Source: Candidatus Omnitrophota bacterium
Lineage (GTDB): Bacteria > Omnitrophota > Gorgyraeia > Gygaellales > Profunditerraquicolaceae
Reading direction: 5' to 3'
DNA: 64,000 nt
Assembly (NCBI GenBank): GCA_041308845.1
Contig: JBFZAT010000011.1
Coordinates: 9,540 to 73,539 of the forward strand
Shown here: in pieces, positions 1-64,000 of the stretch
How the letters are laid out: each line of letters opens with the position of its first letter
How positions within the stretch are numbered: the first letter of the stretch is position 1
Translations under genes and position numbers: made by a program
Notes under the pieces: generated by a model
Told to the model about the DNA's origin: nothing
Seen by the model: only the letters and a program-made list of their open reading frames with translations
Database searches by the model: none

Positions 1-76
1 TGGAAAAATTTCCGTATTTAAAGAAGCAGCGGTACCCAAAAACGAAGAACAGTTAAATTTGTTTTAATCTAGATTT

Positions 77-148
77 GCCCCTGTAGCGCAATGGATAGCG
101 CACTAGCCTCCGGAGCTAGTGGTACAGGTTCGACTCCTGTCAGGGGCA
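77..148 (+). tRNA. tRNA-Arg (anticodon CCG)
   Basis: Cloverleaf read by eye: acceptor GCCCCTG/CAGGGGC, D-stem GCGC/GCGC, anticodon stem CTAGC/GCTAG with loop CTCCGGA (anticodon CCG), T-arm ACAGG-TTCGACT-CCTGT, discriminator A. CCA is not encoded. Confidence 0.8.
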
Positions 149-296
149 TAAATATGGTCAATATTCGCTTTAGTCATTTCCCACTATTTATCTTTAAATT
201 GAGCTAAAGTGGCTTGGTTTAACCTTATTTATAGCGTTTTTAAGATGAATGTGGAGGCAATTTATTAATAGTTTCTTAGAATAGGAGCATCGCCAC

Positions 297-1367
297 ATGA
301 AAGCAGTATTATTTCTAGAAGACGGGAAAAGTTTTGATGGCCAGAGCAATGATAGCCAGGAGTGTTTGGGAGAAATAGTGATTAATACTGCGGTAGTCGG
401 CTACCAGGAAATGATCACTGATCCGGTTAATATCGGTAAGATCCTGGTCTTTACTTATCCTTTAATCGGTAACTACGGGTGCGCTGCTAAATTTAACGAA
501 TCCTCGAAAATCTGGGTCAACGGTTTGGTGATGAAAGAGAAAAGCCGAATGTTTTCAAACTGGCAGGCGCAAATGAGTTTGGATGATTTGCTCAAAGAAC
601 ATAAAAAATCCGCAATTTATAATTTAGATACACGTAGTCTTACTGTGCACTTACGGGAGAAAGGGCCCTTAATCGGGATTATTTCAACAGTAGAATTTGA
701 GCCTAAAAAATTATTGGAAAAGATTAGTCAATTTAAACAACAAGCAGTCCAGACCCTATTGCCGATTGTTTCTATGCAAAAAATGCTTACCTTGGGGAAG
801 GCCAGGGGTAAAAAAATTGCAGTTTTAGATTTGGGGGTCAATACTGGCCTGCTGCGACAACTGCAAGCATTAGGTTTTATGCTTAAAGTGTTTCCTTATA
901 ATGCCAGCGCCAAACAAATTTTAGCAGTTAAACCCAAAGGCTTAGTATTATCTAGCGGACCAGAAAACGACTGCGGCTTAGTCAAGGTAGCCGAAAATAT
1001 AAAACCACTATTGGGAAGGTTGCCGATTTTAGGGGTCGCCACCGGAGGCCAGGTGATTGCGATGGCTTTAGGTGCGCAGCTGACCCGTTTAAAGCTTGGG
1101 CACCGAGGCGCCAATTATCCGATTGCCCGGCCGGGGACCTTTAAAGGCGAAATTACAACGCAGAATCACGGGTATACTATTGATAATAATTCATTACGTA
1201 AAATTAAAACCGTTAAAGTCACTGCTTACAATCTGAATGACCATACTATCGAGGAGATAGAAAGTAAAAAATTAAAACTTATGGCGATTCAGTATAATCC
1301 GGTGAGTCCGGGTTTAAATCAAGTTCACCCCATGCTTATAAAATTCAGCAAACTATTGAAGGAGTAA
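297..1367 (+). CDS. carA: Carbamoyl-phosphate synthase small (glutamine amidotransferase) subunit
   Basis: CarA-like N-terminus (LFLEDGKSFDG), class I GATase region with GHRGANYPI, 356 aa, directly followed by carB. Confidence 0.9.
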   Translation: MKAVLFLEDGKSFDGQSNDSQECLGEIVINTAVVGYQEMITDPVNIGKILVFTYPLIGNYGCAAKFNESSKIWVNGLVMKEKSRMFSNWQAQMSLDDLLKEHKKSAIYNLDTRSLTVHLREKGPLIGIISTVEFEPKKLLEKISQFKQQAVQTLLPIVSMQKMLTLGKARGKKIAVLDLGVNTGLLRQLQALGFMLKVFPYNASAKQILAVKPKGLVLSSGPENDCGLVKVAENIKPLLGRLPILGVATGGQVIAMALGAQLTRLKLGHRGANYPIARPGTFKGEITTQNHGYTIDNNSLRKIKTVKVTAYNLNDHTIEEIESKKLKLMAIQYNPVSPGLNQVHPMLIKFSKLLKE

Positions 1368-1369
1368 AC

Positions 1370-4300
1370 ATGCCCAGACGTAAAGATTTTAAAAAAGTTT
1401 TAATGATTGGTTCCGGGCCGATAGTCATTGGTCAAGCCTGCGAGTTCGATTATTCTGGTAGTCAAGCTTGCAAGGCCTTAAGAGAGGAAGGCTATTTTAC
1501 AATTTTGGTAAATTCTAATCCAGCGACCATTATGACTGACCCGGGGATGGCGGATGTTACCTATATTGAACCTTTAAATATCGAGGCCTTAACTAAAATT
1601 ATCGCCAAAGAAAGACCAGATGTACTTTTGCCGACTCTGGGCGGACAAACTGGTTTAAATTTAGCCTTTTTTCTGATGAAACAAGGAGTCCTTAAAAAAT
1701 ACGGGGTGGAATCTATCGGTGCTTCGGTAGAAGCGATTGCCTGTGCTGAAGACCGGGATCTTTTTAAGCAGGCGATGCAAGAAATAGGGGTGGATGTCCC
1801 TAAAAGCGGAATTGCCCGTTCAGTTAAAGAAGGTATGCGTATTGGCCTGGGGATAGGGTTCCCGTTAATTTTACGTCCGGCTTACTGTTTAGGCGGCAGC
1901 GGTGGTGGCATTGCTTACAATAAAGAGGAGTTGGAAATGTTGTTGGCCAAAGGTATCGAAACTAGCCCTGTGCACCAGGTATTAGTTGAGCAGTCAGTGT
2001 TAGGCTGGAAGGAGATTGAATTTGAGGTAATGCGTGATTGCGCGGATAATGTGATTATGATTACGTCTATGGAAAACGTCGATCCGATGGGGGTGCATAC
2101 TGGAGATAGTATTGTGGTGGCTCCGGCTCAGACCTTGACCCCGCAGGAATATAATGATTTTGTTTGTTTGTGTAAAAAGATTATTCGTAAAATCAATATC
2201 TCCGGGGGAGGTGCCAATATACAGTTCGGCCAAAATCCGGATAACGGTAAGATTGTGATTATTGAAGTTAACCCGCGACTTTCCCGATCTTCAGCCCTGG
2301 CCTCTAAAGCTACCGGTTTTCCGATCGCCCGGGTGGCGACTAAATTAGCTGTAGGTTTAACTCTGCCGGAAGTGATGAACCAGGTGACCGGAAAAACTAC
2401 CTCATTTTTTGAGCCGACTATTGATTATTGTGTGTTTAAGATTTGTCGTTTTACTTTTGAAAAATTTCCGCACGCAGAAAAAACATTGAATACGTCTATG
2501 AAAGCGGTAGGTGAAGCCATGTCGATCGGGAGAAATTTTAAAGAAGCCCTGCAAAAAGGCATGCGTTCGATAGAGATTAAGCGTTTTGGTTTTGGCGCGG
2601 ACGGCCAGGATAAAATTACTGATGCAATGCTCAAAAATCCGGATCCGCTATTACTCAAGCAGATTAAAGACAAAATCCGTATACCCAACGACCAGCGGCT
2701 GTTTTATTTACGCTATGCCTTAAAAGCCGGTTTAAGCCTAGATGAAATTTTTACACTCAGCCGGATCGACCGTTGGTTTCTGCATAATATGCAGGAGTTA
2801 GTGGAGTTGGAAGATGAAATTAAGCAATACAGAAAAGAATCGGTAGAGGAGGAGCTTAAGCTTCCGGTAGAATTATTGGCACGCGCCAAGGCCGATGGAT
2901 TTTCTGATACTCAGTTGGCTTTTCTGTTGAATACCAAGGAGGCTAAGGTGAAGCAGCTACGCAAAAAAAGTAATTCAAAAGCCGCATATAAATTAGTAGA
3001 TACCTGCGCCGGGGAATTTAATGCCCGCCAGCCGTATTTTTATTCAACTTACGAAACTAAAGATGAAGCTCGCCCCAGTCAGAAGAAAAAAGTGGTCATT
3101 TTGGGGGGAGGGCCAAATAGGATCGGCCAAGGTATCGAGTTTGATTATTGCTGTTGCCATGCAGCGTATGCTTTAAAAGAAGAAAAAGTGGATAGTATTA
3201 TGGTTAATTGTAACCCGGAGACAGTCTCTACGGATTATGATACATCGGACCGGCTATATTTTGAACCGTTGACCTTTGAAGACATTATGAATATTATCGA
3301 AGTGGAAAAGCCCTTGGGGGTGATTGTGCAATTCGGAGGGCAGACCCCGATTAATTTAGCGGTAGCTTTGCGCCAGGCAGGCGTAAATATCTTAGGCACC
3401 AGCTCTGAAAATATCGATATTGCCGAAGATCGTAAACGCTTTAAACAGATGATCGATAAATTAGGCCTATTACAGCCGGCCAGTGGCACAGTGTTTACTT
3501 TTGCCGAGGCCCAGAAAGTTGCTGACAATATCGGTTATCCGGTGTTGGTGAGACCGTCATATGTTTTGGGTGGCCGGGCCATGGAGATTGTTTATGACCA
3601 AGAGTTATTAGAAAGATTTATTCAGGAAGCTTCTGAGGTTTCCGGGGAACATCCGATATTAATTGATAAATTCCTGGAGGATGCGATTGAAGTGGATGTA
3701 GATTTAATCGGAGATGGAGAAACTTTTGTGATCGGCGGGATTATGGAACATATTGAACAGGCCGGTGTGCATTCCGGCGATGCGGCAATGTCTTTGCCGA
3801 CCTATACTTTGAGCCCAGAAATTTTAAAAAAATTAAGAGAAGCGACTTATTGTTTAGCCAAAGAGTTGAATATTATTGGTTTAATGAATGTGCAATATGC
3901 GGTTAAAGATGCCAGAATTTATGTATTAGAGGTTAATCCCCGCGCCTCTCGTACGATACCCTTAGTGTCTAAAGTAATCGGAGTACCTTTAGCTAAGCTG
4001 GCCACTAAAGTTATGTTGGGCAAAAAATTGAAGGATTTGGGATTTACCGCCGAGGTAATTCCGCCGTATGTAGCGGTTAAGGAATCAGTGTTTCCTTTTA
4101 ATCGTTTCCCGGGCATCGATGTCATGTTGGGGCCGGAAATGAAATCTACTGGCGAGGTTATGGGAATCGATATGGATTTTGCCAGCGCTTATATTAAAAG
4201 CCAGATTGCTGCCGGGCAAAAAGTGCCCAAGAGCGGTAATGTTTTTATTTCGGTGCACGACCGGGATAAAAGAGACATTGTGTTTATTGCCAAAAAATTA

Positions 4301-4648
4301 AAAGATTTGGGTTTTAATCTACTAGCTTCTAGCGGCACCGCCTCGGTTTTAGAAAAAAATAATATCTGCGCTAAAGTTTTGCCGAAAATTAGCGAAGGCC
4401 GCCCGAATATTTTGGATTTAATGAAAGACGGCAAGATCCAGATGGTGATTAATACTCCTTCCGGCCGGATTCCCCGCCAGGATGAAGTTAAAATTCGTTC
4501 CCAGGTTATTCTTTATAATATACCTTATACTACCACAATTTTCGGAGCGCAGGCGACAGTGAACGGGATCGAAATGTTGATGAAAAAAGATTTAGGCGTA
4601 AAATCATTGCAAGAGTATCATAAAATGAAATGTAAGCAGGTTAAATAG
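1370..4648 (+). CDS. carB: Carbamoyl-phosphate synthase large subunit
   Basis: 1092 aa with duplicated ATP-grasp halves (KVLMIGSGPIVIGQACEFDYSG; KVVILGGGPNRIGQGIEFDYC) and a C-terminal MGS-like domain. Confidence 0.95.
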   Translation: MPRRKDFKKVLMIGSGPIVIGQACEFDYSGSQACKALREEGYFTILVNSNPATIMTDPGMADVTYIEPLNIEALTKIIAKERPDVLLPTLGGQTGLNLAFFLMKQGVLKKYGVESIGASVEAIACAEDRDLFKQAMQEIGVDVPKSGIARSVKEGMRIGLGIGFPLILRPAYCLGGSGGGIAYNKEELEMLLAKGIETSPVHQVLVEQSVLGWKEIEFEVMRDCADNVIMITSMENVDPMGVHTGDSIVVAPAQTLTPQEYNDFVCLCKKIIRKINISGGGANIQFGQNPDNGKIVIIEVNPRLSRSSALASKATGFPIARVATKLAVGLTLPEVMNQVTGKTTSFFEPTIDYCVFKICRFTFEKFPHAEKTLNTSMKAVGEAMSIGRNFKEALQKGMRSIEIKRFGFGADGQDKITDAMLKNPDPLLLKQIKDKIRIPNDQRLFYLRYALKAGLSLDEIFTLSRIDRWFLHNMQELVELEDEIKQYRKESVEEELKLPVELLARAKADGFSDTQLAFLLNTKEAKVKQLRKKSNSKAAYKLVDTCAGEFNARQPYFYSTYETKDEARPSQKKKVVILGGGPNRIGQGIEFDYCCCHAAYALKEEKVDSIMVNCNPETVSTDYDTSDRLYFEPLTFEDIMNIIEVEKPLGVIVQFGGQTPINLAVALRQAGVNILGTSSENIDIAEDRKRFKQMIDKLGLLQPASGTVFTFAEAQKVADNIGYPVLVRPSYVLGGRAMEIVYDQELLERFIQEASEVSGEHPILIDKFLEDAIEVDVDLIGDGETFVIGGIMEHIEQAGVHSGDAAMSLPTYTLSPEILKKLREATYCLAKELNIIGLMNVQYAVKDARIYVLEVNPRASRTIPLVSKVIGVPLAKLATKVMLGKKLKDLGFTAEVIPPYVAVKESVFPFNRFPGIDVMLGPEMKSTGEVMGIDMDFASAYIKSQIAAGQKVPKSGNVFISVHDRDKRDIVFIAKKLKDLGFNLLASSGTASVLEKNNICAKVLPKISEGRPNILDLMKDGKIQMVINTPSGRIPRQDEVKIRSQVILYNIPYTTTIFGAQATVNGIEMLMKKDLGVKSLQEYHKMKCKQVK

Positions 4649-4658
4649 GGCCACGCAG

Positions 4659-5459
4659 ATGCCGGAATTGCCGGAAGTAGAAACTATTAAAACCGACCTA
4701 CAGAAAAGGATCTTAGGTAAAAAGATTGCTCGAGTAGATATACGCAATGCTAAAGTAATTCGGGAGCCCCGGCCGGCGGTTTTTAAAAAGCGGCTGATAG
4801 GTTTAAGTATTAAGGATATTTTGCGTCGGGGTAAACTCTTGGTTTTTAGTTTATCTAACGGCCAATTTTTAACGGTGCATTTAAAAATGACCGGCCAATT
4901 AGTGATCCCCGGAGGGTCGGCCAAGAGCCGGCTGGCTTTTGTGTTTGATAATGGCAAGATTCTGGATTTTAATGATCAGCGCCTATTCGGAGAGTTACGC
5001 CTGGTTGCGGATTGGAAGCAATTGAGATTTGTCCAACGCTTAGGGCCAGAACCTTTTGATTTGACCGGAAGAGTTTTTAAAGATATGTTAGCAAAAAGAA
5101 AAACCGAAATTAAACCCCTGCTGTTGGACCAGTCATTTATTGCCGGCATTGGCAATATTTATGCTTCAGAGATTTTATTCCGGGCCAGGATTAATCCTCT
5201 GCGCCGGGGGCAAAGTTTATCAGGCGAGGAGGGGCAGGTGCTTTATCAAGCAATAAAAAAGGTATTAAAGAGCGCCATTAAACACGGTGGTTCTTCGGTG
5301 GATGATTATGTGCGGGGCTCCGGAGAAAACGGCGATTATGCGCGTTTCCATCGGGTTTATTGCCGAGCTGGTAAAGCTTGTTTTATTTGCTCAAGGCCAA
5401 TTAAGCGGATAGCTCAGGGTGGCCGGGGGACTTATTTTTGCCCGCAGTGCCAATCTTAA
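4659..5459 (+). CDS. mutM: Formamidopyrimidine-DNA glycosylase (Fpg/MutM)
   Basis: N-terminal MPELPEVE catalytic Pro, H2TH region, C-terminal zinc finger (CRAGKACFICSRP...CPQCQ), 266 aa. Confidence 0.85.
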   Translation: MPELPEVETIKTDLQKRILGKKIARVDIRNAKVIREPRPAVFKKRLIGLSIKDILRRGKLLVFSLSNGQFLTVHLKMTGQLVIPGGSAKSRLAFVFDNGKILDFNDQRLFGELRLVADWKQLRFVQRLGPEPFDLTGRVFKDMLAKRKTEIKPLLLDQSFIAGIGNIYASEILFRARINPLRRGQSLSGEEGQVLYQAIKKVLKSAIKHGGSSVDDYVRGSGENGDYARFHRVYCRAGKACFICSRPIKRIAQGGRGTYFCPQCQS

Positions 5460-5480
5460 CTTAATACGCAGGGAGAATAA

Positions 5481-6257
5481 ATGAGTATAGGGCAGTTGCA
5501 AGCTAAGATAATTTCAAATCAAAAGCTGGCCGGTCACTACGGACATTTAGAATTTGATTCCGCTTTGATTGCCCAACAGGCAACACCCGGGCAATTTATT
5601 AATATCCGGGTTAGCGATGCTGTGGAGCCGCTTTTAAGAAGACCGTTGAGTATCCATAATGTTCAAGGTTCCAAAGTAAAAATTATTTATAAAATCATCG
5701 GCCAGGGCACGCAAATGCTCTCCGCTAAACAACCCGGTGAATTTCTAGATATTATTGGGCCGCTGGGCAACGGTTTTGCTTATCAGAACCTTGTGCAATC
5801 TAAAAAAGCCAAAAGTGTTTTAATTGCCGGTGGGATGGGGGTGGCCCCGCTGGTTTTTTTAGCCGAAAAATTAAAAAGTAGCCAGCCTTTAGTTTTAATC
5901 GGAGCCAAGACAAAAAATGAAATTTTATGTTTACAAGAATTTAAACGCTTAAATTGTAAGTTGGCTTTAGCTACAGAAGACGGCTCGCTGGGCTTCAAGG
6001 GCCGAGTCACGGATTTATTAAAAACGATTCTTGAAAAAACTTACCCGGAAGTTATATTTTCCTGCGGGCCGCAGGCAATGCTTAAAGCGGTTGCCAGTTT
6101 GGCGCTTAAAAACGGAATTGATACGCAACTTTCTCTGGAGGAACATATGGCCTGCGGGCTGGGGGCTTGTTTAGGTTGTGTAGTTTTAACCAAGAACGGC
6201 TATAAAACTGTGTGTAAAGACGGACCGGTTTTTGCCGGAGGAGAATTAATATGGTAA
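5481..6257 (+). CDS. pyrK: Dihydroorotate dehydrogenase electron-transfer subunit
   Basis: FAD/NAD-binding ferredoxin-reductase-like fold and C-terminal 2Fe-2S motif CGLGACLGC; lies upstream of and overlaps pyrD. Confidence 0.8.
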   Translation: MSIGQLQAKIISNQKLAGHYGHLEFDSALIAQQATPGQFINIRVSDAVEPLLRRPLSIHNVQGSKVKIIYKIIGQGTQMLSAKQPGEFLDIIGPLGNGFAYQNLVQSKKAKSVLIAGGMGVAPLVFLAEKLKSSQPLVLIGAKTKNEILCLQEFKRLNCKLALATEDGSLGFKGRVTDLLKTILEKTYPEVIFSCGPQAMLKAVASLALKNGIDTQLSLEEHMACGLGACLGCVVLTKNGYKTVCKDGPVFAGGELIW

Positions 6258-7186
6258 AACCGATTAAACCTAACTTAAGTATAAAATTAGGCGCTTTAGA
6301 TTTAAAGAATCCGGTGATGGTGGCTTCTGGGACATTTGGTTATGCGCAAGAATTCAAGGATTTTATGGATTTAAAAAAACTGGGTGCGTTGGTTACCAAA
6401 ACCATTACCGTTAAGCCTCGCCAAGGTAATATTGCCCCACGGACCTGCGAGACTCCAGCTGGGATGTTAAATTCTATCGGCCTGGAAAATCCCGGCGTTG
6501 AAAGGTTCCTCCAGGAGAAGCTCCCTTTTCTGCGTAAACTTAATATCCCGGTTATTGTCAGTATTGCTGCTGAGGAGGCAGCGGAAGAATTTGTTGATTT
6601 AGCACAGCAATTAGATCAATTGCCAGAAGTATCTGCAATTGAATTAAATATTTCTTGTCCTAATCTGGACAAAAGCAGGCTTATTTCTCAGGATGCCGAT
6701 AACACCTTGGAGGTGATCAGTGCCGTGCGCAAAGTTACTACTAAGTGTTTAATTGCTAAATTATCGCCTAATGTTACTTCTATCGTAGATATCGCTTTAG
6801 CGGCGCAAAATGCCGGAGCGGATGCTTTGGCGTTAATTAATACGCTTGGCGGCATGAGCATTGATGTACACAAGCGCATTCCTAAGCTAGGTTCTTGGGT
6901 CGGCGGCTTAAGCGGCCCGGCCATCCGGCCGGTAGCTATAAAGATGGTCTGGGAGGTTTACAACAAGATTAAGATTCCTATTATTGGGATGGGTGGTATA
7001 ATAGATTTAGACAGCGCTTTAGAATTTTTCATTGCCGGCTCAACCGCAATTAGCGTAGGTACGGCGAATTTCATTAATCCTAAAACCAGCCTGGAAATTA
7101 TTTCCGGATTAGAGCAGTATATGACCGAGCACAATATTCAGAATTTAAATAATATTACTGGAAGATTAAAGGCGTGCAAAGATTAA
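6251..7186 (+). CDS. pyrD: Dihydroorotate dehydrogenase (class 1B) catalytic subunit
   Basis: LKNPVMVASGTFGY and NSIGLENPG motifs, TIM-barrel DHODH, 311 aa. Confidence 0.85.
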   Translation: MVKPIKPNLSIKLGALDLKNPVMVASGTFGYAQEFKDFMDLKKLGALVTKTITVKPRQGNIAPRTCETPAGMLNSIGLENPGVERFLQEKLPFLRKLNIPVIVSIAAEEAAEEFVDLAQQLDQLPEVSAIELNISCPNLDKSRLISQDADNTLEVISAVRKVTTKCLIAKLSPNVTSIVDIALAAQNAGADALALINTLGGMSIDVHKRIPKLGSWVGGLSGPAIRPVAIKMVWEVYNKIKIPIIGMGGIIDLDSALEFFIAGSTAISVGTANFINPKTSLEIISGLEQYMTEHNIQNLNNITGRLKACKD

Positions 7187-7887
7187 ATCCTGCGCAGATA
7201 ATATTGGCTTTGGACGTAGAGACATTAGACAGCGCTACGGCATGGGTGGACAGACTGTCTCCTCAAATTAAAATCTTTAAAGTGGGCAGCTATTTGTTTA
7301 CTGCCTATGGCCCGGCGATTGTTGAAATGTTGCATAAGAAAGGGGCGCAAGTATTTTTAGACCTCAAGTATTTTGATATTCCTAATACCGTTTCCGGCGC
7401 GGTGGCTGCCGCAGTCAGATTAAAGGTTAAGATGCTGACCCTGCATATTGCTGGGGGCCGAGCGATGCTTACATCTGCTGTATCTTCCGCCAAAGCACAA
7501 GCTCAAGCCTTGAATTTACCCCGGCCTTTATTAATCGGGATTACCGTATTGACCAGCCAGAAGAGTAGCCCCGGCGCAGTTTTAGGCCTAGCTAAGCAGG
7601 GAATTGAGTGTGGATTAGATGGGGTAGTATGTTCTGCGCAAGAGGCAATAATGCTGCGTCAGAAGATAAAAAAAGAGTTTGTTATCGTGACCCCGGGGAT
7701 TCGGATGGATCAAGCGGATAAAAATGATCAGCAAAGGACTGTTACGGCTGCTCAAGCCCAGCAAGCCGGGAGTGATTTTTTGGTCATCGGACGTCCGATT
7801 TTACACGCGTCTGACCCGGTGCGGTTGACTCAAGAACTTTTAGCAGATTTATCTAGTCTGTCACCGCGGGTAAACCCGGTTAATTAA
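7174..7887 (+). CDS. pyrF: Orotidine-5'-phosphate decarboxylase
   Basis: ILALDV...FLDLKYFDIPNTV motif (catalytic Asp-Lys-x-x-Asp-Ile), 237 aa, end of the pyr cluster. Confidence 0.85.
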   Translation: MQRLNPAQIILALDVETLDSATAWVDRLSPQIKIFKVGSYLFTAYGPAIVEMLHKKGAQVFLDLKYFDIPNTVSGAVAAAVRLKVKMLTLHIAGGRAMLTSAVSSAKAQAQALNLPRPLLIGITVLTSQKSSPGAVLGLAKQGIECGLDGVVCSAQEAIMLRQKIKKEFVIVTPGIRMDQADKNDQQRTVTAAQAQQAGSDFLVIGRPILHASDPVRLTQELLADLSSLSPRVNPVN

Positions 7888-7934
7888 AGAAACTTGCGGA
7901 TGGGAATAAATATTTGGTAGGAGGGGTGTTACAT

Positions 7935-8537
7935 ATGACCGAAGAAATTAAAGACTTAATTAGCAAAATTAAACAAGAAGGGGTTCAGGCAGCTGAAATG
8001 GAGGCTGTGCAGATTAAAACTGAGGCACAAGAGGCTGCTTTAAGAATCATTGCTCAGGCTAAAAAAGAATCTCAAATGATTATTGAACAGGCTCATATTC
8101 AGGCGCAAAGGCTGAATGATTCTACCCAGGCAGTCTTACAACAGGCCGGCCGGGATCTGTTGATTAATTTAAGACAAGAAATTATTAATATTTTAGGCCG
8201 GTTAATCAAGCTGGAGTTAAAACAAGCCATGAGTGCGGCAGAGCTAGCCAAGATCATCTTGGTCCTGATTAAGAATGCTCCCTTATCTTTAGGTTCACAG
8301 ATCATTGTTTCTTTAAATACGCAAGATAAAGAAAAATTAGAGCAGGGTTTTTTAAAGCAGTTGATAGAAGAAATTAAAAGGCCGATAATGCTTAAGTCTG
8401 CAGAAGGAATGCAAAGCGGGTTTATCATTAGTTTTGATGGCGGCCGATCGATTTTTGATTTTAGCGACCAGGCGCTTAGTGAATATATCTCTGGTTATTT
8501 AAGGCCGGAGTTAAGAAAAATTTTAAATCTGGAATAA
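7935..8537 (+). CDS. ntpE: V/A-type ATPase subunit E
   Basis: Long N-terminal charged helix (AEMEAVQIKTEAQEAALRIIAQAKKESQ), ~200 aa, first gene of the V-ATPase operon. Start moved to the ATG after a GGAGG RBS. Confidence 0.65.
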   Translation: MTEEIKDLISKIKQEGVQAAEMEAVQIKTEAQEAALRIIAQAKKESQMIIEQAHIQAQRLNDSTQAVLQQAGRDLLINLRQEIINILGRLIKLELKQAMSAAELAKIILVLIKNAPLSLGSQIIVSLNTQDKEKLEQGFLKQLIEEIKRPIMLKSAEGMQSGFIISFDGGRSIFDFSDQALSEYISGYLRPELRKILNLE

Positions 8538-9089
8538 ATGGCTGCTTATTATACGTATTTAATTGCTAGTTTACCGATGCTTAATTTTTCTTCTGGTTTG
8601 CCGTTAAGCTTGGAAAATTTTCTGGCCCGTTGTCAAAATTTAATTCCGAAAAAAGCAGCAGAAATTTTACTGCGGGTCTGCCGGCAGGATGTGGAGAATT
8701 TATCTCTGCAGGGGCCGGCCAGCTTGAGGTCTTGGGTAAGTTTTGAGACGACTTTGAGAAATGAATTGGTGCGCTCTCGCTCCGCGCGTAAAAAAATTGA
8801 TGCTTTAAAATTCCTGCGGCTGCCGGATGCCCCGCAGGTTGAAGTTAGCCATTTAGCCGCGGCTGCCTACCGCAGTACTTCTGCCCTGGAGGCGGAGAAA
8901 ATTTTAGATCAGGCCCGCTGGAATTTTCTGGAGGCTTTAAGCCGTGGGCATTATTTCGATCTTGATTATCTATTGATTTATGGATTAAAACTGAAAATTC
9001 TTGAACGTTGGGATATAATCTACAAAGCAGATAAAGAAAATTTGTTAAAAGCAGCGGTGGCTAACCAGTTTAATTATGGACAAAATTAG
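8538..9089 (+). CDS. Hypothetical protein in the V-ATPase operon (possible divergent C/d-like or accessory subunit)
   Basis: 183-aa ORF translationally coupled between subunits E and A. Its size fits neither canonical C (~320 aa) nor F (~100 aa). Confidence 0.35.
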   Translation: MAAYYTYLIASLPMLNFSSGLPLSLENFLARCQNLIPKKAAEILLRVCRQDVENLSLQGPASLRSWVSFETTLRNELVRSRSARKKIDALKFLRLPDAPQVEVSHLAAAAYRSTSALEAEKILDQARWNFLEALSRGHYFDLDYLLIYGLKLKILERWDIIYKADKENLLKAAVANQFNYGQN

Positions 9090-10818
9090 AAGCGGTCAAA
9101 TAGTTAAAGTAAACGCAAATATGGTTACTGCCGAAGTATCAGGGCAGATTATTCAAAATGAGGTAGCTTATATTGTTCGCGGGACTGAGCGCCTGAAAGC
9201 TGAAGTGATTCGCGTACGCCAAAATCGTGCGGAGATGCAGGTATATGAAAGTACGCAGGGTTTAAAAGCCGGCGATCAGGTAGAATTTAGCAATGAACTG
9301 CTTTCCGTAGAATTGGGCCCGGGGCTGTTGGGCCAGATTTTTGATGGCTTACAAAATCCGCTTCCGGCATTAGCCGAAAAATGCGGTTTTTTCCTTGAAC
9401 GCGGGGTTTATTTGGAGGCTTTAGCTGATACAGCAGAATGGGATTTTACTCCTTTGGTTAAAACCGGAGATCAAGTTTTAGCCGGTAGCTGGTTGGGGTT
9501 TGTACCCGAAAAAATTTTTAAACACTATATTATGGCCCCTTTTGCTTTGAGTGGAGGTTTAGAAGTAGTGCAAATTGCTGATGCCGGAAGATATAATTTA
9601 AAACAAACGATTGCTCAGCTTCAAGATAGCGCCGGAGTAATCCATAATGTATATTTACAACAGATCTGGCCGGTAAAAATACCTATTTGTGCTTATGCGG
9701 AAAAATTAAGGCCGGCTGAGCCGTTGGTGACTAAGATGCGCCTGATTGATTCGTTGTTCCCGGTTAACCGCGGAGGCACTTATTGTATCCCCGGGCCTTT
9801 TGGTGCGGGCAAGACGGTTTTACAACAATTAATTAGTCGGCACGCAGAAGTAGATATTGTCATTATCGCTGCCTGTGGAGAACGTGCCGGGGAGGTGGTG
9901 GAAACTTTAAAAACTTTTCCGGAATTAATTGATCCGCGGACCCAAAAGCCTTTGATCGACCGTACCGTGATTATTTGCAATACCAGTTCAATGCCGGTGG
10001 CTGCCCGTGAATCTAGCGTTTATACGGCGGTGACTATGGCGGAATATTATCGGCAAATGGGCTTAAATGTTTTGTTGTTGGCTGATTCAACTTCGCGCTG
10101 GGCTCAGGCAATGCGCGAAATGAGTGGTCGTTTAGAGGAGATCCCGGGAGAGGAAGCTTTTCCGGCATATCTGGAAAGTCGTATCGCTGCTTTCTATGAG
10201 CGGGCCGGGGTGGTGCGGTTACATGGAGGGATAACCGGTTCAGTAACTATCGGGGGCGCGGTGAGCCCAGCCGGAGGTAATTTCGAAGAACCGGTGACCC
10301 AAGCAACCCTAAAAGTTGTGGGGGCTTTCCATGGGCTTTCGCGGGAGCGTTCAGATGCCCGCAAATATCCGGCTATTGATCCTTTGATCAGCTGGAGCAA
10401 ATATTCTGGTTTTGTCGAGCCCGCCCGCCAGGAAAAATTACGCCTGGTTCTCTATCGCAGTAATGAAATTGCCCAGATGATGAAAGTGATCGGTGAAGAA
10501 GGAACCTCACTGAAAGATTACGTCGAATATCTGAAAGGAGAGTTTTTCGATTTTGTGTATTTACAGCAGAATGCTTTCGATGCCGTAGATGAAGCCAGCT
10601 CCCAAGAACGGCAAATTTATCTGCTGGATTTTATTTGTAAAATATTAGATGCCCAATATAGCCTGCCGGATAAAGCAATGGCGTTGCATTTTTTCCAAAG
10701 TTTACGTCAACTGATGCGTACTTGGAATTCTACCGAATATAGCAGCCCCAAGTTTAAAGATACCGAATCTCAGATTGTAAAATTTTTAGAAAGCAAAACT
10801 GCGCAGAAAGACAGTTAA
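9076..10818 (+). CDS. ntpA: V/A-type ATPase catalytic subunit A
   Basis: Walker [10 protein letters not shown], 580 aa, A-subunit non-homologous insert region. Confidence 0.9.
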
Positions 10819-10820
10819 AT

Positions 10821-12116
10821 ATGCAAAAAGCTTATACCAACATTATACAAATTGCCGGAGATGTAATTACGGTTGAAGCCGAAGGAGTGGGTTATTTAGA
10901 TATTGCCCAGATTAGTACCCGCCGGGGAGTATCTTTAGCACAGGTGATTCGGATTGATGCCAAAAAAATATCGCTGCAGGTTTTCGCGGGCACCCGCGGG
11001 GTAGCCACTGGAGATAAGGTGCGTTTTCTGGGCCATCCTATGCGCGTGGCCACTGGTGAGAATCTGCTCGGACGGATCTTTAATGGTAGCGGTATGCCTT
11101 TAGACCGGGGGCCTGCACTTACCGAAAACCTGGCGGATATTGGCGCTCCGGCGGTCAACCCGGTAAAAAGAATCATCCCGAATAAAATTATCCGCACCGG
11201 CATTCCGATGATCGACGTTTTTAATTCTCTGGTAGAGTCCCAGAAATTACCGGTTTTTTCTATTGCCGGCGAACCTTATAACGCACTCCTGGCGCGTATC
11301 GCTATCCAGGCGCAAGTGGATATGATTATCGTCGGAGGAATGGGGCTGAAATATGATGACTACCTTTTTTTTAAAGAGACTTTAAATGCGCAGGGAGCGC
11401 TTGCCCGCTGCGTATTCTTCATCCACACCGCCGCTGACCCGACCGTAGAGTGCTTGCTGGTCCCGGATGTCAGCTTGGCGGTAGCGGAAGATTTTGCCTT
11501 AAAAGGTAAACGGGTTTTGGTTTTATTAACGGATATGACTAATTTCGCAGATTCCTTGAAAGAAATTTCTATTACCATGGAACAAGTTCCTTCTAATCGC
11601 GGTTATCCCGGAGATCTCTATAGCCAACTGGCTGCCCGCTATGAAAAAGCTGTAGATTTTGAAGGCGCCGGATCAATTACTATCCTTTCTGCAACAACCA
11701 TGCCTGGCGATGATGTAACACATCCGGTTCCGGATAATACTGGATATATTACTGAAGGGCAGTTTTATTTAAAAGGCGGAGTGATCGAGCCTTTTGGCTC
11801 GTTGAGCCGCCTAAAACAGCAGGTTAACGGAAAGACTCGCGCTGATCATCGCACGATTATGGATACAATGATTCAACTTTTTGCTAATTACCGGGAAACC
11901 CTGGAAAAGCAATCTATGGGTTTTCAAATGAGCGCCTGGGATCAGAAGCTGTTGAAGTACGGAGCGCTTTTTGAAGAAAACATGATGTCGCTTAAAGTCA
12001 ATATTGCTCTGGAGAAAGCGCTGGATTTAGGCTGGCAGATCCTGAGTGATTGTTTTACTCCTGAAGAAACCGGGATTAAGCTTGCGATAATCCAGCAGTT
12101 TTGGCCGAAAAAATAA
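10821..12116 (+). CDS. ntpB: V/A-type ATPase subunit B
   Basis: 431 aa, A/B-family nucleotide-binding fold without a canonical P-loop, follows subunit A. Confidence 0.85.
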
Positions 12117-12733
12117 TGTCAAAGCTCAAACTTACCAAAGGCGAATTAAAAAAACAACGCGATGCTTTAAAACAATTTCAGCGTTATCTTCCTACCCTGC
12201 AATTAAAAAAACAGCAGCTACAATTAGAAATTCTACAGCAGAATCTCATTTTACAGAATACCCAAGCCGCCCTGGCCAAGAAAAAACAGTCGATTGATCC
12301 TTGGGCAGGTTTATTAGCCGAGCCAGGAATAGACATACAGTTATATTTAAAACCGGAGAAGCCCGCCCAGGAGTCTAAAAATATCGCCGGAGTAGATATT
12401 CCGGTGTTTAAAGGCAGCGGTTTTAAAGAATCAAGTTATGATTTATTCCGTATGCCATTGTGGCTGGACACAGCAATTCAGTCTCTTAGAGAAGTCATCT
12501 TACTCAACCAGGAAATTCTAGTGCTCCAGGAAGGAATTGATATTTTGCGGCAAGAATTAAGGGTGACAACGCAAAGGGTTAATCTCTTTGAGAAAGTCAA
12601 AATCCCGCTGGCTGAAGAAAATATCCGCTTGATTAAAATTTATATCGGAGATCAGCTAGCCAACGCCGTAGGCCGCAGCAAAATTGCCAAAAGAAAGATC
12701 GAAGAGCTTATTTTAGAAGAGGTGTCGGCATGA
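12101..12733 (+). CDS. ntpD: V/A-type ATPase subunit D
   Basis: 210 aa coiled-coil protein ([31 protein letters not shown]), follows subunit B. Confidence 0.75.
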
Positions 12734-14520
12734 TTGTCCCGATGAAAAAAGCCTATCTGTTTTTACAGAAAAAGCATGCTCCCGAAGCGCTTAAGGATTT
12801 AGCGGTTTTGGGATTATTGCATATTGAGCATCAACAACTTCCTGGTAGTGAAGAAATTAATGTGCTTAATGAACAAATAGCTTTACTGCAGCAAGCTAAT
12901 TTAATTTTAGCTGCGTTTAGAGTTTCCGCAGCTCCCTCTCCGGCTCGCCCCCCGGAAGATTTGCTGGCGGTTTGCCGCCATATTATCGATTTGGAAAAAA
13001 GATTAGGGCAACTTAAAGAATATGCTGTGACTTTAAGTGCCGGAATTGATCAGTGGAGTTCCTGGGGAGATTTTGATCCCCAGGAAATCACAAAGTTAGC
13101 CCAGAACAGTATTTATATCAAGCTTTATCAGATTCCCCGGGAGCAATTTAAAAATTTACCCCCCCAGATCAGCGTAAAAAAAATCTTTTCAGCCGGAGGG
13201 GTAGAAAATTGCATAGTGATCAGCCGGCAGAATATTCAATTAAATTTTAAAGAACTGGAATTACCCAAAATGTCTTTAAGTCTGATGCGCCAAAGGTTAG
13301 CCGAAGATGCACAACTTATCCGGGAGCTTAAAAAACAACTTAGCCAGCAGGTGCCTTATCAGCAGGTGTTGGCTGCGCAAAAAGAATCTTTAATGTATCG
13401 AAAAAGTTTTTTGGAAGCTTTACAGGGGATGGGCCAGGCAGAACAAATAGTTTATCTGAAAGGCTATGTTCCGGTTGAGGTTGAGCAGCAGTTGGTGGGG
13501 CAAGCCAAGAGCAGGGGGTGGGGAATTTTTACCACAGTGCCGCAACCTCAAGATCAGGTACCGACTTTATTGCGTAATCCGGCCTGGGTTTCGCTGATTA
13601 GGCCTTTGTTAAAACTCCTAGAGTTGGTCCCCGGCTACCGCGAATTGGATATTAGTCCGTTGTTTATTGTTTTTTTTAGTCTTTTTTTTGGCATACTCAT
13701 CGGTGATGCCGGTTACGGTTTAGTGTACTTATTAATTAATTTTTGGTTACACAAAAGATTCCGACACAAGATTAAGGAGCATAGCGTGTTTTTTCTCTTT
13801 TATACCTTAAGTTTATGCGCTATTATATGGGGATTATTGACGGGTACTTTTTTTGGGCAGGCCTGGTTATTGGGGTTAGGTTTTAAACCCCCGGTGCCGG
13901 TTTTGACTAATACGGTTTTTATTCAGAAGCTTTGTTTTTTTCTGGGTGCGTTGCATTTATCTCTTGCCCATGGCTGGCGGGCGATTTTGAAGGCCCCGTC
14001 TTTAGCGGCTTTAGCGGAATTAGGTTGGATTGCTATTATTTGGACAGCCTTTTTTCTGGCTAAAAATTTAATTTTAGGGGAGAATTTTCCGGCCCTTGTT
14101 AATCCGTTGCTTTTGGGCGGTTTAATTTTGGTTATATTTTTTACTCATCCCCAAAAAAACTTATTTAGAACTTTCGGTGCCGGCTTAGGAACTATCGCTT
14201 TAGGTTTAGTCAATAATTTTACGGACGTAGTTTCCTATATCAGACTTTTTGCCGTCGGGCTTGCTGGAGTAGCTATCGCTGATGCGTTTAATGTGATGGC
14301 CGGCGGGATAGTGAAAAAGGGGGATTTATTTACTATTTTTGCTGCTGCGTTGGTAGTGATCTGCGGGCACTTGTTAAATATTATTCTCGGGCCGATGTCG
14401 GTTCTGGTACACGGAGTGCGGCTTAATGTTTTAGAATTTTGTGGGCATTTAGGGGTAACTTGGAATGGCTTTGATTATAAGCCGTTTTCTAATCAACAGA
14501 TCTTAAACAAGGAGAATTAA
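12730..14520 (+). CDS. ntpI: V/A-type ATPase subunit I (a-subunit, membrane)
   Basis: 596 aa with a soluble N-terminal half and a polytopic C-terminal half; position in the operon. Confidence 0.75.
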   Translation: MIVPMKKAYLFLQKKHAPEALKDLAVLGLLHIEHQQLPGSEEINVLNEQIALLQQANLILAAFRVSAAPSPARPPEDLLAVCRHIIDLEKRLGQLKEYAVTLSAGIDQWSSWGDFDPQEITKLAQNSIYIKLYQIPREQFKNLPPQISVKKIFSAGGVENCIVISRQNIQLNFKELELPKMSLSLMRQRLAEDAQLIRELKKQLSQQVPYQQVLAAQKESLMYRKSFLEALQGMGQAEQIVYLKGYVPVEVEQQLVGQAKSRGWGIFTTVPQPQDQVPTLLRNPAWVSLIRPLLKLLELVPGYRELDISPLFIVFFSLFFGILIGDAGYGLVYLLINFWLHKRFRHKIKEHSVFFLFYTLSLCAIIWGLLTGTFFGQAWLLGLGFKPPVPVLTNTVFIQKLCFFLGALHLSLAHGWRAILKAPSLAALAELGWIAIIWTAFFLAKNLILGENFPALVNPLLLGGLILVIFFTHPQKNLFRTFGAGLGTIALGLVNNFTDVVSYIRLFAVGLAGVAIADAFNVMAGGIVKKGDLFTIFAAALVVICGHLLNIILGPMSVLVHGVRLNVLEFCGHLGVTWNGFDYKPFSNQQILNKEN

Positions 14521-14521
14521 T

Positions 14522-14980
14522 ATGGACACCGGAGTTGTTGTACAGTTCAAGGATTTAGGATTAATTCTGGTCTTTGCTTTGGCTGCTTGTGGTTCTGCTG
14601 CCGGAGCCGGAGCTGCTGGAATGGCGGCAATTGGGGCCTGGAAAAAGAATTTCGGGCAGAATAAAACCGCCTCTTTTTTATTGGTTGCTCTAGTCGGGGC
14701 GCCCTTAACTCAGACTATTTACGGTAATATTGTTATGACTAAAATGTTTGAGCTGGCGGCTAAGGGGCACTATCTTTGGGGCATCGGAGCTTTCTCTGGC
14801 CTGGCGATCGGGTTATCGGCATATTATCAAGGCAAATGCGCTGCTTGTGCTTGTGATGCGATGGGTGAAACCGGGAAAGGCTTTGGTAATTATCTGGCGG
14901 TTCTAGGGATTGTGGAAACCGTGGCACTTTTTGTGATGGTTTTTACCCTGATTATTCTGGGACAATTTTCCGGGGTTTAA
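14522..14980 (+). CDS. ntpK: V/A-type ATPase proteolipid subunit K (c-subunit)
   Basis: 152 aa, Gly/Ala-rich helical hairpins, conserved Glu in IVETVALF. Confidence 0.8.
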   Translation: MDTGVVVQFKDLGLILVFALAACGSAAGAGAAGMAAIGAWKKNFGQNKTASFLLVALVGAPLTQTIYGNIVMTKMFELAAKGHYLWGIGAFSGLAIGLSAYYQGKCAACACDAMGETGKGFGNYLAVLGIVETVALFVMVFTLIILGQFSGV

Positions 14981-15063
14981 TTCCACAAGAGAGTTTTACT
15001 GAGGTCATTGATTGTTAAAATTGCCGTTGTCCAAACGCAGTTTTTGATAACATTATTTTAACC

Positions 15064-16512
15064 GTGGAAGATATGGGTTTTCGGAAGTATAAAACCTGTT
15101 TTATCAATTTCTTTTTTGTCCCGCTGGTTATTTTTATCATTACCTATTTTGCTTTTCCTAAATTTACCAAGCTCGGCTTTATAATTGATGATATAGATTA
15201 TTTAATGCATCTGGTAATTAGTAGAAGTGATTCTTTAAGCTTTATACATTCATATGCTTTGCGGGGTTTAAGTTTTAAGCCCATGTCTTTAGGGTTGAAC
15301 TGGGTAATTAATTTTTATTTATTTGGGACAAACCCGCACAACTACTATTTATTTAATATAGCAGTACATGCAATTAATTCCTTCCTGGTTTACCTCTTAC
15401 TTAATCTAATATTTAAATTCAGAATGTTAAGTTTTATGGTTAGTCTGTATTATTTAATGCATCCTTTTAATCTAGAAGGCTTAAGCTGGATTAGCGCAGG
15501 TTTTACTTCTCAAAACGTGGTCTTTTTTTCATGCCTTACGCTTATTACCTATTATTTATACATTAAGGGAGCTAAGAAGATTTTTATAGTTTTGTCGTAT
15601 TTATTATACTTCTGTGCTTTCCTATCGAGAGAAGATGTAATTTTATTGCCAGTTTTAATTATTATTCTTTTAATTTTTATTAGGAGGTTGGCTAGAACTA
15701 GAATTCTAGAAGTTTCGGTTTATGCGGGCATAGCTTTGCTTGTATTACTAGGCAGATTTTTATTCCTGTACCCGAATCCCTTTCAACTCTACCGATGGGA
15801 TTTCTTAAATATACAAAATGCACTCTTGAGAAATGAATATTATTTGAATTTGGCCTTCGGTCCATTTATCAAACTTTTCAGTGGGCCAGCGTTTTTAGAG
15901 AACAATATAATCTTGTCAATTATATTGAAACTATCCTTATTTCTATTCCTAGCTGTTTTTGTCGGCCGTAAAATTTATACACATTGGAATTCTGATGAGT
16001 TTGATGAGGCAAAATTACTAGTTTTCGGACTCATTTGGTATCTGGTGCTCGCTGTTCCTTTCAATTTTATGATCGGAGCAGAGTTCTGGCAGAAGCGGTA
16101 TCTATCTTTGTCGATTGTCGGGATACTGATAGCTCAGATCGCGGCAATCGCCATCGTCTGTAAGCCAATCCTAAAATCAATGTTCTACGCCAGTAAATTT
16201 TTATTTCTGTGTTTTTCTTCTAGCCTAATATTAATTTCTCATTATATGATTATTGCGGGGTTCAGTGAGAGCATAATTTCTAAGCATGTTTTGAATTACC
16301 AATATTATGCTGAAAAAATACATTTAGCTTTAAAAAGAAACCCCGGGATTCAAAATATTCAACTAGTCGGATTCCCGGGAGAAGAAAGAGCCTCACAATT
16401 TTTTAAGTTTTTTCCGGAATTTAAGAATATAGAATTTACGGTTATTGAAAATCTGGAAGATGATTCTGATGATAGAGAGGCAGATTTAACCATTGAGCAT
16501 CGAGAGATATAA
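15064..16512 (+). CDS. GT-C-fold integral membrane glycosyltransferase (PMT/ArnT-like), paralog A1
   Basis: Polytopic; first-loop acidic motif (IIDDIDYLMHLV), FG.NP..Y....N...H motif, HPFNLE. Paralog of 21973..23553. Confidence 0.55.
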   Translation: MEDMGFRKYKTCFINFFFVPLVIFIITYFAFPKFTKLGFIIDDIDYLMHLVISRSDSLSFIHSYALRGLSFKPMSLGLNWVINFYLFGTNPHNYYLFNIAVHAINSFLVYLLLNLIFKFRMLSFMVSLYYLMHPFNLEGLSWISAGFTSQNVVFFSCLTLITYYLYIKGAKKIFIVLSYLLYFCAFLSREDVILLPVLIIILLIFIRRLARTRILEVSVYAGIALLVLLGRFLFLYPNPFQLYRWDFLNIQNALLRNEYYLNLAFGPFIKLFSGPAFLENNIILSIILKLSLFLFLAVFVGRKIYTHWNSDEFDEAKLLVFGLIWYLVLAVPFNFMIGAEFWQKRYLSLSIVGILIAQIAAIAIVCKPILKSMFYASKFLFLCFSSSLILISHYMIIAGFSESIISKHVLNYQYYAEKIHLALKRNPGIQNIQLVGFPGEERASQFFKFFPEFKNIEFTVIENLEDDSDDREADLTIEHREI

Positions 16513-16542
16513 TTATTAGAGAAGTTATACAGCATTATTAAA

Positions 16543-18051
16543 GTGGAGTCCGGGGTGGATCAGCTAGGCAGCGGCCGAAATATAAGACTGTGGCTTACAA
16601 GTAAAATGAGCAGCGCGCATATGTTTATCGGCTTTCTTATTTGTTCTTTTATTGCTTTTTTTGCTTGGTTTATTCTACGTAAATTGGCACAAGGGGTATG
16701 GTGTGGTTATGATGGAGCGACATATTCCCAGATTCTTTGGACTACCCTAAACGGGAAGCTGCTGTGGTGTAGTTTTACCGGACTTTCCGGGCTATGCGAT
16801 TTAGGGGTGCATCTTAATTTAACAATATTATTACTTTTACCGTTCTATGCGCTTTTCCCTTTTCCGGCCACATTGGGTATACTTCAGGTATTCTTTTTAG
16901 GCATCGCGGCTATCCCGGTTTATTTAATAGCTAAAGAGAAAATCAATCTGCGAGCTGGCAGATTATTCACGATTTTTTATCTTACCAATAATTTTACGGT
17001 GCAGTCCATTATCGAGGGGTTTCAAACCCGTACTTCAAGTGTGCCGTTTTATTTTTTTGCTTTCTATTTTCTTATTAAGAAAAAATATCTTTGGTTTAAT
17101 TTATTCGTGTTATTATTATGTTTTACCCATGAAATAAATACCCTGTTGGTTTTTATGCTAGGGCTTTATATCGTTTTTGTGCTCCGTAAAATTACTCTGG
17201 GTTTAATAATTTCAATTTTTAGTTTAAGCTGGTTTTTATTAACGATTAAATTTATACAGCCGTTTTTGGGATACGCGGCGCCTTTAGGGGCTTTGCATTT
17301 TCTTGTAGACGGGAAAGTATTATCCGAACCGCTGCAAATCATGCAATATGGTTTTACTCATCCGTTCGATATTTTAGGCAGGGCGTTTTCTTATCCTAAG
17401 CTAGACCATCTCATTAGGTTATTGGGGCCGTTGGGATTTTTACCTTTATTGAGCTTAAAAGAACTTTTAATTGGGCTACCGTTCTTTTTACAAAATTTTA
17501 TCTTAAGCGAACATCTAGTTGGGGTTGAAGTTCCTCGGTACACCATGCCGCTGATTCCTTTTGTGTTTATCTCGGCTATTTACTCAGCAGCCTATCTTTT
17601 CAGGAAACTGAAGACCCGCTGGCTATATTTTGAAATATTGATGGTTGTCTGTTGGGCGTTGTCTACCTATAAGTTTGTTTGGGATCCTACTTATAATCCA
17701 CGGTTTTTACAAGTGCTTGCTCCCTTGGCGATGGAAACTAAAATACATACCGAGGCCCTGAAAGATATTGCCGGATTGGTTCCCGGGGATGCCAGTGTCA
17801 GCGCGGATATCAAAGCTTTCCCTTTTTTAGCCAACCGTTTTCAGCTCTATGATTTACCGTTACACACAGAACAAGCCGAATATATCTTAATCGATCAGAA
17901 ATGCCCAGTGTTTTCGCCAAAACCTTTATTCACACAGGAGCAAGCCCTTGGACATGTTAATCATATATTAATTTCTTCTGATTATGAAATAATTAAAAAA
18001 CAGGATAAGGTGATTTTATTAAAAAGAAAGCAACAAAATAAAATCCCTTAA
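16543..18051 (+). CDS. DUF2079-family integral membrane protein (GT-C-like), paralog B1
   Basis: Motifs GYDGATYSQILWTTLNGKLLW...LGVHLNLTILLLLPFYALFPFPATLGILQV...IAAIPVYLIAKEK fit DUF2079. Close paralog of 23819..25297. Confidence 0.55.
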   Translation: MESGVDQLGSGRNIRLWLTSKMSSAHMFIGFLICSFIAFFAWFILRKLAQGVWCGYDGATYSQILWTTLNGKLLWCSFTGLSGLCDLGVHLNLTILLLLPFYALFPFPATLGILQVFFLGIAAIPVYLIAKEKINLRAGRLFTIFYLTNNFTVQSIIEGFQTRTSSVPFYFFAFYFLIKKKYLWFNLFVLLLCFTHEINTLLVFMLGLYIVFVLRKITLGLIISIFSLSWFLLTIKFIQPFLGYAAPLGALHFLVDGKVLSEPLQIMQYGFTHPFDILGRAFSYPKLDHLIRLLGPLGFLPLLSLKELLIGLPFFLQNFILSEHLVGVEVPRYTMPLIPFVFISAIYSAAYLFRKLKTRWLYFEILMVVCWALSTYKFVWDPTYNPRFLQVLAPLAMETKIHTEALKDIAGLVPGDASVSADIKAFPFLANRFQLYDLPLHTEQAEYILIDQKCPVFSPKPLFTQEQALGHVNHILISSDYEIIKKQDKVILLKRKQQNKIP

Positions 18052-18060
18052 ATAACTAAA

Positions 18061-19167
18061 ATGACTTACGCCAATGACAATACTTTGTATTTAATAAACT
18101 TACTTCAGCAAAAAAAAGACTACCGGAGACTGAACAATTATTTAACGGTTTTAAATGAATTAAAACACAAAATGGTTGTCTGCAAAGGGTACCCGGTTTG
18201 GCTGACCATCGACCCCACTAATATTTGCACGCTTAAATGCCCTTTTTGTTCTACTGGCGCCGGTTTGATTAAACGCGCCCCAGGCATGATGAGTTTTGAA
18301 AATTTTGAAAAAATCATGGATATTCTAGGACCTTACCTTTTGCATATAGATATGCAGAATTGGGGAGAACCCCTGTTGAATAAAGATATCTACCGGATGA
18401 TTGCCCGTGCTAAGCGTTTTGATATTAATATTACTTTAAGCACTAACTTTCAAAATTTTGATGAGCAGGCAGCGGTGGAGATGATTGAATCCGGACTGGA
18501 TAGGTTAATCCTTTCTATTGACGGGGCAAGCCAGGAAACCTATGAAAAACATAAAAGGGGCGGAGACTTTTCTAAGGCCATTAGTAATATAAAAACCCTG
18601 ATTAGCCAGAAAAAACACTTAAAAAGTTTTCTGCCACACGTGATCTGGCAATTCTTAGTTTTTAGGCATAATGAGCATGAGATTGAAATCGCAAAGAAAA
18701 TGGGGGCGGAATTAGGCGTAGATGCAGTAGGAATTAATTCGGCATTTATTGCGGTTAACTCACCAGAATTTAGTGACTGGATCCCGCTGAATAATCAATA
18801 TAGTAAATATGACCTGTCCGGGACTGCACAAACCAACGCAGGTTCAGAGGATTTTCTTAAACCGATTAACCAGGCGGTTTGCAATTGGCTGTGGGAAGGA
18901 ATCGCGATCAATTGGGATATGACCGTTGCTCCTTGTTGTGGAGTCTTTTTGGAACAGGAAGACTTCGGGAGGATTACTGATGCATCTCAATTCCAGCAGC
19001 TCTGGAATAATCAACACTATAAAGTTGCGCGGGAATTTATGCAAAGCAGGCAGACAAAAGATCCGGAAATAAACAATACCTGTGTTCATTGTAATAAAAT
19101 TGGACAGATTAATCTGGATCTCAACCGAGATTTTTGGGCGCAGAGCTTAAAAAGCACAGCGATTTAA
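18061..19167 (+). CDS. Radical SAM protein with Cys-rich SPASM/twitch-like C-terminus
   Basis: CTLKCPFC (CxxxCxxC) at residue ~56, GEPLL, C-terminal APCCG...CVHCNK cysteine cluster. Confidence 0.75.
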   Translation: MTYANDNTLYLINLLQQKKDYRRLNNYLTVLNELKHKMVVCKGYPVWLTIDPTNICTLKCPFCSTGAGLIKRAPGMMSFENFEKIMDILGPYLLHIDMQNWGEPLLNKDIYRMIARAKRFDINITLSTNFQNFDEQAAVEMIESGLDRLILSIDGASQETYEKHKRGGDFSKAISNIKTLISQKKHLKSFLPHVIWQFLVFRHNEHEIEIAKKMGAELGVDAVGINSAFIAVNSPEFSDWIPLNNQYSKYDLSGTAQTNAGSEDFLKPINQAVCNWLWEGIAINWDMTVAPCCGVFLEQEDFGRITDASQFQQLWNNQHYKVAREFMQSRQTKDPEINNTCVHCNKIGQINLDLNRDFWAQSLKSTAI

Positions 19168-19206
19168 ATTTAGCATAGCTTAGTCATCTAAATGAGGTAA
19201 CTTAGA

Positions 19207-20547
19207 ATGAAAATTGTACTGGTTACTTGTCCGGCATACGGCCGTCTGCATCCGCCTTTATCCTTGGCTTGTTTAACCGCAGCTTTAAGACATTGCAGTT
19301 ACCAAGTTACAGCTTTGGATTTAAATATTCAACTTTATAACGAATTTTCGAAAGAACAAAGAGATGTCTACTGGGATTTATTTAACTCACAGCTTTGGCG
19401 GGATAGCAGTATCGTTGAGAGGATAATCTCTAAAGAAAGATTAGAAGCTTGGGTGGAAACTATCTTACAAAAGAATCCACAGGCCGTAGGGTTTTCTGTA
19501 TATAGTTCTAATGAAATTGTCTCTTTAATGCTGGCAGAAAAAATAAAGAAAAAAAATAATGGAATTCAGATTATATTCGGTGGCCCTTTTATCCGTAGGG
19601 ATAATGGAGTTGCCCAATCGATTATTAACAATGCTTATGTTGATTTAGTGGTGATTGGTGAGGGGGAAGGTGCTTTACAGGAAATAGCGCAAGCTTATGA
19701 AGCAAAGAAAGAAATTATGCATTGCCCGGGAGTGCTGCTAAAGTCTGGCGGTCAGATAGTAGACTGCGGTCAGCGGGAGCCGGTTCATGATCTGGACAGC
19801 TTGCCTTTTTCTGATTTTTCAGACTTCCGATTTGAGGACTACGCAGAACCACTAGTGCCTTTGTTGTCTAGCCGGGGTTGTCTTTACAATTGTGGTTTCT
19901 GTAACGAAAAGACCTTCTGGCAAAGTTATCGCTGCCGAAGCGCAGCCAATGTTACCGAGGAAATAAAGCAGCAAATTTTAAAATACGGGATTAATAAGTT
20001 TAGATTTAATGATCTTATGTTAAACGGCAATTTGGAAGAGTTAGAAAAATTTTGTGATTTGATCATTCAGAGTGGGCTTAAAATAACCTGGGGTGGCTAC
20101 ATTTCAGTCCGAAAGATGGGTAGCCAACTGATTAAAAAAATGAAAGAATCTGGGTGCGATTTTCTCTTTATGGGGATTGAAAGCGGTTCACAAAGCATCT
20201 TGAATAAATTTAAGAAAGGCATACAAATAGAAGTAGCCGAAGAGCTATTGCGGGGCTTAAGCCGGGCAGGTATTTCTGCTCACACCGGTTGGATCGTCGG
20301 ATTCCCAGATGAGAGTTCTGTAGATTTTCAACAAACCTTAGATTTTATAAAAAGAAACAGAAGTTATATGAGTTATATTGCCCCCGCCAATATTATGTCG
20401 ATCCAACCCGGGTCTCCGGTTTATCAAGATCCGGTTAAGTTCGGCGTAAAACAAATTATTCATGCTGGGAATTGGGTGGATAATATTACGACTTTAGAAA
20501 TTCGGCAATCCAGGATTAAATATTTCAATAAATATATAGCTTCATAG
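19207..20547 (+). CDS. B12-binding-domain radical SAM enzyme (class B, COG1032-like)
   Basis: N-terminal Rossmann-like B12-binding domain (MKIVLVTCPAYGRL...VGFSVY...IIFGGP), then SSRGCLYNCGFCNE radical SAM motif. Confidence 0.8.
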   Translation: MKIVLVTCPAYGRLHPPLSLACLTAALRHCSYQVTALDLNIQLYNEFSKEQRDVYWDLFNSQLWRDSSIVERIISKERLEAWVETILQKNPQAVGFSVYSSNEIVSLMLAEKIKKKNNGIQIIFGGPFIRRDNGVAQSIINNAYVDLVVIGEGEGALQEIAQAYEAKKEIMHCPGVLLKSGGQIVDCGQREPVHDLDSLPFSDFSDFRFEDYAEPLVPLLSSRGCLYNCGFCNEKTFWQSYRCRSAANVTEEIKQQILKYGINKFRFNDLMLNGNLEELEKFCDLIIQSGLKITWGGYISVRKMGSQLIKKMKESGCDFLFMGIESGSQSILNKFKKGIQIEVAEELLRGLSRAGISAHTGWIVGFPDESSVDFQQTLDFIKRNRSYMSYIAPANIMSIQPGSPVYQDPVKFGVKQIIHAGNWVDNITTLEIRQSRIKYFNKYIAS

Positions 20548-20563
20548 GAAGGTAGAATTAAGA

Positions 20564-21967
20564 ATGAAAATAGCTTTAGTTCAATGTCCGGCCTGGGGCA
20601 GGCTGAATCCTCCATTAGCTTTATCGATGTTGGCTGCTTATTTACGTAGCCAGGGTAAAGAGGTGCTGCTCTTTGATTTAAATAATGATTTATTTCACAA
20701 GGTAAAAGAAGAGGACCGAGCATTGTGGCATTTAGGTAGCGAGTCATTCTGGGAAAATAAGGCTAGTGTTGCCAAATTCGTTTCCGATTATAAAGAATTG
20801 TTGGAAGATTTTGTTAATCAAATCCTGCAGACGGAAACCGGACTTATCGGGTTTTCTATATTTAACAGCTCGACAGAATTAAGTTTATTTATTGCCGAGA
20901 AAATTAAAAAATTAGCTCCTAACAAAACAATAATTTTTGGTGGGCCTAATTGCGCTCCGCATATAAACGGCACCGAAGTGATCAAATCTAGCGCAGTGGA
21001 CATTATGGTGATTGGCGAGGGAGAGTTAGTATTAAATGAAATAATCAACTTGTTTGATAAATATGGTAAGGTCGATTTTTGTAAGGGAACCTGGTTAAAG
21101 AAAGAGGGTAAAGTTATTGATTGCGGGACCGGAGATCTGATTGAAGATTTAAATCTTCTTCCCTTTGCGGATTTTGGAGATTTTTCGTTATCGGCATATA
21201 CTGCTCCATATAGGCTACCAATTTATTTAAGCCGGGGATGTCCGAATCGGTGCGTATATTGCAACGAATCAGTTTTTTGGCGTGGGTATAGACATAGAAG
21301 CGGAGCAAGAGTGTTTCAGGAGTTAAAACACCAGACTGATAAGCATAAAGGAGTGACTCATTTCGATTTCTCCGATTCATTGGTGAATGCTAACCTGAAG
21401 GAATTATCGATTATGGCTGATTTAATTATCGATAACGGCCTTAAAATAACCTGGGGTGGTCAAGCTGTAATTCGTCCTTATATGACTTCTGATTTATTGG
21501 CCAAGCTTAAACAATCTGGTTGTTTGGCTTTAGGTTACGGAATTGAGAGTGGTTCTCAGAAAGTATTAAGCTTGATGCGCAAAGGTTTCACAGTAGAAGA
21601 AGCAGAGCGTGTCATCCGGGATACGCATAAAGCAGGGATAGATGTCGTGACTAATTTTATGTTTGGTTTTCCCGGGGAGACAGATGAAAATTTCGAGGAG
21701 ACACTCCAATTTGTTGCTAAAAATAAAGAGTATATTTCTACCTTAAACCCCAGCCTGGCTTATACAGCTATTGGGGTGGGAACATATCTGCATGCGCATC
21801 CTGAAGAATACGGGATTGATTTAAGCGCCGGTTATCTCTATTGGAGGACCAAAGACGGACAGAATACCTATGAAAAACGGAAAATAAGGTATGAAAGATT
21901 TTGCCGGCAAGCTCTATCTTTGAACATAAATATTAGTTATCCCGTTGATCTTTCAAAGGAAAAATAG
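20564..21967 (+). CDS. B12-binding-domain radical SAM enzyme (class B), tandem paralog
   Basis: MKIALVQCPAWGRLNPPLALSMLAAYL...IIFGGPN...LSRGCPNRCVYCNE; paralog of 19207..20547. Confidence 0.8.
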   Translation: MKIALVQCPAWGRLNPPLALSMLAAYLRSQGKEVLLFDLNNDLFHKVKEEDRALWHLGSESFWENKASVAKFVSDYKELLEDFVNQILQTETGLIGFSIFNSSTELSLFIAEKIKKLAPNKTIIFGGPNCAPHINGTEVIKSSAVDIMVIGEGELVLNEIINLFDKYGKVDFCKGTWLKKEGKVIDCGTGDLIEDLNLLPFADFGDFSLSAYTAPYRLPIYLSRGCPNRCVYCNESVFWRGYRHRSGARVFQELKHQTDKHKGVTHFDFSDSLVNANLKELSIMADLIIDNGLKITWGGQAVIRPYMTSDLLAKLKQSGCLALGYGIESGSQKVLSLMRKGFTVEEAERVIRDTHKAGIDVVTNFMFGFPGETDENFEETLQFVAKNKEYISTLNPSLAYTAIGVGTYLHAHPEEYGIDLSAGYLYWRTKDGQNTYEKRKIRYERFCRQALSLNINISYPVDLSKEK

Positions 21968-21972
21968 ATAAT

Positions 21973-23553
21973 TTGACTATGAATCCAATCATGAAAAACA
22001 GGGTTTCTGTTTATTTATATGTTTGGTTAGGTTTTTTTGTATTGTTTTATGGTGGTTGTTTGATTTATTCAACTTATTTTGGAGGTTTTTTTGTATTTGA
22101 TTATGGCAACTATTTACATGCATTAGTCAATAGAAATAATATTACAACCGTTTTTAGTTCACTTTTTTTGACGCCCTGGAGCTTTAGGATTATAGAAAAT
22201 TTACAATTTTTTCTATGCTTCAATCTATTCGGCCTTAATCCAACAGGATATCTGGCAGTGGGAATGTTGACTTTTGCCGCAGGGATCGTTCTTGTATATT
22301 ATTGCGTATTTACTCTTTCTAAGAGCAGGGCGATAAGTTTTATCAGCTCTTTTTTGATGGTTATCCATCCACTAAATTTAGAAAAATTTGGGTTGATTTG
22401 CCCGGCCCATCTAGAATTTGTTTTTTTCGCAGCCGCACTTCTATCTTATTCATTATCTTTACTCAAAAATAGAAAAGTAAATATTTTTTATATTCTTGCT
22501 TTGGTGTTTTATATTGCCGCTATTTTTACAAGGGTGAATACTCTCATCTTTCCATTATTTATTGTAGCTTATTGTATGTTATTTGAACGGCCTTTAAGTT
22601 TAATAAAAATCATCAAAAGTACAGCAGGATTCTTTATTATTACAGGTGTGTATTTGTGGCTGCGTTTATTTGTCTTGAGCTTAACGCCCGCTCAACAGAC
22701 GCTTTATACTTTTGACTTTTTTAATTTAAGCAATATATTGCATAACTATAAGATGTTTAGTATCTTGGCACTTAAAATAGTTACTAATCCATATAAAATA
22801 ATCTGCACTTGGGATATCTATCTGCATAATCTGTTAAGTGCAGATAAAGCAGTAGTTCTATTTTTTGTGATCATAATTTTATATTTTTCTATATTAGTAA
22901 GAAAAAAAGATTTTTTCGGTCCCGCGTTAGTTAAGACCCGGTTTAAATTATTTTTGCTAGGGTGTTTATGGTATTCGTTAGGGTTATTGCCTTTTTTATT
23001 TTTTGCGGATGATTCGCACACTGCGATTCGTCATTTAGCGCTGTCGACTATTGGTTCGTCAATGGCTATTGCGATAGTGGTGATCGAAGTTTATCGCAGG
23101 ATTTATGCTGCTAGTAGGTATCTGGCCAATGGCATTATATTTCTTTTTCTAATTAATTTTTTTTATTCTACCTACCTGATCTCCAGGAATGTCTTTATAG
23201 ATAGAAATTATGATTATACTTATATAATTCGACATGGTTTTTTTAATAAGTCAAAACTAGAGGCCATCAATAAAACTTATCCTATTTTTCCTCCCCGAAG
23301 CAAAATATATTTTATTAACTTTCATTGGGCCTCAAGGATACCAGAATTTATAAAAATATTTTATAAAGATGAGTCTTTTAAAACATTTTTGTTGACTGAG
23401 CAAAAATTGAAAGAAGTAAGCTTAAACAGTGGGGAGAATATATTTGTATTTATGTCGCTTAAGAATGGCCAGGTATCTGATTTAACCGCTGAATATAATC
23501 TTCAAACCGGATTTATACCTTTAAGTCAGTTCAAAGCAGAGCTGGAGCAATGA
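21973..23553 (+). CDS. GT-C-fold integral membrane glycosyltransferase (PMT/ArnT-like), paralog A2
   Basis: FDYGNYLHALV, NLFGLNPTGY, VIHPLNLEKFGL motifs shared with 15064..16512; polytopic. Confidence 0.55.
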   Translation: MTMNPIMKNRVSVYLYVWLGFFVLFYGGCLIYSTYFGGFFVFDYGNYLHALVNRNNITTVFSSLFLTPWSFRIIENLQFFLCFNLFGLNPTGYLAVGMLTFAAGIVLVYYCVFTLSKSRAISFISSFLMVIHPLNLEKFGLICPAHLEFVFFAAALLSYSLSLLKNRKVNIFYILALVFYIAAIFTRVNTLIFPLFIVAYCMLFERPLSLIKIIKSTAGFFIITGVYLWLRLFVLSLTPAQQTLYTFDFFNLSNILHNYKMFSILALKIVTNPYKIICTWDIYLHNLLSADKAVVLFFVIIILYFSILVRKKDFFGPALVKTRFKLFLLGCLWYSLGLLPFLFFADDSHTAIRHLALSTIGSSMAIAIVVIEVYRRIYAASRYLANGIIFLFLINFFYSTYLISRNVFIDRNYDYTYIIRHGFFNKSKLEAINKTYPIFPPRSKIYFINFHWASRIPEFIKIFYKDESFKTFLLTEQKLKEVSLNSGENIFVFMSLKNGQVSDLTAEYNLQTGFIPLSQFKAELEQ

Positions 23554-23818
23554 TTTTTCACCAAGTGCGCGCCAGTATTAGTTAAAAAATTTAATCAAAT
23601 GATTACCGCATTAAGCTCCCTTTAGTAGGGATTTAATGCTTAGTTTAATTTCTTGTGAGCTATTAATCCTGATTTTAAAACTTATAGATTGAGAAAAAAG
23701 CAACTAAATAAACGTAAAGCGGCTATAGATATTTCTGGCGATAAAATGATTCACTTCTCTCAGTAAGAATATTTACTAATATAATAAAGATAAGGATAAC
23801 GATTACAAGGTAGTCGTA

Positions 23819-25297
23819 ATGGCAAGTAAACTAGAGGGGCTTGAGATGAGCAGAAGTGCTTGTGATAAAAACATGGTATTGCTTATTGTCTTTATTTTTG
23901 CTTTTATTGTATTTTCTTCCTGGCTCACTTTTAATAAGTTTGAGCACAATATGTGGGACGGCCATGATCAAGGAGCGTATTGTCAAATGTTATGGACCAC
24001 TATGCATGGAAAATTATTCTGGTGTAGCGTAACCGGAATTAATGGAGCCTGTGACCTAGCGATACATATGAATGTTTTGATGTTTTTGTTAATTCCTGTT
24101 TATTGGATTTTTAATTTTCCCGTTACGCTTAACATTATCCAGGTGCTTTATCTTGGTATAGCAGCTATCCCGGTTTATCTTATCGCTAAAGAAAAAATGA
24201 GTAGTAAGGTAGGCCTGTTGTTTGCTGTTTTCTATCTTACCAATAATTTTACGATACAATCAATAATTGAAGGTTTTCAACCCAGGAGCATGGCTGTTCC
24301 GCTTTCGCTATTTGGATTTTATTTCCTCATCAAAAATAAATACTTTCTTACTAGTTTATTTATGTGTCTATTAGCCCTTTCCCAGGAGTCAAACAGCATG
24401 TTATTAATTACCTTCGGTATTTACATAATTTTGATTCAAAGACAAATATTACTCGGAGCGCTCATTTCATTTTTTGGTCTGGGATGGTTCATGCTTACAA
24501 TAAACATATTACAGCCCCATTTTGGTGTTTCCAACCCGTTAGGGGTTTTACAATTTGACGCGGCAGGAACAATTTTAGTTTCACCGCTCGAGATTATTCG
24601 CTATTTTATCTTTCATCCAATAGAATTTTTTCAGCGGGCGCTTTCTTATCCGAAGCTGGATTATTTTGTTAGATTGTTTGCGCCATTAGCCTTCCTGTCT
24701 TTATTTAGCTTAAAAGAACTTTTAATCGCTCTGCCGGTTTTTTTACAGAACTTTATTCTCGGTGGAGACCGTTTTATTAGACCTGAAAACCCCAGGCATA
24801 CAATGCCGTTACTTCCTTTTATCTTAATCTCGGCGATTTATTCGGCCAGCTATTTTTATAGTAAACCAAAGTTACGCTGGAAATATATCTGGGTCTTCTT
24901 AGTAATTTGCTGGGGAATATCCACATACAAATTTGTTTGGGATTATAACTATAACCAGCGTTTTTTAAAAGCTTTGGCCCCCGTGACCCAAGAAGAGAAA
25001 ATTCATAGGCAAGCATTAAGGAAAATTGTAAAACTTGTCCCTGCAGACGCAAGTATCTGCGGCGATTTAAAAGCATTTCCCTTTCTGGCCAATCGTTTCA
25101 CTTTTTACGATATCCCCTTTCATATAGAAGATACCGACTATGTTTTAATTGATACTAAAGATCCTAATTTTTCTGCGAAACCAATAAAATCAAGAGAAGA
25201 GTGTCTTGAAATTATAGCAGAAACTTTACGCTCCACCGATTATACGGTTATTAAAGAGGAAGATGGCCTAGTCCTCTTAAAAAGAATAATTAGATAG
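23819..25297 (+). CDS. DUF2079-family integral membrane protein (GT-C-like), paralog B2
   Basis: WDGHDQGAYCQMLWTTMHGKLFWCSVTG...IAAIPVYLIAKEK...FYLTNNFTIQSIIEGFQPRS, near-identical blocks to 16543..18051. Confidence 0.55.
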   Translation: MASKLEGLEMSRSACDKNMVLLIVFIFAFIVFSSWLTFNKFEHNMWDGHDQGAYCQMLWTTMHGKLFWCSVTGINGACDLAIHMNVLMFLLIPVYWIFNFPVTLNIIQVLYLGIAAIPVYLIAKEKMSSKVGLLFAVFYLTNNFTIQSIIEGFQPRSMAVPLSLFGFYFLIKNKYFLTSLFMCLLALSQESNSMLLITFGIYIILIQRQILLGALISFFGLGWFMLTINILQPHFGVSNPLGVLQFDAAGTILVSPLEIIRYFIFHPIEFFQRALSYPKLDYFVRLFAPLAFLSLFSLKELLIALPVFLQNFILGGDRFIRPENPRHTMPLLPFILISAIYSASYFYSKPKLRWKYIWVFLVICWGISTYKFVWDYNYNQRFLKALAPVTQEEKIHRQALRKIVKLVPADASICGDLKAFPFLANRFTFYDIPFHIEDTDYVLIDTKDPNFSAKPIKSREECLEIIAETLRSTDYTVIKEEDGLVLLKRIIR

Positions 25298-25633
25298 GTA
25301 TTTTTATTTACGGCACAGGTTTTAAATATTAAAGATTCAATATTTTTTTATTCCCCCGTAATTATCAGTAACCGGTTCCAAGTTTATTATTTAAGTTAAC
25401 TAGATTGTAGCCTGGGATATACCTAATTTTACCGAGAAAAGTATTGTAGAGTGATATGGTGCTAAACAGCTAAGCACTTTTACAGCTATCCTTTATAGGG
25501 GCAGGTCAGTATTGAGGCTAATGTATTAAATAATGGAATGAACAAAATTCCGGAAAAAACAATTTTACTATTTATTCCCAATTGGGTCAGCAGCTAATAT
25601 TTCGCGCTCGGATTTCTATTCTAGGCTGAGTAA

Positions 25634-26150
25634 AAAGGAATTTAAGATAATTACCTTGAGCCCTCAGGAGAACAGATATATTGAATCGTTTAACGGCAAA
25701 TTATGGGATGAATTGTTGAGCAGAGAGATCTTTGAAACATGCGTGAGGGCGAGGTTTTGGAGCTTAAGTGGCAGGATATTGACATTAGGAGAAATATAAC
25801 TACCCATATGGCACTAAGAACGTAGAGAAACGAGAGGTTCCTATGGATGAAGTTGTCCAGAAGGTTATTATAGGCGTTCTTAAACATCCAGATTCGTAAT
25901 ATATCTTCTGCAACAATGATGAAAACCATATTGAGATATTAATAAATCATTCTTTACAGCTGTTAAGAAAGCGGGTATAATTGACTTCCGCATACATAGT
26001 CTTCGCCATACTTTATTTCGTATTTGGTGATGTCTGGCGTTGGCTTTAATGCGATGAGAGAATTGTTAAGGCACAAGTTACCGTAATGACTCTATGGCAT
26101 AGCCATTTAAAAACGAGCGGTTGATGTTTTAGGACAGCGGGTAGTCTTCG
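25634..26150 (+). pseudogene. Degraded mobile-element remnants: DDE transposase (rve) C-terminal fragment plus frameshifted phage-type tyrosine integrase
   Basis: Translation of 25634-25739 gives ...SPQENRYIESFNGKLWDELLSREIFET, the conserved rve-family C-terminal motif. Downstream frames give ELKWQDIDI..., REVPMDEVVQKVI, IDFRIHSLRHTLF and ELLRHKLP, which are integrase box I/II-like. They are interrupted by stops and frameshifts. Confidence 0.6.
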
Positions 26151-26233
26151 GTTGGTCCCTAGTGGGTATTATAAAGTAAAAACAAAAGAAGTTAATTTCT
26201 GCAACTTTTTGATAATTCTATAATTCTGATATA

Positions 26234-26310
26234 TGGGCGATTAGCTCAGTTGGTTAGAGCGTCTGATTTACATTCAGAAGGTCAGGGGTTCAACTCCTCT
26301 ATCGCCCACC
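26234..26310 (+). tRNA. tRNA-Val (anticodon TAC), CCA encoded
   Basis: GGGCGAT...ATCGCCC acceptor, D-arm AGCTCAGTTGGTTAGAGC, anticodon stem TCTGA/TCAGA with loop TTTACAT, T-loop GGTTCAACTCC, terminal ACCA. Confidence 0.8.
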
Positions 26311-26386
26311 ATTAAATACTTAATAAATAGTAGACTTTTTTGAGATAAGAAAGTATAATAAGTTCCAAAAATTTTCAATAGGTTTT

Positions 26387-26465
26387 GGGGTCGTAGCTTA
26401 GCCTGGCTTAAAGCGCCTCCCTGTCACGGAGGAGATCGCGAGTCCGAATCTCGTCGGCCCCGCCA
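26387..26465 (+). tRNA. tRNA-Asp (anticodon GTC), CCA encoded
   Basis: Acceptor GGGGTCG/CGGCCCC (one G-U pair), anticodon stem CCTCC/GGAGG with loop CTGTCAC, T-arm GCGAG-TCCGAAT-CTCGT, terminal GCCA. Confidence 0.7.
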
Positions 26466-26473
26466 GTAATCTA

Positions 26474-26505
26474 AACGCCATAATTAACTTATGGCGTTTT
26501 TATTT
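26474..26505 (+). terminator. Rho-independent terminator after the tRNA pair
   Basis: Perfect 10-bp stem AACGCCATAA/TTATGGCGTT with a 5-nt loop, followed by TTTTTATTT. Confidence 0.7.
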
Positions 26506-26518
26506 GTGTTGCTGATAG

Positions 26519-26575
26519 AGTGATTTACCTTGAGTTTTGCCTTCCCGGGTGTTAATATAGCATTGAATTTATCCT
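26519..26575 (+). promoter_or_regulatory. Sigma70-like promoter (TTGAGT-N17-TAATAT) inside a ~55-bp element that is duplicated at 37483-37537
   Basis: GATTTACCTTGAGTTTTGCCTTCCCGGGTGTTAATATAGCATTGAATTTA is ~80% identical to the element upstream of 37562; the -35/-10 spacing of 17 is conserved in both. Confidence 0.5.
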
Positions 26576-26663
26576 CTAGATAAACAAGCAAACCCAAAAC
26601 ATGACAAAATTAATCGGCGGTAGGATAAACTTTACTGACTTTCAAAGCAAAGAAAGGTTCTAA

Positions 26664-27389
26664 GTGAAGACTTATGTTCTTATTCCGACGTTCAATGAGA
26701 TTGAGAACATCGTAAGATTAATAAACGAAATTCTGGATTTAGGCATCGAAGGCCTATATATTCTTATCGTAGATGATGATTCTCCTGATGGTACCGGGAA
26801 ATTGACCCAGGAGTTATTCAAAAATGATTCCCGAGTTGAGGTGATGATTAGAGCCGGCCAGCGCGGTAGAGGAGAGGCCGGGGTATTCGGGTTCCGGCAG
26901 GCTTTAAATAAAGGAGCAGATTATATTATTGAAATGGACGCTGATTTTTCCCATCAGCCTAGGCATATCCCGCAATTTCTAGCGGCAATAAAGCAAAATG
27001 ATGTAGTTATAGGGTCGCGTTTTATACTCGGAGGGGAGGATCGCGACCGGGGTTGGCTTCGGCAAACCATTACGAAACTAGCCGGAGTTTACACAAGATC
27101 AATCTTGGGCTTAAGAATACACGATGTATCTTCGGGTTTTCGCTGTTTTAGAAAAGCAGCGTTAGAAAAGGTTGATTTAAGCAGTTTGGTTTCTACGGGG
27201 CCTTCTATTGTTTTAGAATTACTGTATAGGATTATTTTAAGCGGAGCTCGAGTTAAGGAGATACCGATTATTTTTGCCGATAGGAGGCAAGGTAAAACCA
27301 AATTGAAATATGTTATTCTATTTGAAACCTTGATTATGGTATTAAGGTTAAAAAAGCTGAAGGGCACAAAACAGTTACTCAAGCAATGA
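26664..27389 (+). CDS. GT2 polyprenol-phosphate sugar synthase (DPM1/ArnC-like), short form
   Basis: VLIPTFNEIENI...LYILIVDDDSPDGT...IEMDADFSH; GT2 DxD architecture, 241 aa, GTG start. Confidence 0.7.
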   Translation: MKTYVLIPTFNEIENIVRLINEILDLGIEGLYILIVDDDSPDGTGKLTQELFKNDSRVEVMIRAGQRGRGEAGVFGFRQALNKGADYIIEMDADFSHQPRHIPQFLAAIKQNDVVIGSRFILGGEDRDRGWLRQTITKLAGVYTRSILGLRIHDVSSGFRCFRKAALEKVDLSSLVSTGPSIVLELLYRIILSGARVKEIPIIFADRRQGKTKLKYVILFETLIMVLRLKKLKGTKQLLKQ

Positions 27390-27426
27390 TCTTTTAGGAT
27401 AGTTTTGCCCACAAGTTAATTAAAAA

Positions 27427-29052
27427 ATGCAAACCCGAATTAATAGTTTATTAAAGTTTTTGGTGGGGTGCTTGACCATCCAACGGGTTGTTTTTGTATT
27501 GATCTTAATATATTTTTTGCTAGCCGCTTTGACCGGAATTACCACTTTAGGCTTAAGCCATGATGAAGGGCAAAGAGGGTTAGAAACTATAGAGATACTC
27601 GAATTTAAACATTTCCCCCTGATGAGAGAATTCTACTGCGGGGCAGTAATCTCCTATCTACAAATTCCATTATTTTTAATCTTCGGCGCTACGGTATTTG
27701 CCATTAGGTTTACCCAGGTCATCTTTTCATTGGGGAGTATTGTTTGTCTTTATTATGTGGGGCAAAGATGGTTCAACCATTATATAGGTCTTCTTGCCGC
27801 CTTACTGTTGAGCTTAAATCCTGTTTTTATCTGGGCGACCAGATTGGGAGCAGAAAGAGAAGAAATACTCCAGATTTTTCTTTTTTGGTTGGGCTTAGCG
27901 TTAGTCCAACTTTACCTAGATAAAAAAAGAAAAAAGTATTTATACTCTGGTTTTTTTACCTTCGGGTTGGCTTTAAGCGCAAAAATCATGTTTTTAGGAT
28001 ATGCCCTGGGGATGATTGCTACTTTACTTTTTATGGGTAAACCGGCCGCTAATTTTATTAAAAATAAAATCTTTTATAAAAAATATACATTATTAGTTTC
28101 CGGAATAATGTTTTTAGCCGGTAGCTCCTTAGTTATCATTTACAATATCGCCTCCGGAGGCCAAACAATAACTAAATTATGGAACAGTTTATTTATTAAG
28201 GGCGCCGGAGCAGTGCGCGGGGCTAATTTTGGCATTAATAACTTGGATTTTATTAATAATCTTGCCCACAGATTATCGGACTTTAAGTCACTGGTCACCG
28301 GTGGGATTTTTAGTAATTACCATAATTTTTTTAATCTGGTAATTTTGGGTTTTTCTTTATTAATAGTTATAGGTTATTTACTGCTCACTAAACAAAAACT
28401 GTTATCCCAAAAGAAAATTATTTTTTTACTGGGGACCTACTTTTTTTTATTTTTGGGGACCTCCTTTACGCCTAGAGAGTATGACCACGCAAACATTATA
28501 ATTTTGCTGCCGGTAACCCAGATTATCGTAGCGATCGCAATATTTTCTTTAAAAAACATCTTGGCAAAAAATGTATTATTATCAATGCTCGTTCCCCTCT
28601 GTGCCTTATTACCGCTAGTTTCCAATGAAGTCGGCGCCTATGGCCGTTATTTACTTACTTTGGAAAACACTGGCGGTAGAGGCCAATCTGCTTGTGCGGT
28701 ATATGAGCTGGTGGATTATATTAATAGAAATAATATTAAGAAAAATGTATTTTCGGTAGGAGAATGGGGGCCAATCGGAAATGTTAATTTTCTGCTCAAG
28801 CGCAGAGTGGTTCTGCCACTTCCTTATTTTCGGTATTGGCAGGAAGAACCGGATATAAAATTTGAAACTTTTATTAAACAGTACCCGAAAGCTTATTTTA
28901 TCAGGGTGATTGGTTTTGATTCCGAAAACGGCAACTGCGATTTTAAGTTCCTTTCGGAATCGGCATTGAGAAAAAATAAGAAAATATCTGAAGTGAGGGT
29001 ATTTAAGAACCGGGCAGGCGAGGCCTGCTACGGGCTTTATCAATTAGAGTAA
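27427..29052 (+). CDS. GT-C-fold membrane glycosyltransferase (ArnT/PMT-like, polyprenol-P-sugar dependent), paralog C1
   Basis: Polytopic; LSHDEGQRG first-loop motif, REEILQIFLFW, conserved C-terminal globular region; paralog of 32935..34584. Confidence 0.55.
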   Translation: MQTRINSLLKFLVGCLTIQRVVFVLILIYFLLAALTGITTLGLSHDEGQRGLETIEILEFKHFPLMREFYCGAVISYLQIPLFLIFGATVFAIRFTQVIFSLGSIVCLYYVGQRWFNHYIGLLAALLLSLNPVFIWATRLGAEREEILQIFLFWLGLALVQLYLDKKRKKYLYSGFFTFGLALSAKIMFLGYALGMIATLLFMGKPAANFIKNKIFYKKYTLLVSGIMFLAGSSLVIIYNIASGGQTITKLWNSLFIKGAGAVRGANFGINNLDFINNLAHRLSDFKSLVTGGIFSNYHNFFNLVILGFSLLIVIGYLLLTKQKLLSQKKIIFLLGTYFFLFLGTSFTPREYDHANIIILLPVTQIIVAIAIFSLKNILAKNVLLSMLVPLCALLPLVSNEVGAYGRYLLTLENTGGRGQSACAVYELVDYINRNNIKKNVFSVGEWGPIGNVNFLLKRRVVLPLPYFRYWQEEPDIKFETFIKQYPKAYFIRVIGFDSENGNCDFKFLSESALRKNKKISEVRVFKNRAGEACYGLYQLE

Positions 29053-29091
29053 TCCGTTAAGAATATTGAAAGATATCGCCGCAGGGGGAGC

Positions 29092-30555
29092 TTGATGGCA
29101 GAGTTAAAGAATAAAAAAATCCTTCTCATTTTTCCTGACAACAGCCCATTTCCTTACCATATCGCCACGCCGCTAAATATTTTCTGCTTGGGAACGTATT
29201 TAAACAACCAAGGTTATCAAGTGTTTTACTATGATGAACGGGTGGAATCCTTAAAGCAGCTTTATGCCAGGCTGGAGGAGAAGCCGTTTCTGGTGGGCTT
29301 AACTACGATGACCTCGCATCAAATCAAGCGTGCTATTGCTATCGCTGCCAGGATTAAAAAAGTTTTTCCCCGTATACCGCTGGTTTGGGGAGGTGTTCAT
29401 CCTAGCATGTGTCCGGAACAGACCTTGAAATCAGATTGGGTGGATTTTGTAATTATCGGCGAAGGGGAAGAAACTCTGCTAGCTTTAGCCGATAAGCTTC
29501 AAGAAGGAATTCAAGATTTTAGCCAAATAGCAGGTTTAGCTTGGAAAAAAGGCAGTGCAATCCATATAAATCAGCAGAGAGAATTTATGGATATAGAGAC
29601 ATTGCCGTTTCCCTATCCAGACCAGGCAGCCAGTAGGCTTGCTTTATATCTTAAACATGAGACTACTCTACCGGTAGTCGGTTATCAGCTTTCCCGGGGG
29701 TGCCGTTTCCGGTGCCGTTTTTGTTACAGCACTTTTTTCCATAAGGGGATCTGCAGGACAAAAAGCAAAGAAAAGATTAAAGATGAGCTGACAAAAATTC
29801 AAGGTTTGGGCGTAAAGAAAATAATTTTTTATGATGATAGCCTGGGGCCGGACAGGCAGATGTTATACGCATTAACCGAAATTATGGGCGGGCTTAAAAT
29901 GCGTTGGACTGCTTCCCCGCGCCTAGAATTTTTCGATCAAGATTTGTTGGAAAGATTTCAAGAGAGCGGTTGTGAACATTTATGTTTTGGCATTGAATCG
30001 TTTTCAGATGAGAGGCTGGGTTATCTGGGTAAAGGGCTTACTCGGAAGCAGATTTTAGCCGGGGTTAAAGTTATGGCCCAGGCTCAAAACCGAGTTACTT
30101 ATCTATTGATGTTTGGCTTTCCCGATGAATCCGTCGAGGATTTAAAAGAAATGTTGGATTTCGTTGATGAACTAAGACGGTTGCATAAAAATGCCGAGGT
30201 CGCCTTGCAGCCATATGCTCCGTTTCCGGGTACGCCGCTTTATGAGCAGGCGGTAAAAAATGGATTTCAGCCTCCCCTTCAACTAGCAGGCTGGAGCAGA
30301 TTTACCATGGATGACGTGCACACCCCTTGGGTTAAGAATAAGGCCCAGTTAAGAAACTTATATTTAATTTCATTTATGGCTTTTAGGTATGATTGGTTGC
30401 TTAGTGGGTTTAAGTTAAAATATTTTTATTATTTACTGCACAAAATAGCGCTTTGGAGATGGAAAAAAAGATTTTTTGGCTTTTGTGTTGAGTCTTGGTT
30501 ATATCGGCAGTATAAAAGAGCCTGGATTATTTATCAAAAAATAACCAAAGGTTAA
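29092..30555 (+). CDS. B12-binding-domain radical SAM enzyme (class B), third paralog
   Basis: N-terminal B12-like Rossmann domain (KKILLIFPDN...VGLTTMTSH...LVWGGVHPS) and LSRGCRFRCRFCYS. Confidence 0.75.
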   Translation: MMAELKNKKILLIFPDNSPFPYHIATPLNIFCLGTYLNNQGYQVFYYDERVESLKQLYARLEEKPFLVGLTTMTSHQIKRAIAIAARIKKVFPRIPLVWGGVHPSMCPEQTLKSDWVDFVIIGEGEETLLALADKLQEGIQDFSQIAGLAWKKGSAIHINQQREFMDIETLPFPYPDQAASRLALYLKHETTLPVVGYQLSRGCRFRCRFCYSTFFHKGICRTKSKEKIKDELTKIQGLGVKKIIFYDDSLGPDRQMLYALTEIMGGLKMRWTASPRLEFFDQDLLERFQESGCEHLCFGIESFSDERLGYLGKGLTRKQILAGVKVMAQAQNRVTYLLMFGFPDESVEDLKEMLDFVDELRRLHKNAEVALQPYAPFPGTPLYEQAVKNGFQPPLQLAGWSRFTMDDVHTPWVKNKAQLRNLYLISFMAFRYDWLLSGFKLKYFYYLLHKIALWRWKKRFFGFCVESWLYRQYKRAWIIYQKITKG

Positions 30556-31562
30556 TTAAGTGGCTTTTTAGTGCTATCCGGTAAGAGCATTCTTAAAACC
30601 CCGCAAATAAAGCCTATACCGATAGTCAGATGCATGAGGTGTACAGCAAGGTAAACTCTTCCTGTAAAAAACAGGCCTTCCTTTAAATAAACATAGCGCA
30701 GGAATTTTATTTCTAATAAAAATTGGGAAAAAAGCATTACCAGGGAAATAATCAAAAGATTATAATGCAGGAAAGAGCATAAAAAGCAACTTATGCCCCA
30801 GAAAGAAAAAACAGCAGATAAGCTCTCTTGGGCAGTGGCCAAGGCGCCCGGGGATTCGAATTTTATTCTTTTTATAAATACGGGGGCCCAGGTGGCGCTT
30901 CTGGTTAATAGTGTTTTTAGACGTTGTGGGAAATTTTTACACCGGCGTTCAAATTGGATGTTTTGCAGGATAACGTTCCGGTAAACATTAGATAGCCGAT
31001 GGCCGAATTCATATTCTTCAATGCCGGCCCCTTTAAAACTTGGATTAAATCCTCCTAACTGTTTAAAAGCCTTTGTTCTAATTGCTCCGCATTGGGATTG
31101 GAAAATCGTATAATTTCTATAAACTTCGTTTTTTATCCACCGGTAATAGTAATATGTTCTTAAGGAGATAAACTTTGCGCCAAAGGTTTCAGAACAGTAC
31201 TTAGGCGACATCGTACAAGCAATAGCGGTAATTTCCTGTTTTTGGTTAAAAAATTCCCAGATCTGATCCAAGGTATCCTTTTTAATGAATACGTCAGCAT
31301 CAATAAATAACAGAATGTCTCCTTGGGCTTTTTCTGCGCCATCATTGCGAGAAGCTGCAGCGCCTCGGTTTAGCGCATGTTTTATAATTTTTACCGGGAA
31401 GTTATGAGCGATTTCAGCAGTCGCATCTTGGCTGCAGTCTTCCACTACGATCACTTCAAAATCTTTAAAATCCGAGGCAAAAACTGCTTTAAGGCAGTCT
31501 TTCAGGGTATCTGCAGCATTAAAGGCCGGGACGATTATAGAAATTTTAAAGTTATCAGGCAT
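30552..31562 (-). CDS. GT2 glycosyltransferase with C-terminal membrane anchor
   Basis: ISIIVPAFNAADTL...FEVIVVEDCSQDAT...LFIDADV (DxD), C-terminal hydrophobic helices. It is the only minus-strand gene in the island. Confidence 0.7.
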   Translation of the reverse strand: MPDNFKISIIVPAFNAADTLKDCLKAVFASDFKDFEVIVVEDCSQDATAEIAHNFPVKIIKHALNRGAAASRNDGAEKAQGDILLFIDADVFIKKDTLDQIWEFFNQKQEITAIACTMSPKYCSETFGAKFISLRTYYYYRWIKNEVYRNYTIFQSQCGAIRTKAFKQLGGFNPSFKGAGIEEYEFGHRLSNVYRNVILQNIQFERRCKNFPQRLKTLLTRSATWAPVFIKRIKFESPGALATAQESLSAVFSFWGISCFLCSFLHYNLLIISLVMLFSQFLLEIKFLRYVYLKEGLFFTGRVYLAVHLMHLTIGIGFICGVLRMLLPDSTKKPLN

Positions 31563-31760
31563 AGTCTAGTTAGTTGGTTTATAGAAACTCTGGGCTTTTA
31601 TTATTCTCCATATTCAGCTAGTTTTCAAGTGAAATTTAAGCATATATTTTATAAATGTTTTTAGAGTAGGGTTGAAATGCCGATTGTAAAATATATACAC
31701 TACAGCTATAATAAAACTAAAGTTTACCTCGGAAGAGATATGAGCTAGAGTAAAAGCTAA

Positions 31761-32900
31761 ATGAATTTGATATTGGACCTTTGTAAAAAATTCAAGCGCC
31801 AACTTATTAATATTAAGACTCTCAAGGCAGTGTCTGTGCGCGGTTATTTGCTGCATCTATTCGGTTCTCTGCGTCTGATTTTTAACGGGCAGAAAGCGAT
31901 CTTCCCGCTTAACATTACGCTAGATTTGACTTATGATTGTAATCTTCTTTGTGAATTTTGTTTCTTGAATTTTCTGCCAAATTTTAGAAAGGAGAACAAA
32001 GGGGAGTTGTTAGGCTTCGAGGAAATCTCCGGCCTGATTAAATCGATAGGTACAAAAAATACATCATTTCTTTTAACCGGAGGTGAGCCGTTATTGAGGA
32101 AAGATTTGCTCAAGATTATAAATACGATTAACCAAAGCGGTTTTCATTGCGGTTTATTCACTAACGCTACCCTGCTTAGTCCGGATATTTCCGAAAAAAT
32201 AATTGCAGCTGGCTTAAGCTATTTGCTCTTCTCTCTAGACGGGCCAGAAAAAATTCATGATGCATTACGGGGTGTGCCTGGAAGCTTTAAGAAAACCTAC
32301 GGAAATATCGAGTATTTAATTAACAAACGAAAGAATTCCACACCGCGCGTAATTATGAACAGCTTAATTTTAGATAAAAATCAGTCAGGTTTATTAGAAA
32401 TGGTGGACATCGCAAAGGGCTTAAAGGTTGATTGTATTGCCTTTGATTTTTTGACTTTTCTTACTACCGATGACTTCGAAGCTCACCGTGTTAATTTTAA
32501 TAATTTTTCTCCCCAGGATAATTTCAAAAGTTTGGTTTTAGTCAAAGATTTTAAAAACGCAGATTTTCAGGATTTGACCAAAAAGATTGAAGCCGTAAAA
32601 AAATATGCCCGCAGTCAAAAAGTAAGGATCTTCTTTAAACCGGATTTAAGTAAAAAAGAATTACAGGGATGGTTTAAACAGGGATTTAGATTTATCCGTA
32701 GATGCATCTACCCCTGGAATGTGATGAGAGTGTCTCCTTACGGAGACGTTTATCCTTGCGCCGCTTTTTATATTAAGATGGGTAATATCCGGCAGACTCC
32801 GGTCGGGGAGCTTTGGAATAATCGGAAATTTAGAGATTTTCGCAAGTTGCTCCGGGGCAGAAATCAGCTCTCTGGATGCAACCGCTGTGTGAAGTTATAA
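31761..32900 (+). CDS. Radical SAM protein with Cys-rich C-terminus (SPASM/twitch-like)
   Basis: LTYDCNLLCEFCF (CxxxCxxC), TGGEPLL, C-terminal CAAFY...CNRC cysteines. Confidence 0.7.
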   Translation: MNLILDLCKKFKRQLINIKTLKAVSVRGYLLHLFGSLRLIFNGQKAIFPLNITLDLTYDCNLLCEFCFLNFLPNFRKENKGELLGFEEISGLIKSIGTKNTSFLLTGGEPLLRKDLLKIINTINQSGFHCGLFTNATLLSPDISEKIIAAGLSYLLFSLDGPEKIHDALRGVPGSFKKTYGNIEYLINKRKNSTPRVIMNSLILDKNQSGLLEMVDIAKGLKVDCIAFDFLTFLTTDDFEAHRVNFNNFSPQDNFKSLVLVKDFKNADFQDLTKKIEAVKKYARSQKVRIFFKPDLSKKELQGWFKQGFRFIRRCIYPWNVMRVSPYGDVYPCAAFYIKMGNIRQTPVGELWNNRKFRDFRKLLRGRNQLSGCNRCVKL

Positions 32901-32934
32901 AATTAAGGTTTAAGAAATTAGCCAGTGGAGTTCG

Positions 32935-34584
32935 ATGCTCATGGCAGTAAAAGAAAGATTAATTCTCTATTTAATCGCGTTACTATTTTTGATTTTAGCG
33001 CTGCCTAATTTAAATTATCCGGGGTTAAGCATCGATGAAGCCGGAGACGGGATTGTGAGTGGGTATATTTTTAAGAATTTACCTGCGGAGAGTAAAAACT
33101 TATCAAGCATTATTGGGGCCGATAGGGTTGTTCTATTCAATAAGTTAATCCCGATTATGACCGGAGAATATCATGCTTCGGTTAATTCTTATATAATCTT
33201 GCCGTTTTTACGCTTTTTCGGTTTTAATGTATTTGCCCTCCGTTTGGCTTCGCTTTTGATTGCCCTGTTTTCCGTATTTTTAATCTATTTTGTTTGTAAG
33301 ATTTGGTTTAGTCGCAGAATAGCCTGGGTGGTTAGCTTATTGTCTGCCAGCAATTTAGGTTTTGTTCAATATAGCCGAGTGGGTTTATTCCGGGAAGAAA
33401 TATTTATAATCTTTTTTTTCTGGATTACTATTTTTCTGTTTTTGAAATATTTTGAACAAAAGAAGCTCGGGTTTGTTTACGCCGGTTTTTATTGTTTGGG
33501 TTTAGGTGTAAGTAATAAAGTTACATTTCTTTGGTATGCGGCCGGCCTGCTGCTGGCTTATTTTTCTTTGAGAAGGAAACTCGGCCTTTCGTTATTGCTT
33601 AGCCTAAAGCAGAAATTAATCTGTTTAACCGGGTTTTGTTTAGGTTCGGTTTTTTTGATAATTTATAATGTTAGACAACCGGGGATAAGCTTTAGAATAC
33701 TGCTGCAGTCTTTATTTTTCTATCCGGTAATCAAAAACAATACGCAAATTAGTAATTTGCACTATTGGGAAAATTTAAAAATAAGAATTTCGCATTTAAT
33801 CATGTTTCTGAAAGAAAATATTACCGAACGCTGTGATTGGGGTGTTCAGCAGGCAGGCTGGCTTGAACACTGGTCTTTTATGATTATGCTTTTGAGCGTA
33901 ATAACTTTTAGCGGGACGTTAATCTGCGTATTATTATCCAAAAATCATCAGCAGAAATATCGGATATTATTTTTTTATGTTGTATTTATAACGGTATTTG
34001 CTTTAACGCCATTTACGGTGAGCGGATTTGACCCGGGGCACCTTTTAGTTTTATTTCCCTTTACCCAGATTGTATTGGCTTTATTTTTAGATTATATTTG
34101 GCAATCCGCTGGCCAGCATAAGAAGTTTATCGCGGCAGTTTATCCTGTTTTTTTAATACCGGTGTTGACATTTCATATTTTGATGAATATTCACTTCCAT
34201 CAAGCAATGCGGGAAAACGGCGGGTATCGGAGATGGTCAACGGCTATCTACGAATTGGCCGATTACTTGGATAAAAACAAGATTCAGCCGGTAACTTTTG
34301 GCTGGGGTTTAAAAGAAAACCTGGCTTTTTTGACCGATCAGAGGGTAGTGCCTATACAATTTGACGAATTTAATTTTTCGCAAGCAGCACTGATTAAAGA
34401 ATATGACCGTTTAGCGGTTAAAAAAGAGCCGTTTTTCTATCTGACCATGATGGCTGAGGAGAATACTTCTTTTTTAGAGCTTTTTATGAATTTGGCGGCA
34501 GAAGACGGAAAAAATAAAGTATTAGAAAAGATATTTTTTAATCAGGCTGGTGATCAGGTTTACTGGTTGTATAAAATTTATTAG
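32935..34584 (+). CDS. GT-C-fold membrane glycosyltransferase (ArnT/PMT-like), paralog C2
   Basis: LSIDEAGDG, REEIFIIFFFW and AIYELADYLDKNKI blocks align with 27427..29052. Confidence 0.55.
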   Translation: MLMAVKERLILYLIALLFLILALPNLNYPGLSIDEAGDGIVSGYIFKNLPAESKNLSSIIGADRVVLFNKLIPIMTGEYHASVNSYIILPFLRFFGFNVFALRLASLLIALFSVFLIYFVCKIWFSRRIAWVVSLLSASNLGFVQYSRVGLFREEIFIIFFFWITIFLFLKYFEQKKLGFVYAGFYCLGLGVSNKVTFLWYAAGLLLAYFSLRRKLGLSLLLSLKQKLICLTGFCLGSVFLIIYNVRQPGISFRILLQSLFFYPVIKNNTQISNLHYWENLKIRISHLIMFLKENITERCDWGVQQAGWLEHWSFMIMLLSVITFSGTLICVLLSKNHQQKYRILFFYVVFITVFALTPFTVSGFDPGHLLVLFPFTQIVLALFLDYIWQSAGQHKKFIAAVYPVFLIPVLTFHILMNIHFHQAMRENGGYRRWSTAIYELADYLDKNKIQPVTFGWGLKENLAFLTDQRVVPIQFDEFNFSQAALIKEYDRLAVKKEPFFYLTMMAEENTSFLELFMNLAAEDGKNKVLEKIFFNQAGDQVYWLYKIY

Positions 34585-34598
34585 GGTGCAATGCTAAA

Positions 34599-35519
34599 AT
34601 GATCGAAATTTCAGTTGTGGTGCCGATTCTCAACGAAGAGGGGAGCCTGCGGCTTTTAAACGGTGCTTTGTGTCGGGTGCTAGAAGAAAGCGGGAAAAAG
34701 TTCGAGGTCGTTTTTGTTGATGACGGCAGTACTGATAGTAGTTTTGCCATTTTGTCGCAATTAGCCCAGCATGACCATCGGCTGAAGGTAATTAAATTTA
34801 CTAAAAATTTTGGCCAAACCCCAGCGATTGCCGCTGGAGTTCGTTATGCCCAGGGGCGAATTATTATATTGATGGACGGAGATTTACAGAATGACCCTGC
34901 CGATATACCTGGTTTATTGTATAAATTAGATGACGGTTTCGATGTTGCTAGCGGATGGCGTAGAAAACGCCAGGATCCTTTTTTATCGAAAAGAATACCT
35001 TCTTATCTGGCCAACAAATTAATTTCCCTGTTGACCGGCATAAAGCTTCATGATTTCGGTTGTACCTTTAAGGCTTACCGTAGTGAGGTGATTAAAGAGA
35101 TCCGGTTGCAAGGTGAAATGCATCGGTTTTTGCCGGTTTTTGCTGTCCGGGCCGGCTACCGAGTTAGCGAAGTGGAGGTGGCCCATTCTAAGCGGTCACA
35201 GGGAAAGTCTAAATATGGGTTAAACCGGATTTTGAAAGTCCTACTGGACCTACCCGGATTAGTATTTTTGCACAATTATTCTATCAGGCCTAATTACATC
35301 TTTGGCGGGTGGGGGCTATTTTTGATTTTTATTGCCATTCTATTTTTCTTAGGTGCTGTTTTGTTTCATATCTTACGTGGCATTCTGCTTTCAGGTATTA
35401 TTCTGGCGATCGGGATCCAGTTGGTTATACTGGGTTTAGTTATTGAAATGTTCACCCGGGTATATAATGACATTACTTCCAAGCAGCCGTATATAATTAA
35501 AACCTTAATCAATTTTTAA
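34599..35519 (+). CDS. GT2 polyprenol-phosphate glycosyltransferase (ArnC/GtrB-like) with two C-terminal TM helices
   Basis: VVVPILNEEGSL...VVFVDDGSTDSS...ILMDGDLQNDP, C-terminal hydrophobic pair; paralog of 26664..27389. Confidence 0.75.
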   Translation: MIEISVVVPILNEEGSLRLLNGALCRVLEESGKKFEVVFVDDGSTDSSFAILSQLAQHDHRLKVIKFTKNFGQTPAIAAGVRYAQGRIIILMDGDLQNDPADIPGLLYKLDDGFDVASGWRRKRQDPFLSKRIPSYLANKLISLLTGIKLHDFGCTFKAYRSEVIKEIRLQGEMHRFLPVFAVRAGYRVSEVEVAHSKRSQGKSKYGLNRILKVLLDLPGLVFLHNYSIRPNYIFGGWGLFLIFIAILFFLGAVLFHILRGILLSGIILAIGIQLVILGLVIEMFTRVYNDITSKQPYIIKTLINF

Positions 35520-35542
35520 TAAAAGAAAGGCTGAGCTGTTAG

Positions 35543-37438
35543 ATGTGTGGTATTTGTGGTATTGTTGCGACTAATCGAACAAGCCCGATCAAGCGGGAAG
35601 ACTTTCAGTCTATGGTGAATGTTTTATATCATCGTGGTCCCGATGATCAAGGAGTTTTTTTTGACCATAACATAGCCTTAGGCCTGAGGCGTTTAAGCGT
35701 AATTGATTTAAAGACAGGGCACCAGCCGATGCCTAACGAAAATAAAACCCTGTGGATTGTTTTTAACGGTATGATTTATAATTATTTAGAATTACGACGG
35801 CATTTAGAAGCTAAGGGTTATTTTTTCCGCACCCAGAGCGACACCGAGGTTATTCTCCATCTTTATGAAGAATATGGGGCAGATTGTGTCTTGTGGTTAA
35901 ATGGGATGTTTGCTTTTGCCATTTGGGAAGCTAAGCAACAAAAACTGTTTCTTGCCCGAGACCGTTTAGGCGTAAAACCTTTGTATTATACTAGTTTTGG
36001 CGGATATTTCCTTTTTGCCTCCGAAATCAAAGCGTTATTAAAGTTTCCTGGGATAAAAAAAGAGATGAACCTGCGTTCTGTATCAGAGTATTTGGCTTTG
36101 GAATATGTTCCCACGGCGGATTCGATGTTTGAAGATATCAAAAAATTGCTGCCGGCGCACACTTTAATTTATGCCCATGGGCAGCTTTCTGTTCAGCGCT
36201 ATTGGGATATCGTTATCCACCAAAATTGCCCCGCAAAAAATAATTTGGATGAGGCGCTTAGCCGGTTGTCGGAGTTGCTTAAAGATGCGGTAAGAATTAG
36301 GTTGATTAGCGATGTGCCGGTAGGCGTATTTTTAAGCGGGGGATTGGATTCTAGCCTAGTGACTGCCCTTTGTGGGTCTCTTGGCAGTAGTAAAATTAAA
36401 ACTTTTTCTATAGGTTTTGACAAACCATCCTTTGATGAAAGTCATTTTTCCCGGCGAGTCGCTGGTTATTTCCATACCCAACATTATGAAAAGATGTGCA
36501 CCCATCGAGAAGTGCTGAATCTTATACCGGCATTAGTTGAGTCTTTAGATGAACCCTTCGCGGATGCCTCAATCCTGCCAACTTATCTTTTATCTAAATT
36601 TGCTAAGGAACAAATTACGGTAGCTTTAAGCGGTGACGGAGGCGATGAATTATTTGCCGGATACTCTACTTATATTGCCCATCGCATCGCAAATTATTTT
36701 TCCTTGTTGCCTGCCGCAGTCAGCCGGGGGATGCTTGGTTTGGCTAAATGGATGCTGCCCGTATCGATGCAGTATATGAGTTTTGATTTCCGTTTTAAGA
36801 AATTCTTTGCCCACTTGCATAACCCCGCTTATATCCGTCACCATCTTTGGCTGGGATCGTTTTCTCCTCAGGAACAAAAACAACTATTTTGCCCCTGGGT
36901 CAACGCCGGGCTGAACAATTATGATATCTTTAATGCCTCTCAGAACCATTTCTATAAGCTTAATAACGGTAAACTTTTGGATCAGTTACAATATTTAGAC
37001 CTGCAGACTTATCTTCCGGGCATTGGTTTAGCTAGAGTTGATGCTGCCAGCATGGCTAATTCACTAGAAGTACGTTCTCCGTTTTTGGATTACCGTTTAA
37101 TGGAATTTGTTTTAAACTTACCCCAGAAATTTAGACTTCATCATTTTACCCGAAAATATATTTTGAAAAAATACGCTCAACAGATGATCCCTAAAAGAAT
37201 TATTCATCGGTATAAAAAAGGTTTCGGGGTGCCCGTCTCCTTATGGATTGGCAGAGAACTGAAAAATTTTGTTTTGGAGATATTATCCGAAGAAAATATA
37301 AACCGCCAGGGCCTTTTTCATTATCCCTATATAAAAAGGCTCCTGGAGGAACATTTTAACCGGCAAGTGGATAATCATAAAAAAATTTGGACGCTTTTAA
37401 TGTTTGAGCTGTGGCGGAAAAAGATTTGGCCAGCTTAA
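35543..37438 (+). CDS. asnB: Asparagine synthetase B-family glutamine-dependent amidotransferase (AsnB, or WbpS-like glycan amidotransferase)
   Basis: MCGICGIV N-terminal nucleophile Cys, SGGLDSS PP-loop, 631 aa. Confidence 0.8.
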   Translation: MCGICGIVATNRTSPIKREDFQSMVNVLYHRGPDDQGVFFDHNIALGLRRLSVIDLKTGHQPMPNENKTLWIVFNGMIYNYLELRRHLEAKGYFFRTQSDTEVILHLYEEYGADCVLWLNGMFAFAIWEAKQQKLFLARDRLGVKPLYYTSFGGYFLFASEIKALLKFPGIKKEMNLRSVSEYLALEYVPTADSMFEDIKKLLPAHTLIYAHGQLSVQRYWDIVIHQNCPAKNNLDEALSRLSELLKDAVRIRLISDVPVGVFLSGGLDSSLVTALCGSLGSSKIKTFSIGFDKPSFDESHFSRRVAGYFHTQHYEKMCTHREVLNLIPALVESLDEPFADASILPTYLLSKFAKEQITVALSGDGGDELFAGYSTYIAHRIANYFSLLPAAVSRGMLGLAKWMLPVSMQYMSFDFRFKKFFAHLHNPAYIRHHLWLGSFSPQEQKQLFCPWVNAGLNNYDIFNASQNHFYKLNNGKLLDQLQYLDLQTYLPGIGLARVDAASMANSLEVRSPFLDYRLMEFVLNLPQKFRLHHFTRKYILKKYAQQMIPKRIIHRYKKGFGVPVSLWIGRELKNFVLEILSEENINRQGLFHYPYIKRLLEEHFNRQVDNHKKIWTLLMFELWRKKIWPA

Positions 37439-37482
37439 TCTTCTAAACAGGCCGCGTAGCTTAAGTTAGTCTAGGATTATCG

Positions 37483-37537
37483 CTGATTTGCCTTGAGTTT
37501 TACCTGCCCGAATGTTATTATAGCAATAAGTTTTACC
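37483..37537 (+). promoter_or_regulatory. Second copy of the duplicated promoter element (TTGAGT-N17-TATTAT)
   Basis: GATTTGCCTTGAGTTTTACCTGCCCGAATGTTATTATAGCAATAAGTTTTA; paralogous to 26519-26575. Confidence 0.5.
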
Positions 37538-37561
37538 TGCTGTATATAATTACACATAAAA

Positions 37562-39076
37562 ATGCCTAAAAAGAGCTGTATTTTGTTAATTTTGGCCCTA
37601 AGTTTTACCTCTTTGGCACAGAGTTATGAGTTGGTCAACACTGACCAACTAACAGTACAGCTGGATACCTATCTGCGCACAGATTTAGTTACTTTTAAAA
37701 ATGTTGTGGATCTAGATCGGCGTAATCATGATGATCAGGTAACTTATTACGGGCTGGATTATAGTTTTGCTTTCAGCGCCGATTTTAAAAATTCAGGAAA
37801 TAAGATTTACCTTAAAGTTGAACGCAATGGCCCTTATGATTATAGCGCTCCGCTTTTCGTCCATAATACATTGGTTACTTCCGGTGGAAGCATTGAGGGT
37901 TACCGTAACCAAGAATTGCTGCCGCAAGTGGAAGAATTTTGGCTGGATAATAAGTTCTGGGGTGATTTTGGGCTTAAGACCGGTTTGTATATTTATGCAG
38001 TAGGCAATGGTTTCAGTTTAAACGGCGGATATGAGAATTACGGAGTGACTTTATACCGGCAAGCGGAAAACAGCTTTGGGCGTTTGTATTATTGCCGGCC
38101 GGATTTAGTGTATAAAAATCGTTTAGGCCCGCATGTGCAGCAGGAAGAAGATCAGGGGGAAGAGTACGAAACGAATGCGGCTAATTTTTTTGCCGCAGAT
38201 ATTAAAATTTCCGCGGGTCCGCAAACCTTTTGGCCTTATGTCGGAGTATTAGCTGATTATACTTCTGCCGGCAAAAGGGATAATTTTTATGCTGCTTTGG
38301 TAAAAAGGGATTTATTGGGTACATTTGGCGTTGCCTGGGAATATGCAGCAGAAAGTTTTACCTTTAAATTAGAAGCGGCGCGTAATTTTGGGTATGCGCA
38401 AAGCCAAAATAGTGATTATAAGGATATTCAACACACCGGCTATCTGGTTTACTCCGGGATTAACTATGTTTTAGGTAAATTTATCCCGGAATTACATTTT
38501 TTATTCTGTTCGGGGAATAATGCTACTTTGGATCTGGCCGGCAAATCCGATGAGCCGTATGTTTCGGGGAAGAACCGGGCTTTTAGTTATTCTTCAGTGA
38601 CCAACCGGAATTTAAGCGATACGGTCAGCAGCAGCAATGTTGATATGTTGCCAATTGTGGCGATGGGCGGCGGGTATGGTTTAAATTACGGCGTACCCCG
38701 GCCGGGGACATTTTCATCAGCCGATTTCGATAATTTGATTTTACCGGTTATCGGTTTTACTTATAATTTTACAGATAAACTTTGCCTAAGCTTATACGGA
38801 TATTATCTAAGGGCGGCGAGCCGGCCGGTAGGGAGGTTAAACGGGCAAGGCAGGTATCTTGCCCGGGAATTAGGGACAGAGGCGGATTTGTTTATCGACT
38901 ACCAAATTACAAAAAATATTAACTTAGGTTTTTTAGGTGGATGTTTTTTCCCAGGAAAATATTATAAAGAAGAGCGCGATGATTATGACGGCAGCATATT
39001 TAGCCCCTATGTGCGAGGAGATGGCCGCGCGGACAATGCTTATCAGCTTGAATTCTATGTAGAGTTGAAGTTTTAA
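37562..39076 (+). CDS. Secreted outer-membrane beta-barrel candidate (porin-like)
   Basis: Signal peptide MPKKSCILLILALSFTSLAQS, many alternating aromatic/Gly strands, C-terminal ...YVELKF ending in Phe, which is typical of OM beta-barrels. Confidence 0.5.
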   Translation: MPKKSCILLILALSFTSLAQSYELVNTDQLTVQLDTYLRTDLVTFKNVVDLDRRNHDDQVTYYGLDYSFAFSADFKNSGNKIYLKVERNGPYDYSAPLFVHNTLVTSGGSIEGYRNQELLPQVEEFWLDNKFWGDFGLKTGLYIYAVGNGFSLNGGYENYGVTLYRQAENSFGRLYYCRPDLVYKNRLGPHVQQEEDQGEEYETNAANFFAADIKISAGPQTFWPYVGVLADYTSAGKRDNFYAALVKRDLLGTFGVAWEYAAESFTFKLEAARNFGYAQSQNSDYKDIQHTGYLVYSGINYVLGKFIPELHFLFCSGNNATLDLAGKSDEPYVSGKNRAFSYSSVTNRNLSDTVSSSNVDMLPIVAMGGGYGLNYGVPRPGTFSSADFDNLILPVIGFTYNFTDKLCLSLYGYYLRAASRPVGRLNGQGRYLARELGTEADLFIDYQITKNINLGFLGGCFFPGKYYKEERDDYDGSIFSPYVRGDGRADNAYQLEFYVELKF

Positions 39077-39177
39077 GTCGTGTCCTATCTTGAGCTTTGG
39101 GCGCAGCGTTATTTGCCTTGCCTGCGCTTATCGCGGATAAAAAACTAATTCAGGCGCAGCTAGCAGGAGGAAGATTA

Positions 39178-39498
39178 ATGGCCAGCATTGATGATTTCAG
39201 GAAATTAGAGTTGAGAGTAGCGGAAATTAAGGAGGTTAATGATCATCCGAATGCCGATAGATTAATTATTTTAACTCTGGATTTAGGAGATCGGCAGAAA
39301 CAGGTGGTGGCGGGAATTAAAAATTTCTATTCTCCGCAAGAGCTGATTGGCAAACAGGTGGTTTTGGTGGATAATTTAGATCCAGTGTTTTTGCGCGGGG
39401 TAGAAAGCCAGGGGATGATTTTAGCCGGTAGCGATGAAAATACCCTGGCTTTGCTTAGCCCGGAAAAACCCCTGAAATTAGGGAGCATTGTAAAGTGA
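39178..39498 (+). CDS. tRNA-binding domain protein (CsaA/Trbp111/EMAP-II-like OB fold)
   Basis: LRVAEIKEVNDHPNADRLIILTLDLGD...QVVAGIKNFY...GMILA. Start placed at the ATG after AGGAGG rather than the ORF-track start. Confidence 0.65.
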   Translation: MASIDDFRKLELRVAEIKEVNDHPNADRLIILTLDLGDRQKQVVAGIKNFYSPQELIGKQVVLVDNLDPVFLRGVESQGMILAGSDENTLALLSPEKPLKLGSIVK

Positions 39499-40004
39499 TA
39501 AAACAGTTTGTCCCGCAGGAGTTCTGTCTGAAATGCCGAGGATGCTGCCGGTTTAAAGAAGAAAATTCCGTTTGGAGCCCTTGTCTTTTAGATGAGGAGA
39601 TTCAAAAGTTACTTGAAAAAAAAGGAATTCCGGTTGCCTTGATTTCCATTGATCGCCGGATACAGCCGGTCGTAAACCCTCAAGGGGAAAATTTTATTTG
39701 CCCGTTTTTAAAAATACAAGATAATTACTGTCAGATTTATGATCTGCGGCCGTTTGAATGCCAACTGTACCCTTTCTTGATTAATTTGCGTAATGGCAAG
39801 GTTTTGTTAACGGTAGATTTAAATTGCCCTTATGTCTATGAGCAAATTAATAGCCAGTTGGCCAAAGATTATATTGCTTATTTGACAAGTTATCTTAATT
39901 CAGCACCGTTACGGCGGATGCTCAAAGATAATCCTCAGATTATTCAGGCTTATGAAGAAGTGAGAGAAGTCGCGGAGTTAGGCTTGCCTGATGAAACTAA
40001 ATAA
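39495..40004 (+). CDS. YkgJ-family CxxCxxCC (putative Fe-S/Zn) domain protein
   Basis: CLKCRGCCRF near the N-terminus plus additional Cys (CPF, CQ, CPY); 169 aa; overlaps both neighbours. Confidence 0.5.
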   Translation: MIKQFVPQEFCLKCRGCCRFKEENSVWSPCLLDEEIQKLLEKKGIPVALISIDRRIQPVVNPQGENFICPFLKIQDNYCQIYDLRPFECQLYPFLINLRNGKVLLTVDLNCPYVYEQINSQLAKDYIAYLTSYLNSAPLRRMLKDNPQIIQAYEEVREVAELGLPDETK

Positions 40005-40896
40005 ACTATCTTTAGACAATCAAGGGTTATTTAAGCGCTACTTGGGTCGCTTTCCTTGTGAATTAGCGGCATATTCTTTTGCCAATATCTATCTTTGGCA
40101 ACCGCTTTATAATGTTCATTGGGCAGTTAGCGAGGATAGTTTATGCGTATTTTTCCGCGATCGATTAGGTTGTTTTATGTATCTGCCCCCCTTAACGACA
40201 GCTCCGACTGCGCAGCTTATCCAACAAGTTTTTGCCGTGATGGACAAAGTTAATAAAAATCAGAATATTTCGCGCATCGAAAATATCCAAGCTCATCAAT
40301 TAGACTATTTTCGTTCTCTAGGGTATTTATGTTATGAGAAATATCCGGATTATTTGTGCCTGCGCAGCGATTTAGCGAATTTGAGGGGCAACCAATTTAA
40401 ATCTCAACGTGCCGCTTATAATTATTTTATCAAACACTACGACTATAAGCTCGCCCGTTTAGCATTGACCGATCAGCAGGAATGTTTAAGTTTGTTTGCT
40501 GCCTGGGCGCAAGAACGAAAAGCCAGACGTAATGATGATGTCTATTGTGGTATGCTTGAAGATAATCGTAGAATAATCCGGGAGGTTTTCGCTGATTACC
40601 AAAAATTGCGCTTGATAGGATTGGTGGTTAGATTGAACAATGAAATTAAGGCTTTTAGTTTCGGCTATCAACTTAATGCTGATACCTTTTGCATACTTTA
40701 TGAAATCACGGATTTATCGGCGAAAGGGTTAGCCCAGTTTATTTTCAGACGGTTTAGCCAGGAGTTAAAAAAATACAAATTTATCAATATAATGGATGAT
40801 TCTGGCCTGGAAAATTTACGCAGGAGTAAATTAGCTTATCACCCTCAGCGTTTAATTCCAGCTTATATCGCGATTAGGGATGAACGAAAATATTGA
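39991..40896 (+). CDS. DUF2156-family protein (homologous to the MprF/LysPGS C-terminal aminoacyl-tRNA transferase domain)
   Basis: AAYSFANIYLW, DYLCLRSDLANLRGNQFKSQRAAYNYF, AFSFGYQLNADTFCILYEITD..KGL fit the DUF2156 consensus; ~300 aa. Confidence 0.55.
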   Translation: MKLNKLSLDNQGLFKRYLGRFPCELAAYSFANIYLWQPLYNVHWAVSEDSLCVFFRDRLGCFMYLPPLTTAPTAQLIQQVFAVMDKVNKNQNISRIENIQAHQLDYFRSLGYLCYEKYPDYLCLRSDLANLRGNQFKSQRAAYNYFIKHYDYKLARLALTDQQECLSLFAAWAQERKARRNDDVYCGMLEDNRRIIREVFADYQKLRLIGLVVRLNNEIKAFSFGYQLNADTFCILYEITDLSAKGLAQFIFRRFSQELKKYKFINIMDDSGLENLRRSKLAYHPQRLIPAYIAIRDERKY

Positions 40897-41701
40897 AGAA
40901 TTAGAATTGACTATATTTGATACCGAGACCACTGGCCTTCATCCTTCTGCCGGAGACCGCATCGTAGAATTAGCCGGGCTTAGAGTGAAAGGCCGGGAAA
41001 GAATCGCTCAGTTTGATGTTTTAGTTAATCCGCAACGTTTAATCTCTCCCGGGGCTTTTGCGGTTAATAAAATTACTCCGGAAATGCTGGCTGATGCCCC
41101 GAGTATAGAAAAAATTATGCCTGCGTTTTTAGAATTTATCCAAGGCAGCTGCCTGTGTTCTTATAATGCAGAGTTTGATTTGGGTTTTTTAAACCAGGAG
41201 CTTAAGCTGCTCGGCCGGCCGCCGGTTACCGGAGTTTTGGTTTTAGATGTTTTAAAAATGGCCAAAAGACTACTGCCTGGCTTGGCGCGTTATGCGCTTT
41301 GGTTCGTCGCTGAAAAACTGGGAGTAGCATTGATTCAAACTCACCGGGCTTTTTCGGATGTGGAGATGACTTGGGAAGTTTTTATAAAATTAAAGGCGAT
41401 CTGTCAAAAGCAGGGGATTCAAGGCATAACTAATTTTTCCAACCTTTTTGCTTATAATGCGGAGCTGTTAGAAAGCTCGAATATGGAAAAAACTGTTTTA
41501 ATCCAGAAATATATTGAAACGCAAAGGATTCTACGGTTTCGTTATATTTCCAGTTATAATGCTGAAGTTTCTTTACGCGAGATTATTCCTCAACAGATCC
41601 GCCAGGATAAACAATACCGGTATTTAATCGGCTATTGTTGTGCGAAAAAGGAACAACGCATTTTCCGTCTGGATAATATTTTAAATTTAGAAACCGATTA
41701 A
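40880..41701 (+). CDS. DnaQ/DEDDh-family 3'-5' exonuclease with a C-terminal extension
   Basis: IFDTETTGL (Exo I), SYNAEFDLGFL (Exo II), HRAFSDVEMT (Exo III), plus ~100 extra C-terminal residues. Confidence 0.7.
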   Translation: MNENIEELELTIFDTETTGLHPSAGDRIVELAGLRVKGRERIAQFDVLVNPQRLISPGAFAVNKITPEMLADAPSIEKIMPAFLEFIQGSCLCSYNAEFDLGFLNQELKLLGRPPVTGVLVLDVLKMAKRLLPGLARYALWFVAEKLGVALIQTHRAFSDVEMTWEVFIKLKAICQKQGIQGITNFSNLFAYNAELLESSNMEKTVLIQKYIETQRILRFRYISSYNAEVSLREIIPQQIRQDKQYRYLIGYCCAKKEQRIFRLDNILNLETD

Positions 41702-41774
41702 TAATATTTAAGATTGCCTTAGTAAAGATTTAGTATAGAATAGATTCCCAGGCAGTTTTAATTAAGATAACCCG

Positions 41775-43712
41775 ATGAAAATCAAAGAACAAAAGATGGT
41801 TTCGGCAGAGCAAAGGAAATATTTACGTTTAGATACGGTTTTCCCAGTGCAATTCCGCTTGGAAGAACAGACGAAAGAAGTTTTGCTGAGTGGTTGGCTA
41901 CAGGGATTTACCAACAATATCAGCCGGGGTGGGATATGCCTGACGATTAATAACCTGGATCCGCAGTTGGGCAAGCTGCTCAGGCAGAAAGATGTGAAAT
42001 TATCATTAGAGATCGATATTCCGACCAGTCGGAAATCTATCCCTGCCCGAGGAGGGATAGTTTGGGTGAGGGATGTTCCGGGCGAGAAACCCCAGTATGT
42101 CGTGGGGGTTAACTATGACTATATTTTGGTTCAACACAATAATCAGCTCATGCGCTATGCTTGGTTTAGAAAACTATTTGCCCCGTTAATTTTAGCTGTA
42201 GTAATAGTGCTCGCCTCAGGGTTGAGCATCAATAGTTATCTGAATTTTAAATTGACCCAAGGTAATAAGCTATTAATTGAAAAACTAAGCGGGGTCTTGC
42301 AAGATTCAGAGTTGGCCAGACAAAGAATTGAAAAGGCAGTCGCCCAAGGGGAAAATTTTCAGTCTCAGCTCAACCAGCTGCAGGCGCGTATCAAATTCCT
42401 GGAAGCTGAGAAGCTAGAGATTCAGGCCGGAGATGCAATCCAGATTGGAGAACTCAATGATTTAATCGCTGGTTTGACCAAAGAAAAAAAGAATTTAGAA
42501 GAAACGCTGGCAGAGATTAAACGTGATGAAAGCCAGGCGGTTCAAGAATTAGTGCAGTTGGATGACCGGAAACTGGTTTTGGAAAAAGCTAATTTTGACA
42601 GGATGTACCAATGGTTAAAGCTTCATCAAAATCAGCGTTCCGGATTAGTGGCTAGTTTTGAAGGGGATAAGGAAATTACCAGCTGGTCTTTTACTTATGA
42701 CCTGGCTTTATTAGTGCAGGCTTATGCCAAATTTGGAGATTTTGACCGAGCTAAAAAAATTCTGGATTTTTTTAACCATGGAGCCAAAAGAGAAAACGGC
42801 TGGTTTTTGAATGCCTATTATGTAGATGATGGTGCTCCGGCAGAGTTTATTATGCATAGCGGGCCCAACCTGTGGGTGGGATTAGCAATTCTACAGTATA
42901 TGCAAGCTACGCAGGATAAAAGTTATTTAGAGTTAGCCGAAAGTATTGCCCAGACAATTATGGATTTACAGCGGCAAGATGCTTTTGGCGGTATCCGCGG
43001 CGGTCCCCACATGGAATGGTATGCTACCGAACATAATTTGGACGCCTACGCATTTTTTAATATGCTGGCTGAGGTGACCCAAAAACCGGTTTATGCCCAA
43101 GCCGCCCAGAAAACTATAGACTGGATGGTTAGTAATACCTATGCTCCTCCGGATTTACCAGTTAAACGCGGTAAGGGGGATGCTACAATTGCCACCGATA
43201 CTTATGCCTGGAGTATTGCGGCGGTGGGTCCGGAAAAATTGTTTGCTTTAGGCATGGATCCTGATCAGATCCTGGAATTCGTAGAAGAAAATTGCAGCGT
43301 GGAAGTTGTTTTTAAACGTTCCGATCAAGAGAGCGTAAGAATTAAAGGGTTTGATTTTGCCCCACAGCGACATACTGCCCGGGGCGGGGTAGTTTCTTCT
43401 GAATGGACAGCCCAGATGATTGTGGCTTATAAAATTATGGATGAGTTTTATACCGAAAGAGGAGATTTGACTAAAGCCGCCGGTTACGCTAAGAAAGCCC
43501 AGATCTATTTAAATGAATTAGGCAAGATGATTATTTCTAGCTCCTCGGCTTCCGGGCAAGGACAGGGCTGCCTGCCTTACGCTACTTTAGACCAAGTAGA
43601 TACCGGCCATGGCTGGATGACCCCTAAGGGCAGCCACACAGGTTCGGCCTCTGGTACCGCCTATGCCCTTTTTGCTTATTACGGTTTTAATCCTTTAAAG
43701 TTAAAAAAATGA
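41775..43712 (+). CDS. PilZ-domain protein with TM helix, coiled coil and a C-terminal alpha/alpha-toroid-like domain
   Basis: QRKYLRLD...NNISRGGICL (RxxxR...DxSxGG PilZ signature), one TM (LFAPLILAVVIVLASGL), ~100-aa heptad region, then repeated helical-hairpin blocks (YDLALLVQAY, NLWVGLAILQY, NLDAYAFFNML, DTYAWSIAAV). Confidence 0.6.
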   Translation: MKIKEQKMVSAEQRKYLRLDTVFPVQFRLEEQTKEVLLSGWLQGFTNNISRGGICLTINNLDPQLGKLLRQKDVKLSLEIDIPTSRKSIPARGGIVWVRDVPGEKPQYVVGVNYDYILVQHNNQLMRYAWFRKLFAPLILAVVIVLASGLSINSYLNFKLTQGNKLLIEKLSGVLQDSELARQRIEKAVAQGENFQSQLNQLQARIKFLEAEKLEIQAGDAIQIGELNDLIAGLTKEKKNLEETLAEIKRDESQAVQELVQLDDRKLVLEKANFDRMYQWLKLHQNQRSGLVASFEGDKEITSWSFTYDLALLVQAYAKFGDFDRAKKILDFFNHGAKRENGWFLNAYYVDDGAPAEFIMHSGPNLWVGLAILQYMQATQDKSYLELAESIAQTIMDLQRQDAFGGIRGGPHMEWYATEHNLDAYAFFNMLAEVTQKPVYAQAAQKTIDWMVSNTYAPPDLPVKRGKGDATIATDTYAWSIAAVGPEKLFALGMDPDQILEFVEENCSVEVVFKRSDQESVRIKGFDFAPQRHTARGGVVSSEWTAQMIVAYKIMDEFYTERGDLTKAAGYAKKAQIYLNELGKMIISSSSASGQGQGCLPYATLDQVDTGHGWMTPKGSHTGSASGTAYALFAYYGFNPLKLKK

Positions 43713-44356
43713 AACGTAAATTAAGCAGGATATTTAAACATCTCTACTCTGATTTAGGGCCGCAACACTGGTGGCCGGCAGATAGTGTTCTGGAAATTAT
43801 GGTCGGGGCGATTCTTGCACAAAATACCAGCTGGTCCAATGTGCAGAAAGCGATTTTGAATCTTAAGCAAAAAAAACTTCTAAATGTCCGCCGGTTATCC
43901 CGGGTAAAAACTGATAATTTGGCTGCTTTGATTAAAAGCGCAGGCTGTTATAATCTTAAGGCTGCTCGACTAAAAAACTTTCTTAAATTCTTTATCGATG
44001 GCTATCGCGGGCAAAGCAAGCTATTGGGTGCCCAAGATTGGAAAATTTTACGTAAACAATTGTTAGAAGTCAAAGGCATTGGGCCGGAAACCGCGGATTC
44101 TATTCTGCTCTATGCTTTAAATAAGCCAGTTTTTGTAGTGGATGCGTATACTCAGAGGATATTGCTGCGGCATGGATTAATTAATAAACCAATAGATTAT
44201 TATTCATTGCAGGATATTTTTATGCGCCACCTCAAGCCTGATGCGTGGATGTTTAACGAATATCATGCTTTATTGGTTAAAATAGGCAAGGATTACTGCC
44301 GCAAACAAAATCCTAAATGCGAGGTTTGCCCTTTATGGTCGATAAGAAACGCCTAA
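43709..44356 (+). CDS. HhH-GPD superfamily base-excision DNA glycosylase (EndoIII-related) with a C-terminal 4Fe-4S Cys cluster
   Basis: ILAQNTSW...VKGIGPETADSILLYAL...VVDAYTQRI, C-terminal CRKQNPKCEVCP. Confidence 0.65.
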   Translation: MKRKLSRIFKHLYSDLGPQHWWPADSVLEIMVGAILAQNTSWSNVQKAILNLKQKKLLNVRRLSRVKTDNLAALIKSAGCYNLKAARLKNFLKFFIDGYRGQSKLLGAQDWKILRKQLLEVKGIGPETADSILLYALNKPVFVVDAYTQRILLRHGLINKPIDYYSLQDIFMRHLKPDAWMFNEYHALLVKIGKDYCRKQNPKCEVCPLWSIRNA

Positions 44357-45462
44357 TCAAGACACTCCAACAATTGATTGCTTTGGATTCGCAAAATCCT
44401 CCCGGTGATGAACGGAGTATTGCCGGGTTTGTCAGTAGTTATTTAAAAAAAATAGGATTTAAGGTCCGGCTGCATACATTTAAAGCCAAAAGAATTAATG
44501 TAGTAGGAGTTTGGGAAGGTAGAAAACGCGAAAAATCGCTGTTAATTACTCCGCATTTAGATACGGTTCCGGCCGGAACCAACTGGAAAACTCCGCCGCT
44601 AGAGGCCAGAATCATCGGTAACCGCATTTATGGTTTAGGGGCTACCGATTGTAAAGGGAACCTGGCCTGTGCTTTAGAAGCGATGAGCGCTTTGGCACAG
44701 AAAAAAGTTAGGCTTAACTATGATTTAGTGTTGGCTGCGACTGCCGATGAAGAAAGCGGGTCGGCTTGGGGACTGATTCCTTTGCTTAAACGTAAGCTTT
44801 TAAAAGTTGATGCGGCGGTAGTTTTGGATGCCGATGATTTCGAGATTGTCATTACGCAAAAAGGGCTGATGCATTTAACGCTGAGCCTAAAAGGAAAAAA
44901 AGCGCACGGTGCATATCCTTGGTTAGGAGTGAATGCCATAGAGCTAGCAGCTAAGATTATCGGCGACCTTAAAAGTAAGCATCAGGATTATATTAAAAAT
45001 AAATATTTGCGGCCACCTAGCGTTAATGTCGGGACGATTAAAGGCGGAGACAAGGTGAATGTTGTCAGTGACTGGTGCGAATTGGAATTGGATTTCCGAT
45101 TTCTGCCTGGCTCAACCGCAATCGAAATATTACGCTCTTTGAAAACAATTATTAACAGATATACTAGAGATTATAAAATTCAAATTCAAGGTATACAACC
45201 GCCTTATTATATCGCCCCAAATCATTCTTTAGTTCGTAGCTTGGCTCTAGCGATGCAAAGCTTAAAAATTAAACCGCGAATCAGCGGTTCAGAAGGAGCA
45301 ACCGTGATAACTTTCTTTAAAGCGCTGGGTATCCCGGCGATTGCCACAGGTTTTGGTTCTGAAGGTTGTGCGCATATCGCCGACGAATATGCCCGTTTAG
45401 ATAATTTATATAAGGGGGCGCAAGTTTTAGTAACTTTTTTGCAACAATATAGGTTTAGTTAA
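44335..45462 (+). CDS. M20-family metallopeptidase (ArgE/DapE-like deacylase)
   Basis: ITPHLDTVP, GLGATDCKG and ATADEESG metal-ligand motifs plus a dimerisation insert. Confidence 0.7.
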   Translation: MVDKKRLIKTLQQLIALDSQNPPGDERSIAGFVSSYLKKIGFKVRLHTFKAKRINVVGVWEGRKREKSLLITPHLDTVPAGTNWKTPPLEARIIGNRIYGLGATDCKGNLACALEAMSALAQKKVRLNYDLVLAATADEESGSAWGLIPLLKRKLLKVDAAVVLDADDFEIVITQKGLMHLTLSLKGKKAHGAYPWLGVNAIELAAKIIGDLKSKHQDYIKNKYLRPPSVNVGTIKGGDKVNVVSDWCELELDFRFLPGSTAIEILRSLKTIINRYTRDYKIQIQGIQPPYYIAPNHSLVRSLALAMQSLKIKPRISGSEGATVITFFKALGIPAIATGFGSEGCAHIADEYARLDNLYKGAQVLVTFLQQYRFS

Positions 45463-45484
45463 TTATAAAATATAAGGAGATGCT

Positions 45485-46474
45485 ATGGATGCTTTAATGA
45501 TGAAGAAAAAACCGCGCCTGAAAAAGCCTTATCTGATTGTGGCTTGGCCGGGGATGGGGGAGGTAGCTTTTAAGGCCGCAGAATATTTAATTCAAGCACT
45601 CAAGGCGCAGGAATTTGCTCGGATTATGCCGGACGATTTTTTTTATCTTTCCGGCAGTGTTATTTCAAAAGGGGTATTAGAGGTGCCGCTACTTCCCCAA
45701 GGGAAATTTTATTATTGGAAAAATATGGCAACTAAAGGCAGTAGCGCAAGCAAAAATGATCTAATAATTTTCTTAAGCAATGCCCAGCCGGATCTTTCCA
45801 AGGCGGATAGTTATGCCAAAGTGATTATCGGGCTTGCTAAAGATTTAGGTGTAGAATCAGTGGTGAGCTTTGCCTCAATGCCTCAGGCCACTGACCATAC
45901 TCAGGATCCCGCTGTATGGTTTGCCGCTACCGATCTGAACATCAAAGAGAGTTTTAAAAAATATAATTTTACGGCTTTAGTTGATGGGCAGATCAGTGGG
46001 ATGAACGGTTTATTTTTAGGTATGGCCAAGAAAGCCGGATTAAATGGATTTTGCCTTTTAGGGGAGATACCCCTTTACACTATCCAGATTGAAAATCCTA
46101 AAGCCTCCGCTGCTGTATTAACGGCTTTGGCAGCGATCTTGAATATCCAGATTGATGTCGAGCCCTTAAAAGAACAAGGCCGAATGATGGAGAATGAAAT
46201 TAATAAATTGCTGGAGTATTTAAAGGTAGGTAGCAGCGGGATTTCCGGGCCGATTGGCGAAGAAGAGGTAGAGTTAATTAAAAAAAGCCTTGGACAGCTT
46301 ACTAAGCTGCCTGTTTCGGTAAAAGAAAGAATCGAGAAGTTATTCGAAGAAAGCCGCCTGAATATATCTAAGGCCAAAGAATTAAAAATCGAGCTGGATA
46401 AATGGAATGTTTATAAAGAATACGAAGATAAATTTTTAGATCTTTTCAGAAAGAATATTGATCAGGGGAATTAG
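45485..46474 (+). CDS. PAC2-family protein (proteasome-assembly-chaperone-like fold)
   Basis: PYLIVAWPGMGEVAFKAAEYL N-terminal block and overall ~330 aa resemble PAC2/DUF75. Confidence 0.4.
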   Translation: MDALMMKKKPRLKKPYLIVAWPGMGEVAFKAAEYLIQALKAQEFARIMPDDFFYLSGSVISKGVLEVPLLPQGKFYYWKNMATKGSSASKNDLIIFLSNAQPDLSKADSYAKVIIGLAKDLGVESVVSFASMPQATDHTQDPAVWFAATDLNIKESFKKYNFTALVDGQISGMNGLFLGMAKKAGLNGFCLLGEIPLYTIQIENPKASAAVLTALAAILNIQIDVEPLKEQGRMMENEINKLLEYLKVGSSGISGPIGEEEVELIKKSLGQLTKLPVSVKERIEKLFEESRLNISKAKELKIELDKWNVYKEYEDKFLDLFRKNIDQGN

Positions 46475-46479
46475 TTTTT

Positions 46480-47121
46480 ATGCACTCAGGGGTTAAGGTC
46501 CTACTTTTTGATTTAGGCAGAGTATTGGTAGATTTTGATCATTTAAGATCAGCCGCCAGGATAGCGGCTTTTTGCGATAAAACCCCGCGTCAGATCTATG
46601 CTTTATTTTTTGAGTCTCCGGAAACCGTGGCTTTTGAGGCGGGGAAGATTACCCCAGAAGATTTTTATCTGCGGGTGAAAACAAAACTGGATTTAAAGTT
46701 AAGTTACGATTCTTTTGTGCCGATCTGGAACGATATTTTTTTTCTCAGCCCTAAAAACCGCTCAGTTTTCGGATTGCTTAATGCATTGCGTGCGCACTAT
46801 AAAATCGCGCTGCTTTCTAATATTAATATTCTGCATTATGAATATTTAAATAAAAATTTCCCGGTGTTTGGAGTTTTCGATAAAATTTTTCTTTCTTTTC
46901 AAGCGGGTTTCATCAAACCGGACCAGGCAATATATAATTTAGTAATCCGGGAGTTGGGAGTTAACCCGGAGGAGATATTTTATACTGATGATCGTCCAGA
47001 ATTAATTGCTAGCGCTAAAGTTTTGGGGTTAAACGGTTGTGTTTTTACGGATTTTGAGCGATTAATCAGCGATTTGGTAAAATTGGGTATAATTCTCCCC
47101 CGCGGGATTCCGCGGGAATAA
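46480..47121 (+). CDS. HAD-superfamily hydrolase
   Basis: VLLFDLGRVL (motif I DxG), SN motif II, FTDDRPE motif IV. Confidence 0.65.
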   Translation: MHSGVKVLLFDLGRVLVDFDHLRSAARIAAFCDKTPRQIYALFFESPETVAFEAGKITPEDFYLRVKTKLDLKLSYDSFVPIWNDIFFLSPKNRSVFGLLNALRAHYKIALLSNINILHYEYLNKNFPVFGVFDKIFLSFQAGFIKPDQAIYNLVIRELGVNPEEIFYTDDRPELIASAKVLGLNGCVFTDFERLISDLVKLGIILPRGIPRE

Positions 47122-47365
47122 AATCTCACGAAATTAATTTCGGATTTCTGGAGTTGGCCCCAATAAAAATTGTTTTTCTCGACGATAAAATCAAAGTTTT
47201 ACTCCTTTTAGCTAACCAAAAAATACTTGACAATGCCAAGATATTGTGGTAAAAAAATAACATAGCTACTACATTTTGCGTTGATTAACGGAGGCTTATA
47301 ACTAAGTTGGAAAAAATTGGATAAACCTTAAGGGCTCAGGCAAGATAATTCAAAGCGGGCCCTTA

Positions 47366-47440
47366 TTTTTTTGCCGCACTAGCGGCACACCGGCGTAATT
47401 CCAATAAACGCCGGGTGTAAACCGCACCAGCGGCAGAGAA
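47366..47440 (+). promoter_or_regulatory. Structured 5' leader: direct repeat CCGCAC(T/C)AGCGGCA flanking a CCGGCG...CGCCGG hairpin, upstream of the ATP-grasp/KamA operon
   Basis: Repeat copies at 47374-47387 and 47422-47435; hairpin 47390-47414; preceded by a terminator-like AAGGGC...GCCCTT-T7 and a TTGACA-N17-TAAAAA promoter near 47228-47256. Confidence 0.35.
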
Positions 47441-47477
47441 TAAAAGTGGTTAACTTTAAAATATAGGCAGATAAACA

Positions 47478-48467
47478 ATGAAAATAGTCGGGTTGACCTA
47501 TGATTTAAAAAGCGATTACAAGTTTAAAGAAGGAGATCCTCTAGATGCCAACGCAGAATTCGATTCTTTGTCTACAGTGGATGTGATCGCGGAGGCTATT
47601 TCGGCCAACGGCTTTAAGGTTAAAAAAATCGGTAATGCCGCTAATCTGTTGGAAAAAATCGATCATTTAGGGGTAGATATTGTATTTAATATATCTGAAG
47701 GTTTAAGCGGGAGAAACCGGGAATCTCAGGTTCCGATTTTGTTGGAAATGGCGAGTATTCCTTTTGTCGGCGCAGATGCATTGACTTTAGGATTAACCTT
47801 GGATAAAGTCATGGCTAAAAAAATTTTTATTGCCGAAAAAATCCCTACGCCTAAATTTTTCGAAGTTGGATCTGTAGAAAGCTTGATTGATCAGGATCAC
47901 TGTCAGTTTCCGTTGATTGTTAAACCGCGCTTTGAAGGTTCCTCTAAGGGGTTAACGGAAAATTCACGCGTGGAGAATACCGATGAGCTTAAGAGGCAGG
48001 TTGAATTTATCGTTAAAACCTATAAGCAGCCGGCTCTGGTCGAAGAATTTATTTCTGGCCAGGAGTTTACTGTAGCGATTGTGGGCAATGAAAATCCCGA
48101 GGTGATGCCGGTAGTGCAGATTAAGATCGACGGGAAATTGAAATTAAACGATAAATTCTACACCTTTGCGCGGATCACTTCTGATCGTTTGGAATATATC
48201 TGCCCGGCTAAAATTTCCAGCGAGCTCAAGAAAAGACTAGATGAAATAGCTTTAAAGGTTTACCGAGCGGTAGAGTGTCGGGATTTCGGCCGAGTGGACT
48301 TCCGGGTGGATAATAACGGGAATCCTTATGTTTTAGAGATCAATCCATTGCCATCTTTATCGACCGAAGATGTTTTTATGCTGGTGGCTAAAAATATCGG
48401 CATTACCTATGAGCAGATGGTAGGCAAGATCTTAACCAGCGCGATGCTTAGAAACGGATTAAATTAA
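47478..48467 (+). CDS. D-Ala-D-Ala-ligase-family ATP-grasp enzyme, paralog 1
   Basis: Ddl-like N-domain (IVGLTYDLKSD...VFNISEG), ATP-grasp core (FPLIVKPRFEGSSKG...LVEEFI.GQEFTV..VG...EINPLPSL). Confidence 0.7.
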   Translation: MKIVGLTYDLKSDYKFKEGDPLDANAEFDSLSTVDVIAEAISANGFKVKKIGNAANLLEKIDHLGVDIVFNISEGLSGRNRESQVPILLEMASIPFVGADALTLGLTLDKVMAKKIFIAEKIPTPKFFEVGSVESLIDQDHCQFPLIVKPRFEGSSKGLTENSRVENTDELKRQVEFIVKTYKQPALVEEFISGQEFTVAIVGNENPEVMPVVQIKIDGKLKLNDKFYTFARITSDRLEYICPAKISSELKKRLDEIALKVYRAVECRDFGRVDFRVDNNGNPYVLEINPLPSLSTEDVFMLVAKNIGITYEQMVGKILTSAMLRNGLN

Positions 48468-49472
48468 ATGCGTGTAGCCTTGACTTATAATTTGAAAAAG
48501 AAGGATCCTCTGAAACCGGCGGATTATTTTTCTGAATGTGATTCTGAAGAAACGATTAATTCTGTAGTCTCCGCGCTTAAAACTAAAGGGCATTCGGTTG
48601 AAGCGATTGACGTGGAATATCCGGCTTTGTTTTCCTATTTCAAGAATAATCGCGTGGATATGGTATTTAATATTGCTGAAGGTAAACACGGGCGTTTCCG
48701 CGAAAGCGAAGTTCCGGCAGTTCTAGATTATTTAAATATTCCCTACACCGGCTCCAGTACATTTTCTTTAGCCTTGGCTTTAAACAAAGCCTTGACTAAA
48801 AAAATCCTAAAAGCAGAGAGTATCCCCACCCCCAATTTTCAGCTTTTTGTCAAAGGAGATGAAGCCTTAGATGCGGACCTGAAGTTTCCTTTGATTGTTA
48901 AGCCTAACTGTGAAGGTTCAGCTAAGGGCATTAATAAAACAAATGTCGTGTATAATTCCAGTGATCTCCGGGTCAAGGTCAAGGAGTGTTTGTATGTTTA
49001 TCGCCAAGAGGCTTTGGTAGAAGAGTTTATTGAGGGTAAAGAATTGACTGTGGGCATTTTAGAAAACGGTAAAACCCGAGTGCTGCCGATTTTAGAGATT
49101 GATTTTTCTAGTTGCCAGAAAAGCGGTGAATATTTTTATTCTTGGAAAATGAAAGAGTTTCAGGGGAATCGCGAGTTAGGATTGGTGCCGGAATTCCACT
49201 GTCCGGCCCGGCTGGATAAAGATATCGAACAGAAAGTTAAAGACACTGCGCTACGTACGCATCGGGCAGTCGGCTGTCTAGATATTTCGCGCACGGATAT
49301 CCGTTTGGATAAATTTAATGTGCCCTATGTGCTTGAAATTAATCCTTTACCGGGGCTAGATCCCAAAGAATCGAATTTTCCTATTATGGCCTATGCTGCC
49401 GGGATGACTTATGAAGATCTTATTGAGGCAATACTGCTAAGCGCCTCGGAAAGGAAAAAGGGCTTAAATTGA
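48468..49472 (+). CDS. D-Ala-D-Ala-ligase-family ATP-grasp enzyme, paralog 2
   Basis: VALTYNLKKKD...VFNIAEG...FPLIVKPNCEGSAKG...LVEEFIEGKELTVG...EINPLPGL. Confidence 0.7.
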   Translation: MRVALTYNLKKKDPLKPADYFSECDSEETINSVVSALKTKGHSVEAIDVEYPALFSYFKNNRVDMVFNIAEGKHGRFRESEVPAVLDYLNIPYTGSSTFSLALALNKALTKKILKAESIPTPNFQLFVKGDEALDADLKFPLIVKPNCEGSAKGINKTNVVYNSSDLRVKVKECLYVYRQEALVEEFIEGKELTVGILENGKTRVLPILEIDFSSCQKSGEYFYSWKMKEFQGNRELGLVPEFHCPARLDKDIEQKVKDTALRTHRAVGCLDISRTDIRLDKFNVPYVLEINPLPGLDPKESNFPIMAYAAGMTYEDLIEAILLSASERKKGLN

Positions 49473-50656
49473 ATAATCCCGCAAGTGTAGAAAATCAAAA
49501 AACTCAGATCGAAACTCCTGTTCTTTACCGGCCCGCCAAACGCGCGCGCGATTATCAGCAGCTTTCTCTTTATAAGGATGTTAACCCTTTAGATTGGGAG
49601 GATTGGCATTGGCAGCTTAAACATAGAATCCGCACCAAGGAAGAGTTAATGCAGATTATTAAACTTACTCCGGAAGAGGAGAAAGGCATTGATAAAGCTA
49701 AAGGTAGGCTGGCCATGGCAATTACTCCTTATTGGGCCAGTCAAATTGATGCTGAAGACCCGAATTGTCCGATCCGCCGGCAATCCGTTCCGGTGAATGA
49801 TGAGTTTTCAATTTCTCCGCATGAGATGGCTGATCCTTGCGCCGAAGACCGAGATTCTCCCGCTCCGCATTTAGTGCATCGTTATCCGGACCGGGTCCTG
49901 TTATTATCTACTGAGCATTGCGCAATGTACTGCCGGCATTGTACTCGTCGGCGCTTAGTTGGCGATCATGAAGAGAAAGATCTTAATCCGGAAACTAAAT
50001 TTGACGCAGCGATTGAATATATTAAAGCTAACCGCAAGATTCGGGATGTTTTAATTTCTGGTGGTGATCCGTTGACTTTGGAGGATGCGGCGCTGGAGTC
50101 TTTAATTTCTAAAATCCGCGCTATATCGCATGTAGAATTGCTGAGGATCGGTACGCGCATCCCCGTAACTTTGCCGCAACGCATCACCGAAAATTTAGTG
50201 CAAATGCTTAAAAAATATTCTCCGATCTGGATGAGTATCCATTTCAATCATCCTAAAGAAATTACCAAGCGTTGTCAGAACGCTTGTGATTTACTGGCAG
50301 AAAGCGGCATACCTTTAGGCAGCCAATCCGTGTTGCTCAAAGGGATTAATGACCGGCCTTTTATTATGAAACGTTTGGTACATGACCTGCTGCAGATTAG
50401 GGTCAGGCCATATTACATTTACCAGTGTGATCCGGTTAGGGGCACGCAACATTTTCGTACCCCGGTAGCTACTGGGATAAATATTATCGAAAAATTACGC
50501 GGTCATACCTCCGGTTATGCTGTCCCGACTTATGTGATTGACGGCCCCGGCGGCGGCGGCAAAATCCCTGTGGGGCCGAATTATATTCTTTCTCAGGCCA
50601 AGGGTAAATATGTTTTGCGTAATTATAAAGGCAAGATCTATACCTACCTGGAATAA
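49469..50656 (+). CDS. kamA: KamA-family radical SAM aminomutase (lysine 2,3-aminomutase-like)
   Basis: CAMYCRHCTRRR (CxxxCxxC KamA signature), GGDPL, C-terminal DGPGGGGKIP. Confidence 0.8.
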   Translation: MNNPASVENQKTQIETPVLYRPAKRARDYQQLSLYKDVNPLDWEDWHWQLKHRIRTKEELMQIIKLTPEEEKGIDKAKGRLAMAITPYWASQIDAEDPNCPIRRQSVPVNDEFSISPHEMADPCAEDRDSPAPHLVHRYPDRVLLLSTEHCAMYCRHCTRRRLVGDHEEKDLNPETKFDAAIEYIKANRKIRDVLISGGDPLTLEDAALESLISKIRAISHVELLRIGTRIPVTLPQRITENLVQMLKKYSPIWMSIHFNHPKEITKRCQNACDLLAESGIPLGSQSVLLKGINDRPFIMKRLVHDLLQIRVRPYYIYQCDPVRGTQHFRTPVATGINIIEKLRGHTSGYAVPTYVIDGPGGGGKIPVGPNYILSQAKGKYVLRNYKGKIYTYLE

Positions 50657-50717
50657 TTTTAATTAATCATCGAGACGGAGATAACGCAGGAGAGTTAATT
50701 TCTAACTTAATGTATTT

Positions 50718-51419
50718 ATGAAAATAAGCGCATTTGGTTTTGGCCAGATTCTTTTAGGCAAGCAGAATATTAAGGAATCCAGGTTAGACCAAGCCGATAA
50801 ATTAGTCAAGGCCAAGAAGAAAACTTATCCACAAGTGGAATTAGTCGGTCCGCAGGAGGCTTTGGAAGCTGAGATTATTCTGGTGAGCGAAGATGCCCAA
50901 ATGGATCTGATACTGAAGGACCTGGATTTTGTGGAGACGCGTTTGGCTAAAGCTCCGGCGGAGAATGAAAAAACAGTTTTAAATAAGATTAAAACTGCCC
51001 TGGAGAAAGAAGAGTTTATTTCCGGGTTGGGATTAAGCGCTGCGGAAAAAGAGATTATTTCTGGATATGGGTTATTTACTCAAAAGCTAATAGTGGCGGT
51101 TAAACCGGAAGAATTAGAAGATTTAGGCAGCCTGTTGGCCAGAGTTTTAGCTCAAAGCGGATTTATTTGTTTTTTAACCGTAGGAGACAAAGAGAATCGT
51201 GCCTGGTTAATTAAAAAAGGCACTACCGCCTGGGAAGCTGCCGGAGTTATTCATTCCGATATCCAGCAGGGATTTATCCGTGCTGAAATTATAAGTTTCG
51301 CTGATTTTATTGCCTGCGCAGGAGAAACTCAGGCTAAACAGGCAGGCAAGATGCGCCTGGAACAAAAAGATTATATTATGCAGGATGCGGATCTGGCTAA
51401 TTTTCGGTTCAACAAATAG
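50718..51419 (+). CDS. Standalone YchF C-terminal (TGS/DUF933-like) domain protein lacking the G domain
   Basis: C-terminal ...AWLIKKGTTAWEAAGVIHSDIQQGFIRAEII... matches the YchF TGS block; the N-terminal 150 aa have no Walker A/G motifs. Confidence 0.5.
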   Translation: MKISAFGFGQILLGKQNIKESRLDQADKLVKAKKKTYPQVELVGPQEALEAEIILVSEDAQMDLILKDLDFVETRLAKAPAENEKTVLNKIKTALEKEEFISGLGLSAAEKEIISGYGLFTQKLIVAVKPEELEDLGSLLARVLAQSGFICFLTVGDKENRAWLIKKGTTAWEAAGVIHSDIQQGFIRAEIISFADFIACAGETQAKQAGKMRLEQKDYIMQDADLANFRFNK

Positions 51420-51442
51420 CGTTAGATTAATAGCGATAAACC

Positions 51443-52999
51443 ATGGTTAAAATAAAACGGGCATTAATTAGTTTGTCAGATAAAGAGGGGATTGTCGGGT
51501 TTGCCCAGGAATTGATGAGTTTCGGCATAGAGATTATTTCTACCGGGGGGACAGCTAAACTTTTGCGTGAAAATAATATTGCTGTTACGGAAGTAGCTGA
51601 TTATACGGGTTTTCCGGAGATACTCGATGGGAGAGTAAAAACTTTGCATCCTAAGATTCACGCCGGGCTGCTGGCTTTACGCAATAATGTTGAGCATTTG
51701 CATAAATTAAGCGATTACGGTATTGGTTTAATCGATATGTTAGTGGTGAATTTGTATCCTTTCCAGCAGGTGATTAGTAAGCCCCGAGTGGATTTCAAGG
51801 AAGCGATTGAAAATGTTGATATCGGCGGTCCGGCGATGCTACGTTCGGGGGCTAAAAACTATCAGTCGGTGGCGGTGGTTTGTAACCCCCAGCGTTACCC
51901 GCAGGTAATTGCTCAATTAAAAGCAAATAACGGTTGCCTGCCGGAAGAGTTAATGCAGCAATTAGGGGCAGAGGTTTATGGTTATACCAGTGCGTATGAT
52001 GCGACAATTTATAATTATTTAAATGATCATTTCCAGGCTAATCGGGCCAATAAAAAATTTCCGGAAAAATTGCTTTTAGCCTTTGAAAAAATTCAGGATC
52101 TACGCTATGGGGAAAATCCCCATCAACAGGCGGCTTTCTATAAAGAAAGTGGGCATTCTGCCGGCCTGATTAATTTCAATCAACTGCAAGGCAAAGAACT
52201 TTCTTTTAACAATATTTTAGATCTTAATTCCGCGGTGGAGCTAGTCAAGGAATTTAAACATCCGGCGGCAGTAATTATTAAGCATAATAACCCTTGCGGG
52301 GTGGCGGAAGATAAAAGTTTAGCCCAAGCCTTTCGGCGGGCCTGGGAAACAGATAAACTTTCAGCTTTTGGCGGGATTGTTGCTTTGAACAGGAAAATAG
52401 ATTTGCCGGTTGCTAAGTTGATAAAAAAAAGCGGGTTTTTAGAATGTATTATTGCCCCGGGATTTGCCCGGCCGGCCAGAGAGTTGTTTAAAGAAAAGAA
52501 GAATTTACGACTTTTGGAATTGCCGGATTGGCGGATAGTTAATGATTTACAAATCAAGCCGGTTAGCGGGGGTATACTTTTAGAAACTAATGATGCGCTT
52601 ACCCTGCAGATCAAAAATCTTAAAGTGGTTACTAAGAAAAAGCCCAGCCCGGCGCAGATGCAAAGTTTAATTTTTGCCTGGAAAGTAGCAAAGCATGTAA
52701 AATCTAATGCTATTGTTTTAGCTGTGGGGACTAAAACCACCGGTATCGGGGCTGGGCAGATGTCCCGCGTAGACTCAGTGATAATTGCCGCACATAAATC
52801 TGCTAAAACCAATCAAGGCTGCTGTTTGGCTTCGGATGCCTTCTTCCCTAAGGCGGATGCTATATCTTGGGCGCATAAGGCGGGGGCTAAAGCCATCATT
52901 CAACCAGGCGGATCGATTGCCGATCAAGAGATTATTGCCGCCTGTGATAAATATAAAATTGCTATGGTAATTACAGGTATTCGGCATTTTAAGCATTAA
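51443..52999 (+). CDS. purH: Bifunctional AICAR transformylase/IMP cyclohydrolase
   Basis: MGS-like N-domain (ALISLSDKEGIVGFAQEL...IISTGGTAK), 518 aa, conserved PurH C-terminus. Confidence 0.9.
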   Translation: MVKIKRALISLSDKEGIVGFAQELMSFGIEIISTGGTAKLLRENNIAVTEVADYTGFPEILDGRVKTLHPKIHAGLLALRNNVEHLHKLSDYGIGLIDMLVVNLYPFQQVISKPRVDFKEAIENVDIGGPAMLRSGAKNYQSVAVVCNPQRYPQVIAQLKANNGCLPEELMQQLGAEVYGYTSAYDATIYNYLNDHFQANRANKKFPEKLLLAFEKIQDLRYGENPHQQAAFYKESGHSAGLINFNQLQGKELSFNNILDLNSAVELVKEFKHPAAVIIKHNNPCGVAEDKSLAQAFRRAWETDKLSAFGGIVALNRKIDLPVAKLIKKSGFLECIIAPGFARPARELFKEKKNLRLLELPDWRIVNDLQIKPVSGGILLETNDALTLQIKNLKVVTKKKPSPAQMQSLIFAWKVAKHVKSNAIVLAVGTKTTGIGAGQMSRVDSVIIAAHKSAKTNQGCCLASDAFFPKADAISWAHKAGAKAIIQPGGSIADQEIIAACDKYKIAMVITGIRHFKH

Positions 53000-53002
53000 T
53001 GT

Positions 53003-54337
53003 ATGACCTATCCGGCCATTAAGCAATATCTAAACTCTCTGGCCAATTATGAAAAAAACACCAGTTATTCTTACCAAAAAGCGCTGAAACTACAGCGGCT
53101 ACGGAATTTTCTAAAAATTCTCGGTGATCCTCAAAAAAGCTTACGCATAATCCACGTTGCCGGCTCAAAAGGCAAGGGTTCAACTTGTGCCATGGTGGCT
53201 TATATACTAAGAGAAGCTGGTTTTAGAGTCGGCCTCTATACTTCTCCGCACCTTAAAGATTTTAGGGAAAGAGTGCGCATTCTTTGCCCCTATTCGGGCG
53301 CCTCTGCTAAAAAATATGCAGATTTTGAAGGCATGATTTCCCGGGGCGTTTTGACAGACTTAGTGCAAGAGCTTAAACTGCGGATAAATAAGTACAACTG
53401 CAACTTAAGGCAAGGGCAACTTTCTTTTTTTGAGGTTTACACGGCGTTGGCTTTTTTATATTTCAAGCGCTCCCAGGTGGATTTTGTCGTTCTAGAGACT
53501 GGGATGGGCGGCAGGTTAGATGCGACTAATACTGCTGATGCGTTGGTTTGCGGGATCAGCTCTTTAAGTTTTGAACATGTTCAAAAATTAGGGAAAACTT
53601 TATCTAAAATCGCAGCGGAAAAAGCAGGAATAATCAAGAAAAAAGGCGCGATTGTTATTTCGGCTCCGCAGGCGCTAAAGGCACAAAAAATTATCCGGAA
53701 GCGATGTAAAATTTTTCAAGCCCGGCTTTATGAAGTAGGCAAGCAGATACAATATTCTGGTTCCCAGAAAAAATTAGAGATAAAAGGCATTAAAAATAAT
53801 TACCAGAATTTGCAGCTTAATCTTTTTGGCCAGCATCAGCTGATTAATGCGGCTGTAGCCGTCGGCTTGGTGGAAGGCTTAAGTTTTTATGGAGTAGATA
53901 TTGCGCCCCGGGCAATCCGCGCTGGGTTAGGCAATACCATTTGGCCGGGCAGATGTGAATTAATACAAAGTAGCCCGCTGACTATTTTAGACGGGGCGCA
54001 AAATTTAGCCTCGGCACAGGCTTTGAAAAAAACCATTCAGGATAATTTTAAATACCGGGAACTTATTTTAGTTTTAGGGATCTCTTCTGATAAAGACATC
54101 CAGGGAATTTGCAAAACCTTGAATCCTTTGGCTGATAAAATTATTCTTACCCGGGCTTCTACCGCCCGGGCCGCCGATCCGGCCGAATTAGCCGGATATT
54201 GCAATAAGAAACTGTATTTGACGCAAAGTGTAAAAGAAGCTAAACTTTTAGCCAGGAGTCTGGCGGATAGACGGGATTTAATTTTAGTGACCGGTTCACT
54301 ATTTGTGGTGGGAGAATTTAGAGATGCTGCAAAATGA
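53003..54337 (+). CDS. folC: Folylpolyglutamate synthase/dihydrofolate synthase
   Basis: HVAGSKGKGST P-loop, Mur-ligase fold, 444 aa. Confidence 0.85.
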   Translation: MTYPAIKQYLNSLANYEKNTSYSYQKALKLQRLRNFLKILGDPQKSLRIIHVAGSKGKGSTCAMVAYILREAGFRVGLYTSPHLKDFRERVRILCPYSGASAKKYADFEGMISRGVLTDLVQELKLRINKYNCNLRQGQLSFFEVYTALAFLYFKRSQVDFVVLETGMGGRLDATNTADALVCGISSLSFEHVQKLGKTLSKIAAEKAGIIKKKGAIVISAPQALKAQKIIRKRCKIFQARLYEVGKQIQYSGSQKKLEIKGIKNNYQNLQLNLFGQHQLINAAVAVGLVEGLSFYGVDIAPRAIRAGLGNTIWPGRCELIQSSPLTILDGAQNLASAQALKKTIQDNFKYRELILVLGISSDKDIQGICKTLNPLADKIILTRASTARAADPAELAGYCNKKLYLTQSVKEAKLLARSLADRRDLILVTGSLFVVGEFRDAAK

Positions 54338-55703
54338 TTTGCAAGATACCATTGCTGCGATTTCAACTGCCCCCGGAGAGGGAGGCATCGGGATTGTCCG
54401 CCTAAGCGGTAAAAAATCATTAGCGATTGCTAGTAAGATCTTTATTGCTAGGGATAAAAAAAAGCCGCAGAATTTTAGAAACTATTCGTTGCATTACGGA
54501 AAGATTGTTGACCAGTCAAGAGTGATTGATGAAGTTCTTTTATCAGTAATGCGGGCTCCGAAATCATATACCCGCCAGGATGTTGTAGAGATAAATTGCC
54601 ACGGAGGGATGTTGGCTTTAGGCCAGATTTTAGATCTAACTTTAAGATCCGGTTGCCGTTTGGCTACCCCGGGTGAGTTTACCAAGCGAGCTTTTCTTAA
54701 TGGCAGATTAGATTTAGCCCAGTGTGAAGCGGTAATTGATATCATCCGCGCTAAAACCGATACGGAATTGAAAATAAGCCTGGGCCAATTAAACGGCCGG
54801 CTATCTTTGGAGATTAATAGAATCCGTCAACAGCTCTTAAATGTTTTAGTAAGCCTGGAGGCACACATTGATTTCCCCGAAGAAGATTTGGCGCCTGATC
54901 TTGCCAGGATTTCTCCGGCTCTGACAGTAGCCGAGCAGCAGTTAAACACATTATTAAGCAATGCTTTAGGCGGAAGGATTTTACGCGATGGCTTGCGTGT
55001 AGTAATTTGCGGTAAGCCTAACGTGGGAAAATCATCGCTTTTGAATGCTTTAGTTAAAAAAGAGCGTTCAATCGTTACTGCGGTTGCCGGCACTACTCGG
55101 GATACCATTGAAGAGTTTATAGAGATTAAGGGAATTCCGGTTAGAATCGTGGATACTGCCGGCATTCTTAAACCGCGTAATTTGATTGAACAGAAAGCAG
55201 TGCAATTAGCTCGTCGTCAAATTAAGCTAGCGGATCTGACGGTTATTTTATTTGACGCTCAGTATAAACTAAATCAGCAGGACCGGGAATTGATGCAGGA
55301 AGTCAAGGGTAGAAACGCGATCGCCGTGATTAATAAAATAGATTTAAAAGAGCGGATTGAAAAAAATGAAATTGCCCGGGTTTTTCCTAAGCTCATCCGG
55401 CTGGCAGCTAAATCCGGGAAAAACTTGAATTTATTGGAAAATGCTATTTATGAATTTGTTTATCAGGGGAAGTTAGCTAACCCGGAATCTATCCTGGTCA
55501 GCAATTTAAGGCATATCCAAGCTTTAAGGGAGGCCCGGAAACTAGTTAACCAGGCTCAGGAGATTCTAACTGATCAATTACCGGTAGAACTCATTGCTCA
55601 GAATTTAAAAGATGCTTGCGTATATCTGGATCAGATTTTAGGTAAGGATTTTTCCGCCGATCTTCTGGATAGAATTTTTAAAGATTTCTGTATTGGGAAG
55701 TAG
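54324..55703 (+). CDS. mnmE: tRNA modification GTPase MnmE
   Basis: DTIAAISTAPGEGGIGIVRLSG, G-domain GKPNVGKSSLLN...DTAG, C-terminal CIGK. Confidence 0.9.
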   Translation: MLQNDLQDTIAAISTAPGEGGIGIVRLSGKKSLAIASKIFIARDKKKPQNFRNYSLHYGKIVDQSRVIDEVLLSVMRAPKSYTRQDVVEINCHGGMLALGQILDLTLRSGCRLATPGEFTKRAFLNGRLDLAQCEAVIDIIRAKTDTELKISLGQLNGRLSLEINRIRQQLLNVLVSLEAHIDFPEEDLAPDLARISPALTVAEQQLNTLLSNALGGRILRDGLRVVICGKPNVGKSSLLNALVKKERSIVTAVAGTTRDTIEEFIEIKGIPVRIVDTAGILKPRNLIEQKAVQLARRQIKLADLTVILFDAQYKLNQQDRELMQEVKGRNAIAVINKIDLKERIEKNEIARVFPKLIRLAAKSGKNLNLLENAIYEFVYQGKLANPESILVSNLRHIQALREARKLVNQAQEILTDQLPVELIAQNLKDACVYLDQILGKDFSADLLDRIFKDFCIGK

Positions 55704-55805
55704 ATAAAAAATGTTCAAGCTAAGCGTTTATTAAAAAACGCCTTGCAGAAATCAGGTTTTCATTAGATAATACCCTATACAATTTAGCGTTAATCGAGAA
55801 TCTAG

Positions 55806-56363
55806 ATGAATAAAGTTAAAATTGAAAAAGCAGTACGTCAAATTTTAGAGGCTATCGGCGAGGACCCCCGGAGAAAGGACCTTTTGGAGACGCCGCGCCG
55901 CTATGCTCAGATGTGTGAGGAGATATTTTCGGGGATTAAACAAGACCCGCAAAAAGAGCTCGAGGTTATTTTAGATCAAAAACACCATGAAATTATTCTG
56001 TTGCGCGGGATACCGATATATTCTGTTTGCGAGCATCACCTCTTGCCTTTTTTGGGTAAAGTTAGCATTGCCTATATCCCTAAAAACGGCAGGGTCACCG
56101 GGTTAAGCAAGTTGGCCCGAGTGGTGGATATCCTTGCCCGCCGGCCGCAGGTCCAAGAAAGGTTGACTACTCAAATTGCCGAAATCGTGATGGGCAAATT
56201 AAGACCTTTGGGAGTAATGGTTGTGATCGAAGCAGAGCATTTGTGTATGTCGATGCGGGGAGTAAGAAAACCTGGAACGATGACAGTGACTAGCGCGGTG
56301 CGCGGGATCTTTAAAGAAAACGAAAAAACCCGCTCGGAGGCTTTAGCCTTAATCCGGCAATAA
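55806..56363 (+). CDS. folE: GTP cyclohydrolase I
   Basis: [10 protein letters not shown]...AYIP...RPQVQERLT, 185 aa. Confidence 0.9.
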
Positions 56364-56398
56364 ACGGCTAAGACGAAAAAAGGGAAAGGAAAAGAATT

Positions 56399-57331
56399 TT
56401 GAAAAAAACCTTAACATTTTTATTCTTGGTTTGTATTGTATCCGGTTGCGCTACTTATAAATTTCAGAAACCGGATGCCTCTGCCGAACAGGGTTATTTA
56501 GCTTATTATGATGGTAAGCCTATCGCTGAATATACGGTTGGGGAAAATAAATCTCTTCCGGATTTGGCCTTGGCTAAAAAAAGGTTTAAGCGCCGCCGCT
56601 TCAGCGTCGAACGGCATTATAAACAAACCGGAGAAATCCAATCACGTTTAAGGAGCTATTTATGGGATCCGCCGGCGATGGTTATTGGTTTTATCGGAGG
56701 AGTTCTACGCTGGCCGCTAATTGCCGCGGCAGATTACAAATATCACCGTTCTCCTGCATATAAGGCCAGAGTGGATAAACTGGAAGAGGAAAAAGAAAAC
56801 CGAGAAACAGCGCGCTTGAATGCTTTACGGCAGAAACTTGATAGCTATATTGCCGAAGATTTAACTCAGGAAGAATTGTCTGTGGAAGATAAAATGCTAC
56901 CCGGGAATCCAGCGCCAAAAACTCGTTTAGTTCGGGCGGATAAAAAAATAGCTAAGCCGGCCGCGGATCTAGCCAAGGCTTCTTCGGTCGGGGCAAAACA
57001 AAAAGTTGCAGATCGGCCGGTGGCGGTAACTGTTCCGTTAGTCCAGGAGGAATCTGCTTTAGCTGTAGCTGTAATTTCTGCTCAACCGGTTAAAGGCTAT
57101 TCTCCGCTGAAAGTCAAATTTTCCGGTCAGCGATCGCATTCTAAATCTGCTAAAATTGTTTCTTATCTATGGGATTTCGGAGATGGAGATACTTCTACCC
57201 AGAAAAACCCGGAGAATACCTATTGGAGTACTACTTTTGGTGCGCGTAATTTTACGGTTACCTTGACTGTTAGAGATCAGACAGGTGCGTTCTCCAGCGC
57301 TAGCTGCGTAATTGAAGTGATTACCCGCTAA
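56399..57331 (+). CDS. Lipoprotein with C-terminal PKD domain
   Basis: Lipobox LVCIVSGC after a TTG start; C-terminal VSYLWDFGDGDTSTQKNPENTY...FTVTLTVRD. Confidence 0.6.
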   Translation: MKKTLTFLFLVCIVSGCATYKFQKPDASAEQGYLAYYDGKPIAEYTVGENKSLPDLALAKKRFKRRRFSVERHYKQTGEIQSRLRSYLWDPPAMVIGFIGGVLRWPLIAAADYKYHRSPAYKARVDKLEEEKENRETARLNALRQKLDSYIAEDLTQEELSVEDKMLPGNPAPKTRLVRADKKIAKPAADLAKASSVGAKQKVADRPVAVTVPLVQEESALAVAVISAQPVKGYSPLKVKFSGQRSHSKSAKIVSYLWDFGDGDTSTQKNPENTYWSTTFGARNFTVTLTVRDQTGAFSSASCVIEVITR

Positions 57332-57367
57332 ATGATTTAGTAGAATTAGCCGGTAATATTATTATGT

Positions 57368-58888
57368 TTAACGGTCGAGGTTACGGTATTGAATTGCTTC
57401 TGAGAGATGTTCTGCCAGAATGTTTTCAGAGCCAGCCCAGTCTGCGATTGTCCGGGAGACTCTGAGAATCTTATCATAAGCCCGGGCAGAAAACCCTAAT
57501 TCTGTCATCGCCAACCTGAGTAATTCTTTGGCTTTTTCTTCAAGCTGACAATATTTTCTAATTAATTTTGGATTCATTTGGGCGTTGTAAAAGATATTTT
57601 CTGTTTTAAAGCGTTCTCTTTGCCTGTGCCGGGTTTTTTCTACTCGATTTTTAATCGTAGAGGAGGATTCAGCGTCTTGCCGGTCAGCCAGCTCCTGGTA
57701 TTTTATTGAAGGCAACTCAAGGTGTATATCAATCCTATCTAAAAGCGGCCCAGAAATTTTGCCCATATAACTGGCAATTTTATTTGGGTTACAACGGCAG
57801 GGTTTATGCGGATCTGTATAGTATCCACACGGGCAAGGATTCATTGCCCCGACTAGCATAAAAGCGGCAGGAAAAGCAAAAGATTTCATGATGCGGCAGA
57901 TGCGGATATGACCGTCTTCCAGGGGTTGCCGCAGTGCTTCCAGGCAATCTCGATGGAATTCCGGTAGTTCATCTAAAAAAATTACCCCCTGATGGCTTAA
58001 AGATATCTCTCCGGGGCGCGGGATAGAACCTCCGCCTACCATTGCCACGCTAGAAATAGTATGGTGTGGGCTACGAAACGGCCGGGTTGCCAGCAGTCCT
58101 TCTTTCATCAGCAGGGTGCCGGCAACAGAATGTATCCTGGTTATTTCTAGGGCTTCTTCTAGAATTAGATCTGGCATAATGGTGGGGATTCTTTTGGCGA
58201 GCATAGTCTTGCCGCTGCCTGGAGGGCCGATCATTAGGATGTTATGGCCTCCGGATACGGCCACTTCAATTGCTCTTTTAGCAAAAAATTGGCCTTTGAC
58301 TTCAGAAAAATCTAAGGAGTATGCGGAGTTATTCTGGAGTATTTGATTAGCTTCTAATCTAAAGGGTTGTTGTAAGCCAGGTTCAGCTAAAAATTGGACT
58401 ACTGCTTGTAGATTCTTAAGTGGCCAAACCGATATTTCTGGAATAATGCCTGCCTCCTGCGCATTTTCTCCGGGGAGAACAAGATTCTTGAGGCAAGATC
58501 CAGCTAAAGCTAGCCCTATCGCTAAAACTCCGCGTACCGGCCGCAGTCTTCCTTCAAGAGACAATTCTCCTAAGAAACAATAATCTTTCATTTGATTATT
58601 GGTTAGCTGTCCGCTGGCCGCCAAGATACCTAGGGCAATCGCTAAATCAAAGGCTGATCCCTCTTTTTTAATATTGGAGGGAGACAAGTTAACAGTTATC
58701 CTCTGGGCCGGCCAAGTCAACCCCGAATTTTTTATTGCCGAACGTACCCGCTCTTTGCTTTCTTTAACTGCAGTATCTGCTAAGCCGACTAGGTTTACCG
58801 CCGGTAGGCCGTTAGAGATGTCCACTTCGATTTCCACTGGATAAGCTTCTAGCCCCATCAGACCAAAACTGTAAGTTTTTGAGATCAT
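57368..58888 (-). CDS. comM: YifB/ComM-family Mg-chelatase-like AAA+ ATPase
   Basis: N-terminal Lon-protease-like domain (FGLMGLEAYPVEIEVDISNGLP), Walker A GPPGSGKT, 506 aa. Confidence 0.85.
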   Translation of the reverse strand: MISKTYSFGLMGLEAYPVEIEVDISNGLPAVNLVGLADTAVKESKERVRSAIKNSGLTWPAQRITVNLSPSNIKKEGSAFDLAIALGILAASGQLTNNQMKDYCFLGELSLEGRLRPVRGVLAIGLALAGSCLKNLVLPGENAQEAGIIPEISVWPLKNLQAVVQFLAEPGLQQPFRLEANQILQNNSAYSLDFSEVKGQFFAKRAIEVAVSGGHNILMIGPPGSGKTMLAKRIPTIMPDLILEEALEITRIHSVAGTLLMKEGLLATRPFRSPHHTISSVAMVGGGSIPRPGEISLSHQGVIFLDELPEFHRDCLEALRQPLEDGHIRICRIMKSFAFPAAFMLVGAMNPCPCGYYTDPHKPCRCNPNKIASYMGKISGPLLDRIDIHLELPSIKYQELADRQDAESSSTIKNRVEKTRHRQRERFKTENIFYNAQMNPKLIRKYCQLEEKAKELLRLAMTELGFSARAYDKILRVSRTIADWAGSENILAEHLSEAIQYRNLDR

Positions 58889-58990
58889 CTGTTCTCCTTT
58901 TAAGCTAATAGACGCAAGGCAAGGGTTAATCTAACGGGTTTTAACTAAAATAGCTTGCTTTTTAAGTAGGGAATTATATAATATAAACTT

Positions 58991-59560
58991 ATGAATAGAG
59001 GAGTAGTCAAGAACTTGATACTGTTTTTGCTATTGGGGGTGACGTTGGCCAGCGTGTTTAGTTATATAAGCGAGCTCAAGGCCCGATTTAGCCTTCAAGA
59101 TAGCTTGGCTCAGACACAAATCAAGTTGACTTTGTTAACTCAAGAGCAGCAAAACTTATTGCAAGAATTAAAGAAAGAAAAAGAGTTTAGTCTAAGCCTG
59201 TTAAAGAAAAATTACGATCTTAAGGTTTATTTAAAGGCTAGTCAGATCAGGCTGGGGAACCTTTTGCGGGAAAACGCCGAAACCCAGCAAGATCTGGCTG
59301 AAATAAATACCCGTTTTGCGGTTTTAAAAGCCGAAAATCGGGCCTTGATTGAAAGCCATAAGCGCGGTTATATAGAAAACCAGCAATTAAAGCTAAAATT
59401 GAGTTCAGTGCGCGAGCTGAAAAAAGCTATCCGAGCATTGCGGACCCGAAGAGCCCCGGTTTACAACTTAGATACAGAAAAAAATCAGGGATTTATGACT
59501 AAGGACGGCTGGCCAACTTTAGATAGAATCAAGATTGAAGTCCTGCCCGCGAAAAATTAA
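58991..59560 (+). CDS. Membrane-anchored coiled-coil protein (septation/division-like), function unknown
   Basis: One N-terminal TM helix, then a Leu/Gln/Lys heptad-rich ~150 aa. Confidence 0.35.
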   Translation: MNRGVVKNLILFLLLGVTLASVFSYISELKARFSLQDSLAQTQIKLTLLTQEQQNLLQELKKEKEFSLSLLKKNYDLKVYLKASQIRLGNLLRENAETQQDLAEINTRFAVLKAENRALIESHKRGYIENQQLKLKLSSVRELKKAIRALRTRRAPVYNLDTEKNQGFMTKDGWPTLDRIKIEVLPAKN

Positions 59561-59566
59561 AAGAAA

Positions 59567-60016
59567 ATGAAAGAATTTTTTATAGAGGTATATCGCAATA
59601 AGATTCTGATGGCGACTATTTCTGCTTGGTTAATCGCTCAGACGATTAAAGTGATGGTCGGTATATTTTATAAAAAGAAATTTGATTTTCGCTTATTTAT
59701 CGGTAGCGGAGGCATGCCTTCTGCGCACGCTGCCGGAGCAGCTTGTTTAGGAACGAGCATAGGTTTTGAATGTGGATTTGACAGTGTTTATTTCGCCTTA
59801 GCTTTTGTATTTGCGATTGTAGTCATGTTTGATGCGCAGGGAGTACGGCGCTCCACAGGCAAACAAGCGGGTATCTTAAATACGATTATGGAGGATATTT
59901 ACTGGCGGGGCAAAATTCAGCAGATGCGTTTGCGTGAGCTTATCGGCCACACTCCGGTGGAAGTCATCGCCGGTCTATTGCTGGGGATTGCGGTGGCTTT
60001 ACTGGCGAGGGCCTAG
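59567..60016 (+). CDS. Divergent PAP2-family (DUF212) membrane protein
   Basis: GGMPSAHAA...MFDAQGVRR...GHTPVEV blocks, 149 aa. Confidence 0.65.
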   Translation: MKEFFIEVYRNKILMATISAWLIAQTIKVMVGIFYKKKFDFRLFIGSGGMPSAHAAGAACLGTSIGFECGFDSVYFALAFVFAIVVMFDAQGVRRSTGKQAGILNTIMEDIYWRGKIQQMRLRELIGHTPVEVIAGLLLGIAVALLARA

Positions 60017-60038
60017 CCAGGCGAACAGGGAGGTTCTA

Positions 60039-60848
60039 GTGAAAAAAAGATTAACACTTATAATTATAGCCGTGGTGGCAATTGGCAGCATTGCTATCTT
60101 TTGGGGCAGTAAAAGAATTACCAAAACCGTTAAAAAGACTGAACATGTTTCAGCGCGTTCTTTGGCTAATCAAGCGCGGAATCTGGAGGCTCAGGGTAAT
60201 TTATTGGAGGCTAAGTTATTATACCAAAAGATGGTGAACGACTTTCCGGAATCTTCCGAGGTAGCGAGTTGGCAAAAAAGAACCGAAGAGATAAATCTTA
60301 GGTTGCTTTTTTCTTCGCTGGAAACCCCCAAAAGTATAATTTATCAGATCCGGCCGGGAGATACTTTGTATAAAATTGCCCGAGAGCATAAGACGACCAC
60401 TGAGCTGATTATGAAAAGCAACAATATTAATGATGCTTTGATTATTCCCGGACGCAAGATTAAGATTTGGACCGCGCCTTTTAATATTTTAGTGGATAAA
60501 TCTCAGAATATTTTGATGTTAAAAGATAACGAAGAGATCATTAAAACTTATATTGTATCTACAGGCAAAAACAATTGCACTCCGGTTGGGGTGTTTAAAA
60601 TTGTGAATAAACTAGTTAATCCTACCTGGTTTAAGGCTGGGGCAGTAGTGCCGGCGCAAAGCCCGGAAAATGTTTTGGGCACGCGTTGGATGGGTTTTGA
60701 TCTGGCTGGTTATGGCATTCATGGGACGACTGAGCCAAAAGAGTTGGGTAAACAAGTAACCCAGGGCTGCGTGCGCTTGAGTAATACCGATGTTGAAGAG
60801 CTTTACAGTATTGTCCCGGTCGGAACGGAAGTTACCGTAATTGAATAA
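60039..60848 (+). CDS. LysM-domain L,D-transpeptidase (YkuD family)
   Basis: GTG start after a GGGAGG RBS; signal anchor; LysM ([19 protein letters not shown]...IIPGRKI); catalytic HGT...GCVRLSN. Confidence 0.75.
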
Positions 60849-60853
60849 AGAAT

Positions 60854-61801
60854 ATGGCCGCGCTAGAGTTTGAAAAACCGATTGTAGAGTTAGAGAAGAA
60901 AATTCAAGAGCTCAAATCTTTTATGGCGGAGAAAAAGATTGATTTATCCGCTGAGATTAAAAAGCTTGATGATAAGCTCGAGCATTTAAAAAAAGACACT
61001 TATATTAATCTTTCCGCTTGGCAGAAAGTGCAGTTAGCCCGCCATCCTTTAAGGCCGTATACCTTAGATTATATTCATATAATTATGTCGGATTTCGTGG
61101 AGTTGCACGGTGACCGTTTGTTTAGCGACGATAAGGCGATGATTTGCGGCCTGGCTAAAATAGATAAAAAGAAAGTCTTAGTGATTGGTCATCAAAAAGG
61201 CCGGGATACTAAAGAAAACTTAAAACGTAATTTCGGCTGCGCGCATCCTGAAGGGTATCGTAAAGCTTTGCGCCTGATGCAACTAGCTGAAGAATTCGAC
61301 TTGCCGGTGGTAGTGTTTATCGATACGCCCGGGGCCTATCCGGGTATCGGTGCCGAAGAACGCGGACAGTCTCATGCTATTGCACTTAATTTAAGGGAGA
61401 TGATGAGTTTTGCTGTACCGATCGTGGCTGTGGTGATTGGAGAAGGTGGTTCTGGAGGGGCTTTAGGGGTAGGGGTGGCTGACCGGCTGGCAGTCTTAGA
61501 AAATTCATATTATTCTGTTATTTCACCGGAAGGCTGTGCGGCAATTCTCTGGAAGGACGGAGCTAAAGCTCCTCAGGCAGCAGAAGTTTTAAAACTCACC
61601 GGTCCGGATCTTTTAAGAATGGGGTTGATTGATGAAGTAATCCCTGAGCCACTCGGCGGAGCCCACCGTGACGTACAAAAAATCGCTGCTAACATTAAAG
61701 AAGCAATTTTAAGGAACCTTAAAGAATTAGAATCTTTAGATAAGCCAGAGCTGCTTAAAACACGGTATAAGAAGTTTAGGTCTATGGGCGTTACTGGATG
61801 A
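60854..61801 (+). CDS. accA: Acetyl-CoA carboxylase carboxyltransferase alpha subunit
   Basis: [14 protein letters not shown]..., GGSGGALG..., 315 aa. Confidence 0.9.
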
Positions 61802-62313
61802 TTGACCAGGAGCTAATTTTACTAGGTTTATTGCGTCAAAGCCCCAAGCACGGCTATGAAATTAAAGTTAAAGTCCGCGAAATCCTCTCCTTATTTGCCG
61901 GCGTAGAGCTAAAATCGATCTATTATCCCTTAAAAATTTTAGAAAAAAAAGGCTTGCTTGTCAAATCTGCGGTTAAAAAGGGCAAGCGGCCTTTGCGTTT
62001 CGTTTATTGCCTTACCCCCCGGGGCAAAAAACGATTTGAGATGCTGCTCAATAAGAACTTGTTGGATTTTAAGCGGCCGCAGTTTACCCTGGATTTAAGC
62101 CTGTATTTTTTGGGTTTTATGAAACCGGTGCAGGCCCGGCGCAGGCTGAAGAAAAGGCTAGAAATTTTAGACAAGATCCTCTCCGGCATAAAACGGATGT
62201 CTAATTCCGGGCAGCTAAAACATTCCTTGCCCCTGCAGCGGATTATGGAACATAATCTTTGTCTTTTACGCGCCGAAGCCGCTTTCCTAAGCTCACTGCT
62301 TAAAAAAATTTAG
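61798..62313 (+). CDS. PadR-family transcriptional regulator
   Basis: [15 protein letters not shown]...[15 protein letters not shown] winged-helix region. Confidence 0.65.
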
Positions 62314-62408
62314 GATTTTTGTAGATAATTACTTGACAAGAAATATCTTCTTGGCTAAAATATAGTAAAATTTTACTATATTCGGGGAGTTGAAAAGTCA
62401 GCATTACT

Positions 62409-62678
62409 ATGATTTGGGAAGTCGAAACCGAGAGAAAATTTAAAACCCTAATTTCCAAGATCCCGGTCTTTCATCGGCATATTACGGAATCCGTGGTCCG
62501 GCGTCAAGCTGAAATTGTCGCCGCCGCCCGGAATGCCCCCGTCGTCGGCGAGCAGGATGTGGTGGCGGCTTTTTTTTCGGATGTCCCCTCCCCGTTTTAC
62601 AGTATGATGGTTCGCCTGCTTGGGCAGAACGGGTTTGATTATAAAAAATACGGCTTTCCAAAAAACATTAAACCATAA
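62409..62678 (+). CDS. Small PCP_red-like domain protein
   Basis: WEVETERKFKTLISKIPVFHRHITESVVRRQAEIVAAARNAPVV resembles the PF08369 consensus (W..eAe..l.kiP.fvR..vr...E..A...G). Confidence 0.4.
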   Translation: MIWEVETERKFKTLISKIPVFHRHITESVVRRQAEIVAAARNAPVVGEQDVVAAFFSDVPSPFYSMMVRLLGQNGFDYKKYGFPKNIKP

Positions 62679-63682
62679 TGCGCATTGCAGTCATCGGGGC
62701 CGGAGCCATCGGTTGTTTAGTAGCCGGCTATCTTAAAGAAAAGGGTGAAGAGGTGACTTTAGTCGGTCACGGCCCGAGCGTGAGCGCCATTAATGACCGC
62801 GGTATCGTTATCTCCGGGGTCAGGGGGAACTTAGCGGTACGGCTGAACATTACCGAATCCCTGAATTATACCCCGGATTTAGTAATTTTAACTACCAAAA
62901 CTCAAGATATTGACAGTGCCCTGGCTGATAGCATTCATTTAATCCGGAATGCTTTAATGCTCACCACGCAAAACGGGGTTCAAGCAGACCAACTGGTGGC
63001 CGGCTATATGCCGGTTGAGAAAATTATTTCCAGCATCGTGATGTTTGGGGCTACTTATCTTGAGCCTGGTCGGGTAGTGCATAATTTTGAAGGTAGTTGG
63101 ATTTTAGGCAGTATTTTTAATCCTCACCCGACTGAAGCCCTGCTGGCTTTAAGCCTGGTTTTGAATAAGGCCTTCCCGGCGGTGATCAGCCAGCAGATCA
63201 AGGGGATGAAATACCTGAAGATCTTTGTGAATGCCAATAATTGCCTGCCGGCTATCCTGGGTAAGAGTATGCAAGAGGTTTTTAGCGACCTGACCGTCAG
63301 CCGGATCAGTATTGCTATTTGGAAAGAAGCTTTTGAGGTTTTTAATAAAATCGGAATTGACCTGGTTTCTCTGCCAGGATTTCCGGTTGAGAACTTGACG
63401 AAGTTTACGAATATGCCTAGCGTTCATGCGGCGGAGATTTTTTCTGGGCTGATGAGAAATTTAAGCAAGGATCCGCTGTACGGCTCAATCTTACAAAGTA
63501 TCATGCGGGGCAAGCTTTCTGAGATCGATTATATTAACGGTGAGTTTGTGCGTTTGGCCGAAAAAAATAATCTGCAGGCGCCTTTAAACAAAGCTTTGGT
63601 TGAGATGGTGCATGAGGTTGAAACGAGTTGTCAGTTTTTCAGCAAAGAAGATCTTATCCAGAGGACCAAGGAGTTTATTTAA
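62678..63682 (+). CDS. Ketopantoate reductase PanE/ApbA-family NAD(P)-dependent oxidoreductase
   Basis: MRIAVIGAGAIGCLVAGYL Rossmann motif, 334 aa, C-terminal PanE-like helical domain. Confidence 0.6.
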   Translation: MRIAVIGAGAIGCLVAGYLKEKGEEVTLVGHGPSVSAINDRGIVISGVRGNLAVRLNITESLNYTPDLVILTTKTQDIDSALADSIHLIRNALMLTTQNGVQADQLVAGYMPVEKIISSIVMFGATYLEPGRVVHNFEGSWILGSIFNPHPTEALLALSLVLNKAFPAVISQQIKGMKYLKIFVNANNCLPAILGKSMQEVFSDLTVSRISIAIWKEAFEVFNKIGIDLVSLPGFPVENLTKFTNMPSVHAAEIFSGLMRNLSKDPLYGSILQSIMRGKLSEIDYINGEFVRLAEKNNLQAPLNKALVEMVHEVETSCQFFSKEDLIQRTKEFI

Positions 63683-64000
63683 TGTCTGAAATCAATTCCC
63701 CTTTTTGCCGCCTCAAACTTACAGTAACCCAGGTTTTAGGTGAGTGTTACCACGGCTATAAAATCGGAGACGAGCTTATTTTAGAGGATTTTACGCATGG
63801 CCCTAAACATTTCTGTTTAGGGTTAGCGCATGCTTTATTCCCGGTGATTTACGCTTTAAGCTTCGGGGCGAAATTCGGGTTTCGGGATAATCAGCGTTCA
63901 TTACTGGTGACCTGTCCTGACGGAGGCAAACTGGAATTTAAAGCGGAAATTTTAGATAAACAGGGTAAAGTAGAAGTTCTTCCGCGCGACCCGGAGCATA
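63682..64000 (+). CDS. Small Cys/His-containing protein, TIGR04076-like, 3' partial at the window edge
   Basis: ATG overlaps the stop of the upstream gene; the open frame MSEINSPFCRLKLTVTQVLGECYHGYKIGDEL...HFCLGLAHALFPVIYAL runs to the window end. Confidence 0.35.
   Translation, partial: MSEINSPFCRLKLTVTQVLGECYHGYKIGDELILEDFTHGPKHFCLGLAHALFPVIYALSFGAKFGFRDNQRSLLVTCPDGGKLEFKAEILDKQGKVEVLPRDPEH

Follow-up and report, generated by a model that had tools for sequence, protein, structure and literature searches.

Radical SAM enzymes as recurrent partners of GT2 and GT-C glycosyltransferases in a probable cell-envelope glycosylation island of Omnitrophota

Why do radical SAM (rSAM) enzymes lie among the membrane-associated glycosyltransferases of this locus, and are they working partners of these enzymes or incidental neighbors? 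The locus makes up the right half of a probable cell-envelope glycosylation island (~24 kb, 15064-39076) of lower GC, situated amid housekeeping genes of a diderm host. The window (the whole stretch of DNA analyzed) is 64 kb.

Three conserved units and their accessories

The features of the island are as follows.

15064..25297, +, module 1: unk482, DUF2079, SPASM-rSAM, two B12-rSAMs, unk526, DUF2079 (Pfam)
25656..26100, +, mobile-element debris between the two modules (three-frame translations and short-ORF list; motif recognition only, no HMM)
26235..26311, +, tRNA-Val (TAC), left boundary of module 2 (ARAGORN)
26387..26465, +, tRNA-Asp (GTC) (ARAGORN)
26664..27389, +, GT2A, DPM1/DPMS-type polyprenyl-phosphate hexose synthase-like GT2, 241 aa, DAD motif (Pfam PF00535, 100 bits)
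27427..29052, +, GT-C1, 541 aa, multi-TM core with ~130-aa C-terminal alpha/beta domain (Pfam PMT_2)
29092..30555, +, B12c, class-B (cobalamin-binding) radical SAM enzyme, 487 aa, CX3CX2C at C204/C208/C211 (Pfam B12-binding and Radical_SAM)
30552..31562, -, GT2anti, membrane-anchored GT-A GT2, 336 aa, DAD motif (Pfam PF00535/PF10111/PF13641/PF13506)
31761..32900, +, SPASM2, radical SAM enzyme with short SPASM/twitch-like C-terminal domain, 379 aa (Pfam Radical_SAM and SPASM)
32935..34584, +, GT-C2, paralog of GT-C1, 549 aa, D-E motif within LSIDEAGDG (Pfam PMT_2, 36 bits)
34599..35519, +, GT2B, ArnC/GtrB-type polyprenyl-phosphate sugar synthase-like GT2, 306 aa, DGD motif (Pfam and PDB matches)
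35543..37438, +, AsnB-family glutamine-dependent amidotransferase, 631 aa (Pfam Asn_synthase, 331 bits, and GATase_7)
37562..39076, +, orphan secreted protein, 504 aa, last island gene (signal-peptide-like N-terminus, C-terminal ELKF)

All eight ORFs of the initial annotation are present where it had placed them and carry the domains it had named (Pfam, all above gathering score), and its motifs recur in the translations (LSHDEGQRG and LSIDEAGDG, REEILQIFLFW and REEIFIIFFFW, VYELVDYINRNNI and IYELADYLDKNKI, and LSRGCRFRCRFCYS). Three conserved units plus accessories describe module 2 better than two duplicated pairs do: unit A (GT2A and GT-C1), unit B (B12c and GT2anti) and unit C (SPASM2, GT-C2 and GT2B), with same-strand gaps of 14-39 bp inside units A and C. 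Each protein class of module 1, where polytopic TM profiles occur, has a paralog inside that module or in module 2 (all-vs-all BLASTP); with Pfam, this analysis agrees with the earlier count of B12c as the third B12-rSAM of the island and SPASM2 as its second SPASM-rSAM. The debris between the modules preserves the C-terminal part of a DDE transposase (SPQENRYIESFNGKLWDELLSREIF) along with frameshifted pieces of tyrosine recombinase (LELKWQDIDIRRN, RIHSLRHTLF, MRELLRHK), all assigned by motif recognition only, and a terminator-like hairpin with an 11-bp stem (26473-26499; terminator scan) follows tRNA-Asp.

AsnB has an N-terminal Cys2 nucleophile (MCGICG) and an SGGLDSS PP-loop. It exceeds the NCBIfam TIGR01536 cut-off (522 vs. 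267 bits), while its top match, over the full length, is TIGR03108 (XrtA/PEP-CTERM EPS amidotransferase), at 627 bits and below the 817-bit cut-off. A homolog also ends L005, the most similar foreign cluster, and these two observations make AsnB look like cassette cargo. The orphan protein is possibly an outer-membrane beta-barrel; Pfam (up to E 10) and PDB sequence searches both give no match, and homologs are absent from all fetched related loci.

Glycosyltransferase identities and the age of the duplication

The closest solved relative of GT2A is Pyrococcus DPMS (5mlz, E 1e-32, residues 1-235), and its top NCBIfam matches (AglJ, Dol-P-hexose transferase, PpgS, PgfS, ArnC) all remain below the equivalog cut-offs. 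GT2B aligns over its full length with ArnC (E 4e-48) and GtrB sll0501 (E 2e-34) in the PDB, and scores 180 bits on the NCBIfam ArnC model (residues 3-304; cut-off 529) and 152 bits on PgfS. Both are thus closest to polyprenol-phosphate sugar synthases, as had been proposed. Processive (cellulose/chitin-synthase-like) enzymes are more distant from the plus-strand GT2s: the matches to PgaC and NodC are confined to the N-terminal core (30-55 bits).

The proposed pairing with ArnT/PMT-like GT-C enzymes likewise finds support. Structure prediction gives the GT-C proteins a GT-C fold with high confidence (pLDDT 91.6), with ArnT, ALG12, PMT and OST as top matches, and the ArnT-like acidic pair looked for in the first periplasmic loop of the GT-C proteins is present as a conserved Asp-Glu (D46-E47 in GT-C1, after TM1). 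The unit also recurs with an rSAM neighbor: in L111, a GT2A ortholog (51% identical) adjoins a GT-C-like protein and a B12-rSAM.

The doubling of GT2 and GT-C genes noted initially reflects real paralogy, far beyond chance, but not a recent event. GT-C1 and GT-C2 share 27% identity over 496 columns (E 6e-40), with similarity running through the C-terminal domain, and GT2A and GT2B share 26% over 215 columns (E 2e-15). At this level of protein identity, and with no DNA-level repeat found to link the two copies, they are ancient paralogs. GT2A (241 aa) has no TM segment, while GT2B (306 aa) has a C-terminal hydrophobic hairpin (hydrophobic stretch 231-289), and the two fall into separate subfamilies. 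This is consistent with two distinct donor sugars, as the initial annotation had suggested.

Radical SAM enzymes and their conserved partners

The initial layout, in which duplicated pairs surround miscellaneous enzymes, does not hold: ortholog contexts and gene fusions identify both rSAMs of module 2 as conserved glycosyltransferase partners, an association that had been missed. Contexts are few (7-8 per rSAM) and come from MAGs, which are prone to mis-binning.

B12c reaches no NCBIfam equivalog (ApyD, 124 bits; HpnJ, second-best, 113 bits against a cut-off of 578). Its orthogroup (41-50% identity, ~48 clusters) has invariant cluster cysteines, and a GT2anti-type neighbor or fusion occurs in 8/8 informative contexts, with adjacent genes in the window, L089/90, L091/92, L117, L173 and L174, and fused ones in L087/88 (P0306) and L094. 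GT2anti is therefore a conserved, sometimes fused, partner of B12c. Among loci with distant B12-rSAM relatives, only 12 of 78 have an adjacent GT2. The minus-strand GT2 had been called divergently oriented; it is divergent from the SPASM gene but convergent with B12c, which it overlaps by 4 bp. It has C-terminal TM-like segments (247-328), and its alignment with the ArnC-like family is confined to the GT-A core; membership in the polyprenyl-phosphate subclass is not demonstrable from its sequence.

SPASM2 has its CX3CX2C at C60/C64/C67, only four C-terminal cysteines (C315, C333, C373, C376) and a conserved 45-aa N-terminal extension. No NCBIfam equivalog is reached (best AhbD, 111 bits vs. 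a cut-off of 500), while its orthogroup (45-71% identity) shares a set of invariant residues. Its orthologs adjoin a PMT_2-type GT-C in all seven distinct arrangements (window, L003, L004, L005/6, L009/11, L012, L013), and in every one except L012 a GT2 with ArnC, GtrB and DPMS as its closest solved relatives is adjacent or nearby (6/7). The linkage is found again in bins of Omnitrophota, Desulfobacterales and other groups; as an internal control, ~50 loci with distant SPASM homologs (25-29% identity) have no GT2, GT-C or B12-rSAM neighbor. SPASM2 is thus a conserved partner of a GT-C and an ArnC-like GT2. L005 adds an independent fusion, of a B12-rSAM to a DPM1-like GT2 that is 38% identical to GT2A (E 1e-49), and carries a YfhO-type GT-C. 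The tie between rSAMs and glycosyltransferases therefore recurs in other uncultured microbes, sometimes as a gene fusion; we found no description, in the literature searched, of rSAMs tied to the enzymes that load sugars onto lipid carriers or transfer them.

Given these domain identities, the fold and acidic motif of the GT-Cs, the subfamilies to which the GT2s belong and the repeated linkage and fusion of rSAM genes with them, we propose that the island carries out periplasmic-face glycosylation from polyprenyl-phosphate sugars that are first tailored by cytoplasmic radical SAM enzymes, a reading with about an even chance of being correct. At the cytoplasmic face, the GT2s would move a monosaccharide from a nucleotide sugar onto polyprenyl phosphate, the presumed acceptor, and the rSAMs would then tailor the lipid-linked sugar, B12c probably by C-methylation or rearrangement and SPASM2, a single-auxiliary-cluster enzyme, perhaps by oxidation, epimerization or similar chemistry. 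Their chemistry is a guess, since no rSAM reaches any curated equivalog cut-off. The tailored lipid-linked sugar would be flipped across the membrane (the 64-kb window yielded no GtrA-, ArnE/F- or Wzx-type flippase), and the GT-Cs would pass it to a periplasmic-face acceptor, which may be LPS, another glycan or protein. AsnB may amidate a carboxylate of the glycan or its precursor. There is precedent for tailoring of lipid-linked sugars: ArnD deformylates Und-P-Ara4FN, and DprE1/E2 epimerise decaprenyl-P-ribose. Radical SAM enzymes themselves act on lipid-attached sugars in the ring contractions by HpnJ and Cds (PMC13459092).

Alternatively, the island could be a generic polysaccharide or O-antigen cassette whose rSAMs act on nucleotide sugars, or on the glycan once it is complete, rather than on polyprenyl-phosphate monosaccharides, with the GT2/GT-C logic unchanged. 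Omnitrophota possess hypervariable polysaccharide cassettes, related clusters hold DegT aminotransferases, epimerases/dehydratases and Wzy_C, and the sugar-modifying rSAMs GenK, BtrN and DesII use soluble substrates. We regard this as plausible though unlikely: Pfam finds no nucleotide-sugar modification genes in the window, and rSAM linkage and fusion are specific to membrane-associated GT2s and GT-Cs, not NDP-sugar enzymes.

A second alternative concerns unit B, which might be an autonomous glycolipid head-group unit that does not supply the GT-Cs, its GT2 glycosylating a membrane lipid and its B12-rSAM rearranging or methylating the sugar, in the manner of HpnI/HpnJ and the Cds pathway. In L091/92, L094 and L173 the pair is isolated among housekeeping genes, close to CCA-adding enzyme and MutL, and in L087 it is one fused gene; several genomes have no GT-C near the pair, so its product does not have to pass to one. 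GT2anti has C-terminal TM helices and a Pfam match to the ceramide glucosyltransferase family GT21, HpnJ ranks second for B12c, and L004 carries GT2, YdjC and B12-rSAM genes in HpnI-K-J order. Yet the HpnJ score is far below the cut-off, GT2anti has no HpnI match, and the pair in the window, as in L089 and L174, lies inside a glycosylation cluster with GT-C or STT3 genes, so that we consider an autonomous unit rather improbable.

It is very unlikely that the rSAMs mature a peptide or protein that is then O-glycosylated by the PMT-like GT-Cs, as in a RiPP-like system. SPASM and class-B rSAMs often serve as RiPP maturases (the top NCBIfam matches of B12c include ApyD and rSAM_ocin_1), proteins are substrates of PMT_2 enzymes, and TPR domains occur in some related GT-Cs; against this, the window and related loci lack a conserved small ORF near the rSAMs, the 45-aa extension of SPASM2 is too short for an RRE, and the conserved rSAM partners are GT2s, up to gene fusion. 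Coincidental co-location, through unrelated paralog expansions in a variable region with rSAMs and glycosyltransferases uncoupled, is scarcely credible: the mobile-element debris, lower GC and 12/78 count would suit it, but it is largely refuted by two independent gene fusions, and linkage holds in 8/8 and 7/7 ortholog contexts from different phylum-level bins, with the distant-homolog control empty.

Comparison with known systems

The XrtA/PEP-CTERM EPS system provides the top model for AsnB, which likewise sits in a glycan cluster, but the score is below the cut-off and exosortase and PEP-CTERM genes are absent from the window; WbpS-type O-antigen amidotransferases are a further candidate counterpart of AsnB. 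In the HpnI-HpnK-HpnJ and Cds systems, the sugar that a GT2 adds to a membrane lipid is rearranged in place by a radical SAM enzyme (PMC13459092; PMC12324291). B12c is a class-B rSAM with HpnJ as its second-ranked NCBIfam match, and the L004 gene order is similar; unlike that system, the window has no hopanoid genes, neither the HpnJ nor the HpnI model is reached, and the pair sits with GT-C transferases. DPM1/DPMS and mycobacterial Ppm1, with their PMT-/Alg-type GT-Cs, differ from the present genes, which share little sequence identity with any characterised member and lie in a bacterial island alongside rSAM partners.

GtrA/GtrB/GtrC O-antigen glucosylation and CsbB/GtcA/YfhO teichoic-acid glycosylation share with the island a GtrB/CsbB-type GT2 and a polytopic GT-C, as reflected in the GtrB sll0501 match of GT2B and the YfhO-type GT-C of L005, while the island has no GtrA/GtcA flippase and adds radical SAM enzymes, AsnB, a second GT2/GT-C set and a third GT2. 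The Arn pathway (ArnC-ArnD-ArnE/F-ArnT) differs in gene content, with no ArnA/B/D/E/F genes here, in the distance of GT2B from the ArnC cut-off, and in the lack of a sequence-level match of GT-C1 and GT-C2 to ArnT. It resembles the island in pairing a polyprenyl-phosphate-sugar GT2 with a periplasmic-face GT-C, in the full-length similarity of GT2B to ArnC and in the place of ArnT among the best structural matches of GT-C1. The Arn pathway tailors its lipid-linked sugar before flipping, by means of ArnD; in the island, radical SAM enzymes would do so.

Gene content and setting of the island

The genes analyzed here form the right half of an island (15064-39076) in which GC content is 0.32-0.41, compared with 0.42-0.47 outside. 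It is flanked on the left by genes of pyrimidine biosynthesis and an operon for a V-type ATPase, and on the right by a gene for a tRNA-binding-domain protein (PF01588), genes for DNA repair and further housekeeping genes. The eight ORFs of the initial annotation were recovered at exactly its coordinates, every Pfam domain scored above the gathering threshold, and the peptide motifs it quoted were all found in the translations.

Genes of the right half of the island, with domain assignments from Pfam
26664-27389, plus strand: GT2A, GT2 glycosyltransferase, 241 aa
27427-29052, plus strand: GT-C1, PMT_2 (GT-C) glycosyltransferase, 541 aa
29092-30555, plus strand: B12c, B12-binding and Radical_SAM domains, 487 aa
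30552-31562, minus strand: GT2anti, GT2 glycosyltransferase (also Glyco_tranf_2_2, 2_3 and GT21), 336 aa
31761-32900, plus strand: SPASM2, Radical_SAM and SPASM domains, 379 aa
32935-34584, plus strand: GT-C2, PMT_2 (GT-C) glycosyltransferase, 549 aa
34599-35519, plus strand: GT2B, GT2 glycosyltransferase, 306 aa
35543-37438, plus strand: AsnB, GATase and Asn_synthase domains, 631 aa

A public protein 100% identical to GT-C1 (P0001) is annotated as 526 aa, with its start 15 codons downstream of the first ATG, which gives the 541 aa listed here (27472 vs. 27427). The gene following AsnB (37562-39076) encodes a 504-aa protein that begins with a signal-peptide-like sequence and ends in …ELKF, with Phe as the last residue; it has no counterpart in related cassettes and may be an outer-membrane barrel.

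The left half of the island encodes two unassignable polytopic membrane proteins (unk482 and unk526), two DUF2079 membrane proteins, one SPASM radical SAM (rSAM) enzyme (SPASM1) and two B12-binding rSAM enzymes (B12a and B12b). In an all-vs-all BLASTP comparison every class was paralogous, within one half or across both, with amino acid identities of 26% for unk482/unk526, 54% for the DUF2079 pair, 24% for SPASM1/SPASM2, 41% for B12a/B12b and 28-29% for B12c against B12a and B12b. The DUF2079 genes (16543-18051 and 23819-25297) are the island's most recent duplication, with a 56-nt DNA stretch that is 82% identical between them (16973 / 24228); the literature searched held no mention of this family. 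Both unk482 (15064-16512) and unk526 (21973-23553) have a C-terminal soluble domain, an Asp-containing motif after TM1 and an 'FG.NP..Y' motif, and based on these two motifs they may be unclassified GT-C-like enzymes. The 482-, 526- and 504-aa proteins gave no Pfam or PDB match at permissive thresholds (Pfam E 10).

Genes for tRNA-Val and tRNA-Asp separate the two halves. Just upstream of them (25656-26100), the C-terminus of a DDE transposase persists in degraded form together with a tyrosine-recombinase pseudogene that has frameshifts. These remnants suggest past integration events; in a search for island boundaries, no att-like direct repeat of a tRNA 3' end was found. Promoter-like sites are no more common than in shuffled sequence, while terminator-like sites are ~70% more common than in shuffles, with most inside coding sequence, and do not define transcription units. 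The nearest named homologs are from Omnitrophota MAGs, and a 2026 preprint reports that Omnitrophota chromosomes generally carry hypervariable polysaccharide cassettes.

Several genes to the right of the island also stand out. At 47478-50656, a tandem pair of D-Ala-D-Ala-ligase-like ATP-grasp genes precedes a radical SAM gene of the lysine-2,3-aminomutase-like type with a LAM_C domain, and the three may constitute a beta-amino-acid ligation cassette. In a 645-aa protein (41775-43712), a PilZ domain at the N-terminus is joined to a region with weak similarity to GH76 (alpha-mannanase-like). This apparently bacterial genome also encodes a stand-alone LPG_synthase_C (DUF2156) protein (39991-40896) and a PAC2 (proteasome-assembly-chaperone family) protein (45485-46474).

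Glycosyltransferases and the AsnB homolog

GT2A and GT2B have a GT-A catalytic domain with a DXD motif (PF00535, 100 bits for GT2A and 118 bits for GT2B; motifs EMDAD and MDGDL), and their similarity to solved structures extends beyond this core into the region of the interface helices. Residues 3-304 of GT2B align with residues 9-314 of ArnC (E 4e-48), and its alignment with sll0501, a GtrB homolog, is likewise full-length (E 2e-34); residues 1-235 of GT2A align with residues 23-252 of the Pyrococcus dolichol-phosphate-mannose synthase (DPMS; E 1e-32). A C-terminal hydrophobic stretch in GT2B (231-289) corresponds to the ArnC/GtrB-type hairpin, while GT2A has no TM helix and thus the soluble, DPM1-like architecture. 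In NCBIfam, both match polyprenyl-phosphate enzymes best (AglJ, Dol-P-hexose transferase, PpgS, PgfS, ArnC), with scores below every curated equivalog cut-off (ArnC, 180 vs. 529; PgfS, 152 vs. 500; AglJ, 75 vs. 325; PpgS, 52 vs. 370). Clustering with processive enzymes of the cellulose/chitin-synthase type can be set aside for both proteins, as PgaC and NodC match the N-terminal core only (30-55 bits), and the initial assignment to the polyprenol-phosphate sugar synthase type stands for this pair. Judged by these alignments, GT2A and GT2B are relatives of polyprenyl-phosphate sugar synthases, with predicted sugar transfer from an NDP-sugar to polyprenyl phosphate, and not orthologs of any named enzyme. 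They are placed in two different subfamilies, which fits two different lipid-linked donors.

The third enzyme, GT2anti, resembles solved structures in the GT-A core only, and its profile-profile alignment with the ArnC-like family ends at column 171; beyond this it has a C-terminal TM region of its own. Its predicted structure was unusable (pLDDT 45). GT2anti is therefore not demonstrably a polyprenyl-phosphate enzyme.

GT-C1 and GT-C2 gave no match to PDB sequences even at E 1. A word-indexed search returned five relatives, and an exhaustive profile search 677 cluster representatives (E≤1e-30), mostly full-length. Supplied with an alignment that contained 77 of these, AlphaFold produced a GT-C1 model of pLDDT 91.6 and pTM 0.92, for which Foldseek ranked ArnT first (TM 0.57-0.59), followed by OST/PglB/AglB, DPY19, ALG, Emb and PMT structures. 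The model displays the polytopic TM core and periplasmic domain of the GT-C fold. The ArnT-like catalytic Asp/Glu that the initial annotation had proposed to look for in the first periplasmic loop has a conserved candidate in the acidic pair D46-E47 (D46 in 69 and E47 in 74 of the 77 aligned sequences), located in the first extracytoplasmic loop, where it is flanked by TM1 (helix 8-35 of the model) and the first juxtamembrane helix (45-58); GT-C2 also carries a D-E pair. The description 'ArnT-like' is thus appropriate for fold, size and mechanism class but not for family membership, since no sequence-level match was found at E 1 and ALG12, Pmt4 and AglB have structural scores about equal to that of ArnT.

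GT-C1 and GT-C2 share 27% identity over 496 columns, including the C-terminal domain (E 6e-40), and GT2A and GT2B share 26% (E 2e-15). The duplication of GT2/GT-C pairs put forward initially is statistically solid as paralogy, but it is old: no repeat joining the copies was found at the nucleotide level, and the GT2 architectures differ. GT2A and GT2B each lie 14-37 bp from a gene for a GT-C-fold transferase with the conserved acidic loop.

AsnB contains the MCGICG (Ntn Cys2 nucleophile) and SGGLDSS (PP-loop) motifs and exceeds the cut-off of TIGR01536 (522 vs. 267). Its best match is TIGR03108, the XrtA/PEP-CTERM EPS amidotransferase, at 627 bits, which is below the membership cut-off of 817. 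There is no second asnB in the 64-kb window.

Radical SAM enzymes and their conserved partners

B12c has the class B (cobalamin-dependent) architecture, an N-terminal B12-binding domain (PF02310, 69 bits) and a radical SAM core (PF04055, 79 bits), and C204, C208 and C211 of its CX3CX2C motif do not vary among 42 orthologs. Methylation of unactivated carbons is the usual reaction of class B enzymes, which also catalyze rearrangements. SPASM2 matches PF13186 (55 bits), yet the full 7-Cys SPASM motif is absent; the only cysteines C-terminal to the core are C315, C333, C373 and C376, all four invariant. These would be enough for one auxiliary cluster, a predicted twitch-like arrangement. Twitch enzymes with one auxiliary cluster include BtrN, a carbohydrate dehydrogenase. 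No rSAM enzyme of the island reached an NCBIfam equivalog threshold, and any specific chemistry for these enzymes is a guess. B12c and GT2anti are not members of the HpnJ and HpnI families, as B12c scored 113 vs. 578 on TIGR03471 and GT2anti gave no match to TIGR03472 at E≤0.001.

The initial annotation depicted duplicated GT2/GT-C pairs around bystander genes. Comparison with loci fetched around orthologs from other assemblies (L-numbers) instead resolves three conserved units, GT2A with GT-C1, B12c with GT2anti, and SPASM2 with GT-C2 and GT2B, and identifies GT2anti as a core partner of B12c. The B12c orthogroup comprises about 48 clusters with 41-50% identity. A GT2 of the GT2anti type (316-334 aa, same Pfam profile, C-terminal TM helices) partners B12c in 8 of 8 informative contexts, a small number and all MAG-derived. 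In the window the two genes are convergent with a 4-bp overlap; elsewhere they are adjacent (L091/92, L117, L173, L174), one gene apart (L089/90) or fused as GT2::B12-rSAM, in the database protein P0306 (817 aa) and in an 806-aa ORF of L094. The N-terminal part of P0306 is 27% identical to GT2anti, TM region included (E 8e-43), and its C-terminal part 45% identical to B12c.

A second, independent fusion occurs in L005, where a 752-aa protein joins an N-terminal B12-rSAM (28% identical to B12c) to a DPM1-like GT2 (38% identical to GT2A, E 1e-49). In L111, a GT2A ortholog (51% identity) lies between a GT-C-like protein and a B12-rSAM. Among the matches listed for more distant B12-rSAM relatives, a GT2 is present in 27 of 78 loci and directly adjacent in 12, a looser comparison because this metagenome-scan set consists mostly of ~30%-identical paralogs. 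Different lineages share three conserved radical SAM/GT2 couplings, of which two are sealed by a fusion of the genes.

SPASM2 orthologs (45-71% identity) were recovered in few contexts, all from MAGs, and in every distinct arrangement a PMT_2-type GT-C adjoins the ortholog or lies one gene off: L003/L008 (an Omnitrophota chromosome), L004/L010 and L012 (Omnitrophota), L005/L006/L007, L009/L011 and L013 (Desulfobacterales). A GT2 also adjoins in all of these but L012 (in L004 it is within the same cluster), and where checked, the best solved relatives of these GT2s are ArnC, GtrB and DPMS. L013 repeats the triad of the window as SPASM, ArnC-like GT2 and GT-C, while L005, the closest foreign cassette, has a SPASM ortholog 57% identical to SPASM2 and ends in an AsnB gene. 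As an internal control, HMM searches found no GT2, GT-C or B12-rSAM neighbors in ~50 loci from the same scan whose SPASM homologs are all distant (25-29% identity; Acidobacteriota for the most part).

Some of these loci have further notable content. L012 (1-17702; Omnitrophota MAG JAZDHG010000109) is an extreme expansion of the theme, with seven B12-binding radical SAM genes within 17.7 kb interleaved with the SPASM2 ortholog, a PMT_2 GT-C and a Pfam-less polytopic membrane protein. In L174 (3701-17434), the cluster that holds the B12c ortholog and its GT2 partner has three additional B12-rSAMs, a DegT aminotransferase and an STT3-type oligosaccharyltransferase of 867 aa; it adjoins RuBisCO-like and IF-2B-like genes and may serve N-glycosylation in an archaeon or a CPR bacterium. 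The gene order of HpnI-HpnK-HpnJ in hopanoid cyclitol-ether synthesis recurs in L004 (2178-5227; Omnitrophota JBAZKC010000001) as GT2, YdjC-family deacetylase and B12-rSAM, within a GT-C/SPASM cassette and near a Wzy_C gene.

A proposed pathway and its relation to known systems

The most economical reading of this genomic evidence is a four-step scheme. GT2 enzymes would make lipid-linked monosaccharides at the membrane's cytoplasmic face, where cytoplasmic rSAM enzymes would tailor them; after flipping (the 64-kb window has no flippase gene), the GT-Cs would move the tailored sugars onto a periplasmic-face acceptor, and AsnB would amidate a carboxylate. The polyprenyl-phosphate-sugar/GT-C logic and the 'unusual tailoring' proposed initially hold as far as in-silico tests reach. 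A stronger version, which we consider possible and on balance doubtful, is that B12-dependent and SPASM/twitch rSAM enzymes act directly on polyprenyl-phosphate-linked monosaccharides, yielding C-methylated, rearranged or oxidized donors that the GT-Cs install on the surface.

Alternatively, B12c and GT2anti may make a modified glycolipid head group, a reading favored by loci in which the pair or its fusion stands alone among housekeeping genes with no GT-C nearby (L091/92, L094, L173); in L089 and L174 the pair is inside clusters with PMT_2 or STT3. For a RiPP pathway, we saw no conserved small ORF in the window or related loci, where small ORFs are not rigorously excludable, and no RRE-sized N-terminal domain. 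Anti-phage defense can be dismissed, as PADLOC returned only generic pVip similarity (64 bits) and PDC-M51A (42 bits).

Tailoring of lipid-linked sugars as in the four-step scheme has precedents in ArnD and DprE1/E2. HpnJ and calditol synthase perform radical chemistry on lipid-attached sugars, and a 2026 review of lipid-modifying rSAM enzymes nowhere mentions polyprenyl or undecaprenyl substrates (PMC13459092). The literature searched contained no description combining rSAM, GT-C and polyprenyl, or B12-rSAM, glycosyltransferase and glycolipid. If true, direct action on polyprenyl-linked sugars would define a branch of envelope glycobiology that has not been described before and is phylogenetically widespread, with GT2::B12-rSAM and B12-rSAM::GT2 fusions as its markers. 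These fusion proteins are simple, directly testable targets, and they suggest what the many unannotated class-B rSAM genes beside glycosyltransferases may do. From the coupling one would further expect Omnitrophota and other uncultured lineages, whose epibiotic or predatory lifestyle centers on the cell surface, to carry unusual surface sugars of C-methylated or carbocyclic type.

Glycosylation on the periplasmic face with sugars drawn from polyprenyl phosphate follows a textbook scheme, exemplified by Arn, Gtr, CsbB/YfhO and the mycobacterial PPM and DPA systems. To our knowledge, lipid-linked sugars are tailored within it only by hydrolytic or redox steps (ArnD, DprE1/E2); rSAM enzymes coupled to GT2s and GT-Cs in a conserved and sometimes fused form would bring radical chemistry into this scheme.

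Follow-up and report, generated by a model that had tools for sequence, protein, structure and literature searches.

The locus considered here, a series of four overlapping genes in a Candidatus Omnitrophota bacterium, raises the question of whether a tRNA-binding protein, a cysteine-cluster protein, a DUF2156 protein and an exonuclease form a single system, and which of them belong to one and the same enzyme.

Organization of the locus

The genes lie in a window of 64,000 nt, the whole stretch of DNA that was analysed (assembly GCA_041308845.1, contig JBFZAT010000011.1, forward-strand positions 9,540-73,539). They are all located on the + strand and are referred to as g1 (39178..39498, ATG start), g2 (39495..40004, GTG start), g3 (39991..40896) and g4 (40880..41701), encoding proteins of 106, 169, 301 and 273 amino acids, respectively. 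The four open reading frames given in a preliminary description of the locus, overlapping at their stops and starts, are confirmed, with overlaps of 4 nt (g1/g2), 14 nt (g2/g3) and 17 nt (g3/g4). All domain assignments made there are upheld by profile matches, and the additional C-terminal part of g4 can now be named as a WYL domain. An AGGAGG sequence is found 7 nt 5' of the ATG of g1, while the longest open reading frame begins at TTG 39097.

Of the 54 genes in the window, 52 are on the + strand, in an unrelated, one-strand series of housekeeping genes (CarAB, V-ATPase, PurH, MnmE, FolE). Because overlaps are common in this window, occurring in 14 of 49 same-strand neighbour pairs, those within the four-gene block are weak evidence when taken alone. 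Downstream of g4, on the same strand, a hairpin followed by a U-run (41705..41765; RNA fold MFE -14.5 kcal/mol, z = -2.7) may mark the 3' limit of the transcription unit; equally good folds arise in 3 of 200 shuffles, and a simple terminator scan gave no call at this position. The 5' leader of g1 contains no unusual structure (z = +1.7), and repeats within the block are limited to short pairs at chance level. Rfam finds three tRNAs and nothing else across the window, none of its matches lying in 38900-41900.

Predicted structure of the DUF2156 protein

The g3 product is a free-standing DUF2156 tandem GNAT of the BT_3689-like branch and a predicted acyl- or aminoacyl-transferase. It matches PF09924 (LPG_synthase_C/DUF2156) with an E-value of 4.6e-32 and 111.7 bits (cutoff 27.5), over profile positions 10-297 of 298, and at E <= 1e-30 is matched by 189 cluster representatives in a library clustered at 50% identity. 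The AF2 model (pLDDT 96.5) consists of two GNAT lobes set apart by a positively charged helix, residues 134-149, which contains the invariant R140 and the near-invariant K137 and is preceded by the invariant G133. The other invariant residues are R95, W172, G225, E238, G246 and K280. A further motif, SRIEN at residues 94-98, is confined to the clade associated with CxxCxxCC. Nothing found here backs the name under which relatives of g3 appear in public records.

A Foldseek search with the g3 model gives 2HQY, the structure of BT_3689, as the top match (TM 0.88, rmsd 2.3 Å). The MprF C-domains, A-PGS and L-PGS (TM ~0.65), together with FemX and Sba18/Sbb17 (~0.6), are all found with probability 1.0, and all outrank the acetyl-CoA-using tandem GNATs except 2HQY. 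Profile and model therefore agree with the earlier recognition of DUF2156 as the fold of the MprF C-domain: the fold that the aminoacyl-tRNA transferases MprF-C, FemX and Sbb17 have in common is shown to be present in g3 as modelled, together with the basic helix between the domains. With the C-domains of MprF and the aminoacyl-phosphatidylglycerol synthases (4V34-36, 5VRV, 6LV0, 7DUW), a family in which aminoacyl-tRNA is the donor (PMC6103681), g3 thus has the PF09924 family, the dual-GNAT fold and the basic helix in common. In contrast, their sequence identity to g3 is only 13-14%, and a flippase domain and a lipid context are lacking here. When a family profile was searched against PDB chains, 2HQY was the only match, and no MprF chain was reached even at E = 10 or with Bacteroides sequences added. 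An assignment of g3 as MprF proper, the bifunctional synthase/flippase, was rejected, as the protein has 301 residues and a single PF09924 match and is devoid of the N-terminal integral-membrane flippase domain.

The similarity to 2HQY extends to the sequence (E = 3e-29 with the single sequence, 4.5e-48 with the profile), making BT_3689 the best match to g3 in both sequence and fold. BT_3689 and its Helicobacter pylori counterpart HPB8_1270 are, like g3, free-standing tandem GNATs of ~300 residues. The BT_3689 group and g3 share the GxxxKxxR basic helix and the positions E238, G246, K280 and Y283 in the C-terminal GNAT lobe, where P285 is also common to g3 and BT_3689. Acetyl-CoA is reported in the active site of 2HQY, and HPB8_1270 contributes to lysine acetylation, its deletion lowering the acetylation of four RNase J lysines (PMC10700544). 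As a consequence, aminoacyl-tRNA is not the sole plausible donor. The enzyme might instead be an N-acyltransferase that uses acetyl-CoA, or another acyl-CoA, to modify a protein or a small-molecule amine, with no role for tRNA as donor. In that case the cysteine-cluster domain would serve in substrate recognition or redox control and, if g1 matters, the acceptor would be tRNA or aminoacyl-tRNA; GNATs of the AtaT/TacT type acetylate charged tRNA. We consider this a real possibility, though a doubtful one. The Bacteroides orthologue is adjoined by pta-ackA and another GNAT gene, as well as by LrgAB, whereas in the present window no acetyl-metabolism gene is linked. Moreover, the identity between g3 and BT_3689 is only 25-29%, and BT_3689 has neither a CxxCxxCC partner gene nor the SRIEN motif, which places it in a different subfamily. 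The effect in H. pylori is partial, and the evidence for it genetic only.

The cysteine-cluster protein and its fusion to DUF2156

The g2 product is a YkgJ-type CxxCxxCC protein (PF03692, 32 bits; cutoff 23) for which no solved homologue was found. Eight cysteines, C11, C14, C17, C18, C69, C79, C89 and C111, show conservation in 140 homologues, stand-alone and fused alike. The FliB/YkgJ family (PF03692) and g2 have in common the N-terminal Cys-rich motif and further conserved cysteines. FliB binds a [4Fe-4S] cluster, which is sensitive to oxygen and is needed for SAM-dependent methyl transfer (PMC8598068), and by analogy g2 is predicted to be a metal-binding (Fe-S or Zn) subunit or domain of the transferase. 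FliB differs from g2 in its CX4CX3CC motif and in the lack of a GNAT partner, and acts as a flagellin lysine methylase that depends on SAM.

Comparison with the 150 nearest cluster representatives (50% identity) reveals that 56 are at least 400 residues long, each of them with an N-terminal portion that matches g2. Ten such fusions were tested against Pfam, nine of which showed both CxxCxxCC and LPG_synthase_C. The fused proteins among these representatives occur in Omnitrophota and Nitrospirota, and adjacent but separate g2 and g3 genes are also present on one non-Omnitrophota-like contig. An AF2 model of a natural fusion (pLDDT 92.6, pTM 0.80) suggests a defined two-domain arrangement. Because g2 and g3 correspond to a single fused protein in many other bacteria, they are shown by homology to belong together as a two-piece enzyme. 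The split aminoacyl-tRNA transferase proposed in the preliminary description is therefore supported in part: the split that can be demonstrated is between CxxCxxCC and DUF2156, fused in 56 of 150 representatives, and not between tRNA_bind and DUF2156. None of the DUF2156 homologues in a set of 503 retrieved relatives gave a match to g1 or g4 as well. A fusion of tRNA_bind or an exonuclease to DUF2156 was accordingly dismissed, the only proteins among the 503 to match those queries being the g1 and g4 of the window itself.

In high-GC lineages the conserved neighbours of the fused enzyme comprise a KamA-like radical SAM protein, a glutaredoxin, a dCTP deaminase, a hybrid histidine kinase, CbbQ and a 490-residue protein without a Pfam match, a set that as a whole gives no clear functional clue.

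A tRNA-binding protein that shares an operon with a cysteine-cluster domain and a GNAT also invites comparison with Elp3, a radical-SAM/GNAT tRNA modifier with a CxxxCxxC cluster motif. By this comparison, g1 would place the tRNA, and a nucleoside of that tRNA, or another RNA, would be modified by the joint action of a [4Fe-4S] cluster carried by g2 and acetyl-CoA bound to g3. The oxygen-sensitive [4Fe-4S] cluster of FliB, with its related Cys motif (PMC8598068), and the acetyl-CoA reported for 2HQY are in line with such a machine. Nevertheless it appears very improbable, since the radical-SAM profile PF04055 matches neither g2 nor g3, the motif of g2 is CxxCxxCC rather than CxxxCxxC, and the cluster on g2 is itself putative; in addition, no similarity to Elp3 was detected here and the tRNA-binding partner is missing beside the fused homologues.

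Conservation of the four-gene block

The neighbourhood of g3 was compared in 80 loci from GTDB species-representative genomes of Omnitrophota, with g3 identities of 47-69%; the genome scan was seeded with a 13-sequence alignment of close relatives and returned Omnitrophota only. In these loci g2 adjoins g3 wherever this could be evaluated (79/79), and g1 lies directly upstream of g2 in 72 of 73 cases, with identities of 56-89%. The g4 exonuclease adjoins in 74 of 78 loci, its WYL part being present in 52 of 76. The start offsets relative to g3 are near-constant (-813, -496 and +889), and order and spacing of the block are kept across at least five differing flanking contexts, while the flanking genes of the window itself are retained in only 35/61 loci upstream and 37/70 downstream. 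A distant Omnitrophota genome with other flanks has g2 and g3 fused, with tRNA_bind upstream (4-nt overlap) and RNase_T+WYL downstream. The four-gene neighbourhood, with its overlapping reading frames, is thus conserved across the 80 Omnitrophota loci, where the flanks are only about half kept. An ArfB-like gene upstream of g1 in one locus (L090), considered as a link to translation rescue, did not recur in 90 loci.

From these comparisons, the block is best explained as a conserved Omnitrophota operon built around one two-polypeptide enzyme. The assignment as an operon rests on the conserved order and spacing, set against flanks that are half lost, and not on the gene overlaps. It does not extend to other lineages: beside fused homologues outside the clade, in Nitrospirota and other lineages, a tRNA_bind or exonuclease neighbour was found in 0 of 83 loci. 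Since g1 and g4 are absent there, neither is required for the function of the enzyme, and they are at best lineage-specific partners.

This result is also a point in favour of another explanation, in which only g2 and g3 belong together and the other two genes are passengers, g1 as a housekeeping, trans-acting tRNA cofactor of the MetRS beta/Trbp111 type and g4 as a DnaQ-family repair or proofreading exonuclease, their adjacency being kept by overlapping frames and compact co-directional packing. We regard this as quite possible, if still short of probable; it makes no statement about the donor and therefore overlaps with the acetyl-CoA alternative. Consistent with it, both genes are also missing beside the separate g2 and g3 in locus L085, g4 has been cleanly lost in four species and WYL in 24 of 76, and the window consists of one-strand housekeeping genes with frequent overlaps. 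On the other hand, a fixed spacing through at least five flanking contexts, and the persistence of the block in the distant genome with fused g2/g3 and other flanks, argue against passengers. It is, moreover, coherent for a tRNA binder to be paired with the DUF2156 fold, in which the characterised enzymes draw on aminoacyl-tRNA. The same tRNA-binding protein, translationally coupled in 72 of 73 genomes, is left unexplained by an acyl-CoA-dependent enzyme unless tRNA is the acceptor.

The tRNA-binding protein and the exonuclease

The g1 product is a free-standing tRNA-binding OB-fold protein of the MetRS C-terminal/Trbp111 type (PF01588 tRNA_bind, 6e-30). It lies above the cutoff of TIGR00399 metG_C_term (127.5 versus 116.65 bits), and its closest solved structures are the MetRS C-domain 1mkh (2e-32) and Trbp111 1pyb (2e-25). 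CsaA, with a match of just 1e-11, is far more remote and was discarded as an identity for g1, so that of the earlier designation "CsaA/Trbp111-like" only the second half is retained. By these profile and structure matches g1 is shown to be a Trbp111-type, structure-specific tRNA binder. The passenger interpretation can draw on the same data: NCBIfam qualifies g1 as a MetRS beta subunit and it is the most conserved of the four genes (up to 89% identity in the Omnitrophota loci), so that g1 could be a plain housekeeping tRNA cofactor. In comparison with Trbp111 and the MetRS beta subunit (1PYB, 1MKH, 8VTZ), g1 has the same OB-fold in its 106 residues, but is encoded upstream of the transferase with a 4-nt overlap and not beside MetRS, a gene that was not found in the window.

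The g4 product combines a DEDDh (DnaQ/PolC-type) 3'-5' exonuclease (PF00929 RNase_T, 1.9e-37, about 40913-41383) with a C-terminal WYL domain (PF13280, 1.1e-11, about 41498-41692). The Exo I, II and III motifs FDTETTGL, YNxxFD and HRAxxD, and with them the residues D14/E16, D99 and H154/D159, the His being in Exo III, show at least 90% conservation among 75 homologues. Of the solved structures, the PolC exonuclease domain 2p1j comes closest (7.5e-26). Thus g4 resembles DnaQ/PolC-type DEDDh exonucleases with WYL in all three Exo motifs, but is under every Pol III epsilon equivalog cutoff (TIGR01406, 114.4 versus 222.7; NF004316, 115.7 versus 196), and its WYL domain is missing in 24 of 76 species. 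As only the broad TIGR00573 model is passed (107.8 bits, cutoff 71.5), g4 was not assigned as a Pol III epsilon orthologue. Nothing links it to the trimming of tRNA suggested earlier; the likeness is to the PolC and epsilon exonucleases, which again suits a passenger. An anti-phage defence system was also considered and set aside: in PADLOC the DEDDh and WYL domains of g4 each match generic Cas-associated domain models, g1-g3 give no match, and no defence genes are nearby.

Proposed mechanism

The characterised DUF2156 enzymes, i.e. the MprF-type synthases, LysX, ErdS and ErgS, use aminoacyl-tRNA as donor and contain two GNAT lobes and a basic helix (PMC8913301, PMC6103681). The explanation favoured here, albeit tentatively and with more doubt than conviction, is that g2/g3 is likewise an aminoacyl-tRNA-dependent transferase, aided by g1. 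The aminoacyl-tRNA would be bound by the basic helix together with the C-terminal GNAT lobe, and the enzyme would pass its aminoacyl group to an acceptor that sits on the N-terminal lobe, with its SRIEN motif, and on the docked cysteine-cluster domain. In Omnitrophota, a dimeric g1 would grip the tRNA elbow and so help the soluble enzyme to capture charged tRNA, as LysX and ErdS do through a fused tRNA synthetase. The putative metal cluster of g2 would most likely give the acceptor site its shape or act as its gate, either as a structural element or as a redox sensor. Least certain among the members is the DEDDh-WYL protein g4; its substrate may be a nucleic acid connected with the reaction, or g4 may be a passenger.

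Several observations speak against this mechanism. Among those given above are the acetyl-CoA reported for the nearest solved relative, the failure of the family profile to reach any MprF chain, the absence of g1 and g4 beside the 83 fused homologues, the lack of a tRNA_bind fusion among the 503 relatives and the possible housekeeping role of g1. Genes that overlap also tend to stay together irrespective of function, and the region is dense with unrelated same-strand genes. In addition, the genomic context suggests no acceptor: no natural-product gene, lipid-metabolism gene or membrane domain is linked to the g2/g3 enzyme, and Pfam gives no membrane-domain match in g1, g2, g3 or g4.

A more far-reaching proposal is a new class of tRNA-linked acyl-transferases, in which an Fe-S cluster is integral to the catalytic unit and Trbp111 is a dedicated tRNA-delivery subunit in Omnitrophota. 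This class would take one of two forms, either a redox-gated diverter of aminoacyl-tRNA onto a cellular acceptor or an Elp3-like Fe-S/GNAT tRNA modifier. It seems unlikely, though in keeping with it g2 and g3 are one enzyme, the eight cysteines of g2 are invariant, the tRNA binder is coupled in 72 of 73 loci and no described system matches.

Biological implications

No description of the four-gene set was found in the searchable literature, in agreement with the preliminary description, which did not recognise it as a described system. The CxxCxxCC-linked DUF2156 proteins likewise form a large subfamily for which no description was found there. In the members looked at, from Omnitrophota and Nitrospirota (the closest 150 representatives plus the loci that were fetched), the cysteine-cluster domain is either fused or encoded next door.

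DUF2156 is known to work as a soluble free-standing enzyme, as in ErgS, or coupled to a tRNA-handling module, as in ErdS and LysX (PMC8913301, PMC7334510). ErdS and ErgS are fungal sterol aminoacyl-transferases, and ErdS and LysX carry as their module an entire aminoacyl-tRNA synthetase, joined in cis. Here, a separate Trbp111-type binder would be the tRNA module instead, next to a metal-cluster domain that is absent from those enzymes. DUF2156 enzymes divert charged tRNAs from translation onto lipids, sterols and antibiotics, and each new subfamily studied to date has meant a new acceptor (PMC7334510, PMC8913301).

Should g2/g3 turn out to be a common acetyltransferase beside passenger genes, the present analysis would amount to no more than better annotation. 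The natural fusion in genomes of the Nitrospira defluvii type is a firm target for biochemistry. The subfamily provides a test case for switching of the DUF2156 fold between aminoacyl-tRNA and acetyl-CoA as donors, and in Omnitrophota it may represent a new route of tRNA recruitment, via a separate Trbp111 subunit.

Organization and conservation of the four-gene block

The four genes that the preliminary description had read as an operon for a split aminoacyl-tRNA-dependent transferase are confirmed by ORF calls, together with their overlaps, and profile searches uphold each of its domain assignments. The block, on the + strand, consists of g1 (39178-39498), encoding a tRNA-binding OB fold (PF01588), g2 (39495-40004), encoding a CxxCxxCC protein (PF03692), g3 (39991-40896), encoding a DUF2156 protein that covers the whole LPG_synthase_C/DUF2156 model (PF09924, E 4.6e-32), and g4 (40880-41701), encoding a DEDDh exonuclease (PF00929), in which the extra C-terminal domain that had been left unnamed is a WYL domain (PF13280). 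The overlaps g1/g2, g2/g3 and g3/g4 measure 4, 14 and 17 nt, and Shine-Dalgarno-like sequences precede all four starts, the clearest being AGGAGG before g1. A hairpin with a U-run 3' of g4 (41705-41765, z = -2.7) may mark the end of the transcription unit. No promoter-like site is found in the 101-nt gap upstream of g1, so that co-transcription with the upstream gene for a 504-aa protein is possible. An Rfam search finds no RNA families in or around the block, and a PADLOC search rules out a defence system.

By themselves the gene overlaps are unremarkable in this window, because the + strand carries 52 of its 54 genes, and overlaps occur in 14 of the 49 same-strand neighbours. Comparative conservation, not overlap, is the real evidence that the block exceeds chance. 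A scan of GTDB species representatives gives 302 matching loci, of which the best 80, all from Omnitrophota, were used (g3 identity 47-69%). Within these best 80, g2 adjoins g3 in 79/79 evaluable loci, g1 is adjacent in 72/73 and the exonuclease gene g4 in 74/78, and the neighbourhood is thus conserved in this phylum. The start offsets of the genes are nearly constant across the same loci, so that conservation extends to the overlaps. The flanks seen in the window are kept less, with the upstream 504-aa gene present in 35 of 61 Omnitrophota loci and the downstream neighbour in 37 of 70, and around the intact block at least five kinds of flanking context are seen. In 24 of 76 species g4 lacks its WYL part, and in four species the gene is missing altogether. 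Those relatives of the DUF2156 protein that have a named source come from Candidatus Omnitrophota/Omnitrophica. The name under which the g3 protein's relatives are entered in public records finds no support in anything in this analysis.

Genomic surroundings

The window is chromosomal, comes from an uncultured Omnitrophota bacterium and is tightly packed with genes, and those around the block are an unrelated housekeeping mix (CarAB, V-type ATPase, PurH, MnmE, FolE). Beside the extreme strand bias, the GC skew is positive in every 2-kb bin (1-64000), as would be expected if the window belonged in its entirety to the leading strand of a single replichore. A low-GC stretch of ~22 kb (0.32-0.40; 15064-37438) separates the V-ATPase c subunit gene from the 504-aa gene, which adjoin each other in the related genomes L001 and L002. 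It encodes two DUF2079 membrane proteins, two PMT_2 glycosyltransferases, two GT2 enzymes, three B12-binding and two SPASM radical-SAM enzymes and one asparagine synthase, includes tRNA-Val and tRNA-Asp (26235-26465), and looks like an inserted island for cell-envelope glycan or lipid modification. The 504-aa protein (37562-39076) has no Pfam, NCBIfam or PADLOC match; a hydrophobic segment like a signal peptide at its N-terminus and the C-terminal ending ...VELKF suggest an outer-membrane beta-barrel. Downstream of the block, a 645-aa protein (41775-43712) carries an N-terminal PilZ (c-di-GMP-binding) domain and a C-terminal part with weak matches, under the Pfam cutoffs, to the glycoside hydrolase families GH76 and GH88. 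This pairing is unusual, and only close relatives keep the gene at this downstream position.

The CxxCxxCC and DUF2156 proteins as one enzyme

Comparison with their homologues identifies g2 and g3 as one enzyme. An exhaustive HMMER search with g3 in a 50%-identity protein library yields 3575 relatives; 56 of the closest 150 representatives are 400-545 aa long, and in all 56 the N-terminal part matches g2. Pfam confirms the succession of CxxCxxCC and LPG_synthase_C in nine of the ten tested. Other Omnitrophota lineages supply named examples of the fusion, and so do Nitrospirota, among them a 483-aa protein of Nitrospira defluvii. The AF2 model of a natural fusion has good overall confidence (pLDDT 92.6, pTM 0.80) and suggests a definite packing of one domain against the other. 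In 140 sequences, both stand-alone and fused, eight g2 cysteines are conserved. The first GNAT lobe carries an SRIEN motif in all CxxCxxCC-associated DUF2156 proteins, and the motif is absent from BT_3689, a free-standing DUF2156 protein of Bacteroides (PDB entry 2HQY).

No solved structural homologue of g2 was found. FliB, with a related cysteine motif, holds an oxygen-sensitive [4Fe-4S] cluster (PMC8598068), and by analogy g2 is predicted to be a metal-cluster domain. Such a domain joined to a GNAT fold might also be read as an Elp3-like Fe-S/GNAT tRNA modifier, but this is very improbable given that a radical-SAM signature is missing. The gene set had earlier not been recognised as a described system; in agreement, no description of the CxxCxxCC-DUF2156 architecture was found in the searchable literature, and the Omnitrophota genomics paper does not mention it.

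Fold of the DUF2156 protein and the acyl donor

The AF2 model of g3 (pLDDT 96.5) is a tandem GNAT. In a Foldseek search of this model against the PDB, BT_3689 matches with a TM-score of 0.88 (25% identity), and the C-domains of MprF, A-PGS and L-PGS with about 0.65 (13-14% identity), which bears out at the level of fold the suggested relation to LysPGS-type domains. The aminoacyl-tRNA-dependent peptide synthases Sba18/Sbb17 and FemX follow at about 0.6; acetyl-CoA-using tandem GNATs except 2HQY score lower. By sequence, the family profiles match 2HQY alone (4.5e-48), and MprF chains are unmatched even at E = 10. Unlike MprF, the block contains no membrane domain, which rules out its being MprF. 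In profile searches, the basic helix of the DUF2156 family (GN-x-KSKRA...), together with the start of the next helix (40387-40563, g3 residues ~133-191), weakly matches ribosomal protein eL19 (E 0.055-0.1), probably a chance similarity of basic helices.

Sequence alone cannot decide the donor of g3, since the DUF2156 enzymes characterised in the literature use aminoacyl-tRNA (PMC6103681, PMC8913301), whereas the active site of 2HQY is stated to contain acetyl-CoA, and in H. pylori the acetylation of four lysines of RNase J is reported to depend in part on the DUF2156 protein HPB8_1270 (PMC10700544). That g2/g3 is an acetyl-CoA-dependent acetyltransferase like these two proteins is only slightly less likely than the reading put forward below; the Bacteroides orthologue adjoins pta-ackA and another GNAT, and has no CxxCxxCC neighbour. 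The reading that we tentatively put forward is that g2 and g3 together would form an aminoacyl-tRNA-dependent transferase, with the metal domain shaping or gating the acceptor site. In Omnitrophota the Trbp111-type g1 would help to capture the charged tRNA, and g4 would be an uncertain member of the system.

The tRNA-binding and exonuclease partners

The g1 protein scores 127.5 bits against the NCBIfam cutoff of 116.65 for the MetRS C-terminal domain, and its nearest matches are this domain and Trbp111. Of the earlier CsaA/Trbp111-like assignment the Trbp111 half therefore stands, while CsaA is rejected as less close. The g4 exonuclease has its catalytic motifs intact and most resembles the exonuclease domains of PolC and epsilon; its score is under the epsilon equivalog cutoffs, which rejects g4 as a Pol III epsilon orthologue.

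Both genes are lineage-specific partners of g2/g3. Neither has a homologue near the fused gene in any of 83 loci, comprising three fused loci (Nitrospirota, Nitrospiria and Omnitrophota) and 80 metagenomic loci with a GC content of 0.50-0.65. A contig with separate g2 and g3 (44% identity) lacks g1, and none of 503 retrieved proteins is a DUF2156 homologue that also matches g1 or g4. There is a considerable chance that g1 and g4 are housekeeping passengers held by their overlapping frames, a reading that does not hinge on the donor and so overlaps the acetyl-CoA alternative. In one distant Omnitrophota genome with different flanks, the gene for the fused enzyme still lies between tRNA_bind, on the upstream side with an overlap of 4 nt, and RNase_T+WYL on the downstream side, which argues for real linkage.

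Some further features were observed near these genes. In L090, a distant Omnitrophota genome, the start of the tRNA-binding gene is abutted by a gene (6274-6684) for a 136-aa RF-1-domain protein with a GGQ motif (ArfB-like peptidyl-tRNA hydrolase), a neighbour that is absent from the other 89 loci checked. About 6-9 kb 3' of the block, the window holds two D-Ala-D-Ala-ligase-like ATP-grasp genes and a lysine-2,3-aminomutase-like radical-SAM gene (47478-50656). A strong homologue of the latter (E ~1e-105) lies divergently 2-3 kb upstream of the fused gene in 30 of the 80 high-GC metagenomic loci, accompanied there by glutaredoxin, a ~490-aa protein without Pfam match and dCTP deaminase. This proximity to both block and fused gene is a post hoc observation and may be coincidence.

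A conserved F-x-x-L-F motif directly follows the exonuclease domain of g4 (41435-41452, residues 186-191) and forms the extreme C-terminus (...FSNLFAFK) of the WYL-less forms of ~195 aa. It resembles a sliding-clamp-binding motif; if it is one, it would suggest that g4 acts on DNA and not on tRNA. What is new for the family is a DUF2156 transferase of tandem-GNAT form for which a partner predicted to carry a metal cluster is obligatory; in one phylum the transferase also has tRNA-binding and exonuclease partners.

Follow-up and report, generated by a model that had tools for sequence, protein, structure and literature searches.

We identified a conserved membrane-protein gene of the uncultured phylum Candidatus Omnitrophota whose 645-residue product joins a PilZ domain, by one transmembrane (TM) helix, to a probably extracytoplasmic, enzyme-like barrel. 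No protein with this combination is known to have been characterised. The gene lies in a window of 64,000 nucleotides, the whole stretch of DNA that was analysed, and its features are listed in Table 1. The reading we favour, to which we give an even chance of being right, is that the product is an inner-membrane, inside-out c-di-GMP receptor that would control or position a periplasmic glycan-processing enzyme, with a topology like that of Alg44 and a logic like that of LapD. If this is true, inside-out signalling by a second messenger would here take a new, very compact form, running through one TM helix to an extracytoplasmic barrel, and the cell may control the processing of surface sugars from inside.

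The original prediction, made from the sequence alone, had described a PilZ domain followed by a TM helix, a coiled coil and a toroid-like domain, and its author knew of no characterised example of such a protein. The description as a whole is confirmed, and we likewise found no characterised example in the literature. Searches on PilZ with GH76, and on Omnitrophota with c-di-GMP, returned no description of the 645-residue protein.

Table 1. Features of the gene and its surroundings (positions in the window)
Feature	Coordinates	Strand	Basis or remark
Promoter-like TTGCCT-16-TAGAAT	41714..41741	+	consensus scan of the 73-nt gap upstream; weak
Whole gene, 645 residues	41775..43712	+	ORF list; PilZ + TM helix + long helices + (alpha/alpha)6 barrel
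PilZ domain, residues 12-128	41808..42158	+	Pfam PF07238; beta-barrel 24-116, C-terminal helix from 119
RxxxR c-di-GMP motif, R14-K-Y-L-R18	41814..41828	+	invariant in alignments A1 and A4
[D/N]xSxxG c-di-GMP motif, N48-I-S50-R-G-G53	41916..41933	+	alignments of orthologues
Single TM helix, residues 134-152	42174..42230	+	Kyte-Doolittle; AF2 continuous helix 119-215
Extracytoplasmic long helices, residues 153-215 and 221-283	42231..42623	+	AF2; break at I216-QAGD220
(alpha/alpha)6-barrel domain, residues ~290-645	42642..43709	+	AF2, Foldseek; family without a Pfam model
D309 (Y-D motif)	42699..42701	+	candidate active-site carboxylate, start of barrel helix 1 (307-319)
G363-P-N-L-W367	42861..42875	+	position of GH76 catalytic D-D-N-x-W; HMMER alignments
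E419-H-N-L-D423	43029..43043	+	candidate active-site residues, start of barrel helix 5 (418-435)
R465-G-K-G-D469-x5-D475	43167..43199	+	loop and start of helix 7
E543 (S-x-E-W-T motif)	43401..43403	+	candidate general base, start of helix 9 (542-562)
HhH-GPD (endonuclease III-like) gene	43709..44356	+	ATG overlaps stop codon of the PilZ-barrel gene (ATGA)

Conservation and the PilZ domain

The public protein collection contains a protein that is 100% identical to the product (P0001), and a scan against NCBIfam matched no family. Full-length orthologues, which align along 100% of the protein at 55-75% identity, form more than 120 clusters at the 90% identity level, so the four-part architecture is unlikely to be a chance assembly. 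It is retained in about 55 clusters at 50% identity. Conservation was read from an alignment of 32 orthologues (A1) and one of 42 representatives with 28-53% identity (A4).

The PilZ signature that had been seen at the N-terminus is borne out. The match to Pfam PF07238 reaches 31.3 bits, where 22.5 is the cut-off, and aligns residues 12-128 with profile positions 1-99 of 102, and the motifs originally quoted are present, in the contexts E12-Q-R14-K-Y-L-R18-L-D and N48-I-S50-R-G-G53. The same model matches 39 of the 42 distant representatives, and the other three give no match. The AF2 structure has the six-stranded beta-barrel (24-31, 42-49, 53-59, 74-80, 89-101 and 107-116) and the subsequent alpha-helix that characterise PilZ domains. 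The strands are modelled at pLDDT 80-90, and RxxxR sits in an N-terminal arm of low pLDDT (residues 1-20). Both motifs align with RRQYVRTD and NISAGG of Bacillus subtilis YpfA/MotI in a ligand-bound structure (PDB 5vx6).

Loss of RxxxR in orthologues had been named as grounds for abandoning the prediction, and the motif is instead invariant in all 32 orthologues and all 42 representatives. Only seven columns are invariant across the latter, R14, R18 and G53 among them. N48 is conserved at 90% or more and is D or N among distant members, and position 50 is S, G or A; a substantial minority of orthologues have Gly or Ala there. From these motifs we infer that the PilZ domain binds c-di-GMP.

The frequent replacement of Ser50 by Gly or Ala would suit a different explanation, in which the protein is a constitutive, membrane-anchored periplasmic enzyme and c-di-GMP exerts no regulation across the membrane. 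The PilZ domain would then only localise the protein, by tethering it to a cytoplasmic partner at the pole or division site, for example, or would be a relic that has lost its ligand. Where no HAMP-like converter is present, it is mechanically demanding to pass a signal along one TM helix, and loss of binding is known for some stand-alone PilZ proteins (10.1101/814665). However, PilZ domains in fusion proteins are reported invariably to retain c-di-GMP binding (Galperin & Chou, 10.1101/814665), and R14, R18 and G53 stay invariant while other PilZ residues diverge below 30% identity, which argues for retained ligand binding. Moreover, the fusion is kept in those ~55 clusters although the same phylum has secreted barrels that lack PilZ, and the domain therefore adds a selected function. 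We regard the constitutive enzyme as improbable.

Membrane helix and topology

A single TM helix had been proposed to follow the PilZ domain, and the hydrophobic segment LFAPLILAVVIVLASGLSI at residues 134-152 has a 19-residue Kyte-Doolittle mean of 2.62, a value that no other segment approaches. AF2 joins this segment to the C-terminal helix of PilZ in one unbroken helix, residues 119-215. In PilZ-type representatives the TM segment is found at residues 122-151, mostly at about 125-140, with one exception (P0133). The C-terminal helix of PilZ domains is an interaction and output element, and in Alg44 it serves for coupling or dimerisation (Galperin & Chou, 10.1101/814665).

Beyond the membrane there are about 130 residues of helix, contributed by AF2 helices 119-215 and 221-283, and proline is absent from residues 153-283. 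The heptad-repeat segment described earlier holds up in its pattern, weakly, but not in its length of about 100 residues. Hydrophobic residues occupy 0.61-0.72 of the heptad a/d positions versus 0.51-0.57 in shuffled sequences. Of 2000 shuffles, 36-86 do as well as the natural sequence, so that the pattern is genuine, though modest. Orthologues differ in length exclusively at the break at 216-220, mostly by steps of 7 or 14 residues.

A topology with the N-terminus inside and the barrel outside is supported by three features: the PilZ domain needs cytoplasmic c-di-GMP, there is one TM helix, and 36 of 63 complete-looking relatives without PilZ have signal-like N-terminal segments. The extracytoplasmic placement originally proposed for the C-terminal domain is thus likely. 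This arrangement, which leads from an N-terminal cytoplasmic PilZ domain through one TM helix to a periplasmic region rich in helices, is also that of Pseudomonas aeruginosa Alg44, in which PilZ is N-terminal and fused to a HlyD-type module (10.1101/814665), and the two long helices with their indel-tolerant break could form an MFP-like hairpin. Both points would fit an Alg44-like co-polymerase or scaffold, in which a non-catalytic barrel that binds glycan or protein would, together with the helical stalk, bridge an inner-membrane synthase to export parts of the periplasm or outer membrane, and c-di-GMP on PilZ would activate the partner synthase instead of the barrel. However, the output of Alg44 is a HlyD/MFP beta-barrel/lipoyl module, whereas here it is an (alpha/alpha)6 barrel, and no HlyD/MFP sequence signal appears in Pfam or NCBIfam at E <= 1. 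We consider a scaffold unlikely.

Fold of the barrel

The AF2 model of the C-terminal domain (mean pLDDT 83.8, pTM 0.88) is a barrel of twelve helices, the inner ones bearing conserved polar residues at their N-terminal ends, as in the six-hairpin superfamily. The hairpin peptides on which the original prediction was based sit at the N-terminal ends of helices 307-319, 362-379, 418-435 and 471-483, which are alternate helices of the barrel. Foldseek matches the domain to 206 PDB chains at E <= 1e-3, and nearly all of the top 50 are (alpha/alpha)6-barrel carbohydrate-active enzymes. The best folds are GH76 alpha-mannanases (BT2949, E 3e-8; BT3792, 8e-7; Aman6, ~1e-5), MmpH (TM-score 0.65/0.71, rmsd 4.9 A), a GH15 isomaltose glucohydrolase (0.66) and cellobiose/glucose 2-epimerases, and a GH8-like GH126 protein is also among the matches. 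TM-scores of 0.53-0.71 at 9-15% identity mean that no known mechanism can be transferred to the barrel.

The proposal of helical hairpins of the six-hairpin glycosidase/epimerase type is borne out by the model and the fold matches. The outcome named as its refutation, TPR or Sel1 repeats, was rejected: such repeats gave only Pfam matches with E > 0.5 over 20 residues, which the fold search contradicts, and an (alpha/alpha)6 barrel is predicted instead.

Pfam returned sub-threshold matches to families of the six-hairpin clan, namely GH76, GH88, Pectate_lyase_2 and GH127. The GH76 match, the strongest link by sequence profile, reached 25.7 bits, just under the cut-off of 25.9, and extended over no more than 113 of the 366 positions in the profile. 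The GH76 model is matched at E <= 0.01 by only 8 of 42 relatives, and one relative (P0259) passes its threshold. PDB sequence searches, started from the protein alone or from profiles A2 and A3, gave only insignificant matches for the barrel (E >= 0.1), which served just to locate the GH76 DDNxW motif. Judged by sequence, the barrel is not GH76 and not a member of any curated family. We propose on the basis of the model that its fold is a distant relative of those of GH76, GH15/GH125/MmpH and the AGE-type epimerases. Of the glycan-active domain originally envisaged, the enzyme-like fold stands, whereas the name glycosidase is still a proposal for a domain outside these families.

Conserved residues of the barrel

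The catalytic nucleophile and acid/base of GH76 enzymes are an adjacent Asp-Asp pair, D124/D125 in Aman6 and D96/D97 in LamH (PMC11233589). Mycobacterial LamH demonstrates that a barrel of this kind is able to trim the cell's own envelope lipoglycan (PMC11233589). In HMMER alignments D118-D119-N-I-W of 4mu9_A falls on G-P-N-I-W of the barrel, as does D109-N-V-W of BT3792 (4c1s_A), for which the alignment as printed does not include the preceding Asp. The barrel therefore shares its fold and the N-x-W motif of helix 3 with GH76 (Aman6, BT3792, BT2949, LamH), but Gly-Pro replaces the dyad, at 12-15% identity and TM-scores of 0.53-0.60. Gly occupies the first dyad position in 63/63 PilZ-less and 35/40 PilZ-type relatives, and Asp-Asp occurs in none.

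A search of the C-terminal domain for catalytic residues, which had been suggested as a check, thus found no GH76 dyad but picked out other carboxylates that are conserved, namely D309, E419, D469, D475 and E543. These five are conserved at 94-100% in PilZ-less relatives. D309 is Asp in 36/40 PilZ-type proteins (Glu in the other four) and in 60/63 other relatives, E419 is present in 36/40 and 63/63, and E543 is Glu in 38/40 and 62/63. D475 is found in 63/63 PilZ-less relatives, D469 in 59/63 and R465 in 44/63, and D423 is kept in 52/63 of these and in 34/40 PilZ-type proteins. Four of the five carboxylates, D309, E419, D475 and E543, each stand at the N-terminal end of one of the alternate helices; the fifth, D469, belongs to the loop that precedes helix 7. 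Helix-start conservation extends to N365/W367 and Y602, and the near-universal residues are Asp, Glu, Trp, Tyr and Arg. From their positions in the secondary structure, the conserved carboxylates and aromatic residues would line one pocket. Loop 464-470 is invariant yet has pLDDT below 50, which fits a mobile active-site loop. Catalysis by the barrel and a glycan as its substrate are likewise predictions.

The missing dyad would suit the Alg44-like scaffold. However, the five carboxylates are also present in secreted stand-alone proteins that could not be membrane scaffolds, and their retention across very divergent relatives points to an active-site signature rather than a binding surface. 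In MmpH the acid is Asp47, on the first hairpin, and the base is the late-barrel Glu262 (PMC9883506). Their relative positions resemble those of D309 and E543, by position only. MmpH, of the clan GH-L type with GH15 and GH125, is cytoplasmic, lacks PilZ and a TM helix, and has no detectable sequence similarity.

C507, C599, H420 and H612 are conserved in the PilZ-type subfamily, as might be expected if the barrel acted on something other than a glycan, as a c-di-GMP-controlled modifier of lipid or peptide. Other alpha/alpha toroids include prenyltransferase/terpene-cyclase-like, LanC-like thioether-forming and thioester-domain-like proteins. Weak Pfam matches to Prenyltrans (2/42, best E 4e-5) and TED_complement (1/42) were found, as were weak PDB sequence matches to the class III lanthionine synthetase LanKC (E ~0.5). 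However, sequence-match E-values are far above any significance threshold, and such toroids are absent from the top 50 fold matches. In the wider family, Cys occupies the C507 position in 18/63 and the C599 position in 5/63, whereas the carboxylates are conserved, and the modules that co-occur with the barrel are CBMs and GT2. A non-glycan substrate is very unlikely.

Distribution and relatives

Relatives that match conserved barrel peptides are present in 275 species genomes, with full-length coverage confirmed for the best 80 loci kept. A profile of the barrel domain matches 1320 representative proteins, and the family is expanded in Omnitrophota. The barrel also occurs in stand-alone, predicted secreted proteins, and stand-alone relatives have no Pfam match. 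The profile also finds the domain in Omnitrophota proteins of 3011-7886 residues. In P0196 it accompanies TPR, Glyco_trans_2_3 and B12-radical-SAM modules, and in P0203 a glucan-synthase-like region and B12-radical-SAM, and this co-occurrence with GT2 synthase-like and TPR modules is in line with the scaffold explanation. P0215 carries CBM30 and CBM11, and P0262 carries fn3 and CarboxypepD_reg. These four fusions speak for a glycan link of the barrel. In most giant relatives no partner domain could be annotated.

For one giant Omnitrophota protein, a region whose predicted structure is homologous to GH76 (4C1S) has been reported, as have pilZ genes that adjoin giant genes (West-Roberts et al. 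2023, 10.1101/2023.11.21.568195). The barrel profile finds a domain of the same kind in the proteins of 3011-7886 residues, and the reported GH76-like region may belong to this family. The preprint does not describe the 645-residue PilZ-TM-barrel protein. With its 1320 representatives, no Pfam model and no GH76 dyad, the barrel family is a candidate new family of carbohydrate-active enzymes for which residues to mutate are defined. The 645-residue protein could offer a tractable entry both to the role of the 'GH76-like' dark-matter domain in giant proteins and to how the possibly predatory Omnitrophota build or attack envelopes.

Proposed function and known systems

What was observed, namely the order of the domains, the conserved motifs, the class of fold, the spread among genomes and the modules that accompany the barrel, is consistent with a glycan-processing enzyme under inside-out c-di-GMP control. 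With R14xxxR18 and N48xSxxG53 the cytoplasmic PilZ domain would bind c-di-GMP, and the C-terminal helix of this domain would continue without a break into the TM helix and the ~130 residues of periplasmic helices. These helices probably either associate in an oligomer or double back as a hairpin, and they would hold the barrel at the membrane's outer surface. With a pocket of carboxylates and aromatic residues of its own in place of the Asp-Asp dyad, the barrel may cleave or remodel an envelope or secreted glycan. Occupancy by c-di-GMP would alter helix packing or oligomerisation, or dock the protein to an inner-membrane synthase, and so switch or position the periplasmic activity. That one TM helix could relay the signal is plausible.

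PilZ c-di-GMP receptors gate cytoplasmic or membrane-embedded outputs, as in BcsA, YcgR and Alg44. As in Alg44, c-di-GMP would be sensed inside and act on extracytoplasmic polysaccharide handling; unlike in Alg44, no synthase/export operon is adjacent here, and the lineage is Omnitrophota. BcsZ (GH8) and AlgL (PL5) are periplasmic alpha/alpha-barrel enzymes that cleave glycans in c-di-GMP-controlled polysaccharide pathways. In those systems receptor (the PilZ domain of BcsA, or Alg44) and enzyme are separate proteins of one operon, whereas here one polypeptide without such an operon may unite an Alg44-type receptor with a BcsZ/AlgL-type periplasmic enzyme of synthase-dependent systems. In LapD of Pseudomonas fluorescens, c-di-GMP binding in the cytoplasm is relayed across the inner membrane and alters a periplasmic domain. 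LapD has a degenerate EAL sensor and two TM helices with HAMP, and its periplasmic domain sequesters a protease and is not an enzyme. The likeness is confined to the inside-out logic, with no relationship in sequence or fold. Neither precedent, Alg44 or LapD, figured in the original prediction.

An attached, host-dependent lifestyle has been proposed for ultra-small Omnitrophota. A more ambitious and improbable reading is a phylum-wide trans-envelope switch, in which cytoplasmic c-di-GMP, by way of a PilZ domain coupled rigidly to the TM helix and the long stalk, would directly activate a glycosidase, periplasmic or at the surface, that represents a new GH family. E419 and E543, with D309 and D475, would replace the Asp-Asp dyad as catalytic machinery, the same module would be deployed in giant 'predation' proteins, and the enzyme would remodel the cell's own or a prey's surface glycan during that lifestyle. 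If this is true, it would be the first case of an extracytoplasmic enzyme regulated inside-out by a PilZ domain, and a new CAZy family would begin with it.

Genomic neighbourhood

The HhH-GPD gene is immediately adjacent in about 70 of 80 orthologous loci and is probably co-transcribed with the PilZ-barrel gene, and no functional link between the two is evident. Promoter-like sites in the region do not exceed the number expected from shuffled sequence. The neighbours are housekeeping genes (tRNA_bind, CxxCxxCC, LPG_synthase_C, RNase_T-WYL, HhH-GPD, M20, PAC2 and HAD), with inserts of HypF/HypD and a TPR-transglutaminase gene at distant loci. Across 83 loci no glycan gene, GT2 synthase or export component is consistently adjacent, and the lack of a conserved synthase gene beside the PilZ-barrel gene counts against the scaffold explanation. 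We rejected genomic context as a guide to the substrate, given this conserved housekeeping backbone. A link to the GT2/radical-SAM/PMT_2 island at 15-37 kb was also rejected: the island is absent from orthologous loci, and its presence near the gene is therefore probably coincidental. Neither paralogues nor GGDEF genes were found within the window. Elsewhere, stand-alone paralogues also lie in housekeeping backbones, between carA and carB at two loci, and a third such paralogue is located beside an AsmA-like gene and small PilZ genes.

Architecture of the PilZ-barrel protein

The open reading frame originally placed at 41775..43712 agrees exactly with the ORF list; it lies on the + strand, starts with ATG and encodes 645 aa. 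An identical protein (P0001) exists in the public collection, where annotation goes no further than 'hypothetical protein', 'PilZ domain-containing protein' and, now and then, 'GH76 family protein'. A scan of the 645-aa protein against NCBIfam returned no family. The AlphaFold2 model, built on a 32-sequence alignment, has a mean pLDDT of 81 and comprises a PilZ beta-barrel, two long helices separated by a short break, and a helical C-terminal domain (see table). The single TM helix that had been proposed corresponds to the sole strongly hydrophobic stretch of the protein, LFAPLILAVVIVLASGLSI (residues 134–152, Kyte-Doolittle mean 2.62). We hold this succession of PilZ domain, TM helix, stalk and barrel with high confidence, and the barrel very probably lies outside the membrane.

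The stalk region contains no proline. The heptad repeats originally described there are borne out in part, since hydrophobic occupancy of the a and d positions lies above shuffled controls, but the excess is modest (the observed value is equalled or exceeded in 36–86 of 2000 shuffles). Length variation in the 32-sequence orthologue alignment is confined to the stalk break, for the most part by increments of 7 or 14 residues.

Coordinates of features in the PilZ-barrel protein, the window and related loci
Feature	Location	Observation
Six-stranded beta-barrel (PilZ)	residues 24–116	AlphaFold2
Unbroken helix including TM segment	residues 119–215	AlphaFold2
Five-residue break between long helices	residues 216–220	AlphaFold2
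Second long helix	residues 221–283	AlphaFold2
Helical C-terminal domain	residues 307–636	AlphaFold2
Asp of Y308-D309	D309	60/63 PilZ-less relatives
Gly	G363	63/63 PilZ-less relatives
Trp	W367	55/63 PilZ-less relatives
Glu	E419	63/63 PilZ-less relatives
Asp	D423	52/63 PilZ-less relatives
Asp	D469	59/63 PilZ-less relatives
Asp	D475	63/63 PilZ-less relatives
Asp	D527	54/63 PilZ-less relatives
Glu	E543	62/63 PilZ-less relatives
Tyr	Y602	54/63 PilZ-less relatives
Trp	W614	49/63 PilZ-less relatives
Low-GC block	window 15064–37438	
504-aa protein	window 37562–39076	
LPG_synthase_C protein	window 39991–40896	
RNase_T-WYL protein	window 40880–41701	
HhH-GPD gene (endonuclease III-like, C-terminal Cys cluster)	window 43709–44356	ATG overlaps PilZ-barrel stop codon (ATGA)
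TPR-DUF3857-transglutaminase-core protein (~800–890 aa)	L046 5593–7974; L068 5295–7967	Directly upstream of PilZ-barrel gene
P0286	L086 3558–8528 (P0286 and neighboring genes)	
Long non-overlapping − strand ORFs	window 30552–31562; 57368–58888	

The PilZ domain and its ligand motifs

Residues 12–128 match the Pfam PilZ family above threshold (31.3 bits vs a gathering cut-off of 22.5), and the PilZ signature noted originally resolves into the two canonical c-di-GMP-binding motifs, R14-K-Y-L-R18 and N48-I-S-R-G-G53, both aligned with their counterparts in B. subtilis MotI/YpfA (PDB 5vx6). Conservation of RxxxR among orthologues had been named as a check on the prediction, and R14, R18 and G53 are invariant in 32 full-length orthologues of 55–75% identity. 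They also account for three of the only seven columns that are invariant over the whole protein in 42 divergent representatives of 50%-identity clusters (28–53% identical to the query), 39 of which match Pfam PilZ independently. In a substantial minority of orthologues, Gly or Ala replaces the serine of the second motif. The RxxxR arm of apo-PilZ domains is mobile, and the pLDDT below 50 of the N-terminal 20 residues fits such an arm. PilZ domains in fusion proteins are reported to retain c-di-GMP binding invariably, and their C-terminal helix to be the interaction element (Galperin and Chou, 10.1101/814665). The modelled C-terminal helix of this PilZ domain runs straight into the membrane. 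Judging from its motifs, the domain is very likely to bind c-di-GMP.

Fold of the barrel and its relation to GH76

The four peptides originally read as helical hairpins correspond to helix N-termini (helices 1, 3, 5 and 7) in the modelled C-terminal domain. Residues 268–645 modelled separately gave a pLDDT of 83.8 and a pTM of 0.88, and a Foldseek search of the PDB with this barrel returned 206 chains at E ≤ 1e-3. The glycosidase- or epimerase-like toroid fold that had been anticipated was recovered, nearly all of the top 50 being (alpha/alpha)6-barrel carbohydrate enzymes. The best matches are the GH76 mannanases BT2949 (E 3e-8), BT3792 and Aman6, the best TM-scores belong to the methylmannose-polysaccharide hydrolase MmpH (0.65/0.71, rmsd 4.9 Å), and GH15 isomaltose glucohydrolase, GH126 and cellobiose, glucose and GlcNAc 2-epimerases also rank highly. 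Identity to these fold matches is 9–15%. The fold class of the model is secure, and a family assignment does not follow from it; an alpha/alpha toroid unrelated to glycans appears very improbable.

Residues 366–466 match Pfam GH76 just under threshold (25.7 bits, cut-off 25.9), with weaker matches to GH88 and periplasmic pectate lyase, all three being of the six-hairpin clan. The nucleophile and acid/base of GH76 are adjacent aspartates, D124/D125 in Aman6 and D96/D97 in LamH (PMC11233589). HMMER aligns both D-D-N-I-W of 4mu9_A and D-N-V-W of BT3792 with G363-P364-N-x-W of the barrel family. The first dyad position is Gly in 63/63 PilZ-less relatives (the barrel stand-alone or in multidomain proteins) and in 35/40 PilZ-type relatives (with PilZ and TM helix), and Asp-Asp occurs at this site in none of these proteins. 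With Gly-Pro in place of the catalytic dyad, a GH76 enzyme is therefore ruled out.

A large barrel family

Searching 1.84 billion representative proteins with a profile of residues 270–645 yielded 1320 matches at E ≤ 1e-3, of which 625 reach E ≤ 1e-10. About 55 representatives show PilZ motifs followed by a TM helix around residue 130 and a barrel that begins around residue 270. A second group is stand-alone (370–500 aa), and in a third the barrel is embedded in very large proteins (1000–7886 aa), those with a named source coming mostly from Candidatus Omnitrophota and one from a Chloroflexi MAG. Of the 63 PilZ-less representatives that look complete, 36 start with a signal-like segment. Pfam recognises none of the stand-alone members, whose homologues are all annotated 'hypothetical protein'. 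By these profile matches, the barrel is a large family lacking a Pfam model.

Acidic and aromatic positions, with G363, are nearly universal in the 63 PilZ-less relatives (see table), and R465 and R536 are conserved too. In the model D309, E419, D475 and E543 are each among the opening few residues of an odd-numbered helix, and it is at the starts of such helices that (alpha/alpha)6 enzymes build their pocket. In MmpH, Asp47 of the first hairpin is the acid and Glu262 the base (PMC9883506). D309 and E543 are comparably placed, which is a lead to candidate catalytic residues.

Partner modules point to carbohydrate chemistry. Among barrel relatives, P0196 (3011 aa) combines TPR repeats, Glyco_trans_2_3 and a B12-binding radical-SAM domain with the barrel, P0203 has a glucan-synthase-like region and a B12-radical-SAM domain, P0215 has CBM30 and CBM11 modules, P0262 has fn3 and CarboxypepD_reg modules, and P0259 itself exceeds the Pfam GH76 threshold. 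Most other giant barrel proteins have no annotatable partner domains. West-Roberts et al. (10.1101/2023.11.21.568195) pointed out a region with a predicted structure resembling GH76 within a giant protein of Omnitrophota, as well as giant genes with small pilZ genes beside them; the 645-aa protein is absent from that work. On balance we favor a carbohydrate-active enzyme.

A possible inside-out receptor

The protein would act as an inside-out c-di-GMP receptor: c-di-GMP would cause the PilZ domain to repack or dimerise, and the change would be transferred mechanically across the membrane to the outside, altering how active or how exposed a glycan-processing barrel is, or its contacts with partners. 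Such transfer is suggested by the rigid helix leading from PilZ through the membrane, by the conserved ligand motifs, and by the persistence of the fusion even though secreted paralogues lacking PilZ exist as well. Transmembrane control of barrel activity is a tentative proposal, about which we are slightly more doubtful than hopeful.

The topology is shared with Alg44, and the main alternative is that the protein, arranged identically, serves a synthase as activator or scaffold in the manner of Alg44, which we consider unlikely. The inside-out logic is that of LapD, and BcsZ and AlgL are periplasmic alpha/alpha-barrel enzymes with a comparable role in c-di-GMP-dependent pathways. None of these four joins PilZ and an extracytoplasmic enzyme-like barrel in a single chain. 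Somewhat less likely than the Alg44-like alternative is a constitutive enzyme in which PilZ serves for localisation or is a relic. The original prediction knew of no characterised example, and no account of such a protein turned up in our literature search either. PilZ fusion receptors are a known kind, and the output domain apparently comes from a new enzyme family. This receptor reading, predicted from sequence and model and on which context is uninformative, is relevant to c-di-GMP and CAZyme specialists.

Distribution and genomic context

Scanning 185,579 species, each represented by a single genome, identified 275 genomes that encode a relative. The best 80 of these are all Omnitrophota MAGs or SAGs, some bearing the placeholder name 'uncultured Planctomycetales', except one titled only 'bacterium'. 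Gene order is strongly conserved: 504-aa secreted protein, tRNA_bind, CxxCxxCC, LPG_synthase_C, RNase_T-WYL, PilZ-barrel gene, HhH-GPD, M20 peptidase, PAC2 and HAD. Adjacency to HhH-GPD is kept in ~70/80 loci, even where upstream neighbors differ, and no functional connection between the two genes is evident. Omnitrophota genomes that are more distant have HypF, HypD and a TPR-DUF3857-transglutaminase gene inserted ahead of the PilZ-barrel gene; at loci L046 and L068, HypF-like and HypD genes precede the transglutaminase-core gene. Neither conserved nor inserted neighbors offer a substrate clue.

Stand-alone paralogues also occur in housekeeping backbones, two of them between carA and carB. 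A 123-aa PilZ protein is encoded two genes upstream of the secreted stand-alone paralogue P0286, whose stop codon directly adjoins the start of an AsmA/YhdP-like gene; a further PilZ-containing gene follows ~3 kb on. Omnitrophota genomes carrying barrel genes seem to cluster functions poorly, so context argues neither for nor against the glycan hypothesis.

Several neighbors merit description. In many Omnitrophota genomes the 504-aa protein is encoded, in conserved synteny, ahead of the PilZ-barrel gene; its signal peptide (MPKKSCILLILALSFTSLAQS) is clear, and it matches no Pfam family. The 301-aa LPG_synthase_C protein of the conserved block stands alone and consists solely of the domain that forms the C-terminus of phosphatidylglycerol lysyltransferase; no TM helix is predicted in it. 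Immediately upstream of the PilZ-barrel gene, an RNase_T/DnaQ-type 3'-5' exonuclease carries a C-terminal WYL domain; its orthologue at locus L003 is shorter (195 aa), with no WYL domain recorded.

Between V-type ATPase genes and the 504-aa gene lies a ~22 kb block of low GC (0.32–0.40 vs ~0.42–0.45 in the flanks) that is missing from the orthologous loci L001 and L003. It encodes three GT2s, two PMT_2 (GT-C) glycosyltransferases, three B12-binding radical-SAM and two radical-SAM/SPASM enzymes, one asparagine synthase, two DUF2079 membrane proteins and two multi-TM ORFs with no Pfam match, and by gene content looks like a variable surface-glycan island. Its pairing of GT2 with B12-radical-SAM is also found fused to the barrel in the giant proteins P0196 and P0203. 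Across the window (1–64000) the − strand carries no more than two long ORFs that do not overlap others, and all 2-kb bins have a positive GC skew, so that the window lies in a single strongly strand-biased stretch.
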